A DNA stretch of 24,689 bases from Candidatus Limnocylindrales bacterium (lineage in GTDB: Bacteria > Chloroflexota > Limnocylindria > Limnocylindrales > CSP1-4). The notes beneath the pieces are model-generated. The model worked only from the letters and a program-made list of their open reading frames with translations. It did not search any database and was not told where the DNA came from. This document shows, one piece after another, positions 1-24,689 of the stretch (position 1 is the first letter of the stretch; every line of letters begins with the position of its first letter). The stretch covers positions 1-24,689 of the forward strand of contig JBKJXL010000028.1 of NCBI GenBank assembly GCA_046716225.1, in the 5' to 3' direction. Made by a program: the position numbers and the translations under genes.

Positions 1-214
1 GGTCGATCCTCGCGAACCGCAGGATAATAGTCGGCCTATCGCACGCCACTCCCACGCACGCGAGATCGTAACCTACACCGCTAACGCCCCCGAGAGTCCC
101 AAAGTCACGTCGGACGCGGCGAGGGCGCCCTGGAACGTCGTCGAGAGAGTTGATAACTGCGCTCGTTTCGCTCATCACGCCACTCGGGCGAGCACACCGC
201 TGGGCGTCGGATAG

Positions 215-253
215 TCCGAAGTCAGTCGCTCTGATCCACTGAGCTACGGGCGG
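215..253 (-). tRNA. 5' half of tRNA-Arg(TCG), interrupted after the anticodon loop
   Basis: The minus strand reads CCGCCCG-TA-GCTC-AGTGGATCA-GAGC-G-ACTGA-CTTCGGA: acceptor 5' strand, D arm, 5' anticodon stem and a 7-nt loop with TCG. The expected TCAGT 3' stem strand, T arm and acceptor 3' strand are absent; CTATCCGAC follows instead. Confidence 0.8.
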
Positions 254-267
254 ACCCGCGGATGATA
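254..267 (-). promoter_or_regulatory. Putative -10 box (TATCAT) with GC-rich discriminator upstream of the tRNA half
   Basis: TATCAT at 267-262 (minus), followed by CCGCGGGT and then the tRNA start at 253. No convincing -35. Confidence 0.4.
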
Positions 268-276
268 CCGCGGCGC

Positions 277-881
277 CTACGAGGTCACGTCCGCAACCCT
301 GACCGGACAGCCATCGCGCCAGCTGCGGGTGACGGCAACCGCCAGGCGGAGCGTCTCGAGCGCGTCGGTCGGACCGGGCGTGGGCGTGATGCCCTCGCCG
401 AGCGCCTGGAAGAACGCCTCGAGCCGGCCGAGCGCACCACTCTCGATCCGCTCCTTCGCCATGAGGTACCCGGGGTCGAAGCGCCGCATGAACCCGAGCT
501 GGACGGGGATACTGGTCGCCTTCACAAGCTCAACGACGCCCTGCGTCTCGGCGATGTTCAGGGCGATGGGCTTCTCACTCCAGACCGCCTTGCCCGCCCG
601 GACCGCCGTCTCGATCAGGCTCGCGTGCGTGCTCGTCGGCGTGGCGATCACGACCGCTCGACGCCGGGGTCGAGGATCGCCTCCTCCGCAGAGGCCACGG
701 CCCGTTCGGCCCTCGCGATCGCCCGACCGTGTTCGGCAGCCTCGAGGTTCTGGTCGGCGACGACGATCACCCGGACGTTCGGGATGCCCGCCAACGTGCG
801 GATGTGGGTTCGTCCCATCCGGCCGACGCCGAGGAAGGCGACGCCGATCTCATTTCGATCCTTGACCTTGAATGCACTCAT
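277..881 (-). pseudogene. Degraded Gfo/Idh/MocA (inositol 2-dehydrogenase-like) oxidoreductase
   Basis: The N-terminal piece (GVGRMG Rossmann motif, 881-648) and the next piece (EKP, GFMRRFD, 651-277) are in different frames; one missing base at about 657 restores VEAVVIAT. The protein also jumps from GALGRLE straight to the C-terminal AFFQAL helix, lacking roughly 140-150 residues found in the paralog at 1891-2922, including the DxxxHxxD catalytic segment. Confidence 0.85.
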
Positions 882-1894
882 GCCAGACGATCCCGGACTG
901 GTCCGGCGAGCCGCTCGAGCGTCTCCTCGTCACGAGGCGAGGGCAGGTCGGCGATCGCCTCCTCCGCCCCCGCCGCATGCCATGCGCGCAGCAACCCGGC
1001 CACGACCTCCTCAGTGTCGGCCAGCGGCGAGCTTTCGGCCCATGCCCGGGCATGGGCCGGGGTGCCACCTTGCTGGGCCAGAATCCCCGTCAATGCCTCG
1101 ACCGCGCCGTCCCGGCTGTCGCGGATGCAGATCGGGGGCACGCCGACGGTCCTGCGGATCTCCGAGGGGTCGCGACCGATCTCGGCACAGTGGTCGTCGA
1201 GGATCGCGTTCTTGCGGGCAAACGCCGACGGCTCGCCCTCACCGTTCCAGATGTCCGCATCGCGAGCGACGATTCGCAGCGTCCGACGCTCGCCACTCCC
1301 GCCGATGAGAAACGGCATGCGGGCCTGCACCGGTGGGGGATCGTTGCGCAGGTCTCGCGCGCTCACCCAGGCACCCTCGAACGTCATCTGCTTCCCGTCA
1401 AGGAGGCCGTGGACCACGTGTGCGGCTTCATCGAGCCGGCTGATCCGATCGCCGAGGGTGAGCACCCGGTAGCCAAACGCCCGATGCTCGGGCTCGTGCC
1501 AGCCCCCGCCCAGGCCGAGGATCGCCCGGCCGCCGGTCGCATGGTCGAGCGCGGTCGCCATCTTGACCGTCAGGCCGACGTTCCGATAGCCCACTCCGCA
1601 GACCATCACACCCAGGGGCACGCGCAAAGTCAGGGCGGCCCAGCCGGCGATCGTCATCCAGGCCTCGAAGACCGGGCCGGCCGGTCCGACGATCGGACCG
1701 TCGGAGTCACCGAGGATCGGCATCAAGTGGTCGTTGGCGAAGAGGCTGGCAAAGCCGAGCGCCTCGATCCGCTGACCCGTCGACATCAGATCGGCCCACG
1801 AGATCGACTGCCCCCAGACCTGAAAACCGATCCGGATCGGCTCCCGTGGACCAGGTCGCGGCCCAAGGAGGCCGCCGGCGGCACTGTCCGTCAT
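878..1894 (-). CDS. LLM-class (luciferase-like) flavin/F420-dependent oxidoreductase, 338 aa
   Basis: Motifs NDHLMP, FEAWMT, GRAILGLGGGW, IGGSGERRTL..ARDADIWN. ATG at 1894 overlaps the upstream stop (ATGA). The longer 730-aa ORF in the track is an upstream shadow extension. Confidence 0.88.
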   Translation of the reverse strand: MTDSAAGGLLGPRPGPREPIRIGFQVWGQSISWADLMSTGQRIEALGFASLFANDHLMPILGDSDGPIVGPAGPVFEAWMTIAGWAALTLRVPLGVMVCGVGYRNVGLTVKMATALDHATGGRAILGLGGGWHEPEHRAFGYRVLTLGDRISRLDEAAHVVHGLLDGKQMTFEGAWVSARDLRNDPPPVQARMPFLIGGSGERRTLRIVARDADIWNGEGEPSAFARKNAILDDHCAEIGRDPSEIRRTVGVPPICIRDSRDGAVEALTGILAQQGGTPAHARAWAESSPLADTEEVVAGLLRAWHAAGAEEAIADLPSPRDEETLERLAGPVRDRLA

Positions 1895-2922
1895 CGGTCG
1901 CGCTGCACCTCGACCGGACGACCCTCGCGCATCGATCGATCTGCAGCCACCGCGATCCTGAACGCGGCACGTCCGTCCGCTCCGGTCACCTCCACCGGGC
2001 GGTCGTCCACGATGGCCCGGACGAAGCCCTGCGCCTGCGCTGCGAGCCCTCGCTCGAAACGTGGGATGGCGGTCTCGAGGGCGTCCACAGCGAACGTGCC
2101 GCTGATGGCGCCACCGCTCGACGCCCCCTGCGTGCCCGACAGGAGGCCGACCCAGACTGAACCGTTGGTGGCCAGGACCTCCGTGCGGACATCCTCCCCG
2201 TACGTCGTGTTGCGGGCAAGTTCGACGGTGCCGGTTGCGCCGCTCGCGAACCGGAGGTTGACCACGGCGCTGTCGACGTCGCCGACCGAGGCGAGGGTCG
2301 GGTGTGCGTAGGTGGAACCGTAGGCATGGACCTCGACGACCTCGTCGGCCATGAGCCATCGGGCGAGGTCGAACTCGTGGATCCCCATATCGATCATGAT
2401 CCCGCCGCTGACGGCCGGATCGGCGAACGCGAGCGGCGGCGGCTCGGGGTCGAATTGGAGCGACTTGAACAGCATCGGACGCCCGTAGGCACCCGATGCG
2501 AGGCGTGCCTGGGCGCGGACGTAGTCTGGTTCCCAGCGGCGCATGAACCCGACCTGCAATCGGACGCCGGCACGATCCGCAGCTCCGATGGCGGCATCGG
2601 TGTCTGCGAGCGTCAGCGCGATGGGCTTCTCGCACAGGATGTCCTTGCCGGCGCTTGCGGCGAGCTGGATCATCTCGAGGTGACGGCTCGACGAGGTCGC
2701 GATGAGGACGGCGTCGAGACCTGGGGTCGCAAGGAGCGCTTCGATCGAATCGAAGACCGGCGGCCCGCCGACCTGCGCGGCTAAGCGGCGTCCGGCTTCG
2801 ACGTTGACGTCCGCGATCCCCACGAGCTTCGCCTGGGGCACGCTGCCACGGACGAGCCTGGCGTGGATCGAGCCCATCCGTCCGGCGCCGACGAGGCCGA
2901 TCCTGACGCGCGCAGCACTCAT
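1891..2922 (-). CDS. iolG: Gfo/Idh/MocA family oxidoreductase, myo-inositol 2-dehydrogenase-like, 343 aa
   Basis: GAGRMG, CEKPIA, GFMRRW, DMGIHEFD, YGEDVRTEV motifs; ATGA overlap with iolH; iol context. Substrate specificity not certain. Confidence 0.8.
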   Translation of the reverse strand: MSAARVRIGLVGAGRMGSIHARLVRGSVPQAKLVGIADVNVEAGRRLAAQVGGPPVFDSIEALLATPGLDAVLIATSSSRHLEMIQLAASAGKDILCEKPIALTLADTDAAIGAADRAGVRLQVGFMRRWEPDYVRAQARLASGAYGRPMLFKSLQFDPEPPPLAFADPAVSGGIMIDMGIHEFDLARWLMADEVVEVHAYGSTYAHPTLASVGDVDSAVVNLRFASGATGTVELARNTTYGEDVRTEVLATNGSVWVGLLSGTQGASSGGAISGTFAVDALETAIPRFERGLAAQAQGFVRAIVDDRPVEVTGADGRAAFRIAVAADRSMREGRPVEVQRDR

Positions 2923-3788
2923 CGCGCGGGCGCCGGATGCACGTCGAGGTAGTGCCGGATCCGCTCCAGCATGAAGCGCGACGACTCGACCGCCCGCTCC
3001 TCCCAGGCAAAGACACAACTCGTAAGGATGCCGTCGAAGCGGACTCGCCGAAGCGCCGCGAAGCAGGCATCCCAGTCCACCTCGCCCTGTCCGATGTCCA
3101 GGTGCTGGTGGACCCGTGCCGCCGACCCCGGTGGGTTGACGATGTAGCGCAGACCGGAGGAGGCCCGGTGGTCGAAGACGTCGGCGAGGTGGACCTGGGC
3201 GAGGACCGGCGCCGCGTACTCGATCATCGCTGCGATGTCATCGCCGAGGTGGAAGGTGTGGGGCGCGCAGTAGAGGTAACCGACGCCCGAAGAGTTGATG
3301 CCGCGGACGAGGTCCACGGCGGCGTCATTGCGTTCGATGAAATCGTCCGGGTGGGCTTCCAGATTCAGCTTGATTCCTTCGCGCTCGAGGATCGGGAGCA
3401 GCTCCTCCAGCGAGCGCCAGAACTGCGCCTCGCTCGTGGCTGCCGCCTCGGGTCGCCCGTTGAACTCGGAGTTCATGACCGTGGCGCCAAGCTCGACGGC
3501 CAGCTGGATCGCCCGCTTCCAGTAGCGGACCGCCGCCAGGCGTTCGTCCTCGTCCGGGCTCGACCATCGGTACAACGGCAACACGGACGAAAGCTCCATA
3601 CCGGTCTCGCGGAGGGCCGTGCGGAACTCCGCCACCCGGGCGCCGTCGGCACGCGGGTGCGTGAAGAAGGGAATGAACTCGGGTCGCGGTGAGAGCTCGA
3701 TGGCGTCGTACCCGATCTCCGCGGCGATCCGGCATACCTCGGCGAATGGAAGCCCGCGGAGCATGTACGGGTCAAGTGCGATCTTCAC
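2919..3788 (-). CDS. iolH: IolH-like sugar phosphate isomerase/epimerase (TIM barrel), 289 aa
   Basis: KIALDPYM, IELSPR, AAVRYWKRAI, LRYIVNPP, VHQHLDIGQGEVDW and VFAWEERA closely match Bacillus IolH as I recall it. GTG start with a GGAGG Shine-Dalgarno. Confidence 0.85.
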   Translation of the reverse strand: MKIALDPYMLRGLPFAEVCRIAAEIGYDAIELSPRPEFIPFFTHPRADGARVAEFRTALRETGMELSSVLPLYRWSSPDEDERLAAVRYWKRAIQLAVELGATVMNSEFNGRPEAAATSEAQFWRSLEELLPILEREGIKLNLEAHPDDFIERNDAAVDLVRGINSSGVGYLYCAPHTFHLGDDIAAMIEYAAPVLAQVHLADVFDHRASSGLRYIVNPPGSAARVHQHLDIGQGEVDWDACFAALRRVRFDGILTSCVFAWEERAVESSRFMLERIRHYLDVHPAPAR

Positions 3789-3789
3789 G

Positions 3790-6393
3790 TCACGAAGCCT
3801 CCCGCGCTGCGTCGTCAATCCGGTCGCGCAGCAGCATGGCGCTCGCGGCGATGAGATCGACCATCCGTCCCCGATCGATGGGGCGTTCGACCGCGGCCAT
3901 GTCGCGGACCCAGCGCAGCGTCCCATCGATGACGTCGAGGATGACCCCCGCCTCATCCACGCTGAAGAGCGGGCGATCCTGGACGTCGACATAGACCGGC
4001 GACGTGTGGGACGCCATGCTCGAGTTGAAGGCCGAGTGGATCTCGTGCGCGCTCCGCGACCGCGCCGCGATCCACGATCCAGCCCGGATGTCGACGAACG
4101 TCTCAATGCTCAGGTCGTCGGACGGTGTCGGGGATTCGCGCACCGCGACGACTTGCCCGTTGATCACGATCTCCACGGCGCTGATCAGGGGCTGCGCAGC
4201 ACGGACTCGAACGTGGGCCTCGAGACGCCCGCCCGATGCTGGGAGCGTCAGGACATCGCCGGGACCATGGCCGTCGACCGATAGTTCGATGACCGGCCCG
4301 GAGGTGGCGAACGTTCGGCCGGCCCGGACAGCGGCCGACCACGAATCGAATGTCGGCGGAGCGTCGCGATCCAGGCGGGCATACGTGCGGACCGCACCGA
4401 CGGGCACCTCGGCGGACATCTTGTCAGTCCCGCCGAGCACCGGGAGCCGGTAGCCACAATTGAGAAAGCGGTACCACTCTAGGATGGACGGATTGTCGAG
4501 GCCCGGCGCGAAACACTGCATCTCGACCGCGTCGATCCGGCCGGTCACGATGTCGGTGGCGATCTCCGCGTACGGCAGCGGGAAGTGCGCGGCGACGACC
4601 AACCCGCCCTGGGCATGACACTGGTCCGCCCAGTCGGCCAGCAGCTCCGTGAGGGCTCCGCCGATCCTTCCCTCGGGGCCGCCGCCGGCGGCCATGGTCA
4701 GGACGGGCCGGCGCGCCCCGAGCAGCCCGACATGGCCCAGCATGTTCTGGCGGTTCTCGGTTCCCACGATGACCGCGTGACGCCCGCTCGGATCGGTCGT
4801 CGAGCCCCAGGGAAGGTCGTTGACCGTCGAGAACTGATCGCCCCACTGCGTGGCGAGGAGATGGACGAACGCGACGTCCTCAGCGGCGGCCTGCAGAAGG
4901 GCGGTGGATGGAGCGAGGAAGTGGACGTGCGAATCTGCGGTCAGCCAGCCCTCTGGGCCCAGGTCGATCGGGCGCCCGAGCGGGACGTCGAAGCGACGCG
5001 TCCCCGGGTCGACGACCAGCGTGGTCCGCACGGGTCGATGATCGAACCCCTTGACGACCTCGATCTGGACCGAACCCACCGGCAGGTCGATCTCGAAGGT
5101 GCCCGGGACATAGGCGTAGATATCGCCACCAAGCAGCAGGTCGGTGCCCGTGTCCTCGTAGATGCCCGGGTTGACCTCGTCGCGGTGACCGAGCGGGGGG
5201 AGATAGCGCCCATCGGCTGCCAGGAACCGGACTCTCGCCGGCGTCGGCTCGCCCGTCGGACCATCGGTCACGGTGACCTCGACCCGGACGTCGAGGGGAG
5301 CCATCGGCAGGATGGCGAGCTTTCCGTCCGGGCTGACACGCCGCTCCCCGAGACGTGCGGCGGGAACGTCCCAGGCGCCGAACCGCAGCGTCGCGTCGGG
5401 CGCCAGCGCCACGTCGAGGACGGCCCGCGTCGCCTCGGCGTCGGGTCCGTGGCGATCGCCCGGTGTCGCCGGCCGGCCCCAACCGATCAGTCCGCTCGGC
5501 TCCACCGGCCCCATCGGTTGTTCGACTGGCCGCGACCTGATCGCGATCCCCAGATCCACGGTGGGCAGCCCGCCGCCGAACCCTTCCACGAGGATCTGCC
5601 GGCGAGGTCCGGCGATGAGCGGGCTCGCAGAGCCATTGAACAGGGTGACCGCCGCCACGACGACGTCTGTGCCGGGCCGCCCGCCCCCGAGCGGGGCAAG
5701 CCGCAGCTCGACGAGCTCCGTGGCGTGGTCGAGCGGGATGGCGTGAAGCCAATAGGTGGCGTCGTCGTCCGCGGTGGGAACGAAATCGGCTACGCCGGTC
5801 TGGGCCGGCCCCCACGCGCCCGGCAGCATCGTCAACGGCCCGGCGTGCCCTGCCGCGGCATAGCGGCCTGGTCCCTGGCGTGGGTGCGGACCGCGCCAAT
5901 CGACGACCTCATCGGGACGGTGGCCGACGGCAGCGAAGGGGAGAAAGCCCCAGCCGATGATCCCGTCGTTGATCTCCGACCTGCGCCGCACGTCGAGCAC
6001 CTGGGTTCGGCCATCGGCACCGACCAACTCGTACCGCGCAAGGGATTCCCCGGCCGACAGAACCCAGCCGACCGGCGCACCCGATGGCCTCGCACCGGCC
6101 GGATCCCGCCAGCTGTCGCTGAAATGCGCGACGACCACGTGGCTGGCCGGCCCATGGCCACGCAGGTCGATCGTGATCTCGCGATCGAGAAGAATCCAGC
6201 GCCGAGCGATCGATCGGCGCCCAAGGCTGAACGGAATGCCCCGGAAGACCTGGTCGCCTTCCGGGAGGCGTTCGATCGCCTGGCGATAGTGTGGGTGGAA
6301 TCGCTCGGCGACGTCCGCATCGGAGGCATTCCAGCTGTCCGCCAGCACGATCGGGCGGGCCAGGGGAGTTGCCGGGGCCGCGGTGACGTTCAC
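3790..6393 (-). CDS. CehA/McbA-family metallohydrolase (C-terminal PHP-like domain, long unassigned N-terminus), 867 aa
   Basis: WLTADSHVH (HxH), GTENRQNMLGH, VAAHF and GYRLPVLGGTDKM in the C-terminal half, followed by the GRTFATSGP...LSVDG beta-rich tail typical of these proteins. No signal peptide evident. Start GTG uncertain. Confidence 0.7.
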   Translation of the reverse strand: MNVTAAPATPLARPIVLADSWNASDADVAERFHPHYRQAIERLPEGDQVFRGIPFSLGRRSIARRWILLDREITIDLRGHGPASHVVVAHFSDSWRDPAGARPSGAPVGWVLSAGESLARYELVGADGRTQVLDVRRRSEINDGIIGWGFLPFAAVGHRPDEVVDWRGPHPRQGPGRYAAAGHAGPLTMLPGAWGPAQTGVADFVPTADDDATYWLHAIPLDHATELVELRLAPLGGGRPGTDVVVAAVTLFNGSASPLIAGPRRQILVEGFGGGLPTVDLGIAIRSRPVEQPMGPVEPSGLIGWGRPATPGDRHGPDAEATRAVLDVALAPDATLRFGAWDVPAARLGERRVSPDGKLAILPMAPLDVRVEVTVTDGPTGEPTPARVRFLAADGRYLPPLGHRDEVNPGIYEDTGTDLLLGGDIYAYVPGTFEIDLPVGSVQIEVVKGFDHRPVRTTLVVDPGTRRFDVPLGRPIDLGPEGWLTADSHVHFLAPSTALLQAAAEDVAFVHLLATQWGDQFSTVNDLPWGSTTDPSGRHAVIVGTENRQNMLGHVGLLGARRPVLTMAAGGGPEGRIGGALTELLADWADQCHAQGGLVVAAHFPLPYAEIATDIVTGRIDAVEMQCFAPGLDNPSILEWYRFLNCGYRLPVLGGTDKMSAEVPVGAVRTYARLDRDAPPTFDSWSAAVRAGRTFATSGPVIELSVDGHGPGDVLTLPASGGRLEAHVRVRAAQPLISAVEIVINGQVVAVRESPTPSDDLSIETFVDIRAGSWIAARSRSAHEIHSAFNSSMASHTSPVYVDVQDRPLFSVDEAGVILDVIDGTLRWVRDMAAVERPIDRGRMVDLIAASAMLLRDRIDDAAREAS

Positions 6394-6409
6394 GGTCCGT
6401 CCTCTCGTG

Positions 6410-6439
6410 TTGACGTAGTCGGTAGGCCGATGCTACCGT
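6410..6439 (+). promoter_or_regulatory. Sigma70-like promoter for the iolD1 operon
   Basis: TTGACG (6410-6415), 18-nt spacer, extended -10 TGcTACCGT (6431-6439); GGAGG SD before ATG 6473. Confidence 0.7.
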
Positions 6440-6458
6440 CCTGCAATCGGTTGCGCAA
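6430..6458 (-). promoter_or_regulatory. Divergent sigma70-like promoter for the metallohydrolase-iolH-iolG operon
   Basis: Minus strand TTGCGC (6458-6453), 17-nt spacer, TAGCAT (6435-6430); overlapped by the operator. Confidence 0.55.
6442..6457. promoter_or_regulatory. LacI-type operator, copy 1 (TGCAATCGGTTGCGCA)
   Basis: Near-palindrome with central CG fitting TGNAANCGNTTNCA. The 15-bp core recurs at 11112-11126 and 23813-23827; a LacI gene lies in the cluster. Confidence 0.85.
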
Positions 6459-6472
6459 GTCGGAGGGATTCG

Positions 6473-8353
6473 ATGAGGTCGGTTCGACTGACGACTGGCC
6501 AGGCCATCATCCGCTTCATGGCCCAACAGTACGTGGAGCGCGACGAACGTCAGCAACGCTTCATCGCGGGCGTGTGGGGCATCTTCGGGCACGGTAACGT
6601 CGCCGGCCTCGGACAGGCGCTCGAGGAACTCGGCGACGCCGAGGAGATGCCCTACTACCGGCCCCAGAACGAACAGGGACAAGTGCACATCGCGGCCGCC
6701 TATGCGAAGCACCGGAACCGCCTGCAGACCTTCGCGTGCACGTCGTCGATCGGTCCCGGTGCCACCAACATGGTCACGGGCGCTGCCAGCGCGACGGTCA
6801 ACCGTATCCCCGTGCTGCTGCTTCCAAGTGACTACTTCGCCAACCGCGTCTCCGACCCGGTGCTCCAGCAGATCGAGCACCCCGCTGAGCACGATGTCAG
6901 TGCGAGCGACGCGTTCCGTCCTGTGTCACGGTTCTTCGATCGGATCTCACGGCCGGAGCAACTGATCGCGAGCCTGCCTGAGGCGTTCCGTGTCCTGACC
7001 GACCCGGTCGAGACCGGTGCGGTGACGGTGACACTTCCCGAGGACGTTCAGTCCGAGGCGTTCGACTGGCCCGAGCGCTTCTTTGAGCGCCGTGTCTGGC
7101 GAGTCCGCCGGCCCGTTCCGGAGCCGGCGGTCGTGGCGGACGTCGTTCGGTTGCTGACCGAGGCGGAGGCGCCCCTGATCATCACCGGTGGCGGGACGAT
7201 CTATGCCGAGGCCACCCGCGAACTGGACGCGTTCGCATCGCGGTTCGGGATCCCTGTCGCCGAGACCCAGGCCGGCAAAGGCGCCCTCTCGTGGAACAAG
7301 CCGATGAACGCCGGGCCGATCGGTGCGAACGGCGGCCTGGCCGCCAATCGGCTGGCGCGTGACGCGGACCTGATCCTGTGCCTGGGCACCCGGATGGGCG
7401 ACTTCGTGACCTCGTCACGCACCATGTTCCAGAATCCCCGCGCCCTGTTCGTCGGCATCAATGTCGCTCCCATGGACGCCCACAAGTTGCGGGCGTTCCC
7501 GCTCGTGGCGGACGCTCGCGAGGCTATCACCGCGATTTCAGCCGCGCTCGAGACCGCCGGCTACCGTGGGACGTCGGACGCCTATCAACAACGGATCGGC
7601 CAGCTCAAGACCGACTGGGACGCGATCGTCGCGGGACTCCGCACCGTCAACGGAGAACCAGGGGATCTTGGGCAGGCCGAGGTCATCGGCATCGTGAACG
7701 ACACCGTGGGCGGGAATGCCACGGTGATCTGCGCTGCTGGAAGTCTCCCCGGCGATCTGCTCAAGCTCTGGCGAGCTGAAGACTCCAAGGCCTATCACGT
7801 CGAGTACGGCTACTCCTGCATGGGCTACGAGGTCGCCGCCGGGCTGGGTGTGGCGCTCGCGGAACCCGGGCGTCGGGTCGTGGTCATGGTCGGAGACGGT
7901 TCCTACCTGATGCTGAACTCGGAGATCGTGACCGCGGTGGCCGAGGGTCTGAAGTTCACGATCGTCCTGCTGGACAACCACGGCTTCCAGTGCATCACCG
8001 GCCTCGCGCGATCGGTCGGCGTGCCGGATTTCGGGAACGACCTTCGCTTCCGCGACAAGGGACGCAACCGCCTGACCGGGCCGTATGTTCCGATCGACTT
8101 CCGCCAGCATGCGGAGGCGATGGGCGCTCTGGCGATCTTCGCCGCCACCGCGGACGAGCTGAAGGCTGCTCTGGAACGGGCCGATCAGGCCGACCGGGTC
8201 ACCGTGATCGTCGTGCCCACCGAGCCCGAGAAGCGCGTCCCCGGATTCGAGGGTTGGTGGGAAGTTCCCGCGGCGGAGGTGAGTGGTCAGGCGGGCGTCC
8301 GGGCCGCGCGCGACGCGTACGACAAGGCGCGCACCATGCAGCGGCTCGGGTGA
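6473..8353 (+). CDS. iolD: 3D-(3,5/4)-trihydroxycyclohexane-1,2-dione acylhydrolase (ThDP-dependent), copy 1, 626 aa
   Basis: RLTTGQA..F, GIFGHGNVAGLGQAL, NEQ, TSSIGPGATNMVT, AAGSLPGDL, HVEYGYSCMGYE, GDGSYLM..N. Confidence 0.92.
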   Translation: MRSVRLTTGQAIIRFMAQQYVERDERQQRFIAGVWGIFGHGNVAGLGQALEELGDAEEMPYYRPQNEQGQVHIAAAYAKHRNRLQTFACTSSIGPGATNMVTGAASATVNRIPVLLLPSDYFANRVSDPVLQQIEHPAEHDVSASDAFRPVSRFFDRISRPEQLIASLPEAFRVLTDPVETGAVTVTLPEDVQSEAFDWPERFFERRVWRVRRPVPEPAVVADVVRLLTEAEAPLIITGGGTIYAEATRELDAFASRFGIPVAETQAGKGALSWNKPMNAGPIGANGGLAANRLARDADLILCLGTRMGDFVTSSRTMFQNPRALFVGINVAPMDAHKLRAFPLVADAREAITAISAALETAGYRGTSDAYQQRIGQLKTDWDAIVAGLRTVNGEPGDLGQAEVIGIVNDTVGGNATVICAAGSLPGDLLKLWRAEDSKAYHVEYGYSCMGYEVAAGLGVALAEPGRRVVVMVGDGSYLMLNSEIVTAVAEGLKFTIVLLDNHGFQCITGLARSVGVPDFGNDLRFRDKGRNRLTGPYVPIDFRQHAEAMGALAIFAATADELKAALERADQADRVTVIVVPTEPEKRVPGFEGWWEVPAAEVSGQAGVRAARDAYDKARTMQRLG

Positions 8354-9243
8354 CCAAGGAGGGCGCTCCTTCGCCGTGCGCCGAGCTCGAGGCGCATGCG
8401 CGCCTCGGTCGCTGGCTCGTCATGAGCACCGTTGCAGGAAGCGGCGCCGGCCACGTCGGCGGACCTCTGTCGGCGATGGACATCTGGGTGGCCCTGTTCT
8501 TCCGGGTGTTGAGGATCCGTCCGGAGGAACCCGATTGGGCCGACCGCGACCGCTTCATCCTGTCGAAGGGTCACTCGGCGGTCGGGCTGTACGCGGTCAT
8601 GGCTCAGCGTGGCTACTTCCCGGTTGCCGAGTTGGCGACGTTCGACAGGGGCGACTCTCGATTGCAGGGCCACCCGGACATGACCCGCCTGCCCGGGCTC
8701 GACGCGTCCACCGGATCGCTCGGGCAGGGCCTGGCGGTGGGTGTCGGAATCGCGCTCGGCGCGAAACTCCGTGGCCGCGGCTTCGGCACGTTCGTGATGC
8801 TCGGTGACGGCGAATGCCAGGAGGGCATGGTCTGGGAGTCCGTTCAGGTCGCGGCCAGGTACGGCCTCGGCAACCTGACCGCGATCGTGGATCATAACGG
8901 CCTGCAGCAGTACGGCTGGCCGCTCGGAAACGACCCAAACCCTCGTGGCGACCGAAATGAGCCGTGGCCCGGAAGCAAGCTCCGCGACGTCTTTGAAGCG
9001 TTCGGCTGGCACGTGCTCGAGATCGATGGGCACGACTTCGACGAGATCGTACGCGCGTGTGCGGCGGCCCGCGAGGCAGCATCGGGCAGTCAGCCGACGG
9101 CGATTCTGGCCCGAACGATCAAGGGCCGAGGACTCTCCTTCACGGAGGGGCGCCACGCCTGGCACGCCCGGATCCCCACGCCCGACGAGCTCGAGACTGC
9201 CCGTGTCGAACTGGGCATCGATGCCTCTGGTCAGACCCGATGA
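8350..9243 (+). CDS. Split transketolase, N-terminal (ThDP-binding) subunit, about 297 aa
   Basis: GHVGG, DRDRFILSKGH, LQGHPD, STGSLGQG, GDGECQEG..N motifs; GTG start overlaps the iolD stop (GTGA). Confidence 0.9.
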   Translation: MTKEGAPSPCAELEAHARLGRWLVMSTVAGSGAGHVGGPLSAMDIWVALFFRVLRIRPEEPDWADRDRFILSKGHSAVGLYAVMAQRGYFPVAELATFDRGDSRLQGHPDMTRLPGLDASTGSLGQGLAVGVGIALGAKLRGRGFGTFVMLGDGECQEGMVWESVQVAARYGLGNLTAIVDHNGLQQYGWPLGNDPNPRGDRNEPWPGSKLRDVFEAFGWHVLEIDGHDFDEIVRACAAAREAASGSQPTAILARTIKGRGLSFTEGRHAWHARIPTPDELETARVELGIDASGQTR

Positions 9244-10184
9244 GGTCCCAACGTGAAACCTGGGGCGACACGCTGGCTGAGCTCGGCACGACGAATCCCG
9301 ACATCGTCGTGCTCGACGGGGACCTGGCCAACTCGACCAAAGCGGATATCTTCGCCAGGGCCCACCCGGAGCGCTTCCTCGAGATGGGGATTGCGGAACA
9401 GAACATGGTTGGTGTCGCGGTCGGCCTGGCAACCCTGGGTTTCGTCCCGTGGTTGTCCTCGTTCGCGGTCTTTCTGACCCATCGCTCGCTCGACCAGATT
9501 CGCATGCTCGTCGCCCAGCCGGGGGCGAACGTCAAGATCGGCGCCGCGTACGCCGGTCTGCTCACCGGGCTGACCGGGAAGACCCATCAGGACGTCCAGG
9601 ATCTGGCGAACATGCGGGCCATGCCCGGCATGACGGTGCTCGCGCCCGGTGACGAGGTCGAGTGTGCCGCGATGACCCGCTGGGCGACCGAGTTCACTGG
9701 CCCCGTCTACCTGCGCCTGACTCGCGATCCCACCCCGCCGCTGTTCGATGATTCGTACCGATTCGAACCGGGCCGAGTTCATCAACTGCGCGATGGGCGC
9801 GACGCCCTGCTGATCTCGACCGGTCCGCAGACCGGGCGCTGCATCGAAGCGGCTGCGCTGCTCGAGGCCACCGGCCTGTCCGTCGGGGTCCTCCATGTGC
9901 CGTCGATCAAGCCGATCGACGAGGCCGCCGTTGTGCGAGCCGCCCGTGGGTCGGATCTGCTCGTCACCGTTGAGGAACACAACGTCATCGGCGGGCTTGG
10001 CGGCCTGGTCGCGGAGATTCTCACGACGCGCTTGCCCAGGCGCCTCGTCCGGATTGGGATGGAGGACTCTTGGGGTGAGTCGGCGCCGAACGACTTCCTG
10101 CTCGAGAAGCACGGTCTGTCGGCGTCACGTGTCGCCGAGCGGGTGCTCGTCGAACTCAGGGTCGTTGTCGAGGAGAAGTCGTGA
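9240..10184 (+). CDS. Split transketolase, C-terminal (pyrimidine-binding plus C-terminal) subunit, 314 aa
   Basis: DGDLANST, FLEMGIAEQNMVG, THQ, MRAMPGM, GPVYLRL, TVEEHNVIGGLG; ATGA overlap with the upstream subunit. Confidence 0.9.
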   Translation: MRSQRETWGDTLAELGTTNPDIVVLDGDLANSTKADIFARAHPERFLEMGIAEQNMVGVAVGLATLGFVPWLSSFAVFLTHRSLDQIRMLVAQPGANVKIGAAYAGLLTGLTGKTHQDVQDLANMRAMPGMTVLAPGDEVECAAMTRWATEFTGPVYLRLTRDPTPPLFDDSYRFEPGRVHQLRDGRDALLISTGPQTGRCIEAAALLEATGLSVGVLHVPSIKPIDEAAVVRAARGSDLLVTVEEHNVIGGLGGLVAEILTTRLPRRLVRIGMEDSWGESAPNDFLLEKHGLSASRVAERVLVELRVVVEEKS

Positions 10185-11023
10185 ACAGAGAGCCGATCCG
10201 TCATCTCGCCTCGGGACCCGGGACCGGTACGGTCCTGGAGATCACCCCGGAGTCGATCGGATGGAAGTACATCAGCTCCAGCGTGGTGGCCCTTGGCGCG
10301 GGTCGGCGACACGAAGGGGACACCGGGCTCAACGAGGTCGCGATCGTCCCGCTTGTCGGGACCGCCGTCTTCGAATTCGCGGGGCAGACCCACACGGTCT
10401 CGCGCCGCGACGTCTTCACCGAGATGCCGCACGTGGCCTACCTGCCACCTCGGACGGCCTACACGATCACAGCGGTCGAGGCGTTTGAGTTCGCGTCGGG
10501 CGGCGTACCGGCCGAAGGGCGCCTCCCGGCGCGGCTCTTCACACCCGATGAGCTGCCGAGCTCGCTCCGCGGCGGCGTGAATGTCAGCCGCGGCGTGACC
10601 GGGACCCTCGACCTGAGTCTCCCGGCGGAACGCCTGCTCGCCTACGAGATCGTGACCCCGAGCGGGAACTGGTCGAGCTTTCCACCTCACCGCCATGACG
10701 GCACGAACGGGACCACCTATCACGAGGAGACGTACTACTTCCGACTCCAGCCTCGTGACGGCTTCGCGATCCAGCGGATTTACTCGCCCGAGAGCGAGCT
10801 CGACCTGTCGTTCTGCGCGCGAGATGGTGATCTCATCCTTGTCCACGAGGGGTACCACACGGTGGCGACCGCTCCAGGGACCAACGCGTACTACCTCAAC
10901 TTCCTCGGTGGCGACGTTCGCCCGGTGAGCCAGTACATCGACCCAGCCTACGCGTGGGTGGCCCAGGACTGGGAAGGTAGACCAGTCGGGATCCCCGTCG
11001 GAGGTCGTCGGGCCGCGGACTGA
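10181..11023 (+). CDS. iolB: 5-deoxy-glucuronate isomerase, 280 aa
   Basis: GNWSSFPPHRHD, HEETYYFR, QRIYS, GYHTVATAPG..YYLNFL cupin motifs; GTGA overlap. Confidence 0.9.
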   Translation: MNREPIRHLASGPGTGTVLEITPESIGWKYISSSVVALGAGRRHEGDTGLNEVAIVPLVGTAVFEFAGQTHTVSRRDVFTEMPHVAYLPPRTAYTITAVEAFEFASGGVPAEGRLPARLFTPDELPSSLRGGVNVSRGVTGTLDLSLPAERLLAYEIVTPSGNWSSFPPHRHDGTNGTTYHEETYYFRLQPRDGFAIQRIYSPESELDLSFCARDGDLILVHEGYHTVATAPGTNAYYLNFLGGDVRPVSQYIDPAYAWVAQDWEGRPVGIPVGGRRAAD

Positions 11024-11077
11024 CGGCCGATCATCGGCCCGGACGATCTTCCCGAAAACATCGATGTTCCCGAAATG

Positions 11078-11106
11078 TTGACGGGCGTGAGGTCGGATGC
11101 TACCGT
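11078..11106 (+). promoter_or_regulatory. Sigma70-like promoter for the aminotransferase-lacI-ABC operon
   Basis: TTGACG (11078-11083), 17-nt spacer, extended -10 TGcTACCGT ending at 11106; nearly identical to the promoter at 6410. Confidence 0.7.
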
Positions 11107-11110
11107 CCCC

Positions 11111-11126
11111 TGCAATCGGTTGCGCA
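11111..11126. promoter_or_regulatory. LacI-type operator, copy 2 (TGCAATCGGTTGCGCA)
   Basis: Identical to copy 1; 4 nt downstream of the -10 box. Confidence 0.85.
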
Positions 11127-11143
11127 GCGGAGGAAGGGCACGC

Positions 11144-12376
11144 ATGCCAGGACCAGGTCTCGATCTGCTCGGGTCGGAGGAGCTGGCCGAGGTCGCCGAG
11201 GTTCTGGCGAGTGGCCACCTCGCGCGGTATGGTCCCGACGACGACTCCTTTCCAGCCAAGGTGCGTCGGTTCGAGGAGCTCGTCGCCGAGCTGTCCCGGA
11301 CGAAGTACGCCCTGGCTCTCAACTCCGGCACGAGCGGCCTGTTCCTGGCCCTCGTCGGGCTCGGGATCGGACCAGGGGACGAGGTCATCGTGCCCGGCTT
11401 CACGTTCGTCGCCACGATCAGCTCGGTCATCTACGCGCGTGCCCGGCCGGTCCTCGCCGAGATCGATGACTCATTCAACCTCGACCCAAGGGACGTCGAG
11501 ACGCGCATCACGCCGCGGACGCGGGCGATCATCGTCGTCCACATGCTGGGCAACCCGGGGCGACTCGATGAGCTCAAGGTGGTCGCGGCACGGCACGGCC
11601 TCGCGCTCATCGAGGACGCCGCACAGGCCTTTGGCGCCACCTATCGCGGTCGCTGGGTCGGCGGTCAGGCGGAGGCCGGGGTCTACAGCTTCAACGAGTT
11701 CAAGACCATCACCTGCGGCGATGGCGGGATGCTGGTCACGGACGACGAGGACCTCTACAGGCGCGCCTTCGCCATGCACGACCAGGGACACAGCCCCAAC
11801 CGGCGCGGGATCGAGGTCGGCAATCGACCCTTCCTCGGGCTCAATTTCCGGATGACCGAGTTGCAGGGCGCGGTGCTGCTTGCCCAGGTGCGCCGGCTCG
11901 ACCGGATCCGGGACCACCTGCGGGCGAATCGCGATCTGGTCAAGGGCATCATCGGGGAGATCCCGGGGGTCGGCTTTCGGACGCTTCCGGATCCGGCAGG
12001 AGACCTCGCCACGCACCTCGTCGTCCTCTTTCCGGACGCCTCGACGGCCCGCGCGGTGACCGCGGAGTTGGGATCGATCACCCTGGCGTCATCGGGCTGG
12101 CATGTGTACAACCACATGGAGCACGTGCTGAGCGAACGGACCATCACCGGGCGCGGCTGTCCCTTTGACTGCGCTTGCACGGATGACCAGCCGACCGGAT
12201 ACCGGCCCGGGATGCTGCCCGAGACTGATCGGCTGCTTGACCGGTCGATGAGCTTCTCGATCGGCGTCCAGGATCCGAACCTCGCGCCGTTCGGCCTGCG
12301 GATGCGTGACGGCGCGGACGTCGCCCGCGCTCGGGCGGAGCAATTCCGCGCTGTCGCGTCACGCGTCCTGGCCTAG
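11144..12376 (+). CDS. DegT/DnrJ/EryC1/StrS family PLP-dependent aminotransferase, 410 aa
   Basis: NSGTSGL, GDEVIVPGFTFVAT, IEDAAQA (PLP Asp), SFNEFKTITCGDGG (Schiff-base Lys), GLNFRMTE. ATG 11144 follows GGAGGAAGG. Confidence 0.92.
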   Translation: MPGPGLDLLGSEELAEVAEVLASGHLARYGPDDDSFPAKVRRFEELVAELSRTKYALALNSGTSGLFLALVGLGIGPGDEVIVPGFTFVATISSVIYARARPVLAEIDDSFNLDPRDVETRITPRTRAIIVVHMLGNPGRLDELKVVAARHGLALIEDAAQAFGATYRGRWVGGQAEAGVYSFNEFKTITCGDGGMLVTDDEDLYRRAFAMHDQGHSPNRRGIEVGNRPFLGLNFRMTELQGAVLLAQVRRLDRIRDHLRANRDLVKGIIGEIPGVGFRTLPDPAGDLATHLVVLFPDASTARAVTAELGSITLASSGWHVYNHMEHVLSERTITGRGCPFDCACTDDQPTGYRPGMLPETDRLLDRSMSFSIGVQDPNLAPFGLRMRDGADVARARAEQFRAVASRVLA

Positions 12377-12393
12377 GACAGAGGCAGACCCTG

Positions 12394-13449
12394 ATGGCAG
12401 TCCGCGACGCCGCGCCGCATCGCCGGGTCGTCCTCGACGACGTCGCGCGGATGGCCAAGGTCTCGAGATCGACGGCGTCCCGCGCACTCGTTGACGATCC
12501 CCGGATCAGCGAGCCGACGCGCACCGCGGTTAAGCATGCCGCCAGCGAGCTCCAGTACGTTCCGAACGCGGCCGCTCGCAGCCTTCGTGCTCAACGGACC
12601 CGGATCCTCGGTCTCCTGCTGGCCAACTTGAGCGACCCGGTCCACGGGCAGATCGCCGCCGCGTTCGAGCAGGAGGCGGAGGCCGGCGGCTATCGGGTGA
12701 TCTTTGCCGCCGGCCTCCAGGACCCAGCGCTGGAGCGCAAGACCCTCAGCATCTTCACCGAACACGCGGCTGACGGAGTCGCGATGGTCTCCTGCGTCCT
12801 GGCTCCGAGCGAAGCCCGGGCGCGCGTTCGGCCCGACCGGCTGATCATCGTCCAGCCCGATCATCGCAGGGTGCAGCGGTACCGCGGCCCGCTCGTGCCC
12901 GGCGTGATCATGACTGACGACGCCAGCGGGGTCGAGGCGGTCGTCGATCACCTGGTGGCGACCGGTCACCGCGATATCGCCTACGTCGGAAGCGGCGCTC
13001 GCGCGTCGAGCACGGTGCATCGGGAAGCCGTCGGGCGAGCCCTCCAAAAGCATGGCATTCGTCCCCAGCTCGACCGCTTCCCGAGCCCGGACGACGCCTG
13101 GCGCGCTCCGGATGCCATCGCGACACTGATCGCCGCCGATCTGCCGGAGGCGCTGATCTGCTACGAGGACGTGCAGGCGCTCGCCCTGATGGACGCGTTG
13201 CGGCGCCTTGGCATCCAGACGCCCGACGATGTCGGCATCGTCGGCTTTGACGGAATCCTGTTCGCCGAGATGTCCAACCCACGCTTGACGACCGTGGCGA
13301 CCCCGCTGGCCGAGCTGGGGCGACTTGCGGCCTCGTCGCTGATCGGCGCCATCCAGACGGGGACGCTGCCCGAGGCCAGGGTCCTCCCAGTGCAGTTGGT
13401 CGTTCGCGAGAGCACGCGGTCGCGCGTCGCCCGGGAAGGCGAGGCGTAG
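12394..13449 (+). CDS. LacI family transcriptional regulator, 351 aa
   Basis: N-terminal HTH LDDVARMAKVSRSTASRAL, hinge YVPNAAARSL, C-terminal PDDVGIVGFDG..LTTV..LVVRES. Confidence 0.95.
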   Translation: MAVRDAAPHRRVVLDDVARMAKVSRSTASRALVDDPRISEPTRTAVKHAASELQYVPNAAARSLRAQRTRILGLLLANLSDPVHGQIAAAFEQEAEAGGYRVIFAAGLQDPALERKTLSIFTEHAADGVAMVSCVLAPSEARARVRPDRLIIVQPDHRRVQRYRGPLVPGVIMTDDASGVEAVVDHLVATGHRDIAYVGSGARASSTVHREAVGRALQKHGIRPQLDRFPSPDDAWRAPDAIATLIAADLPEALICYEDVQALALMDALRRLGIQTPDDVGIVGFDGILFAEMSNPRLTTVATPLAELGRLAASSLIGAIQTGTLPEARVLPVQLVVRESTRSRVAREGEA

Positions 13450-13452
13450 CGC

Positions 13453-14550
13453 GTGCCCGAGTCGCAACCCGCCATCGAGCTGATCGACGCGACCAAGCGC
13501 TACGGCGATGTCGTGGCACTCGACGGCGTCTCGCTCCAGATCGAACCGGGCGAGTTCTTCTGCCTCCTTGGACCGTCCGGCTGCGGGAAGACGACCACCC
13601 TCAACCTGATCGGTGGATTCCTCCCGCTGACGTCGGGCGAACTGCATATCGAGGGACGCCGGGTGAACGACCTGCCGCCCCACAAGCGCAACGTCAACAC
13701 GGTCTTCCAGAACTACGCCCTGTTCCCGCACATGAACGTCGCCCAGAACGTCGCGTTCGGGTTGCGAATGGCGGGCCTCGGCAAGGACGAGGTCGCCCGA
13801 CGGGTCGAGGAGTATCTGGACCTGGTCGGGCTGCTTGGCCACTCGGAGCGGTCACCGTCACAGCTCTCGGGCGGGCAGCAGCAGCGCGTCGCCCTGGCCC
13901 GTGCGCTGGCCAAACGGCCGGCGGTCCTCCTCCTCGACGAGCCGCTGGGCGCCCTCGACCTCAAGCTGCGTCACCAGATGCAGTTCGAGCTGGCCAGGAT
14001 CCACCGCCAGGTCGGGACGACCTTCGTGTTCGTGACACACGACCAGGAAGAGGCGCTCTCGATGTCCACCCGGATCGCCGTGATGTCGGGCGGCCGGGTC
14101 AGCCAGGTCGGCACCCCCCGCGAGATCTACTACAACCCCGTGGACCGCTTCGTGGCCGACTTCATCGGCGAATCGAACTTCCTCGCAGGTGCCGTCAGGC
14201 ACGAGGACGGCAGGCCCTGGTTCGTGCTCGAGAGCGGGGAGCGGATGCCCATCCCGGACGGGGCCGTGGAAGGACCGGCCACCGTGATGCTCCGGCCGGA
14301 ATCGCTCGTCGTGGGACCGGTCGGCAGCGCGCCCGGGCCGGCCATCACGGGCCGGATCCAGGGCATGGCGTTCATGGGCAATCACACGCGAGTCACAGTC
14401 AGCACGGCGGCGGGCGCCCTCGTCGTGCATCGACTCCACGGAGGCGGCGCAGGGCTTGGAGGTTCCGAGGGACAGATCGATGAGGAGGCATGCGTCTGGT
14501 GGTCACCCACGGAAGCGATCGTGATGGCAGAAACGGGAGCGAGGAGGTAA
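13453..14550 (+). CDS. ABC transporter ATP-binding protein, PotA/CysA type, 365 aa
   Basis: Walker A GPSGCGKT, VFQNYALFPHM, LSGGQQQRVALARAL, LLLDEP, FVTHDQEEAL, TOBE-like tail. Confidence 0.95.
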   Translation: MPESQPAIELIDATKRYGDVVALDGVSLQIEPGEFFCLLGPSGCGKTTTLNLIGGFLPLTSGELHIEGRRVNDLPPHKRNVNTVFQNYALFPHMNVAQNVAFGLRMAGLGKDEVARRVEEYLDLVGLLGHSERSPSQLSGGQQQRVALARALAKRPAVLLLDEPLGALDLKLRHQMQFELARIHRQVGTTFVFVTHDQEEALSMSTRIAVMSGGRVSQVGTPREIYYNPVDRFVADFIGESNFLAGAVRHEDGRPWFVLESGERMPIPDGAVEGPATVMLRPESLVVGPVGSAPGPAITGRIQGMAFMGNHTRVTVSTAAGALVVHRLHGGGAGLGGSEGQIDEEACVWWSPTEAIVMAETGARR

Positions 14551-14552
14551 CG

Positions 14553-15740
14553 ATGGATCCCATGGCTCGGAACAGGAACCTGACCCGGCGTCGTTTCCTG
14601 CAGGCGACGGCGGGAATCGGTGGTGTGGTCGCGTTCGGTGGCCTTGCGGCCGCGTGCTCGACCGGTGGCACCGGTACCAGTGCGGTGCCAGGTGCCAGCG
14701 CCGCGGCCGGCAGCAGCGCCGCGGCCGGCAGCAGCGCGGCGGCCGCGAGCCCAAAGGGCACCTTCAACTGGATGACCTGGAGCGATCACTACTACGAGGA
14801 GCAGCTCGCCGATATTGCGTCCACGAAGGAGATCAAGACCAGCGTCACCGAACTTGCCGACAACGCCGAAGGCTTCACCAAGGTCAAGGAGGTCGGCGGG
14901 CAGCTCGACATGATCTCGGGCGACGCGCTGTGGGTGCCGAAGTACTTCGAGGACGGGCTCATCGAGGCCTGGGACATCAACGAACTCCAGGTCGCGACGC
15001 AGCTCTACTCGATCGCTCGCGAGTTCGCCATCTGGACGAAGCCGGAGGGCTATCTCGGCTACCCGTTCGGGTGGTCGCCGGTCCAGCTCTACTACAACCC
15101 GAAGTTCGTCACCCCGACGCCCGACTCATGGGAGGTGCTGCTCGACCCCAAGTACAAGGGCCACATCGTCGTTGAGAACCAGCCCGTCGAGATCGTGGCC
15201 TACATGGCCAAGCTCGCCGGCGCGAAGGATCCGTACAACATGACCGCGGACGAGCTCGCCAAGGCGAGGGACCTGTTGACGCGCCTCAAGCCGAACCTCC
15301 TCAAGCTCACCCAGCAGAACACCGAGACGATCACCGCGCTGGTCAACGAGGAGGCCTGGATCGCAACCGGCAACCTGGGCGCCGAGGAACGGGTCAAGGA
15401 GGCCGGCGGACCCGAGGTGCTGGGCTTCACCCCGAAAGAGGGCACCGTCGGCTGGATGGACGCGGAGATGCTGGTCAAGGGCGGCAAGAACAACAACCTG
15501 CTCAAGCCCTTCCTGGAGGTCGCCGAGCAGGCGCCATACATCGCCGAGAACTTCATCAAGTACGGTCGCCCGCTGTTCAACGAAGCCGCCTACAAGCTGC
15601 TCGTCGACAAGGGCCAGAAGGACCGCGCCGACCGCTTCCTGTACAACAAGCCGGAGACGGTCCTGGCGATGACGCTCAAGGGCCCCGGGTCGTCGACCCA
15701 GGGCGCGATCGACGCCTTCAACGAGGTCTTCGGGGCCTAG
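14553..15740 (+). CDS. Tat-exported lipoprotein substrate-binding protein, PotD/PotF-like, 395 aa
   Basis: TRRRFL twin-arginine signal, LAAAC lipobox, WMTWSDHY, PDSWEVLLDPKYKG, PKEGTVGWMD; GAGGAGG SD before ATG 14553. Confidence 0.85.
   Translation: MDPMARNRNLTRRRFLQATAGIGGVVAFGGLAAACSTGGTGTSAVPGASAAAGSSAAAGSSAAAASPKGTFNWMTWSDHYYEEQLADIASTKEIKTSVTELADNAEGFTKVKEVGGQLDMISGDALWVPKYFEDGLIEAWDINELQVATQLYSIAREFAIWTKPEGYLGYPFGWSPVQLYYNPKFVTPTPDSWEVLLDPKYKGHIVVENQPVEIVAYMAKLAGAKDPYNMTADELAKARDLLTRLKPNLLKLTQQNTETITALVNEEAWIATGNLGAEERVKEAGGPEVLGFTPKEGTVGWMDAEMLVKGGKNNNLLKPFLEVAEQAPYIAENFIKYGRPLFNEAAYKLLVDKGQKDRADRFLYNKPETVLAMTLKGPGSSTQGAIDAFNEVFGA
14697..14750 (+). repeat. 18-bp tandem repeat, 2 exact copies plus 1 degenerate (SAAAGS linker)
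   Basis: AGCGCCGCGGCCGGCAGC at 14697 and 14715; AGCGCGGCGGCCGCGAGC at 14733. Confidence 0.85.
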
Positions 15741-15760
15741 CCGCCAAGTACACCCGCATC

Positions 15761-16681
15761 ATGTCCCGTCTCACCGTCCAGCGTGAGCTGCCCGCGCCGC
15801 TCGTCCAACTCGGGCGGGCGGCCCGGATCGACCGCCTATGGCGACTTGCGCCGGCCATGCCGGGAGCGGTGGCGCTGGTCCTCCTGTTCCTCGCGCCAAT
15901 GGCCTTCATGCTGGTCTTCAGCTTCTGGCGGACGGACGTCGACTTCAACCTGGTTCCGGACTGGAACCTGAACAACTACCTCAAGTTCTTCACCGTCCCG
16001 ACCTACATCCGGACCTTCCTCAAGACGATGCTGATGGCGGCTGCCGTCACGGCGGCCGGGCTCGCCGCCGCCATTCCTTTCACCTATTTCCTTGTCCGCT
16101 ACGTCAGCCGTCGATGGCAGCGCCTGGTCCTGCTGGCGGTCATCGTGCCGTTCTGGACGAGCTACCTGCTGCGCGTCTACGCGTGGCAGGCGATCCTGGG
16201 TGAGCGGGGCGCGCTCAACCAGGCCCTCCAGGCCCTCGGCATCCTCGACGAACCCTCGCGCCTGTTCGTCTACAACGACGTCGGGGTGTTCATCGTCCTG
16301 GTATACGTCTACTTCCCATTCGCGGCGCTCGCGCTTTACGCGGCGATGGAGAAGTTCGACTTCAGCCAGCTGCATGCGGCGCAGGACCTGGGAGCGCGGC
16401 CGGACCAGGCGTTCCGGCACATCCTGGTGCCGCAGATCCGGTCGGGGATCATCACGGCCAGCATCTTCATGTTCATCCCAATCCTGGGCGAGTTCCTGAC
16501 GCCGACCCTCGTCGGCGGCGTCCAGGGTTCGCTGATCGCGAATCTCGTCGTCAACTTCTTCCGCGGGGCGCAGATCGCCCAGGGTGCGGCCTTCGCGATC
16601 ATCATCGCCCTGTTCGTCACCGCGCTGCTGGTCGTCTTCCGCAAGTACCTGCGGATCGAGGACGTGGTCGCCCGTGGCTAG
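15761..16681 (+). CDS. ABC transporter permease, PotB-like, 306 aa
   Basis: Hydrophobic helices; VPFWTSYLLRVYAW, EAA-like loop LHAAQDLGARP, FIPILGEF. Confidence 0.92.
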   Translation: MSRLTVQRELPAPLVQLGRAARIDRLWRLAPAMPGAVALVLLFLAPMAFMLVFSFWRTDVDFNLVPDWNLNNYLKFFTVPTYIRTFLKTMLMAAAVTAAGLAAAIPFTYFLVRYVSRRWQRLVLLAVIVPFWTSYLLRVYAWQAILGERGALNQALQALGILDEPSRLFVYNDVGVFIVLVYVYFPFAALALYAAMEKFDFSQLHAAQDLGARPDQAFRHILVPQIRSGIITASIFMFIPILGEFLTPTLVGGVQGSLIANLVVNFFRGAQIAQGAAFAIIIALFVTALLVVFRKYLRIEDVVARG

Positions 16682-17522
16682 GCGCGTCGACCCGCTCGAG
16701 ACGATGCCGGTCAGCCCTTATGCCCGGCCCACGCGCTGGGCGCTCTGGCTTTGGGCCGCAGCCATCCTCGTCTTCCTCTATCTGCCGATCGGGTTCCTGG
16801 TGCTCTTTTCGTTCAACGAGCCGCGGACGCCGGGCCTGCCGATCGTCGGCCTCACACTGCACTGGTATGAGGTGGCGGCCGGCAACAGCATCCTCCTGGA
16901 CGCGGTGAAGAACTCGATCATCGTGGCGGCGGCCGTGGCGGGGATCGCGACGCTCATCGGCACGATGGCGGCCTTCCCACTGGTCCGTGGCGGGATCCGT
17001 CATGCCGATGCCGTCCGGATCGTCGCGACGATGCCGATCATGCTGCCCGGGATTCTCCTGGGGATCGCGATGCTGATCTTCTTCCGCCGTGTGCTGGACC
17101 TCGAGTTGTCGCTCCTGACCGTGATCGCTGGGCACCTCGTGTTCACCACGCCGTTCGTCGTGTTGATCGTTGCGGCGCGGCTCCAGGGCTTCGACCGCAG
17201 ACTCGAGTGGGCGGCCGCCGATCTAGGGGCCAGTCCGCGCCAGACTCTCCGATACGTCATCCTTCCGCTCATCTCGCCGGCGATCGTCGCGGGGGCGCTC
17301 ATCAGCGTCACCCTGTCGATCGACGAGTTCATCATCACGTTCTTCACGGTGGGACCGCAAGTGACTCTTCCGCTCTACATCTACACCCAGATCAAGTTCG
17401 GGGTAACGCCCGAGTTGAACGCCGTGGCGACCGTGCTGTTGGTCGCGACGATCGGCCTGCTGCTCGGCGCCGGACTGGTCATGCGCGGCGGTCGAAGATT
17501 CCTGAAACGAGCCGCGCGATGA
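16674..17522 (+). CDS. ABC transporter permease, PotC-like, about 282 aa
   Basis: FLYLPI..LVLFSFN, LEWAAADLGASP, SVTLSIDEF, TLPLYIY..PELNA. Start GTG 16674 (alternative ATG about 16704). Confidence 0.92.
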   Translation: MARRVDPLETMPVSPYARPTRWALWLWAAAILVFLYLPIGFLVLFSFNEPRTPGLPIVGLTLHWYEVAAGNSILLDAVKNSIIVAAAVAGIATLIGTMAAFPLVRGGIRHADAVRIVATMPIMLPGILLGIAMLIFFRRVLDLELSLLTVIAGHLVFTTPFVVLIVAARLQGFDRRLEWAAADLGASPRQTLRYVILPLISPAIVAGALISVTLSIDEFIITFFTVGPQVTLPLYIYTQIKFGVTPELNAVATVLLVATIGLLLGAGLVMRGGRRFLKRAAR

Positions 17523-18526
17523 TGCGCGCCGCCGTCTTCGTCGGGACCGGCGAGCTGCGCCTCGAGGACCGCCCGGAACCACGCATCGAGCTCGCCGATG
17601 ACGTCCTGATCGCCGTCGAGGCGTGCGGGATCTGTGGCAGCGACCTCCAGATCCTCAACGTGCCGCCTGGGCACCCGGCGACGCCCGGCACGATCCTCGG
17701 GCATGAGTTCGTCGGGCGTGTCCAGGACGTGGGCGAGACCGTCAGCGCCGTGCAGGTCGGCGAGCGCGTGGTCGTGGACCCGGACCCGAAGTGCGGCGCA
17801 TGCACCTCGTGCCGGGCGGGCAGGCCCGCCAACTGCGAGAACATTCGCGCGCTCGGCGTCTATCGCGACGGTGGCCTGGCCGGTTTCGTGATTGCGCCGG
17901 CGGCGGCCATATATCCGATCTCGGACGACGTGCCGGCGACGCTCGCGTCGCTGGTCGAGCCGCTGGCGTGCGTCATCAACGGCACGAATCGGGCGGCGAT
18001 CAGGCCGGGGGAATCTGTCGTGGTCATGGGCGCGGGCACGATCGGCTGCCTGTTCGCCGCGGTATTCAAGGCCGCCGGAGCCGGACCGATCATCGTGGTC
18101 GAGCCGAACCCTGTTCGCGCCGCGGTCGCTCGAGCCGTGGCGGCAGACGTCACCTTGACCCCGGACGAGTTCGCCGCACGTCGGACCGAACTCCTTCCGC
18201 GCGGGGCCGACGTCGTGGTGGATGCCGTCGGCAGCGTGCTTGGCCCGGCCATCGAGGCCGCGGCGATGGGCGGACGGGTCGTCCTGTTCGGCATGAACGG
18301 GGCGGCGCGGCCACCGATCCACCAGGTCGAGATCACGGAAAAGGGTCTCGCCATCCTGGGGTCGTACATCTCGAACTTCACCTTCCCGACTGCCATTCGG
18401 CTGGTCGAGAGCGGCACGCTCAACCTCGCGCCGATCGTCTCCGCCGTCCTGCCGCTGAGTCAGACGCTCGACGGGATCGCTCGCCTCCGGTCGGGCGAGG
18501 CCACGAAGATCGTCATTACGCCCTGA
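17519..18526 (+). CDS. Zn-dependent medium-chain alcohol/polyol dehydrogenase, 335 aa
   Basis: CGICGSD, GHEFVG, four-Cys structural Zn site CGACTSC..PANC, GAGTIG, acidic VEP (NAD preference); ATGA overlap with the permease. Confidence 0.92.
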   Translation: MMRAAVFVGTGELRLEDRPEPRIELADDVLIAVEACGICGSDLQILNVPPGHPATPGTILGHEFVGRVQDVGETVSAVQVGERVVVDPDPKCGACTSCRAGRPANCENIRALGVYRDGGLAGFVIAPAAAIYPISDDVPATLASLVEPLACVINGTNRAAIRPGESVVVMGAGTIGCLFAAVFKAAGAGPIIVVEPNPVRAAVARAVAADVTLTPDEFAARRTELLPRGADVVVDAVGSVLGPAIEAAAMGGRVVLFGMNGAARPPIHQVEITEKGLAILGSYISNFTFPTAIRLVESGTLNLAPIVSAVLPLSQTLDGIARLRSGEATKIVITP

Positions 18527-18532
18527 GGCCCC

Positions 18533-18554
18533 GTCGGTGGCCAGGGTCGCCGAC
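18533..18554. terminator. GC-rich hairpin between convergent genes
   Basis: GTCGGTGGCC-AG-GGTCGCCGAC stem with two G-T pairs in the 30-bp gap between the two stop codons; no U-tract. Confidence 0.4.
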
Positions 18555-18556
18555 CT

Positions 18557-19552
18557 TCAGGCCTCTTCGTAGATCTCGGGATTGGCGATGTTCGGGGCTC
18601 GGCCGCCGGCAAGGACCGCGGCCATGCCCTCGGCCATCTCCTCAAAGGTGCGGCGTCTGCCGCGCCTGGACAGGCCGAGCACGTGCGGCGTCAGGACCAC
18701 GGCCGGATGCCCAAAGATCGGGTGCCCCTCGGGCGGTGGCGGCTCCGGCTCGTAGACATCGAGACCGACACCCGACAGGCGACCGTCCAGCAACGCCGCA
18801 TGGACGGCGTCGAGGTCGAGCAGGCCGCCCCTGCCGCAGTTGACCAGGACGGTCCCGGGCCGAACCCGAGCCAACAGCCCGGCGCCCACGAGATCGGTGG
18901 TCTCCGCGGTCAGGGGCGCGTGAAGACTGATCACATCGGCGGTTTCGACCAGCCGCACGAGATCGACCAGCTCGACCCCCATCCTGGCCGCGATCTTCGG
19001 GTCCGCGTACGGGTCGAACGCCACGATCCGCATGCCGAGGACCGTGCACAGCTCGGCCAGCCGGCGCCCGATCCGCCCGAAGCCGACGATGCCGAGCGTC
19101 GCCCCGTCCAGATCGCCGAGCTCGACCGACTCACGCTCGGCCCAGCGGCCCGCGCGGACCAGCTCGGTCAGCGGACCCAGCCGCTTGATCAGGTGCAGGA
19201 TGTGGGCGAGCGCGCCCTCGGCCACGGCGTTCGTGCCCGCACCGGGCGTGACGACGACGGGGATGCCTCGCTCACTCGCCGCGGTCAGATCGACCAGCTC
19301 GACACCGATCCCGCTCCGCCCGATGACCCGGAGCCGCGGGGCCGCCGCGATCAGCGGCCGGTCGACGACACTGTTGCCGCGGGCGATCAGGGCAATCGCC
19401 TCCGGCAGGAGCCCGGCGAGCGATGCGCCGTCCTGGGTCGCCTCGACGATGTCACCGAATGCGCGCAGCCGGTCCGCGACGAGCGTGTCGACCGGGCCCA
19501 ACGCCAGGATCGGCCCGCGCGGGAGCTCGGTGTCCGCTCCCGACCCGGTCAC
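18557..19552 (-). CDS. D-isomer-specific 2-hydroxyacid dehydrogenase (SerA/hydroxypyruvate reductase-like), 331 aa
   Basis: AVAEGAL, GIVGFGRIG, FDPY, SLHAPLT, VNCGRGG, LDVYEPEP, LTPHVLG. Confidence 0.9.
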   Translation of the reverse strand: MTGSGADTELPRGPILALGPVDTLVADRLRAFGDIVEATQDGASLAGLLPEAIALIARGNSVVDRPLIAAAPRLRVIGRSGIGVELVDLTAASERGIPVVVTPGAGTNAVAEGALAHILHLIKRLGPLTELVRAGRWAERESVELGDLDGATLGIVGFGRIGRRLAELCTVLGMRIVAFDPYADPKIAARMGVELVDLVRLVETADVISLHAPLTAETTDLVGAGLLARVRPGTVLVNCGRGGLLDLDAVHAALLDGRLSGVGLDVYEPEPPPPEGHPIFGHPAVVLTPHVLGLSRRGRRRTFEEMAEGMAAVLAGGRAPNIANPEIYEEA

Positions 19553-19589
19553 CGTCTTCGTCTCCGGGCCGCCGACCGCGCCCGGGCGT

Positions 19590-20390
19590 TCACAGCCCGG
19601 TCAGGGCCGCGCCGGCCGTCCCGGCGCGTGGCACGGCGGCCCTGAAGCTCATCACGGCTTGTTGCGCTGCGAACGCGAGCGAGGTCGAGTCTGAGCCTAC
19701 GGCCACGAAGGTGAATCCCTCCTCGGCATAGCGGACTGCCGCTTCGGCGGTTCCCGCGAGGATGCCGGCCGCGATGTCGGCTGACTCGGCAGCCCGACTG
19801 ACCCGGGCCAGCGCATCCCGAAATGTCGGATGGTCCAGGCGACCCGGGATCCCCAGGGCGTGGGTCAGATCTCGTGGGCCCACGAAGAGGACATCGACTC
19901 CTGGGACCCGGGCGATCTCCTCGACCGCCTCGACGGCGGCGACACTCTCGATCTGGACGACCGCAACGATGAGATTTCCGGCCGTCTCGAGCCTCTCGGG
20001 GAAGAGTCCAAAGCCGATCGACCGGTTGTAGGTCGCCACGCCTCGGTCGCCGTCAGGCGGGTAGTGGAGGTGACGGACCGCCGCGGCGACTTCGTCAGCG
20101 GACTCGAGACGGGGGAACATCACGCCCGCCGCGCCCGCGTCGAGGACACGGCCGGAGCGGATGCGACTCGCACTTTCGACCCGCACGAGAACGGGCACGT
20201 CGTGGGCTGCCCCCGCGAGGAGCTGTCCGAGGGCGCCGTCCTCGCCGCGGCCGCCGTGCTCGAGGTCGATGAGCAGCCAGTCGAAGCCGGCCAGGGCACA
20301 TGCCTCCGCAGCGAGTGGGCTGCCGAGGTTCAGGAACGTGCCGATCAGCGGGACGCGGCCACGGACCCGCTCGCGGAGCGTGTCATCCAT
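19590..20390 (-). CDS. HpcH/HpaI family class II aldolase, about 266 aa
   Basis: GFDWLLIDLEHG, VLVRV, LDAGAAGVMFP, HYPPDGDRG, VQIES, DVLFVGPRDL. Start 20390, alternatively 20417. Confidence 0.88.
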   Translation of the reverse strand: MDDTLRERVRGRVPLIGTFLNLGSPLAAEACALAGFDWLLIDLEHGGRGEDGALGQLLAGAAHDVPVLVRVESASRIRSGRVLDAGAAGVMFPRLESADEVAAAVRHLHYPPDGDRGVATYNRSIGFGLFPERLETAGNLIVAVVQIESVAAVEAVEEIARVPGVDVLFVGPRDLTHALGIPGRLDHPTFRDALARVSRAAESADIAAGILAGTAEAAVRYAEEGFTFVAVGSDSTSLAFAAQQAVMSFRAAVPRAGTAGAALTGL

Positions 20391-20404
20391 TCCCGGTCCG
20401 GTGA

Positions 20405-22321
20405 TCACCCGTGCCATCGCTGGCTCGCCAGGCCCTGCTCGTACTCGTCTCGTCGCTCCCTGACCTCGGGCAGGATTGAGGTTTCGGCCGAGGCGACGTC
20501 CCACCAGACACCGGCAGGCGGCAGGTTCACGTCGGGATTCGTCGGTACCACGATGACGCTCGGACCCGGGTAGGCGCGGGCGTCGCCCAGTGCCGTGCGA
20601 ACGGCGTCCGGCGTGGTCGCGCGCGTCGCGCGGGCGCCGAGGCCCGCGGCCAGTGCCACGAGATCGAGATCGAGGTACTCGCCGTCCAGGGCAGCCTCAG
20701 TCAACGGTCCCGTCCGCTTCCGGAACTCGTTCCCGAAGCCTGCACCGTTGCGCATCAGCTGCAGTCGACGGATGACCTGGAACCCGTGGTTCTCGGAGAT
20801 CACCACCGTCACATTCAAGCCCTCCTGGAGGGCCGTGACCAGCTCTGTCGGCTGCATGAGAAAGGTCCCGTCGCCGATCAGGGCGATGACCGCGCCCTGG
20901 CTCTGTGCCAGGCGCACGCCGAGGGTTGCCGGCAGCTCGTAGCCCATGCACGAGTATCCGAATTCGAGGTGGCATGACCTCCCGCCCGTGGCGTCCCAGA
21001 CCTTGAGGAGATCGCCGGGGGGTCCACCGGCGGCGGCGACGATCGTGTCGCCCGGTAGGGCCGCTTCCTGGAGGACGCCGATCAGCTGACCCTGGGTCAT
21101 CAGCGTCGTCTCGGCTGCCTCGGCCCCCTCGGCAAGTCGCTCCGGCTCGGGGGGCGCCAGGGCGTCGGCGCGAATCGGCAGCCAGGTGGCCTTGACGGCT
21201 CGGGCGCGCGTCTCCCACTCGGGTTGCGGTCGAGTGCCTGCCTCGCGGGCTGCGGCGCGGAGGGCCAGCAAGGCGCGGCGGGCGTCGGCGACGATCGGCA
21301 CGGCGCCCTGCTTGCGCGCGTCATGGTCGGTCACGTTGACCGAGGCGAACCGGACATCGGGATCCGCGAAGATCGACTGCGAGGCGGTCGTGAAGTCCGT
21401 CAAGCGTGTGCCGACGTGAAGAATGAGGTCGGCTTCGGCAGCCAGGGCGTTGGCCGCCGGATTGCCCTCCACGCCGATGCCACCCATGCCCCACCACGCA
21501 TCCTTCTGGACGGCGCCCTTGCCCGCGAATGTCTCGGTGACCGGGATCCCGAACTCCGCGGCGAGCGCGGCCAGCTCCGCGATCGCGTCCGAGTAGTGGA
21601 CGCCCCCGCCGGCGACGACCAGCGGACGCCGGGCGATGGCCAGCATGCCAGCCACGATCGCCACGTCGTCGAGATCTGGCGCAGGCCGCGCGATCGTCCA
21701 GTCGCGCGGCGCGAAGAAGGCCGCCGGGTAGTCGTGCGCCTCGGTCTGGACGTCCTGGGGCAAGGCGATCACGACCGCTCCCATCTCGGATGGGCTGGTC
21801 AGGACGCGCATCGCTTCGGGCAGCGCCGTCAGGAGCTGCTCCGGACGGGTGATCCGGTCGAAGTAGCGAGCGACCGGCCGGAAGCAGTCGTTCACGCTCA
21901 CATCACCGGCCGACGGGTTCTCGAGCTGCTGGAGGACCGGCCCCTGGCGGCGGGTCGCATAGGTGTCGCCCGGGAGGAGGAGCACCGGCAGCCGGTTGAT
22001 CGTGGCCAGCGCGGCGCCGGTCACCATGTTCGTTGCGCCGGGGCCGATCGACGCGGTCACGGCGAGCAGGGCACGCCGACGCGAGGCCTTGGCATATGCC
22101 GTGGCCACGTGGACGAGCGACTGCTCGTTGCGGCCCTGGATGTAGGGCATGTCCGTGCGGAACTCGTCCAGCGCCTGGCCAAGGCCGGCGACGTTGCCGT
22201 GACCAAAGATCCCGAGCATGGCGGGGACCGAACGCCGACGTTCGCCATCGGCGACGCTGTACTGCTGGCCGAGGTAGCGAACGACCGCCTGCGCCATGGT
22301 CAATCGCACCGTCGTCGACAT
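20405..22321 (-). CDS. iolD: Trihydroxycyclohexane-1,2-dione acylhydrolase (IolD), copy 2, 638 aa
   Basis: TVRLTMAQA, GIFGHGNVAGLGQAL, NEQ, SIGPGATNMVT, GGPPGDL, HLEFGYSCMGYE, GDGTFLM; AGGAGG SD. Confidence 0.9.
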   Translation of the reverse strand: MSTTVRLTMAQAVVRYLGQQYSVADGERRRSVPAMLGIFGHGNVAGLGQALDEFRTDMPYIQGRNEQSLVHVATAYAKASRRRALLAVTASIGPGATNMVTGAALATINRLPVLLLPGDTYATRRQGPVLQQLENPSAGDVSVNDCFRPVARYFDRITRPEQLLTALPEAMRVLTSPSEMGAVVIALPQDVQTEAHDYPAAFFAPRDWTIARPAPDLDDVAIVAGMLAIARRPLVVAGGGVHYSDAIAELAALAAEFGIPVTETFAGKGAVQKDAWWGMGGIGVEGNPAANALAAEADLILHVGTRLTDFTTASQSIFADPDVRFASVNVTDHDARKQGAVPIVADARRALLALRAAAREAGTRPQPEWETRARAVKATWLPIRADALAPPEPERLAEGAEAAETTLMTQGQLIGVLQEAALPGDTIVAAAGGPPGDLLKVWDATGGRSCHLEFGYSCMGYELPATLGVRLAQSQGAVIALIGDGTFLMQPTELVTALQEGLNVTVVISENHGFQVIRRLQLMRNGAGFGNEFRKRTGPLTEAALDGEYLDLDLVALAAGLGARATRATTPDAVRTALGDARAYPGPSVIVVPTNPDVNLPPAGVWWDVASAETSILPEVRERRDEYEQGLASQRWHG

Positions 22322-22337
22322 GCGGCGTGCCCTCCTG

Positions 22338-23759
22338 TCAAGTGGCTCCGTGAAGGATGATCGTCTTGGTCTCGGTCATCTCCTCGACGGCCCAGCGGGG
22401 TCCCTCCTTGCCGATCCCACTGCTCTTGAGACCGCCGTAGGGCATCAGGTCCGCCCGCCACAACGGCGTCCAGTTGATATGGACGCTGCCCGCGTCGACG
22501 TCGCGCGCGAATCGCAATGCGCTGGTCACGTCGCGCGTGAAGACGCCGGCCCCGAGTCCGTAGCGGCTGGCGTTGGCCAGCCGGATCGCCTCGTCGATCC
22601 CGGACGCCGTGGAGACGGCGACTGCCGGGCCGAACAGCTCCTCCTGGCTCAGCGAGCTGGCCGGGTCGACATCGGCCACGACGGCCGGCGAGAGCATGGT
22701 CCCATCGCGCTCGCCCCCGCACAGCACGCTGGCCCCGGACGCCACGCTCCCACGGATCGCCTGCTCCACCCGGCGTGCCTCGACTTCGCTGACCAGGACG
22801 CCCATCGTCGTCTGCGGATCGAGTGGGTCACCGGTCCGGATCGTCCTGACCAGCGGCGTCAGGGCGTCGAGGAAATCGCCGACGACGGCCTGGTCGACGA
22901 GCACGCGCTGGACCGAGATGCAGACCTGGCCTGCGTTGACATATCCGCCGATCGAGACGGCCCGAGCGGCGAGTTCGATGTCCGCGTCGGGCAGCACCAC
23001 CACCGGGCAGCTCGCCCCGAGCTCGAGGGAGAGCCGTTTGACGCCGGCGACCCGGGTGATCGCTTCGCCGGTGGCCGAGTTCCCGGTGAAGCTGATCTTG
23101 CGCACGCGCGGATCGCTGCACAGCAGCTCGCCCAGCTCCGCGCCCGGGCCCGTGACGCACGAGATCGCCTCGGGATCGAGGCCGGCATCGAGCAGGATCT
23201 GCGTGAGCTTAAGGGCCGTGAGGGGCGTCTTCCGGGCGGGCTTGAGAATGACCGCATTGCCCGCCGCGAGGGCGGGAGCGATCTTGTGGAGCACGAGGAG
23301 GGACGGGTAATTGAACGGCGTGATCGCCACGACGACGCCGCACGGCTGTCGAAGCGTGAAGCCGAGTCGCCCCTGGCCCGCGCCGCGATGCGCGTCGAGC
23401 GGGAGACTGTCGCCGTAGAGGTGAGCCCCCTCGAACGCAGCCAGGCGCAACATGTCGCCCGCCCTGGAGGCTTCGCCGGTCGCCTCCGTGAGGAGCTTGC
23501 CGGACTCGAGCGAGATCGTCCGGGCCAGGTCGTCGACCCGTTCGTCCGCGAGATCGGCGGCCCGCAGGAGGATCGCCTGCCGATCGTAGGCAGGGGTGTG
23601 GCGCTGTCGTTCGGCGCCCCTCACGGCGGCGGCGAGGGCCCGCTCGATGTCCGCACGGGATGCCACCGGCACAGTGTCGATCACGTCCCCGTTGAACGGG
23701 TTGACGACCTCCTCGCGGACTGCGCCGTCCATCCAGTCGCCGGCGATGAGCATGCGCAT
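22338..23759 (-). CDS. NAD(P)-dependent aldehyde dehydrogenase (lactaldehyde-DH/GapN-like, not IolA/MmsA type), 473 aa
   Basis: AITPFNYP, LKPARKTP, SFTGNS, LELGASCP (Glu), GQVCISVQR (Cys), EELFGP, PYGGLKSSGIGKEG. ATG 23759 follows GGAG. Confidence 0.9.
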   Translation of the reverse strand: MRMLIAGDWMDGAVREEVVNPFNGDVIDTVPVASRADIERALAAAVRGAERQRHTPAYDRQAILLRAADLADERVDDLARTISLESGKLLTEATGEASRAGDMLRLAAFEGAHLYGDSLPLDAHRGAGQGRLGFTLRQPCGVVVAITPFNYPSLLVLHKIAPALAAGNAVILKPARKTPLTALKLTQILLDAGLDPEAISCVTGPGAELGELLCSDPRVRKISFTGNSATGEAITRVAGVKRLSLELGASCPVVVLPDADIELAARAVSIGGYVNAGQVCISVQRVLVDQAVVGDFLDALTPLVRTIRTGDPLDPQTTMGVLVSEVEARRVEQAIRGSVASGASVLCGGERDGTMLSPAVVADVDPASSLSQEELFGPAVAVSTASGIDEAIRLANASRYGLGAGVFTRDVTSALRFARDVDAGSVHINWTPLWRADLMPYGGLKSSGIGKEGPRWAVEEMTETKTIILHGAT

Positions 23760-23805
23760 CGGTCTGGTCTCCGCGTCCCGATTCTGGGGTGTCGGCCGGG
23801 CGCGA

Positions 23806-23835
23806 TTGACCGTGCGCAACCGATTGCGCTAACCT
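23806..23835 (+). promoter_or_regulatory. Sigma70-like promoter for the iolE-like gene
   Basis: TTGACC (23806-23811), 18-nt spacer containing the operator, TAACCT (23830-23835). Confidence 0.6.
23813..23828. promoter_or_regulatory. LacI-type operator, copy 3 (minus strand CGCAATCGGTTGCGCA)
   Basis: Plus strand TGCGCAACCGATTGCG is the reverse complement of the same 15-bp core. Confidence 0.85.
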
Positions 23836-23859
23836 AGCAGGTGCCCTCTCCCGCGTCAA
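23831..23859 (-). promoter_or_regulatory. Sigma70-like promoter for the ALDH-iolD2 operon
   Basis: Minus strand TTGACG (23859-23854), 17-nt spacer, extended -10 TGcTAGGTT ending at 23831, operator 2 nt downstream. Confidence 0.7.
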
Positions 23860-23919
23860 CGAAAACGGGACCGAGAGCCCGCGTCAACTCGGTCGCCCAG
23901 CACGAGAACGGAGTGCTCG

Positions 23920-24689
23920 ATGTCAACCGCTCGCATGCGTGTCGCCGGGGCGCCGGTCTCGTTCGGTGTCGACGAGATCATGGTCGACGATGCCTGGATG
24001 CCGGGGCCGGAGGACGTGCTCGACTGGCTCGTGGACATCGGTGTCGAGGGCACGGAGCTGGGCCCCCCGGGCTATCTGGGCGACTCCGCGCAACTTAGGG
24101 AACGCCTCTCGTCTCGTGGGCTGGAACTCGTGGGATCCTTCCTGCCCCAGCATTTCAGCCGGAACGAGCTGGCCGAGACGGACCGCGCCTGGCTGTCCGA
24201 GAGCCTGAAGCTCGTCCGTGACGGTGCCCCCGACGGGTCGCGGCCGCTGGCAGTCCTGAGCGACCAGTTCGATGAGCCGGACCGCCGGGCGTTCTCGGGT
24301 CAGATCCAGTCGCATCCCGAGACGTGGCTGTCGCCCGACCGATTCGAGGCGCTGATCGCCAACCTCCACCGAGCCTCGGAACTGTGTCGCGCGGCGGGCT
24401 TCGAGGTCGTCCTCCATCCGCATGCCGGGACCTATGTCGAGACCGCCGATGAGATCGCCCGGGTGGTGGATCGGATCGACCCATCGCTGCTGGGGTTGTG
24501 TCTCGATACCGGCCACTTTCGGTTCGGCGGCGCTGACCCGACGCAGGCTGTGCACGACTATCACGAGATCATCCGCCACGTCCATCTCAAGGACTGCATG
24601 ACCCAGGTGATGGACGACGTCAAGGCCGATGGGCAGGGGCTCGAGGAGGCCCTCCGCCGGGGCGTGTTCTGCGAGCTCGGCAAGGGCGA
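23920..24689 (+). CDS. iolE: Myo-inosose-2 dehydratase-like TIM-barrel protein, truncated at the window end
   Basis: Not in the ORF track because it has no stop. My translation from ATG 23920: MSTARMRVAGAPVSFGVDE..GTELGPPGYLG..HPHAGTYVET..LCLDTGH..HVHLKD..FCELGKG, the pattern of actinobacterial-type inosose dehydratases. Confidence 0.72.
   Translation, partial: MSTARMRVAGAPVSFGVDEIMVDDAWMPGPEDVLDWLVDIGVEGTELGPPGYLGDSAQLRERLSSRGLELVGSFLPQHFSRNELAETDRAWLSESLKLVRDGAPDGSRPLAVLSDQFDEPDRRAFSGQIQSHPETWLSPDRFEALIANLHRASELCRAAGFEVVLHPHAGTYVETADEIARVVDRIDPSLLGLCLDTGHFRFGGADPTQAVHDYHEIIRHVHLKDCMTQVMDDVKADGQGLEEALRRGVFCELGKG

Follow-up and report, generated by a model that had tools for sequence, protein, structure and literature searches.

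Organization of the operon and of the window

The window (the whole stretch of 24,689 nucleotides analysed) carries a four-gene operon in which both subunits of a split transketolase (TK) lie between two genes of inositol catabolism:

6473..8353, +, iolD1, 3D-(3,5/4)-trihydroxycyclohexane-1,2-dione hydrolase, a ThDP enzyme (TIGR04377, 880.5 bits, cut-off 715; three TPP_enzyme domains)
8350..9243, +, tktN, transketolase N-subunit (PP domain), 297 aa (PF00456, Transketolase_N, 170 bits)
9240..10184, +, tktC, transketolase C-subunit (Pyr and C domains), 314 aa (PF02779, Transket_pyr, and PF02780, Transketolase_C)
10181..11023, +, iolB, 5-deoxy-glucuronate isomerase, which makes 5-dehydro-2-deoxy-D-gluconate (DKG) (TIGR04378, 234 bits, cut-off 205; PF04962)

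The initial annotation described these genes as joined by three 4-bp overlaps, and the junctions are indeed GTGA (8350-8353), ATGA (9240-9243) and GTGA (10181-10184). The same three overlaps were found by independent gene calls in a 79%-identical relative (L096), and translational coupling of the four genes is seen in L123 and G112 as well as in L096. By themselves, 4-bp overlaps are ordinary translational coupling; the part that exceeds chance is the recurrence of the iolD-TK linkage across phyla, since TK was linked to iolD/iolB in Chloroflexota (types A and B and genus g2), in Paenibacillus validus and in a MAG labelled as proteobacterial (L008).

The window had also been said to lack iolC, iolJ and iolA, which Pfam and NCBIfam profiles and six-frame tblastn confirmed. 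In the long ORFs of the window, the profiles revealed no PfkB kinase, no aldolase of the class II or LacD type, no MMSDH/IolA and no TAL-like gene, and tblastn of the window with bona fide queries revealed no IolC, IolJ, IolA or TAL-like sequence. In the MAG to which the window belongs, no IolC, IolJ, IolA or TAL reached its cut-off; this MAG is 61.7% complete, so that absence from the genome is not demonstrable and iolC, TAL or MMSDH may be located elsewhere in this organism.

A 15-nt operator is present in three exact copies in the window, whereas 0 of 100 shuffles reached three matches. The operators and the neighbouring operons are as follows:

878..6393, -, divergent operon, whose gene order matches that of L096 and which includes the next four genes
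878 to about 1894, -, luciferase-like oxidoreductase
1891-3018, -, IolG-like GFO oxidoreductase
2919 to about 3905, -, TIM barrel
3790-6393, -, conserved 867-aa protein with no Pfam match
6443..6457, +, operator copy 1 (GCAATCGGTTGCGCA), 16 nt ahead of the iolD start, within the divergent promoter region
11075..12376, +, DegT/DnrJ/EryC1-type aminotransferase (PF01041, 275 bits)
11112..11126, +, operator copy 2, preceding the aminotransferase-LacI-ABC-ZnADH operon
12394..13449, +, LacI-family repressor (PF00356 and Peripla_BP_3)
13453..17522, +, ABC importer: ATPase, PotD-like SBP_bac_6 binding protein and two permeases (Pfam)
17519..18526, +, IolM-like Zn-dependent alcohol dehydrogenase (ADH_N and ADH_zinc_N), start approximate
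18557..19552, -, D-isomer-specific 2-hydroxyacid dehydrogenase (PF02826 and PF00389), last gene of the operator-3 operon
19590..20504, -, HpcH/HpaI (GarL-like) class II aldolase (PF03328, 130 bits)
20405..22321, -, iolD2, a second IolD paralogue (TIGR04377, 781 bits, cut-off 715)
22338..23819, -, non-acylating, lactaldehyde-DH-like aldehyde dehydrogenase (ALDH; best match NF040648, 482 bits)
23813..23827, -, operator copy 3, separating the ALDH operon from the divergent IolE-like gene
23920..24687, +, IolE-like xylose-isomerase-like TIM barrel (PF01261), truncated by the window end

The LacI-family repressor is presumed to read all three operators. The true start of the aminotransferase is probably near 11144, after operator copy 2, and its role is probably the transamination between inosamine or aminocyclitol and a 2-oxoacid; the gene is kept beside the cluster in L096, L097, L112, L124, L125 and G035. 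Several assignments stay at the level of likeness: the Zn-dependent alcohol dehydrogenase scored 210 bits against NF041097 (IolM, cut-off 450), the IolE-like protein 118 bits against TIGR04379 (cut-off 290) and the HpcH/HpaI aldolase 178-180 bits against the GarL/HpaI models, under their cut-offs, while the D-2-hydroxyacid dehydrogenase reached no equivalog model.

Distribution of the transketolase

TK is present in 37 of 78 genomes of the family and in 3 of 15 of the same genus. A canonical long TK was found in each of the five relatives checked (G101, G103, G035, G104 and G112), so the window TK is an accessory paralogue, and a dedicated, non-housekeeping role in the inositol regulon is supported. 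Some members of its clade lie in non-inositol sugar-acid contexts. The clade is well supported (100/99), with iol-linked members at the base, middle and crown of the tree.

Substitutions in the active site

The window tktC matched 6YAJ (E=1e-85) and tktN matched the N-chain of 6YAK (E=1e-73). The equivalents of His26, His66, His100, His261 and GDG/Asn185 are retained in tktN, which has two clade-specific changes, Ile189 to Gln and Arg91 to Asp. The equivalents of Arg358, Ser385, His473 and Arg520 are retained in tktC, and its substrate loop (residues 104-116, at about 9549-9587 of the window) is rewritten, with Tyr104 at the position of His461, Leu111 at Glu468, Thr112 at Asp469 and Lys114 at Pro/Ala471. 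Throughout the clade, neither the catalytic His nor the equivalents of Arg358, Ser385 and Arg520 vary, position 468 is non-acidic, and a lysine is found at position 471 in 22 of 26 members. His461 is changed to Tyr and Asp469 to Thr, Ala or Ser in 26/26 clade members, whereas both residues are conserved in 57/57 canonical split TKs.

The loss of two acidic residues and the gain of a lysine beside a preserved anion site fit a carboxylate located nearer than a phosphate would be, and the rewritten loop is consistent with an anionic, non-phosphate substrate. In sulfofructose TK, the same His is changed and both Arg are retained (PMC11659671), and the H461S and D469T substitutions move the specificity of the E. 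coli enzyme off its natural substrates (PMC3657141). The latter substitution also makes the enzyme more active on propionaldehyde, which lacks a 2-hydroxyl (PMC3657141). This counts against DKG as the substrate, since the expected product, malate semialdehyde, has a 2-hydroxyl.

Candidate partner dehydrogenases and the clusters of Paenibacillus validus

P. validus possesses a canonical operon, IolD-IolE-IolC-IolA(MMSDH)-IolJ-IolG-IolB, and a second cluster, ALDH(lactaldehyde-DH-like)-IolG-IolD-TKN-TKC-IolB. It is a natural swap in one genome, where TK and a non-MMSDH ALDH replace IolC, IolJ and IolA; no TAL-like gene was found in P. validus. The window ALDH shares 39% identity with the ALDH of this TK cluster and 29% with the P. 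validus IolA. It is not of the IolA/MMSDH type, MMSDH being absent from its top matches in the profile search. TK is paired with a lactaldehyde-DH-like ALDH, not with IolA/MMSDH, in both the window and P. validus, and in the window the TK operon and this ALDH have the exact operator in common. The ALDH is a candidate malate-semialdehyde dehydrogenase and the D-2-hydroxyacid dehydrogenase a candidate for the conversion of D-malate to oxaloacetate. Both are encoded with iolD2 and the HpcH-type aldolase downstream of one operator copy, and so may serve that module instead. No ALDH was found within 10 kb of several other TK-iol loci (L124, L008 and g2).

A sister group of TKs shares the His-to-Tyr and Asp-to-Thr changes and is encoded in GAPDH-II-PGK-(malic enzyme)-malate racemase-TKN-TKC modules (L032, L128 and L129). 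The malate racemase beside these TKs matches the derivation, given below, of D-malate as the product.

Co-occurrence with other candidate exits from DKG

TK had been proposed to stand in place of IolC and IolJ. This fits the gene content of the window and of the second cluster of P. validus; it is not general, as relatives pair TK with a kinase and an aldolase or with a TAL-like gene and MMSDH. In type-B relatives, TK occurs together with an IolC-like PfkB (258 bits), IolB and a LacD-like class I aldolase. In genus g2 it lies near a TAL-like gene and MMSDH, and in G112 and L125 near a TAL-like gene, so that these clusters offer DKG an exit even without TK. Three g3 genomes have a TAL-MMSDH-TKN-TKC block without iolD/iolB. 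The TAL-like gene adjoins iolB in 30 of 46 IolB-positive relatives, and it is this gene, not TK, that is the main kinase-free candidate in this bacterial family. By analogy with bifurcated sulfoglycolysis, TK may form a parallel branch.

Proposed route and alternatives

We estimate at roughly 50% the probability that TK cleaves DKG and releases D-malate semialdehyde. We infer the donor, the acceptor, the product with its stereochemistry and the roles of the ALDH and of the D-2-hydroxyacid dehydrogenase; the gene identities, operon structure, shared operator, active-site substitutions, synteny and co-occurrence are direct observations. The proposed resemblance of DKG to xylulose-5-P was upheld: read from its keto end, DKG is D-threo, the configuration that a TK donor needs, and has a carboxylate in place of the phosphate ester. 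IolD would open the ring to give 5-deoxy-D-glucuronate, which IolB would isomerise to DKG (HOCH2-CO-CHOH-CHOH-CH2-COO-). TK would then bind the C6-C5 ketol unit of DKG through its ThDP and donate it to an aldose phosphate (xylulose-5-P being formed from glyceraldehyde-3-P), with release of D-malate semialdehyde (3-hydroxy-4-oxobutanoate), which the co-regulated ALDH would oxidise to D-malate. Malate was thus kept as the predicted end product; by derivation it would be D-malate rather than L-malate, and a D-malate step would be needed. The co-regulated D-2-hydroxyacid dehydrogenase could provide it by forming oxaloacetate, and in other lineages malate racemase and malic enzyme could have this role. 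The sugar acid would never be phosphorylated, with no kinase step and no ATP spent. In relatives, the TK branch would operate beside the malonate-semialdehyde route (TAL-like, or kinase and aldolase) and not always replace it, a bifurcation resembling the sulfo-TK/sulfo-TAL pathway. The chance is about even that tktN and tktC encode an accessory heterotetrameric ThDP enzyme adapted to an inositol-pathway ketose that bears a carboxylate and no phosphate. If the route is correct, it would be an ATP-free cleavage of a ring-opened sugar acid that delivers four carbons to malate, and an additional branch of the textbook pathway of inositol breakdown.

It is possible, if unlikely, that TK acts on another hex-5-ulosonate or ketose of the same regulon and yields a different C4 semialdehyde acid. 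Such a ketose could be a stereoisomer of 5-dehydrogluconate formed by an oxidative route of the IolM/IolN type, or a DKG epimer or amino- or deoxy-analogue derived from an aminocyclitol. The regulon includes the IolM-like dehydrogenase, several GFO oxidoreductases and TIM barrels, the aminotransferase, the PotD-like importer and the conserved 867-aa protein; Zn-ADH genes flank clade members at three non-iol loci (L009, L013 and L130) and in the P. validus cluster; and in G035, G116 and P. validus the TK set includes iolD/iolB copies of its own in addition to another complete set, which points to a distinct substrate. Loss of Asp469 could also relax the stereochemical requirement at C4. However, the tightest and most recurrent neighbours of TK are IolD and IolB, both above their equivalog cut-offs, whose sole product is, to our knowledge, DKG, and the TK clusters of P. 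validus and L123 have neither an aminotransferase nor an amine-type transporter.

It is distinctly improbable that the aldehyde partner of TK is a 2-deoxy aldehyde acid such as malonate semialdehyde, handled together with the TAL-like enzyme and MMSDH, for instance through cleavage of a 2-deoxy-4-pentulosonate or interconversion of malonate semialdehyde with C4/C5 acids. The g3 block, the TAL-like and MMSDH genes near TK in g2, the TAL-like genes near TK in G112 and L125 and the activity of the Asp469 to Thr variant on propionaldehyde (PMC3657141) argue for it. Nevertheless, it is not evident where such a C5 ketose would come from, and a C3 aldehyde acid is, from its chain length, probably too short for the invariant Arg358 and Arg520. 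The window, L096, L123, L124 and P. validus have TK with no TAL or MMSDH nearby, the P. validus MMSDH being paired with IolC.

We give little credence to TK as an inducible helper on ordinary sugar phosphates, which would recycle fructose-6-P or xylulose-5-P and supply a transaldolase or aldolase route with regenerated glyceraldehyde-3-P as acceptor. Its frequent coexistence with TAL-like or kinase/aldolase modules and the retention of all catalytic residues and of both phosphate-binding arginines would agree with this, but a canonical TK is already present in the lineage, His461 and Asp469 are replaced in every clade member, and a TAL that it could assist is missing from the window and P. validus clusters. 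Finally, a housekeeping TK adjoining iol genes by chance, suggested by its being the sole clear Transketolase_N match in an incomplete MAG, is effectively refuted by the patchy distribution, the canonical TK of 5/5 relatives, the iolD/iolB linkage across phyla and the rewritten active site.

Comparison with known systems

The proposed TK route is identical to the canonical pathway of the Bacillus subtilis type (IolG-IolE-IolD-IolB-IolC-IolJ-IolA) up to DKG, and the window likewise has IolD and IolB above equivalog cut-offs, IolG-like and IolE-like proteins and a repressor with operators. It differs by the lack of IolC kinase, IolJ aldolase and IolA/MMSDH in the window, by a predicted C2 + C4 cleavage (ketol unit and malate semialdehyde) instead of C3 + C3 (DHAP and malonate semialdehyde), and by its predicted end in malate/oxaloacetate rather than in acetyl-CoA and CO2. 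The TAL-like gene beside iolB, which was not found in the window or its MAG, is similarly a candidate kinase-free exit from DKG where IolC/IolJ are missing, but it belongs to another enzyme family and would perform a C3 + C3 cleavage to malonate semialdehyde with MMSDH as partner.

AptAB is reportedly a split apulose-4-phosphate TK of D-apiose catabolism, encoded in the cluster of its pathway (Carter et al. 2018), whose substrate is said to be phosphorylated first by a dedicated kinase. Compared by description only, it resembles the window TK as a split TK devoted to one catabolic pathway, and differs in that no kinase is proposed before the window TK.

The closest solved structure is the split TK of C. 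hydrogenoformans (about 50% identity), which matches the window TK in two-gene architecture, cofactor and catalytic residues. It has the canonical His and a Gly-Glu-Asp-Gly loop, whereas the window TK has Tyr and Gly-Leu-Thr-Gly-Lys, together with an insertion in the N-subunit (residues about 187-210). The E. coli TktA variants D469T, D469S and H461S show a shift to non-natural, non-phosphorylated or non-alpha-hydroxylated aldehydes (PMC3657141). The same two positions (461 and 469) are changed in the window TK clade; the variants are single laboratory mutations of a single-chain TK, while the natural clade has fixed its changes along with Ile189Gln, Arg91Asp and Lys471.

The sulfo-TK (SqwGH) pathway and the bifurcated sulfo-TK and sulfo-TAL pathway of sulfoglycolysis (PMC9594981; PMC11659671) offer further parallels. 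SqwGH is also a split two-subunit TK recruited for a ketose with a distal non-phosphate anion, is kinase-free with glyceraldehyde-3-P as ketol acceptor, as proposed for the window TK, and has the phosphate-orienting His replaced with both Arg retained; TK and transaldolase can, moreover, work in parallel on one ketose. The substrate of the window TK would be a carboxylate (DKG) and not a sulfonate, its motif is R-S-F-Y-R instead of R-A-F-D-R, its further changes are the replacement of Asp469 and Glu468 and an added lysine, and its genes lie among iol genes rather than sulfoquinovose genes. Unlike the sulfo-TK pathway, the proposed route would require a single TK step, with neither an isomerase nor a second TK step.

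The iolD-tktN-tktC-iolB operon and genes absent from the window

The transketolase (TK) operon consists of the following genes:

6473-8353, iolD (IolD; TIGR04377, 880 bits, cut-off 715)
8350-9243, tktN, Transketolase_N half (TKN; Pfam, 297 aa)
9240-10184, tktC, Transket_pyr and Transketolase_C half (TKC; Pfam, 314 aa)
10181-11023, iolB (IolB; TIGR04378, 234 bits, cut-off 205)

IolD and IolB of the canonical iol pathway both exceed their equivalog cut-offs in the window. The junctions iolD/TKN, TKN/TKC and TKC/iolB read GTGA, ATGA and GTGA, respectively, and three identical overlaps recur in a 79% identical relative (L096) whose genes were called independently, which bears out the initial annotation of the four genes as joined by three 4-bp overlaps. 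The TK superfamily domains, split over two adjacent genes, scored 170, 130 and 88 bits with Pfam. Among solved structures, the split TK of Carboxydothermus hydrogenoformans comes nearest; its entries 6YAK and 6YAJ matched the N- and C-subunits with E = 1e-73 and 1e-85, respectively.

Pfam and NCBIfam searches of all long ORFs of the window found no IolC, IolJ, LacD-type aldolase, IolA-type dehydrogenase (MMSDH) or transaldolase-like (TAL-like) gene, and six-frame tblastn of the window, queried with bona fide IolC, IolJ, IolA and TAL-like sequences, gave the same result, so that the reported lack of iolC, iolJ and iolA in the window holds. The search was extended to the source MAG (2.16 Mb, 402 contigs, 61.7% complete, the window being its contig C28), with IolC sought as TIGR04382 or as a DUF2090 fusion and IolA/MMSDH as TIGR01722. 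In this MAG the best IolC_N match reached 128 bits (cut-off 300), DUF2090 was not found, MMSDH was not found at E <= 1e-100, and a TAL_FSA-family gene beside iolB was found neither there nor in the window. The search of the rest of the genome for iolC and iolJ that had been proposed at the outset therefore gave no IolC above the cut-off, a result of little weight at 61.7% completeness.

Distribution of the split transketolase

Among 121 sampled genomes of the same order, a homologue of the TK C-subunit (E <= 1e-40) was present in 37 of the 78 family genomes and in 3 of the 15 same-genus genomes. A canonical long TK (Transketolase_N, 477-503 bits) was found in each of the five relatives checked (G101, G103, G035, G104 and G112), while the split enzyme is the only clear TK match in its own 61.7%-complete MAG. 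This patchy distribution and the extra long TK of the relatives identify the split TK as an accessory enzyme. In a maximum-likelihood tree of the concatenated subunits it belongs to a clade of noncanonical split TKs with support of 100/99.

Active-site substitutions

Alignment of 26 clade members with 57 canonical split TKs and E. coli TktA showed that His26, His66, His100, Asp155, Asn185, His261, Glu411, Phe434, Phe437 and His473 are all present in the window TK and invariant in the clade (26/26); they are conserved in 55-57 of the 57 canonical enzymes, the remainder being alignment gaps and one His473Ala. Arg358 and Arg520 are invariant in both groups. Position 385 is Ser in all 26 clade members, whereas the canonical enzymes have Ala (45/57) or Ser (12/57). 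His461 and Asp469, each found in 57/57 canonical enzymes, are replaced throughout the clade by Tyr (26/26) and by Thr, Ala or Ser (26/26), respectively. Glu468 is replaced by non-acidic residues, the canonical Ala at position 471 by Lys (22/26), Ile189 by Gln and Arg91 by Asp. The window TK has Tyr, Leu and Thr at the positions of His461 and of Glu468 and Asp469 in the canonical Gly-Glu-Asp-Gly loop (E. coli numbering).

The loop of the clade has thus lost two acidic residues and gained one lysine beside a retained anion site. This change would suit 5-dehydro-2-deoxy-D-gluconate (DKG), the IolB product, because, compared with the phosphate of xylulose-5-phosphate, its carboxylate would sit about one bond nearer the reaction centre. 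The sulfofructose TK swaps the same His and keeps both Arg (RSFHR to RAFDR; PMC11659671), and the H461S and D469T substitutions of the E. coli enzyme alter acceptor preference, D469T preferring propionaldehyde, an aldehyde without a 2-hydroxyl (PMC3657141).

Gene contexts of the clade

Locus genes were picked with a GC3-based gene picker, and the neighbours on the Arthrobacter plasmid were annotated by Pfam. The order iolD-TKN-TKC-iolB (type A) was found in the window, L096 and L123, and also in G112, where a TAL-like gene lies upstream. Locus L124 has the order U862-TIM-IolD-TIM-TKN-TKC-GFO-IolB (GFO, oxidoreductase), L008, from a MAG labelled proteobacterial, has IolD-TIM-TKN-TKC-GFO-IolB, and G035 and G115 have TKN-TKC-IolD. 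Of the 28 order-sample genomes whose IolD exceeds the cut-off, 10 have the TK no more than 10 kb from IolD.

Clade TKs also occur outside iol, on Arthrobacter plasmid NZ_CP171972.1 (MFS-IclR-ZnADH / TK-SDR-SSADH-like ALDH-GAPDH-like), in Evansella (PTS EIIC-GAT context) and in a sugar-acid cluster of Limnocylindria. An odd layout was seen at L114:8161-12802 (the same locus as L013), where the TK pair lies between E1-alpha-like and E1-beta-like genes (E1a-TKN-TKC-E1b-SDR); this four-gene ThDP arrangement sits inside a sugar-kinase/aldolase cluster.

Substitution for, or addition to, the canonical branch

Paenibacillus validus NBRC 15382 has a canonical operon (L126:6383-15623) of the order IolD-IolE (401 bits)-IolC (421 bits)-IolA/MMSDH (641 bits)-class II aldolase-IolG-IolB and, on a separate contig, a TK cluster (L016:4670-18699) of the order ALDH-IolG-IolD-TKN-TKC-IolB-TIM-ABC-GFO-LacI. 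In this second cluster exactly IolC, IolJ and IolA give way to the TK and a lactaldehyde-dehydrogenase-like aldehyde dehydrogenase (ALDH; NF040648, 489 bits), and a TAL-like gene was not found in P. validus. The window ALDH is also lactaldehyde-dehydrogenase-like (482 bits), sharing 39% identity with the ALDH of the P. validus TK cluster and 29% with IolA. A further canonical-type split TK lies just upstream of the P. validus TK cluster (L016:44-1006).

Type-B clusters of Chloroflexota (L097, L007 and L112) combine IolD, an aminotransferase, an IolC-like PfkB (258 bits, cut-off 300), IolB (260 bits), a LacD-like aldolase and LacI with a following TKN-TKC-GFO. The type-B cluster of G116 has two IolB paralogues (L112:9676-10563 and L112:16687-17466): one adjoins the IolC-like kinase and LacD-like aldolase and the other directly follows TKN-TKC-GFO. 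In the relatives' genus g2, an IolB-TAL-like-MMSDH (613 bits) run and the TK and IolD genes are a few kilobases apart; no IolC-like match was found at E <= 1e-55 in the g2 genomes, among them the single-contig genome G104.

The TAL-like gene directly adjoins IolB in 30 of the 46 IolB-positive relatives. Encoding a divergent member of the transaldolase family (365 aa; PRK03343, 117 bits, cut-off 367), it is often followed by MMSDH/IolA and was found beside iolB at these loci:

L105:551-4209 (G104)
L106:1433-4954
L108:3852-7329
L110:2-2637
L118:17327-19272
L119:5001-8786
L125:5083-7050

IolC above the cut-off was not found in these TAL-iolB genomes of the Chloroflexota family, and bona fide IolC above the cut-off occurs in just 1 of the 121 sampled genomes. 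Of the candidate kinase-free exits the TAL-like gene is the most frequent; its product would convert DKG and glyceraldehyde-3-phosphate to fructose-6-phosphate and malonate semialdehyde.

TK and the TAL-like gene showed no anti-correlation among the sampled relatives. Since relatives combine TK with IolC-like kinase/aldolase or TAL/MMSDH clusters, the TK is often an addition and not a substitute. The initial description of the TK as standing in place of IolC/IolJ is consequently apt for the second cluster of P. validus and fails where type-B kinase and aldolase or the TAL and MMSDH of g2 coexist with it. Faecalicatena offers a published parallel, its bifurcated sulfo-TK/sulfo-TAL route, in which a TK and a transaldolase act on one ketose (PMC11659671).

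A shared operator and very probable co-regulation

The exact 15-mer GCAATCGGTTGCGCA occurs three times in the window, a number of matches reached in 0 of 100 shuffles:

6443, ahead of iolD
11112, ahead of the aminotransferase-LacI-ABC-ZnADH operon
23813, minus strand, between the ALDH operon and a divergent IolE-like gene

Because of these three copies, the TK operon is very probably co-regulated with the DegT aminotransferase, PotD-type importer and IolM-like Zn-ADH; with the operon of the lactaldehyde-dehydrogenase-like ALDH, second IolD (781 bits), HpcH aldolase and D-2-hydroxyacid dehydrogenase; and with a divergent operon encoding an 867-aa protein, a TIM barrel and IolG-like and luciferase-like oxidoreductases.

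The shared operator precedes a single operon (11075-18526) that encodes the DegT-type aminotransferase, LacI, PotD-like ABC importer and IolM-like Zn-ADH. DegT-type aminotransferases and Zn-ADHs are enzyme types used in 2-deoxystreptamine and inosamine synthesis; this match hints at catabolism of aminocyclitols and, taken with the amine-type importer, at an inosamine or aminocyclitol as a possible inducer.

The ALDH and D-2-hydroxyacid dehydrogenase genes share 18557-23819 (minus strand) with an IolD paralogue paired with a HpcH/GarL-like aldolase, a pairing that recurs in a same-genus genome (L118:1359-3956). The second IolD and the HpcH aldolase may form a separate ring-cleavage branch; that the aldolase acts as an oxaloacetate decarboxylase downstream of D-malate is speculation.

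Pfam gave no match to the 867-aa protein, which belongs to a conserved type of about 865 aa that heads or adjoins the cyclitol clusters of several Chloroflexota:

window 3790-6393 (minus strand)
L096:4472-7078
L097:12028-14622
L124:2813-5401
L118:4787-7357

Possible links to malate

Fischer-projection reasoning gives DKG, read from its keto end, the D-threo configuration, consistent with its phosphate being the substrate of an FBP-aldolase homologue; by our derivation, the product of TK cleavage would therefore be D-malate semialdehyde, with D-malate as the next compound. As a carboxy-lactaldehyde, malate semialdehyde fits an ALDH of the lactaldehyde-dehydrogenase-like type.

The same Tyr and Thr changes mark a sister TK group, whose genes directly follow those for archaeal-type GAPDH, PGK, malic enzyme and a homologue of nickel-dependent malate racemase (485 bits, cut-off 500) at L032 and L129; the module of L128 has no malic enzyme. 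The arrangement GAPDH-PGK-(malic enzyme)-(malate racemase homologue)-TKN-TKC is recurrent in anaerobe MAGs, and iolD and iolB are absent within 10 kb at all four loci:

L032:4230-10933
L128:5478-10933
L129:4199-10933
L130:6655-10939

Proposed function

Judged from sequence and gene context, the most likely function of the enzyme, at about even odds (roughly 0.5), is that of a DKG transketolase making D-malate semialdehyde in a kinase-free inositol/aminocyclitol branch. The TK would cleave DKG, its C2 ketol unit ending in a pentose phosphate; the lactaldehyde-dehydrogenase-like ALDH would turn the released D-malate semialdehyde into D-malate; and D-malate would proceed to oxaloacetate or pyruvate, the window's candidate for this step being the D-2-hydroxyacid dehydrogenase of the co-regulated operon. 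Slightly more tentative is the extension to the clade: the split TKs may have been re-tooled (His461Tyr, Asp469Thr, loss of Glu468, gain of Lys471) for carboxylated, unphosphorylated hex-5-ulosonate ketol donors, and in iol regulons of at least three phyla would convert DKG to pentose-phosphate-bound C2 and D-malate semialdehyde, a branch free of kinase and decarboxylation that replaces or parallels the IolC/IolJ or TAL branches. The initial annotation knew of no account of such a route, and a full-text literature search likewise turned up no report of inositol breakdown through a transketolase or transaldolase step.

The donor could instead be another hex-5-ulosonate or a DKG analogue, which we consider unlikely. 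Scope for this reading comes from G035 (same genus) and P. validus, where a TK set exists beside a second set, of the TAL or canonical kind, and each set has its own IolD and IolB; DKG itself is the IolB product. Less likely still are malonate semialdehyde-type partners, with the TK working together with the TAL-like enzyme. Three genomes have a TAL-MMSDH-TKN-TKC block without iolD or iolB nearby:

L115:5937-11093
L116:6414-11418
L120:6487-11852

On the flanks of these blocks lie genes for GntR regulators, a LIV-type ABC importer and a 588-aa protein that carries a PEP-utilising mobile domain. Recycling of sugar phosphates, for an enzyme with both arginines in place and His461 exchanged, is a marginally poorer prospect again. 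A housekeeping TK is extremely improbable, given the patchy distribution and the canonical long TK of five relatives.

Catabolism of myo-inositol is a textbook pathway and a fitness marker for soil, rhizosphere, gut and pathogens, and genome annotation and metabolic models presuppose IolC-IolJ-IolA. If the TK does cleave DKG, four carbons would be kept as malate and not lost as acetyl-CoA and CO2, and the sugar acid would cost no ATP, so that the balance of carbon and energy would change; seemingly incomplete iol clusters would be explained, and sulfo-TK/sulfo-TAL logic would reach from sulfonates to carboxylates. The clade is a natural source of TKs with Asp469 and His461 replaced, positions that engineers mutate for non-natural substrates, and P. 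validus NBRC 15382, with canonical and TK clusters together, offers a culturable test system.

Comparison with known transketolases

Comparison with the canonical sugar-phosphate TK (EC 2.2.1.1) shows that the distal anion site (Arg358/Ser385/Arg520) is kept in the window TK, whereas the phosphate-binding His461 and the C2-hydroxyl-binding Asp469 are replaced. As with the sulfo-TK, a catabolic pathway would here have recruited a transketolase of specialised function. The motif of the sulfo-TK SqwGH is R-A-F-D-R (His to Asp, Ser to Ala; PMC11659671), whereas that of the window TK is R-S-F-Y-R, and SqwGH is accompanied by sulfoquinovose (SQ) genes for SQ isomerase, sulfoerythrose isomerase and sulfoacetaldehyde reductase, while the window TK is accompanied by iol-type genes only.

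What the first reader, a model, noticed from the sequence alone, without database searches (positions are those of the whole stretch)
9531..9590. Transketolase substrate-binding loop is rewritten
Seen: KIGAAYAGLLTGLTGKTHQ. Known (from recall): the canonical motif is TH(D/A)(S/G)I..GEDGPTHQ, where His461 binds phosphate and Asp469 the substrate hydroxyl in E. coli numbering. Here His appears as Tyr, Asp as Thr and Pro as Lys, while the flanking Arg/Ser positions (QRE, DLANST, LTRD) seem retained. Inference: a non-housekeeping enzyme adapted to a non-phosphorylated, possibly carboxylate, substrate.
Basis: partly seen in the sequence, partly recalled or inferred. Interest (0 to 1): 0.62.

Follow-up and report, generated by a model that had tools for sequence, protein, structure and literature searches.

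The report
Remodelled transketolase inside an inositol operon
A two-part transketolase sitting between the inositol-breakdown genes iolD and iolB has a rebuilt substrate pocket that marks a whole conserved clade, and it most likely cuts the unphosphorylated six-carbon acid made by IolB, which would replace the textbook kinase and aldolase steps; no such route appears in the papers I could search.

Summary
Window 9531-9590 encodes V98-Q117 of the C-terminal subunit of a split transketolase. Against real E. coli TktA, His461 is Tyr104, Glu468 is Leu111, Asp469 is Thr112 and Pro471 is Lys114. Arg358, Ser385, Glu411, His473 and Arg520 are kept.

This is not chance or error. All 120 closest database homologues keep the Tyr and Lys, and such sequences form one clade. 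Canonical split transketolases keep H..GEDG.[ST]HQ.

Four relatives carry a separate full-length transketolase, so this is an extra paralogue.

The gene lies in iolD-tktN-tktC-iolB, joined by 4-bp overlaps. Iol linkage recurs in Chloroflexota, Paenibacillus validus and another MAG. One 99%-complete genome has only tktN-tktC-iolG-iolB-iolD-iolG-iolE and no IolC. Among 401 genomes of the phylum, true IolC and this clade never co-occur.

Best reading (about 0.5): 5-dehydro-2-deoxy-D-gluconate is the ketol donor. The substrate is untested. Lys114 may pair with Asp99 rather than bind carboxylate. Three relatives also have an IolC-like kinase.

Earlier notes of this scan report iol-linked split transketolases on other DNA. 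No paper describing this was found.

The parts
6443..6457 (+). 15-nt candidate LacI operator just upstream of iolD1. Identical copies lie at 11112-11126 (+) and 23813-23827 (-).
   Evidence: Three exact matches against 0.06 expected by chance. That it is an operator is inferred.
6473..8353 (+). iolD1, the ThDP-dependent trihydroxycyclohexane-1,2-dione hydrolase, and the first gene of the operon
   Evidence: TIGR04377 scores 880 bits against a cut-off of 715. Its TGA stop overlaps the tktN GTG start.
8350..9243 (+). tktN, the N-terminal (diphosphate-binding) subunit of the split transketolase. It keeps H26, H66, H100, D155, N185 and H261 equivalents. The clade-specific changes are D99 (E. coli R91; nt 8644-8646), Q187-Y188 (E. 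coli I189-D190; nt 8908-8913) and an insertion after them.
   Evidence: Pfam Transketolase_N. Best solved match is 6YAK, E 1e-73. E. coli mapping and clade comparison are.
9240..10184 (+). tktC, the C-terminal (pyrimidine-binding plus C domain) subunit of the split transketolase
   Evidence: Pfam Transket_pyr and Transketolase_C. Best solved match is 6YAJ, E 1e-85. ATGA overlap with tktN and GTGA overlap with iolB.
9531..9590 (+). The rewritten substrate loop, V98-Q117: Y104 (9549-9551), L111, T112 (9573-9575), K114 (9579-9581) and the retained H116 (9585-9587)
   Evidence: Conserved across the clade.
9252..9254 (+). R5, the equivalent of E. coli R358 (phosphate-site arginine), retained. S32 (9333-9335) is S385 and R162-D163 (9723-9728) is R520 plus a clade-specific Asp.
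10181..11023 (+). iolB, the 5-deoxy-glucuronate isomerase that makes 5-dehydro-2-deoxy-D-gluconate, the proposed donor substrate
   Evidence: TIGR04378 scores 234 bits against a cut-off of 205
12394..13449 (+). LacI-family regulator, the presumed binder of the three operators
   Evidence: Pfam LacI and Peripla_BP_3. Its role is inferred.
22338..23819 (-). Aldehyde dehydrogenase, a candidate oxidiser of the 2-hydroxy-aldehyde acid that the transketolase would release. It sits behind the third operator copy.
   Evidence: Pfam Aldedh. The best NCBIfam model is lactaldehyde dehydrogenase (482 bits, below its cut-off), the same best model as for the ALDH inside the P. validus iol-TK cluster. The link to the transketolase is inferred.

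Best explanation
tktN and tktC encode a catalytically competent, ThDP-dependent split transketolase. It belongs to a distinct catabolic clade whose substrate channel has been rebuilt in both subunits. In the C subunit His461 becomes Tyr, Glu468 becomes non-acidic, Asp469 becomes Thr and Pro471 becomes Lys. In the N subunit Arg91 becomes Asp and Ile189-Asp190 becomes Gln-Tyr, followed by an insertion.

In this operon the enzyme most likely takes the product of IolB, 5-dehydro-2-deoxy-D-gluconate (DKG). DKG is a 2-ketose with a free CH2OH next to the keto group, the D-threo configuration of xylulose and fructose, and a carboxylate where xylulose 5-phosphate carries its phosphate. The enzyme would move the two-carbon ketol unit (C6-C5) onto an aldehyde acceptor. 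Glyceraldehyde 3-phosphate is the probable acceptor, giving xylulose 5-phosphate. The other product would be (3R)-3-hydroxy-4-oxobutanoate, which an aldehyde dehydrogenase could oxidise to D-malate. This would bypass the IolC kinase and the IolJ aldolase.

Shown here: the substitutions, their conservation as a clade, retention of all cofactor and catalytic residues, operon coupling, recurrence of the iol linkage, and non-overlap with true IolC. Inferred: the donor, the acceptor, the products, and which of the new residues touch the substrate.
For: 1. Cofactor and catalytic residues are intact: the H26, H66, H100, D155, N185, H261, E411 and H473 equivalents.
2. Two of the five residues listed as 'substrate binding and recognition' in PMC4601599 are replaced. 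Both replacements are invariant or nearly so in one clade.
3. The genes form iolD-tktN-tktC-iolB with GTGA, ATGA and GTGA overlaps behind a repeated operator.
4. The same linkage occurs in Paenibacillus validus (ALDH-iolG-iolD-tktN-tktC-iolB-iolE-like-ABC transporter), in MAG L002, and in Chloroflexota L001, L012, L111, L113 and L129.
5. L113 lies in a 99%-complete, 2-contig genome. The operon there is only tktN-tktC-iolG-iolB-iolD-iolG-iolE, flanked by rpsB/tsf and unrelated genes. It holds the genome's only IolD, and no IolC is found (best kinase hit 119 bits against a cut-off of 300).
6. No IolC is found either in the same-genus G266 (93% complete), in G084 (97%) or in G002.
7. Among 401 genomes of the phylum, 81 have IolD. 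Of those, 25 have true IolC and 14 have this clade, with no overlap.
8. Relatives carry a separate full-length transketolase.
9. The stereochemistry of DKG fits transketolase donors (worked out from the D-gluconate configuration; my own reasoning).
10. D469T is a laboratory variant of the E. coli enzyme with raised activity on a non-natural aldehyde (PMC6310800).
Against: - There is no biochemical evidence for any substrate.
- R358, S385 and R520 are all kept, and Tyr can hydrogen-bond phosphate, so a phosphorylated partner is not excluded. One is in fact expected if glyceraldehyde 3-phosphate is the acceptor.
- DKG keeps the hydroxyl that Asp469 normally binds, so loss of that Asp is not obviously required for DKG.
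- K114 may be a structural partner of N-subunit D99 rather than a carboxylate ligand.
- Chloroflexota L001, L012 and L014 have an IolC-like kinase (258 bits, below cut-off). L012, the one annotated in detail, also has a LacD-type aldolase in the same cluster as the transketolase.
- P. validus has a second, canonical iolC-iolD locus.
- Most clade members (about 25 of 36 loci) are not next to iol genes. They sit with ALDH, GAPDH-like, SDR, Zn-ADH or transaldolase-like genes instead.
- 42 of the 81 IolD-bearing genomes have neither IolC nor this transketolase.
- The window's own genome is only 62% complete, so the absence of IolC there is uninformative.
Confidence: 0.5

Rival explanations
1. The enzyme is a specialised transketolase, but its donor is a different non-phosphorylated ketose or keto-acid from cyclitol, aminocyclitol or sugar-acid catabolism. 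Examples are a 5-keto-gluconate-type acid from an IolM/IolN-like branch, or an intermediate specific to the amino-cyclitol that the neighbouring DegT aminotransferase and amine-type ABC importer appear to feed in.
For: The window also encodes an IolM-like Zn dehydrogenase, a DegT aminotransferase, a PotD-like binding protein and a CehA-like hydrolase. Most clade members lie outside iol clusters, with ALDH, SDR, GAPDH-like or transaldolase-like genes. Loss of Asp469 would suit a substrate lacking, or differing at, the hydroxyl that Asp469 binds (PMC6310800).
Against: The minimal L113 operon holds only IolG, IolE, IolD, IolB and the transketolase. The direct iolD-tkt-iolB coupling here and in P. 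validus points to the IolB product.
Confidence: 0.2
2. The enzyme still works on phosphorylated sugars, either ordinary donors such as xylulose-5-P or fructose-6-P with an unusual aldehyde acceptor, or a special phosphorylated ketose. On this reading it serves to connect inositol-derived carbon to the pentose phosphate pathway rather than to replace IolC and IolJ.
For: The R358, S385 and R520 equivalents are invariant. An IolC-like kinase and an aldolase sit in the same cluster in L012, and the kinase also in L001 and L014. P. validus keeps a canonical IolC locus.
Against: The IolC product is phosphorylated on the very CH2OH a transketolase donor needs free, so it cannot be the donor (established transketolase chemistry). 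True IolC and the clade never co-occur in 401 genomes. Several iol-TK genomes have no IolC. A housekeeping transketolase is already present in relatives.
Confidence: 0.2
3. It is an ordinary housekeeping split transketolase, its loop differences are neutral drift, and it merely happens to lie in an inositol operon.
For: The overall best family matches are generic transketolase models. No other transketolase was found in the window's own genome, which is 62% complete.
Against: Fifty-nine canonical split transketolase loci and the solved 6YAJ/6YAK enzyme keep H461, D469, R91 and I189. The changes are fixed across a clade and coupled between subunits. Four relatives have a separate full-length transketolase. 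The clade is patchy, present in 33 of 401 genomes of the phylum.
Confidence: 0.05

Closest known systems
Split transketolase of Carboxydothermus hydrogenoformans (PDB 6YAJ / 6YAK)
   Same: The same two-gene architecture, and the best solved match for both subunits (E 1e-85 and 1e-73). All cofactor and catalytic residues are shared.
   Different: 6YAJ/6YAK keeps H461, E468, D469, R91, I189 and D190. The window enzyme has Y, L, T, D, Q and Y at those positions, plus K at 471 and an insertion of about 11 residues after the NGLQ metal motif.
E. coli TktA and its engineered variants (D469T, D469T/R520Q, S385Y/D469T/R520Q)
   Same: The natural clade carries the same D469->T change that directed evolution selected for higher activity on a non-natural, non-phosphorylated aldehyde (PMC6310800).
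   Different: The natural enzyme keeps R520 and S385. It also changes H461, E468, P471 and the N-domain partner R91, which the laboratory variants do not.
Substrate-specialised split transketolases SqwGH (6-deoxy-6-sulfofructose) and AptAB (apulose 4-phosphate), recalled from my own knowledge of Liu et al. 2021 and Carter et al. 2018
   Same: Each is an extra transketolase paralogue encoded in a catabolic operon that cleaves an unusual ketose, with an anionic group other than a terminal phosphate in the SqwGH case.
   Different: Their operons are not iol operons.
Canonical myo-inositol lower pathway (Bacillus subtilis type: IolC kinase, IolJ aldolase, IolA)
   Same: The upstream steps are the same (IolG, IolE-like, IolD, IolB are present), and so is the intermediate DKG.
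   Different: The window has no IolC, IolJ or IolA-type gene. A transketolase sits between iolD and iolB instead. The proposed products are xylulose-5-P plus a C4 hydroxy-aldehyde acid, rather than DHAP plus malonate semialdehyde (inferred).

Membership tests
Transketolase family (ThDP-dependent; Pfam Transketolase_N, Transket_pyr, Transketolase_C) | Three-domain architecture, here split over two adjacent genes | tested here: met
   PF00456 at 3e-49 on tktN. PF02779 at 8e-38 and PF02780 at 7e-25 on tktC.
Transketolase family | ThDP and metal binding: GDG...N motif (D155, N185) and the pyrimidine-activating Glu411 | tested here: met
   D153, N183 and E53 align to E. coli D155, N185 and E411
Transketolase family | Catalytic histidines H26, H66, H100, H261 and H473 | tested here: met
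   H35, H75, H108 and H272 in tktN, and H116 in tktC
Canonical (sugar-phosphate) transketolase, EC 2.2.1.1 | Substrate-recognition set R358, S385, H461, D469 and R520 (PMC4601599) | tested here: not met
   R5, S32 and R162 are kept, but H461 is Y104 and D469 is T112. The D469 partner R91 is D99.
Canonical (sugar-phosphate) transketolase, EC 2.2.1.1 | Score above the curated cut-off of an NCBIfam transketolase equivalog | tested here: inconclusive
   NF004559 scores 261 bits on tktN and 254 bits on tktC, against a cut-off of 488 set for a full-length protein. Each half is below the cut-off, and the two halves cannot be scored together.
Housekeeping role | Being the only transketolase of the genome | tested here: not met
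   Relatives G001, G003, G004 and G005 each have an additional full-length transketolase of about 700 aa scoring about 490 bits. The window's own genome is 62% complete and shows no other copy, which is uninformative.
Y..G..GK[TS]H clade of split transketolases (defined here) | Y at position 461, non-Asp at 469 and K at 471 in the C subunit, with D at 91 and Q at 189 in the N subunit | tested here: met
   The clade is monophyletic in two FastTree trees.
Canonical iol lower pathway | IolC 5-dehydro-2-deoxygluconokinase present (TIGR04382 at or above 300 bits) | tested here: not met
   None in the window. The best hit in the window's own genome is 128 bits (genome 62% complete). None was found in G266, G084, G292 or G002.
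Specialised transketolases SqwGH / AptAB | Sequence membership or a shared loop motif | not testable with these tools
   No sequences or family models were reachable

The most novel reading that the evidence does not exclude
This clade is a carboxylate-recognising transketolase, a DKG:glyceraldehyde-3-phosphate glycolaldehyde-transferase. It would define an ATP-independent, aldolase-free lower branch of inositol catabolism that yields xylulose 5-phosphate and D-malate. The branch would be present in Chloroflexota, in some Bacillota and in other phyla, and it would be an alternative to IolC/IolJ in genomes that have IolD and IolB but no kinase.
Probability: 0.45. Interest if true: 0.75.

Novelty: new variant of a known kind. 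Interest (0 to 1): 0.65.

Why it matters
Inositol catabolism is a textbook pathway, and its lower half (IolC, IolJ, IolA) is taken as universal in genome surveys. In the phylum sampled here, only 25 of 81 IolD-bearing genomes have a true IolC, so most of them finish the pathway in some other way. A transketolase that accepts a sugar acid would be a new substrate class for a heavily studied and engineered enzyme. It would also supply natural active-site solutions (Y461, T469, K471, D91, Q189) for work on non-phosphorylated substrates. Annotation of iol clusters and of the many 'transketolase family protein' genes would need correcting. The idea can be tested directly, because Paenibacillus validus NBRC 15382 is cultured and carries the same gene order.

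Tried and rejected
I used genome collections instead.
- The Arthrobacter plasmid record was not in the plasmid collection.
Paper searches gave no sequences or motifs, and NCBIfam has no model for either.
- Ten full-text searches found no paper linking a transketolase to iolD, iolB or DKG. The 2026 Dysosmobacter paper proposes the phosphorylated route. Subscription journals were not searched.
- I made no structure prediction or docking. The active site lies between the N subunit of one pair and the C subunit of the other, and the tools return no coordinates, so a model would not show whether K114 faces the substrate or D99.
- I considered 'the transketolase always replaces IolC/IolJ' and rejected it as a general rule, because L001, L012 and L014 carry an IolC-like kinase beside it and L012 also an aldolase.
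- I considered 'the whole clade is inositol-specific' and rejected it, because most members lie in other sugar-acid-like clusters.
- Absence of IolC and of a second transketolase in the window's own genome is not usable at 62% completeness.
Full report
**What is at the coordinates**

The window has 68% G+C. It is contig C28 of a 2.16-Mb, 62%-complete MAG, and its close relatives are Chloroflexota. ORF 9240-10184 (+) encodes a 314-aa protein with Transket_pyr and Transketolase_C domains. The ORF ending at 9243 encodes the Transketolase_N half.

The best solved relatives are the two chains of the Carboxydothermus hydrogenoformans split transketolase: 6YAJ at E 1e-85 and 6YAK at E 1e-73. 6YAJ reads KIAATHAGLTVGEDGASHQ at this place.

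**Numbering checked on the real E. coli protein**

I took tktA from E. coli K-12 (NC_000913.3) and aligned it together with several clade and canonical sequences.

| E. coli TktA | Window enzyme | Status |
|---|---|---|
| R358 | R5 (C subunit) | kept |
| S385 | S32 | kept |
| E411 | E53 | kept |
| H461 | Y104 | changed |
| E468 | L111 | changed |
| D469 | T112 | changed |
| P471 | K114 | changed |
| H473 | H116 | kept |
| R520 | R162 | kept |
| H26 | H35 (N subunit, numbered from the GTG at 8350) | kept |
| H66 | H75 | kept |
| H100 | H108 | kept |
| D155 | D153 | kept |
| N185 | N183 | kept |
| H261 | H272 | kept |

PMC4601599 lists His28, His263, Ser384, Arg357, Arg520, His461 and Asp469 as the residues for substrate binding and recognition. 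The enzyme therefore keeps everything needed for ThDP chemistry but has lost two of the classical substrate-recognition residues.

**The rewrite is a clade character and extends to the other subunit**

- All 120 nearest homologues in the 5.8-billion-protein collection (68-100% identity) keep the Tyr, the Lys and the following [TS]-H. Position 112 is Thr in nearly all, with rare Ala or Ser.
- In a search of 1.84 billion cluster representatives, sequences down to about 50% identity keep Y...GK[TS]H.
- In 80 genome loci, those at 51% identity or above, plus one at 43%, carry Tyr at 461 and a non-Asp at 469, nearly all with the Lys as well. Almost all the rest read H..GEDG.[ST]HQ.
- Two FastTree trees place the Tyr/Lys sequences in one clade among many other non-canonical split-transketolase clades. 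'Rewritten loops' as such are therefore common among split paralogues, but this version is specific to one clade.

Comparing 29 clade loci with 59 canonical loci gives further fixed differences:

| Subunit | Position (E. coli) | Canonical | This clade |
|---|---|---|---|
| C | window Q93 | Y | Q |
| C | 521 (window D163) | L | D |
| N | 90-91 | L-R | F-D |
| N | 189-190 | I-D | Q-Y/F/W |
| N | after 191 | no insertion | insertion of 6-11 residues |

PMC6310800 reports that in E. coli, D469 salt-bridges R91 and H100. It also reports that the engineered D469T variant has five-fold higher activity on propionaldehyde. In my loci, D at position 91 goes with K at 471 in about 31 of 35 cases. The sister sequences with A at 471 have G at 91. 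One subclade of five loci has M at 471. The Lys may therefore be the new partner of the relocated Asp rather than, or as well as, a carboxylate ligand.

**It is not the housekeeping enzyme**

Four relatives that carry the clade also have a full-length transketolase of about 700 aa scoring about 490 bits. These are three Chloroflexota and Paenibacillus validus. The clade is patchy, present in 33 of 401 genomes of the phylum and in 10 of 23 genomes of the window's own family. No second transketolase turned up in the window's own genome, but at 62% completeness that says nothing.

**Context in the window**

| Coordinates | Strand | Gene |
|---|---|---|
| about 878-1950 | - | luciferase-like oxidoreductase |
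| 1891-3018 | - | IolG-like dehydrogenase |
| 2919-3730 | - | TIM-barrel protein |
| 3790-6393 | - | 867-aa protein with no Pfam match; its L012 homologue matches the CehA/McbA metallohydrolase model |
| 6473-8353 | + | iolD1 |
| 8350-9243 | + | tktN |
| 9240-10184 | + | tktC |
| 10181-11023 | + | iolB |
| about 11075-12376 | + | DegT-type aminotransferase |
| 12394-13449 | + | LacI |
| 13453-17522 | + | PotA/PotD-like ABC importer |
| 17522-18526 | + | IolM-like Zn dehydrogenase |
| 18557-23819 | - | 2-hydroxyacid dehydrogenase, HpcH aldolase, iolD2, ALDH |
| 23920 to window end | + | IolE-like TIM barrel |

The iolD1/tktN, tktN/tktC and tktC/iolB junctions are GTGA, ATGA and GTGA overlaps. 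A 15-nt sequence occurs three times exactly, at 6443, 11112 and 23813 (-), against 0.06 expected. This fits one LacI regulon. No PfkB kinase, class II aldolase or IolA-type dehydrogenase lies in the window.

**Context elsewhere**

The iol linkage recurs in these loci:

- **Paenibacillus validus NBRC 15382 (54% identity):** ALDH-iolG-iolD-tktN-tktC-iolB-iolE-like-ABC transporter-iolG-LacI.
- **MAG L002 (61%):** iolD-TIM-..-tktN-tktC-iolG-iolB.
- **Chloroflexota L111, L113 and L129**.
- **L113** is the most telling. It lies in a 99%-complete, 2-contig genome. The operon is only tktN-tktC-iolG-iolB-iolD-iolG-iolE, flanked by rpsB/tsf/pyrH/frr on one side and unrelated genes on the other. It contains the genome's only IolD. 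The best IolC-model hit in that genome is 119 bits against a cut-off of 300.

No IolC was found either in same-genus G266 (93% complete), in G084 (97%) or in G002.

Across the 401 genomes sampled from the phylum:

| Group | Genomes |
|---|---|
| IolD present | 81 |
| True IolC present (all of them IolD-positive) | 25 |
| This transketolase clade present | 33 |
| Clade present and IolD-positive | 14 |
| Clade and true IolC together | 0 |
| IolD-positive with neither | 42 |

The naive hypergeometric probability of zero overlap is 0.003, and the odds ratio for the clade against IolD is 3.3. Related genomes are not independent, so both figures overstate the case. One of the 14 genomes, G232, is flagged unpublished.

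**What cuts against a simple replacement story**

- L001, L012 and L014 (70-73% identity to the window protein) have an IolC-like kinase scoring about 258 bits, below the cut-off. L012, which I annotated in detail, reads iolD-DegT-IolC-like kinase-iolB-LacD-type aldolase-TIM-LacI-tktN-tktC-iolG.
- P. validus has a second iolD next to a true iolC elsewhere in its genome.
- About 25 of 36 clade loci are not iol-linked. An Arthrobacter plasmid has MFS-IclR-tktNC-SDR-ALDH(SSADH-like)-GAPDH-like. The tight subclade that includes L117, which carries M at position 471, lies outside iol clusters. L117, the member I annotated, shows the gene order transaldolase-like, IolA-type CoA-acylating dehydrogenase, cupin, transketolase, GntR.
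- 42 of the 81 IolD-bearing genomes have neither IolC nor this clade.

**Mechanistic reading**

IolB turns 5-deoxy-glucuronate into DKG, which is HOCH2-CO-CHOH-CHOH-CH2-COO-. Read from the keto end, C4 and C3 have the same D-threo configuration as C3 and C4 of xylulose and fructose. I derived this from the Fischer projection of D-gluconate. The CH2OH next to the keto group is free, so DKG is a formally competent transketolase donor. The IolC product is phosphorylated on that CH2OH and is not.

The DKG carboxylate carbon sits where xylulose-5-P has its ester oxygen. Retaining R358, S385 and R520 while losing two acidic residues (E468, D469) and gaining a Lys is consistent with binding a shorter anion, but does not prove it.

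Cleavage would leave OHC-CHOH-CH2-COO- with the D (R) configuration, and oxidising that gives D-malate. The window ALDH and the ALDH inside the P. validus cluster share the same best NCBIfam model, lactaldehyde dehydrogenase, which acts on a 2-hydroxy-aldehyde. Every step after 'the transketolase is a remodelled, catabolic paralogue tied to iol genes' is inference.

**Literature**

Ten full-text searches found no paper placing a transketolase in inositol catabolism. The 2026 Dysosmobacter study proposes the phosphorylated route. Subscription journals were not covered.

Earlier notes of this scan report iol operons with split transketolases in several other genomes, among them Clostridia, Anaerolineae and other Chloroflexota. 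I treated those as leads only. My own small Clostridia sample (17 of 300 genomes IolD-positive) found one locus (L144) with a different split transketolase a few kb from iolB. Its loop reads SDPGITAAFNGGTHM, which again lacks H461 and D469. A second locus (L146) has a similar N subunit at the edge of the fetched stretch.

**Verdict**

The 'non-housekeeping' claim is solid. The 'non-phosphorylated carboxylate substrate' is the best-supported reading, with DKG at about 0.5, but it is untested. I class this as a new variant of a known kind, the substrate-specialised transketolase paralogues, with the prospect of an undescribed lower branch of a textbook pathway.

Noticed in passing
window 8350-9243 (tktN): D99 at 8644-8646, Q187-Y188 at 8908-8913: The N-terminal subunit carries clade-fixed changes at E. 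coli R91 (to D) and I189-D190 (to Q-Y), plus an insertion of about 11 residues after the NGLQ metal motif. R91 is the published salt-bridge partner of D469.
   Followed up: yes
window 18557-23819 (-): A second module runs ALDH-iolD2-HpcH/GarL-like aldolase-D-2-hydroxyacid dehydrogenase behind the third operator copy. It may be another kinase-free way to dispose of the ring-opened product, for example oxidation followed by aldol cleavage.
   Followed up: partly
window 6443-6457, 11112-11126, 23813-23827(-): Three exact copies of GCAATCGGTTGCGCA lie upstream of iolD1, at the start of the aminotransferase unit, and upstream of the ALDH. This is a likely LacI operator set.
   Followed up: partly
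window 3790-6393 (-): An 867-aa ORF with strong coding signal has no Pfam hit. Its 58%-identical homologue in L012 matches the CehA/McbA metallohydrolase model in its C-terminal half. It is conserved next to the transketolase and ABC genes in L001, L012 and L014.
   Followed up: partly
L012:3147-6021: Close Chloroflexota relatives carry an IolC-like kinase (258 bits, below cut-off) and a LacD-type class I aldolase between iolD and the transketolase. The kinase route and the transketolase can therefore coexist in one cluster.
   Followed up: partly
L117:5437-12716 (G258, own family): This locus belongs to a subclade that has Met instead of Lys at position 471 (also L122, L126; L115 with a variant motif). 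In L117 the transketolase sits with a transaldolase-like gene, an IolA-type CoA-acylating semialdehyde dehydrogenase (614 bits), a small cupin and two GntR regulators, with no iolD or iolB nearby.
   Followed up: partly
L003:3821-15215 (Arthrobacter sp. UC242_113 plasmid): A clade member sits on a plasmid with an MFS transporter, two IclR regulators, SDRs, an SSADH-like ALDH and a long GAPDH-like gene. GAPDH-like genes also lie near L112 and L118.
   Followed up: partly
L144:14875-16604 and L146:19272-19880 (Clostridia): L144 has a different split-transketolase clade a few kb from iolD and iolB, with loop SDPGITAAFNGGTHM (H461 to D, D469 to N). This may be an independent loss of the same two residues in an iol setting. 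L146 shows a similar N subunit near iolD at the edge of the fetched stretch; its C subunit was not recovered.
   Followed up: no
phylum sample: 42 of 81 IolD-bearing genomes in the phylum have neither a true IolC nor this transketolase clade, so further ways of finishing the pathway are likely.
   Followed up: no
L010:44-1006 (Paenibacillus validus): A second, 34%-identical split-transketolase C subunit lies about 9 kb upstream of the iol-TK cluster, next to a Gfo/Idh/MocA dehydrogenase and an MFS transporter.
   Followed up: no

Follow-up and report, generated by a model that had tools for sequence, protein, structure and literature searches.

In Bacillus subtilis, myo-inositol is catabolized by IolG, IolE, IolD, IolB, IolC, IolJ and IolA under the control of a repressor. 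Inosamine catabolism dependent on the iol pathway is described for the moc system of Sinorhizobium meliloti (rhizopine, scyllo-inosamine), which has Gfo/Idh/MocA-type genes, an RbsB-type MocB, the regulator MocR and MocDEF, and no DegT aminotransferase. The deamination step of this system is undefined, and the function of its protein MocC is unknown (PMC10107442). In aminoglycoside core biosynthesis, DegT aminotransferases of the StsC/BtrR/NeoB type act together with a Zn-dependent 2-deoxy-scyllo-inosamine dehydrogenase, a 2-deoxy-scyllo-inosose synthase and glycosyltransferases. The biosynthetic enzyme KdnA from Shewanella oneidensis (8-amino-3,8-dideoxy-D-manno-octulosonate transaminase, 5k8b) has a free sugar, and no nucleotide sugar, as its substrate and is partnered with the Fe-dependent alcohol dehydrogenase KdnB in the Kdo modification of lipopolysaccharide.

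We analyzed a 24,689-nucleotide stretch of DNA (the window) from an uncultured sediment or soil bacterium (Chloroflexota, Limnocylindria-like), represented by a metagenome-assembled genome of 62% completeness. All gene-like ORFs in the window were annotated with Pfam and NCBIfam profiles. Seven close-set genes on the forward strand (11144-18526; intergenic gaps of -1 to 22 nt) were found, and the profiles and the operator count bear out a first-pass annotation that had described a DegT aminotransferase, a LacI repressor, a polyamine-type importer and a Zn dehydrogenase in one operon under an iol operator. As that annotation had also claimed, nucleotidyltransferase, glycosyltransferase and sugar-phosphate cyclase genes are absent from the annotated gene-like ORFs of the window. 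The reading we lean towards, with modest confidence, is that the operon feeds an amine-bearing cyclitol (inosamine-type or a small conjugate) into the inositol pathway. If so, the cell would eat amino-inositol-like compounds by a route that, to our knowledge, is without prior description.

Table 1. Features of the window, with coordinates, strand and supporting evidence.
Feature	Position	Strand	Evidence
IolG-like Gfo/Idh/MocA dehydrogenase	1891 to about 2910	-	TIGR04380, 310 bits (cut-off 355); downstream of hydrolase gene
Xylose-isomerase-like TIM-barrel protein	2919-3790	-	AP_endonuc_2, E 1e-50; downstream of hydrolase gene
PHP/CehA-McbA-like metallohydrolase, 867 aa, cytoplasmic	3790-6393	-	NF038032 domain, 147 bits
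Operator 1 and iolD1 (ring-cleaving TPP hydrolase)	6442-8353	+	TIGR04377, 880 bits (cut-off 715)
iolD-tktN-tktC-iolB, iolD1 first	6473-11023	+	IolB TIGR04378, 234 bits (cut-off 205)
Promoter-like block and LacI-type operator	11078-11126	+	TTGACG, 17 nt, TACCGT, then TGCAATCGGTTGCGCA at 11111-11126; read from sequence
DegT_DnrJ_EryC1 PLP aminotransferase of 410 aa, KdnA-like; proposed to catalyze the deamination	11144-12376	+	PF01041, E 9e-82
LacI-family repressor	12394-13449	+	LacI HTH and Peripla_BP_3 domains
ABC ATPase with TOBE domain, PotA-like	13453-14550	+	ABC_tran and TOBE_2; NCBIfam PotA 361 bits (cut-off 482)
SBP_bac_6/PotD-like substrate-binding lipoprotein (polyamine/opine/phosphonate type)	14553-15740	+	SBP_bac_6; Tat signal RRRFLQ, lipobox LAAAC
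PotB-like permease	15761-16681	+	BPD_transp_1; PotB 163 bits, under cut-off
PotC-like permease	16704-17522	+	BPD_transp_1; PotC 205 bits, under cut-off
Zn-dependent medium-chain dehydrogenase (Zn-MDR)	17522-18526	+	ADH_N and ADH_zinc_N; start overlaps potC stop by 1 nt
Operator 3	23813-23828	-	One mismatch to TGCAATCGGTTGCGCA
IolE-like dehydratase, gene incomplete at contig end	23920-24687	+	TIGR04379, 118 bits on partial protein, under cut-off

The aminotransferase has the same length as all its close homologs, and 41 orthologs share without exception the PLP lysine K187 as well as D158 and Q161; all PLP residues are retained. KdnA is its best PDB match (268 bits, full length) and also the top Swiss-Prot fold match of the structure model (pLDDT 88.6; Foldseek E 1e-37, TM 0.88, 33% identity). 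In contrast, inosose aminotransferases reached only 131-166 bits (Foldseek E 1e-28 to 1e-30), and the StsC/BtrR type scored no higher than nucleotide-sugar aminotransferases. The enzyme thus lies outside the StsC/BtrR/NeoB clade to which it had been likened, as foreshadowed by an earlier caveat that its motifs looked closer to KdnA than to BtrR. These results support a non-nucleotide-sugar type of aminotransferase with an intact catalytic lysine. Note that the biosynthetic setting of KdnA is absent here, as is that of aminoglycoside core formation: the operon shares the DegT and Zn-MDR superfamilies with the latter, and would share its chemistry if reversed, but it has a catabolic setting. Since the closest characterized relative is KdnA and not StsC/BtrR, an aminocyclitol is our best inference for the substrate, held a little above an even chance, and no demonstration; 2-deoxystreptamine, streptamine and scyllo-inosamine are indistinguishable here. 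Moreover, KdnA aminates an exocyclic aldehyde and no ring ketone, and free aminocyclitols are not known to be plentiful in sediment or soil, both of which count against an aminocyclitol.

The block ahead of the aminotransferase gene duplicates that ahead of iolD at 6410-6457 (TTGACG-N17/18-TACCGT-operator), although a generic sigma-70 promoter scan did not report the former. The 16-nt operator occurs at 6442 and 11111, and again, with one mismatch, on the reverse strand near the IolE-like gene end of the window. None of 100 shuffles reached three sites. The LacI repressor presumably binds all three; its gene adjoins the aminotransferase gene or sits in the cluster at 26 of 67 related loci. These findings support a catabolic unit under LacI control. 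Co-location, common operators and co-occurrence at the level of both genomes and loci support a functional tie to the iol ring-cleavage genes.

As in B. subtilis, IolD and IolB (both above curated cut-offs) are accompanied by IolG-like and IolE-like genes and by repressor control. In contrast to B. subtilis, the window lacks IolC, IolJ and IolA and has a split transketolase instead; it also contains a second, divergent IolD accompanied by an HpcH aldolase. Import would be through a transporter of the polyamine/opine and not the sugar type, and the aminotransferase, the Zn dehydrogenase and the PHP-like hydrolase are additions. The unit iolD-tktN-tktC-iolB is presumably the sink for the deaminated ring. 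With the moc system the window shares Gfo/Idh/MocA-type and MocC-like TIM-barrel genes.

The importer resembles PotABCD/PotFGHI, of the polyamine/opine/phosphonate ABC family, in its four components and TOBE-bearing ATPase, although every Pot-type match falls under the curated equivalog cut-off (for the PotC-like gene, the first ATG past the potB stop was chosen as start). The binding protein matches PotD/PotF weakly (47 bits). It retains their W-S-D and W-M-D motifs and one Glu, whereas the polyamine pocket is replaced in its distal half, with loss of W244/D247 of PotF, and invariant acidic residues are added. Among 26 orthologs, W76, D78, H79, D124, W127, E208, D303 and E305 are invariant; their pocket roles we take to be those of the PotD/PotF structures. 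Judged by these residues, the importer looks suited to a cationic amine.

For the Zn dehydrogenase, the best NCBIfam match was IolM (scyllo-inosose 3-dehydrogenase), followed by threonine dehydrogenase. IolM of Thermotoga maritima works on the inosose ring, a cyclitol; however, the match reaches 211 bits against a cut-off of 450, and no IolN or IolO partner was recognized here. The sequence of the Zn dehydrogenase contains the Cys/His/Glu of the catalytic site, a structural Zn site of four Cys and the GAGTIG motif. The hydrolase, in which no signal peptide was found, contains a PHP barrel at residues 481-700 (Z 17 to 3e38 and 2anu).

We surveyed 151 genomes of the class and 67 species-representative aminotransferase loci. 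The aminotransferase was found in 12 genomes, all of them IolD-positive (51/151 overall), and the binding protein likewise in 12. Nine of the ten genomes with the hydrolase are aminotransferase-positive. Aminotransferase, binding protein and hydrolase occur together in 9 genomes, with IolD and within about 25 kb; in the eight besides the source genome, the four genes lie on one contig. At the locus level, core iol genes lie within 10 kb of the aminotransferase in 43/67 cases, a Pot-like importer is present in 24 and the hydrolase in 26. The direct upstream neighbor is most commonly IolD (15/67). Lower pathways are of the kinase/aldolase (16 loci) or the transketolase type (9 loci). Counting against the aminocyclitol reading, some orthologs occupy non-iol settings, accompanied either by an RbsB-type binding protein or by an LLM oxidoreductase together with EamA. 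Co-inheritance of the hydrolase, which the earlier aminocyclitol reading omits, implies an additional hydrolytic step. Other parts of that reading are retained, namely a catabolic LacI unit, the iol tie, an amine-type importer and a non-nucleotide-sugar enzyme; membership in the StsC/BtrR/NeoB clade is not.

Aminocyclitol catabolism might proceed as follows. The Tat-exported PotD/PotF-class lipoprotein would bind the protonated amine for import by the PotABC-like transporter, and the PLP aminotransferase would transfer the amine nitrogen to a 2-oxo acid, so that the ring becomes a keto-cyclitol (inosose). The Zn dehydrogenase and the IolG-like dehydrogenase may then tune the oxidation state of the ring, either yielding a 1,2-dione straight from a deoxy-inosose or oxidizing a second position of a diamine for renewed transamination. 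Ring opening would fall to the IolE-like dehydratase and IolD, with IolB and the split transketolase taking the carbon onward; these genes were assigned by curated family models. The PHP/CehA-like hydrolase probably strips a substituent (phosphate, carbamoyl or acyl) or cleaves a conjugate. One LacI repressor would silence all units via the three near-identical operators, which overlap promoter-like sequences.

Alternatively, the aminotransferase could, like KdnA, have an open-chain substrate (an aldehyde or a keto acid), which we consider unlikely. An imported omega-amino sugar acid would be deaminated to an iol intermediate, or 5-deoxyglucuronate, 2-deoxy-5-keto-gluconate or a downstream semialdehyde would be interconverted with the matching amine. 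KdnA, by far the closest characterized relative, takes a free sugar-acid aldehyde; plasmid-borne homologs adjoin alcohol-oxidizing enzymes, implying aldehyde substrates; and IolD, the commonest upstream neighbor, makes an aldehyde acid. However, the aminotransferase accompanies both lower pathways and is thus not tied to the product of either, its co-inheritance with an amine-type importer suggests an external origin of the amine, and the presence of IolD in every aminotransferase-positive genome agrees with entry of the product at the IolD step or earlier.

Similarly doubtful is the import of an inositol phosphodiester or of an inositol conjugate with an amino sugar or amino alcohol (mycothiol- or GPI-type glucosaminyl-inositol), from which the hydrolase would release inositol while the aminotransferase deaminated the non-cyclitol part. 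Soil contains conjugates of this kind much more commonly than free aminocyclitols. Aminotransferase and importer are co-inherited with the hydrolase, whose barrel is of the PHP phosphoesterase type, and the clusters are rich in Gfo/Idh/MocA and TIM-barrel genes, as in keto-glycoside cleavage. But we know of no PHP enzyme acting as a glycosidase, ORF annotation of the window revealed neither a glycosidase nor a kinase, deaminase or deacetylase for amino sugars, and nothing links the aminotransferase to hexosamines.

It is highly improbable that the module is biosynthetic or unrelated, with ordinary polyamines imported and inosose converted to an inosamine that would serve as signal, solute or cellular constituent. 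Most DegT enzymes have biosynthetic roles, and some orthologs adjoin genes for an LLM oxidoreductase and a putative exporter of the EamA type. MosB converts inosose to scyllo-inosamine (PMC10107442). Against such a role, the operon shares operator, promoter block and a single LacI repressor with catabolic iol units, lacks glycosyltransferase, cyclase and tailoring genes, and encodes a binding protein in which only half of the polyamine pocket survives.

Substitution of the aminotransferase for IolA (malonate semialdehyde to beta-alanine) was tested and rejected as most improbable: the window and related clusters lack an IolA-type gene and the incomplete source genome gave no MMSDH match over the cut-off, but such a match lies elsewhere in the genome both in 9/9 sampled same-genus genomes and in each of the ten family members that carry the aminotransferase, whereas in f3, the sister family, IolD occurs in 31/38 genomes, the aminotransferase in 1/38 and MMSDH in 1/38, so the aminotransferase does not track IolA absence. 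In the aminotransferase tree, iol, Pot and hydrolase contexts occur in both deep clades.

The aminotransferase operon lies on contig C28, which makes up the entire window and belongs to a 2.16-Mb metagenome-assembled genome (MAG) of 62% completeness. Because the G+C content of the window is 66-72%, genes were called from third-position G+C and then from family models. No complete tRNA was detected anywhere in the window by ARAGORN, and annotation of the window genes revealed no IolC kinase, IolJ aldolase or IolA. IolC- and IolJ-like genes were found in related loci, and MMSDH, the IolA-type gene product, is encoded elsewhere in related genomes. Soil, sediment and freshwater MAGs labeled Chloroflexota, Limnocylindrales or Limnocylindria account for nearly all of the close protein homologs and of the 79 related loci. 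Near-identical DNA was present in sediment and soil metagenome runs, all of them DNA; among sequencing runs, no RNA run holding the locus was found.

Genes and gene groups of the window, with bit scores against curated family models
Feature	Position	Strand	Remark
F420-type LLM oxidoreductase	about 880-1840	-	
IolG-like Gfo/Idh/MocA dehydrogenase	1891 to about 2910	-	TIGR04380, 310 bits (cut-off 355)
Xylose-isomerase-like TIM barrel	2919-3790	-	
867-aa protein with CehA/McbA (PHP-like) metallohydrolase domain	3790-6393	-	
IolD1	6473-8353	+	TIGR04377, 880 bits (cut-off 715)
Split transketolase	about 8392-9243 and 9240-10184	+	
IolB	10181-11023	+	TIGR04378, 234 bits (cut-off 205)
Seven-gene operon	11144-18526	+	directly after IolB in the gene map
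2-Hydroxyacid dehydrogenase, HpcH aldolase, second IolD, aldehyde dehydrogenase	18557-23819	-	second IolD, 781 bits
IolE-like gene	far end of the window	+	cut by the contig end

The seven-gene module is real, conserved and co-regulated, and it is tied to inositol catabolism at three levels: regulation, loci and genomes. Family models identified the genes described in the first-pass annotation, namely the aminotransferase, LacI, a PotA-like ATPase, a PotD-like binding protein, two PotB/PotC-like permeases and a Zn dehydrogenase, with intergenic gaps of -1 to 22 nt. The claim that this operon is under the iol operator was also borne out. The operator, TGCAATCGGTTGCGCA, occurs in three copies in the window, at 6442, 11111 and 23813 (- strand, one mismatch), and three sites were reached in none of 100 shuffles. 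The entire promoter-like block that precedes the aminotransferase, made up of TTGACG, 17-18 nt, TACCGT and the operator, is a repeat of the one upstream of iolD; a generic promoter scan missed it, the -10 match being too weak. The common operator links the aminotransferase operon with the iol units. As had been noted from the sequence, no nucleotidyltransferase, glycosyltransferase or sugar cyclase was present among the annotated genes of the window. Both IolD proteins and IolB exceed the curated iol cut-offs (715 bits for IolD), and the cluster as a whole behaves like an iol regulon to which a feeder has been attached.

At the level of loci, we analyzed 67 species-representative loci with a called aminotransferase ortholog, using a neighborhood of 10 kb. 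Genes for IolD, IolB, IolC, IolJ-like proteins or transketolase were found within 10 kb of the aminotransferase in 43 loci, the Pot-like importer in 24/67, the PHP/CehA-like 867-aa protein (referred to as the hydrolase) in 26/67 and a LacI gene in 26/67. IolD was the immediate upstream neighbor in 15 of the 67 loci, and an IolC-type kinase was the downstream neighbor in 15. A common order was hydrolase< >IolD-aminotransferase-IolC-IolB-IolJ(DeoC type)-EamA-TIM-LacI-IolG, after which came another hydrolase< >PotA-binding protein-PotB. The lower pathway alongside the aminotransferase consisted of kinase/aldolase in 16 loci and of transketolase in 9. Note that in the window the split transketolase stands between iolD and iolB without IolC kinase or IolJ aldolase, while the transketolase pair and an IolC/DeoC-type pair occur singly or together in related loci (L050, L060, L069; L numbers denote loci with relatives of the aminotransferase).

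Co-inheritance was observed in a sample of 151 genomes of the class, each with a completeness of 85% or more. Twelve genomes had the aminotransferase (E <= 1e-60) and 12 had binding-protein homologs; the hydrolase was present in 10 and IolD in 51, among them all 12 aminotransferase-positive genomes. Nine genomes of the 151 combined aminotransferase, binding protein and hydrolase; these counts are given with no statistical test because related genomes are not independent samples. In all eight of these genomes other than the window's own, a stretch of ~25 kb on a single contig contained the aminotransferase, IolD, hydrolase and binding-protein genes. G087 and G121, two genomes marked as unpublished, were counted solely in the IolD and MMSDH tallies, and the conclusions are independent of both. 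In a maximum-likelihood tree, both deep aminotransferase clades occurred in iol/Pot/hydrolase settings, with the non-iol settings nested inside. Outside iol clusters, orthologs at 68-74% identity adjoin an RbsB-type binding protein and a DUF4432 gene (L005, L006, L020, L035, L045), or an EamA transporter in Actinomycetota MAGs (L027, L028, L033, L034, L066), with an LLM oxidoreductase in addition in L027, L028 and L034. The ORF adjoining the aminotransferase in L005, L006 and L020 bears no resemblance to the hydrolase.

The aminotransferase has 410 residues, as do all close homologs, and contains a DegT domain (PF01041, E 9e-82). Across 41 orthologs, no variation was seen at K187, the lysine that forms the Schiff base, or at D158 and Q161, which bind PLP; together with the fold-type I DegT domain (model pLDDT 88.6), they place the protein in the DegT/DnrJ/EryC1/StrS family. 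Conservation of these three residues identifies it as an aminotransferase and rules out a His-type dehydratase. When all PDB sequences were searched with phmmer, KdnA (5k8b) was the top match, end to end, with 268 bits, followed by perosamine synthases (191 bits). The 2-deoxy-scyllo-inosose aminotransferases scored 166 bits (5w70) and 131 bits (2c7t), and the scyllo-inositol transaminase entry 7b0d 137 bits. Foldseek against Swiss-Prot models likewise ranked KdnA first (E 1e-37, TM 0.88 (0.88/0.91), 33% identity, alignment 4-374 of 410), while EryC1, KanB, TbmB, StsC, NeoB, BtrR, ArnB and perosamine synthases all fell at E 1e-28 to 1e-30. KdnA is thus the nearest full-length relative by both sequence and fold, as the first-pass annotation had cautioned in judging the enzyme closer to KdnA than to BtrR. 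A grouping with the inosose aminotransferases StsC, BtrR and NeoB was rejected by both searches, their scores lying within the range of EryC1, ArnB and perosamine synthase. By sequence and model comparison, the enzyme is best classed as KdnA-like and outside the inosose-aminotransferase clade. This lowers the case for an StsC/BtrR identity, but not that for a capacity to deaminate an inosamine.

KdnA acts on a free sugar; a rival reading, in which the aminotransferase uses an open-chain, KdnA-like substrate, we regard as improbable. The genomic setting differs from that of KdnA: Fe-ADH (KdnB-type) and Kdo genes are absent from the window, and the surroundings are those of iol catabolism. A search among plasmid-borne homologs (36-47% identity), aimed at reaching mosB, returned solely biosynthetic settings (LPS, NRPS or heptose), none of them with an iol link.

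The importer has the make-up of the polyamine/opine/phosphonate ABC family: a PotA-like ATPase with a TOBE domain, two PotB/PotC-like permeases and a PotD-class binding protein. The latter carries RRRFLQ...LAAAC, a twin-arginine signal plus lipobox, and is therefore an exported uptake receptor. Its HMMER alignment with PotD/PotF is weak (47 bits). In this weak alignment, W-S-D-(H) occupies the position of PotF W-S-D-Y, Glu that of PotD E171 and W-M-D that of PotD W255-M-D257, while G-N-L-G-A replaces the W244/D247 stretch of PotF, which we take to be one end of the putrescine pocket (the residue roles in PotD and PotF are presumed from their structures). Residues W76, D78, H79, D124, W127, E208, D303 and E305 are invariant in 26 orthologs. 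The predicted pocket combines acidic with aromatic residues, and one of its polyamine ends is altered. Such a pocket would fit a cationic amine other than a simple polyamine, and would fit the presence of the aminotransferase.

The Zn dehydrogenase, whose gene stands last in the transporter operon at many related loci, is a Zn-MDR enzyme with catalytic Cys/His/Glu ligands, a four-Cys structural loop and an NAD-type fingerprint, as read from the sequence and Pfam. Its Zn-MDR type and the two zinc sites would be shared with NeoA-type 2-deoxy-scyllo-inosamine dehydrogenase. Among curated families, IolM (the Thermotoga scyllo-inosose 3-dehydrogenase) came first with 211 bits, below its cut-off of 450, and threonine dehydrogenase second.

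For the hydrolase no signal peptide was predicted. Its model (pLDDT 80) comprises N-terminal beta domains, a PHP barrel (residues 481-700), an Ig-like domain and a C-terminal helical hairpin. In VIA-align, the PHP barrel matched 3e38 and 2anu (Z 17) and PsfC (Z 15.7), and residues 9-256 were akin to AziU3/U2, an aziridine-forming pair (Z 12.2, 21% identity). Foldseek with the whole 867-aa model returned Ig-like domain noise alone, and the ESM Atlas matches were unnamed clusters only. The chemistry is probably hydrolysis of an ester, phosphoester or carbamate. Many related clusters hold two hydrolase paralogs, one facing iolD and the other facing potA. A rival reading, in which the imported compound is an amino-sugar or inositol conjugate on which the hydrolase would act, we consider quite unlikely.

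On balance, we cautiously favor an amino-cyclitol feeder into the iol pathway, for which we infer the substrate class, the direction of reaction and the step of each enzyme as follows. A cationic amino-cyclitol, possibly bearing a hydrolysable substituent, would be imported and deaminated by the PLP enzyme to a keto-cyclitol. The Zn and IolG-like dehydrogenases, with the IolE-like dehydratase, could convert this to the substrate of IolD, and ring opening would be followed by carbon flow through IolB and transketolase. In a special case, 2-deoxy-scyllo-inosamine might be deaminated to 2-deoxy-scyllo-inosose, and oxidation of the OH adjoining the ketone could yield a trihydroxy-cyclohexane-1,2-dione, an IolD substrate type, without IolE. 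The earlier proposal of aminocyclitol catabolism is thus partly supported and is the best on offer: the gene identities, operators, co-location and co-inheritance establish a conserved, co-regulated, iol-linked module, whereas a place in the StsC/BtrR clade was not borne out. The wider version is rather doubtful, and we put it forward tentatively: that abundant, uncultured soil and sediment Chloroflexota own a dedicated aminocyclitol route, in which biosynthetic aminotransferase/Zn-dehydrogenase chemistry is reversed to deliver the ring of inosamines, or of streptamine/2-deoxystreptamine aminoglycoside cores, to IolD. Such a route would provide the first defined deamination step in the breakdown of inosamines and would give aminoglycoside cores a natural sink.

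Replacement of IolA by the aminotransferase, with malonate semialdehyde converted to beta-alanine, would suit the lack of IolA in these clusters and the amination of aldehydes by KdnA-like enzymes, but was rejected, as the aminotransferase does not follow MMSDH absence across genomes: MMSDH over the cut-off is encoded elsewhere in the genome in 9/9 sampled same-genus genomes and 10/10 aminotransferase-positive genomes of the family, and the sister family f3 has IolD in 31/38 genomes, MMSDH in 1/38 and the aminotransferase in 1/38. The MMSDH model found no match over the cut-off in the window's own MAG, which is best put down to incompleteness (62% complete). Separately, IolA-type MMSDH is scarce in f3, where IolD exceeds the cut-off in most genomes.

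The proposed amino-cyclitol feeder differs from rhizopine catabolism. Rhizopine moc systems use MocB (RbsB-type), MocR and the MocDEF oxygenase. The window contains no Peripla_BP_4 binding protein, GntR/MocR regulator or Rieske/ferredoxin genes, and the absence of these components means that its cluster is of another kind than the rhizopine moc clusters. In the rhizopine system itself the deamination step is undefined and the function of MocC unknown (PMC10107442). The open literature that we searched yielded no report of aminotransferase-based inosamine/aminocyclitol catabolism, of inositol use in Limnocylindria or of a catabolic route by which aminoglycoside cores are degraded. The step by which bacteria strip inosamines of their amino group is not established, and the module bears on that gap. 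It offers a small, testable gene set (aminotransferase, binding protein, Zn dehydrogenase, hydrolase, and repressor with operator) from a lineage of soils and sediments that is widespread yet uncultured. Once confirmed, the feeder would open the inositol pathway to cyclitols that carry nitrogen, and would provide usable sensors in the form of a ligand-responsive LacI/operator pair and the binding protein. Should the substrate differ, the conserved combination of an amine importer with a KdnA-like aminotransferase and a PHP-like hydrolase would still mark an undescribed IolD feeder.

Related clusters show further variation. The second IolD of the window, ~46% identical to IolD1, has an aldehyde dehydrogenase, HpcH aldolase and 2-hydroxyacid dehydrogenase as operon partners. 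In a quick tree, HpcH-adjacent IolDs formed two long-branched groups separate from the canonical IolD clade, one of the window type and the other from L026, L038, L039, L041, L049, L057, L076 and L079. Two DegT paralogs, one per deep clade, share a single cyclitol supercluster on one contig in L026/L076 and in L014/L049. The L026/L076 supercluster adds a class-III aminotransferase, and its three aminotransferases could reflect a diamine or several amine substrates. In L013, L016, L029 and L051, an acetoin-dehydrogenase-like E1/E2 complex and a PF04199 'cyclase'-family hydrolase adjoin the aminotransferase. A cytochrome P450 is added in L053, L063, L068, L072, L080 and L083, possibly for demethylation of O-methyl cyclitols.

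Follow-up and report, generated by a model that had tools for sequence, protein, structure and literature searches.

The oxidative uronate/aldarate pathway runs through Udh, a lactonase, glucarate dehydratase and the GarL aldolase, and non-phosphorylative Entner-Doudoroff routes are also known. In Azoarcus sp. 22Lin, the cyclohexane-1,2-dione hydrolase route converts the dione to 6-oxohexanoate and then to adipate, and Thermotoga maritima has an inositol route, IolG-IolM-IolN-IolO, that operates without IolD and finally enters a uronate pathway that depends on a kinase. The canonical myo-inositol pathway of Bacillus subtilis and Salmonella, IolG-IolE-IolD-IolB-IolC-IolJ-IolA, has been surveyed (PMC9430895); that survey counts iolB and iolC among the core genes and calls a genome an inositol user only when at least three of iolB, iolC, iolD and iolE are present.

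Here, we report an analysis of a four-gene block that, judging from its sequence, is probably an undescribed second route for finishing inositol-type ring breakdown, by oxidation and splitting with no phosphorylation. Because the enzyme families and the chemistry are known, it would be a new branch and not a new kind of system. The literature covered, from which subscription papers fell outside, yielded no paper on IolD with HpcH, an aldehyde dehydrogenase (ALDH) or deoxyglucarate.

Gene layout and predicted operators

The window, that is, the whole stretch of 24,689 nucleotides that was analysed, belongs to a Candidatus Limnocylindrales genome of 2.16 Mb that is 62% complete. Its features are as follows.

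6473..11023, plus strand: second ring-opening operon behind operator 1 (6443-6457), with IolD1, a split transketolase (2 genes) and IolB (Pfam)
10181-11023, plus strand: iolB (PF04962)
11075..18526, plus strand: DegT-type aminotransferase, LacI, polyamine-type ABC importer and Zn-dehydrogenase, behind operator 2 (11112-11126) (Pfam/NCBIfam)
18557..19552, minus strand: D-isomer-specific 2-hydroxyacid dehydrogenase (PF00389/PF02826), a SerA-like core without the regulatory domain
19590..20408, minus strand: HpcH/HpaI class II pyruvate aldolase (PF03328, 130 bits)
20405..22321, minus strand: IolD2, ThDP-dependent cyclohexane-1,2-dione acylhydrolase (TIGR04377, 781 bits, cut-off 715)
22338..23759, minus strand: ALDH (PF00171, 491 bits; no NCBIfam family over its cut-off)
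23813..23827, no strand: third copy of the predicted LacI-type operator, lying 54 nt ahead of the ALDH start and common to the divergent iolE-like gene
23920..24689, plus strand: IolE-like inosose dehydratase (PF01261; TIGR04379, 118 bits, below cut-off), partial at the contig end

The block comprises ALDH, IolD2, the aldolase and the dehydrogenase, four intact minus-strand open reading frames with gaps of 16, -4 and 37 nt in block order and with catalytic residues in all four proteins, which confirms the earlier note's description of four co-oriented genes behind the third operator. The genome contains exactly three copies of the 15-mer operator, all inside the window, against 0.004 expected from base composition. 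The operator also precedes ALDH in four related loci (L023, L025, L028, L041), and the IolE-like gene, whose product likely supplies the dione to IolD2, holds the same position in L023, L027, L028 and L041. A sigma-70 promoter scan gave no match.

The block operon contains none of iolB, iolC and iolJ and so lacks the canonical lower pathway. The claim that no iolB stands beside iolD2 holds for adjacency, but the regulon marked by the operator does include an iolB, at a distance of 9.4 kb. Neither this 62%-complete genome nor any of nine genomes of the same genus and five further close Chloroflexota genomes gave an iolC over the cut-off. The operon between the two ring-opening operons, conserved in Limnocylindria relatives, probably feeds in amino-cyclitols; the best model for its Zn-dehydrogenase is IolM (211 bits, below the cut-off of 450).

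A putative oxidative lower pathway

We assign a probability of about 58% to the reading that the block encodes an oxidative lower pathway, complete in itself, for the IolD2 product, ending in HpcH cleavage to (hydroxy)pyruvate and malonate semialdehyde. By family knowledge, a Gfo/Idh/MocA dehydrogenase and the IolE-like dehydratase would produce a cyclohexane-1,2-dione, which IolD2 may hydrolyse to a 5-deoxy-uronate. ALDH would oxidise the aldehyde to a deoxy-aldarate, the D-2-hydroxyacid dehydrogenase would form a 2-oxo acid by oxidising the hydroxyl at (R)-C2, and HpcH would split C3-C4 to give malonate semialdehyde plus hydroxypyruvate from myo- or scyllo-inositol, or plus pyruvate from a ring without that hydroxyl. 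IolA, encoded elsewhere or within related operons, would clear the malonate semialdehyde.

No kinase step is expected before cleavage, and the earlier note's term 'phosphorylation-free' is apt up to that point but not beyond it, a glycerate product still being kinase-dependent. NAD-linked oxidation of 2-hydroxy acids is uphill, a point against this reading; if hydroxypyruvate is formed, its reduction to D-glycerate by that dehydrogenase may repay the uphill step. The order of steps proposed previously is supported in part, fitting the gene substitutions in relatives and the stereochemistry. By our own derivation, 5-deoxy-D-glucarate is 2R, the configuration that D-2-hydroxyacid dehydrogenases need, and the 2-oxo acid formed from it is 3S; where HpcH-family enzymes add substituted pyruvates, no other C3 configuration has been reported (PMC7610986).

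The predicted enzymes

IolD2 retains E66, the GDG motif and N511 and is 47% identical to IolD1 (880 bits with TIGR04377). IolD2-type proteins are a distinct subfamily with a separate clade in the IolD tree. IolD enzymes convert 3D-(3,5/4)-trihydroxycyclohexane-1,2-dione to 5-deoxy-D-glucuronate; IolD2 and canonical IolD have 191 conserved columns in common and 14 that differ, mostly conservatively; the subfamily-specific columns give no sign for or against an altered substrate. Some members of the clade adjoin IolB/IolC only, and a search at E<=1e-40 found no solved IolD structure. The three downstream enzymes have no close characterised relative in structure and sequence comparisons, which counts against the preferred reading.

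The ALDH belongs to an uncharacterised orthologue family in the GapN/lactaldehyde-dehydrogenase-like group, and we propose that it acts as a deoxy-uronate to deoxy-aldarate dehydrogenase. C280, E246, N150 and K173 are present; R99, R435, W430 and W434 are invariant among 50 orthologues, and R176 suggests NADP as the cofactor. By profile score, the top models are lactaldehyde (482 bits, cut-off 650), phosphonoacetaldehyde (PhnY, 373/636), GapN (353/780) and sulfoacetaldehyde (SafD, 346/700) dehydrogenases, all below cut-off. In GapN and PhnY, an Arg precedes the catalytic Cys; in 47 of the 50 orthologues, Val279 directly precedes Cys280. The nearest solved structures are 31-37% identical, and a fold search with the AlphaFold model (pLDDT 91) returned generic ALDHs only, at 31-37% identity.

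IolA/MMSDH (TIGR01722, cut-off 448.5) is missing from the 25 best families for this ALDH. Four relatives, and block operons too, encode a true MMSDH separately from ALDH. It is over the cut-off in or beside the ALDH operon in L269, L289 and L291 and recognised by similarity in L292, and an identification of ALDH as IolA was rejected since related operons hold a true IolA besides. This arrangement fits malonate semialdehyde as a product and excludes ALDH as its only sink.

The dehydrogenase carries the R241, E270 and H290 triad and an NAD-type D180, with R58 and R140 kept in 92% or more of 50 orthologues. Its best PDB matches are phosphoglycerate dehydrogenases and McyI, and no named equivalog was over cut-off.

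The aldolase, whose GTG start overlaps the IolD2 stop (alternative ATGs at 20417 and 20390), would by our proposal act on a 4-hydroxy-2-oxo-adipate-type acid and cleave it. With numbering that starts at the codon at 20402, its H49, R74, E152 and D178 align with H45, R70, E149 and D175 of HpaI, F23 with W19 and L215 with L212; Leu occupies the L212 site in 59 of 61 orthologues and Phe the W19 site in 60 of 61. None of three named equivalog models was over its cut-off (GarL 180/407, HpaI 178/369, RhmA 114/441 bits). At the site equivalent to HpaI L212, the hydroxypyruvate specialist SwHKA presumably has Phe210. We counted against the preferred reading both the Leu found here at this site and the rarity of hydroxypyruvate use, seen in only 19 of the 571 class II aldolases that were screened (PMC7610986).

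Conservation of the block and competing explanations

The earlier note had asked whether the block is kept as a unit, and the genome samples and metagenome loci answer strongly that it is. Among 400 Actinomycetes genomes, sampled without bias like the Acidobacteriota below, 171 have IolD; the six with an IolD2-type protein are exactly the six with an ALDH orthologue, and the 165 with ordinary IolD only all lack it. The IolD2-type proteins of those six are 59-67% identical to the query, every other IolD being at most 53%, and ALDH, IolD2, HpcH, the dehydrogenase and IolE occur together in all six. In 200 Acidobacteriota, ALDH was found in 4/4 IolD2-type, 0/8 canonical-IolD and 6/188 IolD-free genomes. 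ALDH-anchored metagenome loci contained IolD in 66 of 67 cases and IolD plus HpcH in 42 of 42; where enough sequence was available, all four genes were present in 24/24 loci and IolB/C in one. ALDH was likewise present in 15 of 19 genomes, several at chromosome level, that have an IolD2-type protein and neither IolB nor IolC. Kin are not independent in these co-occurrence counts; the tallies include the unpublished genomes G079 and G080, on which alone no claim is based. Chance adjacency of the four genes was rejected.

The four genes keep company in several bacterial phyla and are found, for example, in Amycolatopsis echigonensis and Amycolatopsis sp. RTGN1. In a plasmid search, the best match reached 46% for ALDH and 51% for IolD2, and neither an ALDH orthologue nor an IolD2-type protein was detected. 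That the four genes are co-inherited without forming one pathway, each having an accessory or promiscuous role with unrelated sugar acids, seems highly improbable: gene order is shuffled in L269, L289, L189 and L030 yet content is kept, non-orthologous HpcH and dehydrogenase subfamilies have been recruited, and a start/stop overlap is present. Sporadic single-gene losses and the six Acidobacteriota with ALDH and no IolD speak for this explanation. The losses, which we also counted against the oxidative reading, comprise hpcH, cleanly lost in the close relative L023/G061 where only paralogues of about 45% are left, and ALDH, absent from G062 and G063 where IolD2 is kept. In sponge-type genomes, ALDH is unlinked and there are 4-11 HpcH paralogues, so that adjacency there is weak evidence.

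Gene substitutions bear on the intermediates. In other Limnocylindria, where no ALDH orthologue occurs, a third IolD is accompanied by an SDR and an SMP-30 lactonase, together with a 2-hydroxyacid dehydrogenase and a dissimilar HpcH (33% identical). In Solirubrobacterales an L-arabinonate-dehydratase-like gene follows shortly after IolD2-ALDH. Both observations suggest an aldonic/aldaric acid as the intermediate. The latter observation also fits a variant with the same IolD2-ALDH entry in which an unlinked IlvD/EDD or enolase-family dehydratase would form 4-hydroxy-2-oxoadipate, HpcH would cleave it to pyruvate and malonate semialdehyde, and the 2-hydroxyacid dehydrogenase would reduce a side product only. 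Such a course would avoid the uphill oxidation and use the aldolase's default donor, and AraD-like dehydratase genes lie after IolD2-ALDH in L030 and L264 and after ALDH alone in L267, with a galactonate-dehydratase-like gene between HpcH and IolD2 in L094. However, an IlvD-like gene occurs in none of the 24 long block loci, all of which retain the dehydrogenase, and the unassigned neighbours of 104 block loci show no recurrent dehydratase; we therefore regard this variant as unlikely.

Many block-bearing genomes retain iolB/iolC, and in Thermoleophilia/Gaiellales iolC-iolB lie in the block cluster with a single IolD, an arrangement that we counted against the oxidative reading. Three of these genomes (G070, G095, G104) have no clustered canonical aldolase; searches of the three revealed neither a Cgl0159 nor a class II FBA aldolase, and two had no more than a weak DUF2090 match outside the cluster. 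This would agree with a rival reading in which HpcH stands in for IolJ and splits what IolB and IolC make into dihydroxyacetone(-phosphate) and malonate semialdehyde, with ALDH oxidising the latter to malonate and the dehydrogenase being accessory; L031 and L037, with HpcH beside iolB/iolC and no ALDH, would agree as well. For these two loci, HpcH as IolJ was rejected, their genomes (G068 and G073) carrying a Cgl0159 aldolase of their own. Moreover, 5-keto-gluconates lack the 2-oxo-carboxylate through which HpcH-family enzymes hold the donor on the metal (PMC11194214), several operons have IolA beside ALDH, and the block is found without IolB/C, which makes this role for HpcH quite improbable.

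A link through hydroxypyruvate between the block and the transketolase operon, suggested in the earlier note, found no support as a general feature and was rejected: the split transketolase occurs in 0/24 long metagenome block loci, and two genomes with the transketolase operon, G005 (83% complete) and G023 (93%), have no ALDH orthologue. The same data weigh on the idea that the three downstream enzymes serve fragments of the IolB branch and not the IolD2 product, the split transketolase taking two carbons off 2-deoxy-5-keto-gluconate, ALDH converting malic semialdehyde to malate, and side products going to the aldolase and dehydrogenase. The operator is common to both operons, the ALDH group acts on small or anionic aldehydes according to its top models, and malic semialdehyde is likewise a 2-hydroxyaldehyde with a distal carboxylate, so that dual use of ALDH is possible in this genome. 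Nevertheless, ALDH follows IolD2 and not transketolase, and 15 genomes with ALDH and IolD2 have no IolB; a service to IolB-branch fragments is, in our view, distinctly unlikely.

Possible substrates and implications

Within the oxidative reading, ordinary inositol and a deoxy-cyclitol, possibly derived here from an amino-cyclitol, are about evenly placed as substrate. With a deoxy-cyclitol, 2,4-dihydroxyadipate would give 4-hydroxy-2-oxoadipate and then pyruvate plus malonate semialdehyde, and a deoxy-amino-cyclitol could be brought in via the DegT/polyamine-type importer operon. It is a tentative and rather doubtful proposition that IolD2 and the three enzymes are dedicated to such a compound (a quercitol-type plant cyclitol or a deoxy-amino-cyclitol) that lies out of reach of the IolB/IolC route. 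If true, it would account for the presence of multiple IolDs, at least two being kept in five of six sampled Actinomycetes, both Amycolatopsis genomes, a 1.5 Mb streamlined genome and this window, and for two single-contig hosts in which both searched glycerate kinase families are missing. Glycerate kinase was present in the source genome and 21 of 24 tested genomes, with none found in G611 and G707, and its presence does not discriminate between readings. A hydroxypyruvate-isomerase-like gene was seen near two loci only, with a score far below cut-off.

If the oxidative pathway is real, genomes with IolD and IolE and without IolB/IolC are overlooked inositol users, among them Acidobacteriota, Poribacteria, Latescibacterota, Dehalococcoidia and small actinobacteria, and the enzyme subfamilies labelled 'GAPN', 'SerA' and 'HpcH' would gain actual substrates. 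It could give hydroxypyruvate-using aldolases a natural role or be the first deoxy-cyclitol catabolic route. As the two Amycolatopsis strains carry the operon, the route is testable.

Comparison with known systems

The block resembles canonical iol systems in an IolD over the cut-off, IolE-like and IolG-like partners and malonate semialdehyde/IolA as the likely end, but its IolD and IolE are distinct subfamilies, and ALDH, the D-2-hydroxyacid dehydrogenase and HpcH replace IolB, IolC and IolJ in the operon. As in Thermotoga maritima, the route would be non-canonical, and the window's Zn-dehydrogenase recalls IolM by its best, sub-threshold score; unlike that route, the block includes IolD and would lack a kinase-dependent uronate end. 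With the Azoarcus sp. 22Lin pathway it would share the hydrolysis of a dione by a ThDP-dependent enzyme and, after it, an aldehyde dehydrogenase step, whereas the substrate would be polyhydroxylated, the hydrolase is of the true IolD family, and oxidation and aldol cleavage would stand in for beta-oxidation. The oxidative uronate/aldarate route offers the parallel of an aldehyde oxidised to an acid, a 2-oxo acid and an HpcH-family retro-aldol cleavage, kinase-free before cleavage, as proposed for the block, and the SDR-lactonase variant of the relatives mirrors its Udh and lactonase. In contrast to that route, the proposed substrate is a deoxy-uronate from ring opening, GarL models score below cut-off, and the 2-oxo group would come from a dehydrogenase and not from a dehydratase: an aldarate dehydratase is encoded in neither the block nor the 24 long loci and is seen in variant loci.

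Genomic setting

Contig C28 is a single cyclitol cluster from a host genome of 2.16 Mb that is 62% complete, and the nearest relatives of its second IolD (IolD2) come from Chloroflexota MAGs (77-85% identity), one of them named Limnocylindrales. The cluster comprises two inositol-dehydrogenase-like genes, an IolH-like barrel, an LLM oxidoreductase, a CehA/McbA-like hydrolase, the other IolD (IolD1) with a split transketolase and IolB, a DegT aminotransferase with LacI, a polyamine-type ABC importer, a Zn-dehydrogenase, the four-gene block and a divergent IolE-like gene:

277-881, minus strand: second Gfo/Idh/MocA gene, seemingly split across two frames, part of the C-terminal domain missing
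3790-6393, minus strand: CehA/McbA-like metallohydrolase, 867 aa, first gene of the left operon
6473-11023, plus strand: IolD1 - split transketolase - IolB operon, without a kinase
11075-18526, plus strand: DegT aminotransferase, polyamine-type ABC importer, Zn-dehydrogenase
23759-18557, minus strand: block of ALDH, IolD2, HpcH and D-2-hydroxyacid dehydrogenase

The split Gfo/Idh/MocA gene appears to be a pseudogene or an assembly error, and the metallohydrolase is retained in related clusters (L109-L113, L160, L162) at 45-77% identity. The IolD1 operon is kept in several Limnocylindria (L105, L106, L108, L160-L162); by analogy with the sulfo-transketolase route, its transketolase could yield malic semialdehyde by cleaving the IolB product. 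The DegT protein has KdnA as its top PDB match and also matches 2-deoxy-scyllo-inosose aminotransferase; the DegT/importer/Zn-dehydrogenase set, found again with IolD in Solirubrobacterales (L030, L264, L267), suggests amino-cyclitol uptake.

The four co-oriented genes described in the earlier note are real, tightly spaced (16, -4 and 37 nt) and with catalytic residues kept in all. IolD2 scores above the IolD cut-off; ALDH, HpcH and the dehydrogenase pass no named equivalog. The same note had no iolB beside this iolD, which holds for the block operon, but iolB is present elsewhere in the same regulon. The whole genome has three copies of the operator, each within the window, against 0.004 expected; the one before ALDH is conserved in relatives. 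A one-mismatch copy on another contig of this genome (C384, near 3820) possibly marks a further regulon member. No iolC over the cut-off was found in the window genome or 14 relatives; IolA was not found in this 62% complete genome and is present in four relatives.

Conservation as a unit

All four genes are present in 12 of 80 genome loci fetched with IolD2, from Limnocylindria, Thermoleophilia/Gaiellales and other actinobacteria. In a set of 80 metagenome loci retrieved with ALDH as query, IolD was found in 66 of the 67 having room downstream, IolD plus HpcH in 42/42 and the full set in 24/24. These 24 include a Gfo dehydrogenase in 22, nearest to levoglucosan and scyllo-inositol dehydrogenases, an IolE-like gene in 12 and iolB/C in one. 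The split transketolase occurs in none of the 24 and ALDH does not follow it; as a general feature, the transketolase link proposed earlier is not supported.

Two unbiased samples, 400 Actinomycetes and 200 Acidobacteriota, served as controls. IolD was found in 171 of the Actinomycetes and is of the IolD2 type in six (59-67% identity to the Amycolatopsis query, then a gap down to 53%); exactly these six have an ALDH orthologue, and each has the full block plus IolE. In Acidobacteriota, ALDH is present in 4/4 genomes with IolD2, 0/8 with canonical IolD and 6/188 without IolD. Five related Acidobacteriota (L271-L275) keep an ALDH orthologue (51-53%) in an unrelated neighborhood, with no IolD found. 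Few candidates were scored per genome and related genomes are not independent; hence, no p-value is attached to these co-occurrences. ALDH, mostly unlinked, is also present in 15 of 19 genomes that have IolD2 but neither IolB nor IolC, several of these genomes being single chromosomes. Thus, ALDH follows IolD2, and conservation as a unit, the check proposed earlier, was borne out in the metagenome loci and Actinomycetes. The clean loss of hpcH from a close relative (L023) and the orphan IolD2 retained in two genomes (G062, G063) count against the block being one pathway.

The block is a real and widely conserved lower branch for inositol-type catabolism that has apparently not been described; it most likely proceeds by oxidation and uses no kinase until carbon-carbon cleavage. 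No paper on this gene combination was found in the searchable literature. Amycolatopsis carries the block, making the branch testable there; A. echigonensis and strain RTGN1 (L291, L292, L298-L302) have it in addition to one or two canonical iolC-iolB-iolD clusters, the genome behind L292 having three IolD clusters.

Proposed order of steps

Gene context suggests that ring opening would be followed by oxidation to an aldarate, formation of the 2-oxo acid by oxidation or dehydration and, last, aldol cleavage. We give the order as proposed, with the dehydrogenase making the 2-oxo acid, a probability of about 0.58; this order and a dehydratase variant, taken jointly, are appreciably more probable. 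Two gene arrangements bear on this:

L111:4336-11743, also L109, L110, L112, L113: IolE - SMP-30 lactonase - 2-hydroxyacid dehydrogenase - Gfo - HpcH - third IolD - SDR
L264:7986-13178 and L030:9938-16104: IolD2 - ALDH, then an L-arabinonate-dehydratase-like IlvD/EDD gene

The first, in five loci of other Limnocylindria, may be the same route built from non-orthologous enzymes. Its HpcH is distant (33% identity) and the genomes carrying it have no ALDH orthologue; an SDR with a lactonase is the usual alternative for making an acid from an aldose or uronate by oxidation, so the pair plausibly occupies the ALDH slot. The second, from Solirubrobacterales, is a candidate dehydratase version, its dehydratase scoring 868 bits (cut-off 882); in an Isosphaerales locus, HpcH and IolD2 are separated by an enolase-family dehydratase. 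Dehydratases of both kinds act on sugar acids. Elsewhere (L267:19904-21422, L282), IolB adjoins a transaldolase-family gene with IolC absent, possibly another kinase-free lower branch.

ALDH is not IolA itself, given that true MMSDH/IolA lies in or beside the same operons (L269, L289, L291; in L292, identified by similarity). Because IolA accompanies ALDH there, malonate semialdehyde is the likely cleavage product. HpcH might instead stand in for IolJ. This reading is kept alive by Thermoleophilia and Gaiellales, where iolC-iolB adjoin the block, IolD is single and the cluster contains no canonical aldolase; two other test cases, however, carry their own Cgl0159 aldolase, and the HpcH family requires a 2-oxo-carboxylate donor (PMC11194214).

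Stereochemistry is compatible with the oxidative order. By our CIP assignment, 5-deoxy-D-glucarate is 2R, which fits a D-specific dehydrogenase, and its 2-oxo acid is 3S, the sole C3 configuration reported for substituted-pyruvate additions by the HpcH family (PMC7610986). ALDH retains R99, R435 and two tryptophans, W430 and W434, that are either peculiar to the family or invariant within it; these residues are compatible with, although not diagnostic of, a polyhydroxylated acid. The dehydrogenase retains two extra arginines, R58 and R140, presumably equivalent to the SerA anion-binding sites, which would suit a dicarboxylate. The weak point is its NAD-linked oxidation, which is energetically uphill; cleavage plus IolA could provide the pull, or the same dehydrogenase could do so by reducing hydroxypyruvate to glycerate. 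Glycerate kinase is present in the window genome.

Substrate and comparison with known systems

Ordinary inositols and a deoxy-cyclitol are about evenly matched as substrates. For the former speak a true IolG (392 bits, cut-off 355) encoded in the A. echigonensis operon, IolD2 as the sole IolD in many hosts, clade members pairing with IolB/IolC alone and pocket-lining motifs largely shared with canonical IolD. A deoxy-cyclitol is favored by retention of a second IolD in 5/6 sampled Actinomycetes, both Amycolatopsis genomes, the window and even the 1.5 Mb genome G707; by the rarity of hydroxypyruvate use, accepted by 19 of 571 screened aldolases (PMC7610986); by the lack of both glycerate kinase families searched in the single-contig hosts G611 and G707; and by amino-cyclitol-type feeder genes found with the oxidative branch in both Limnocylindria and Solirubrobacterales. 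Upstream of one block (L290:4122-9746), two GH4 glycosidases and a PIG-L deacetylase could free inositol from an N-acetylglucosaminyl-inositol-type glycoside. Divergent to another (L288:8238-16049), a two-subunit CoA-transferase recalls the 3-oxoacid CoA-transferase that processes the C3 fragment in Anaerostipes (PMC8355322).
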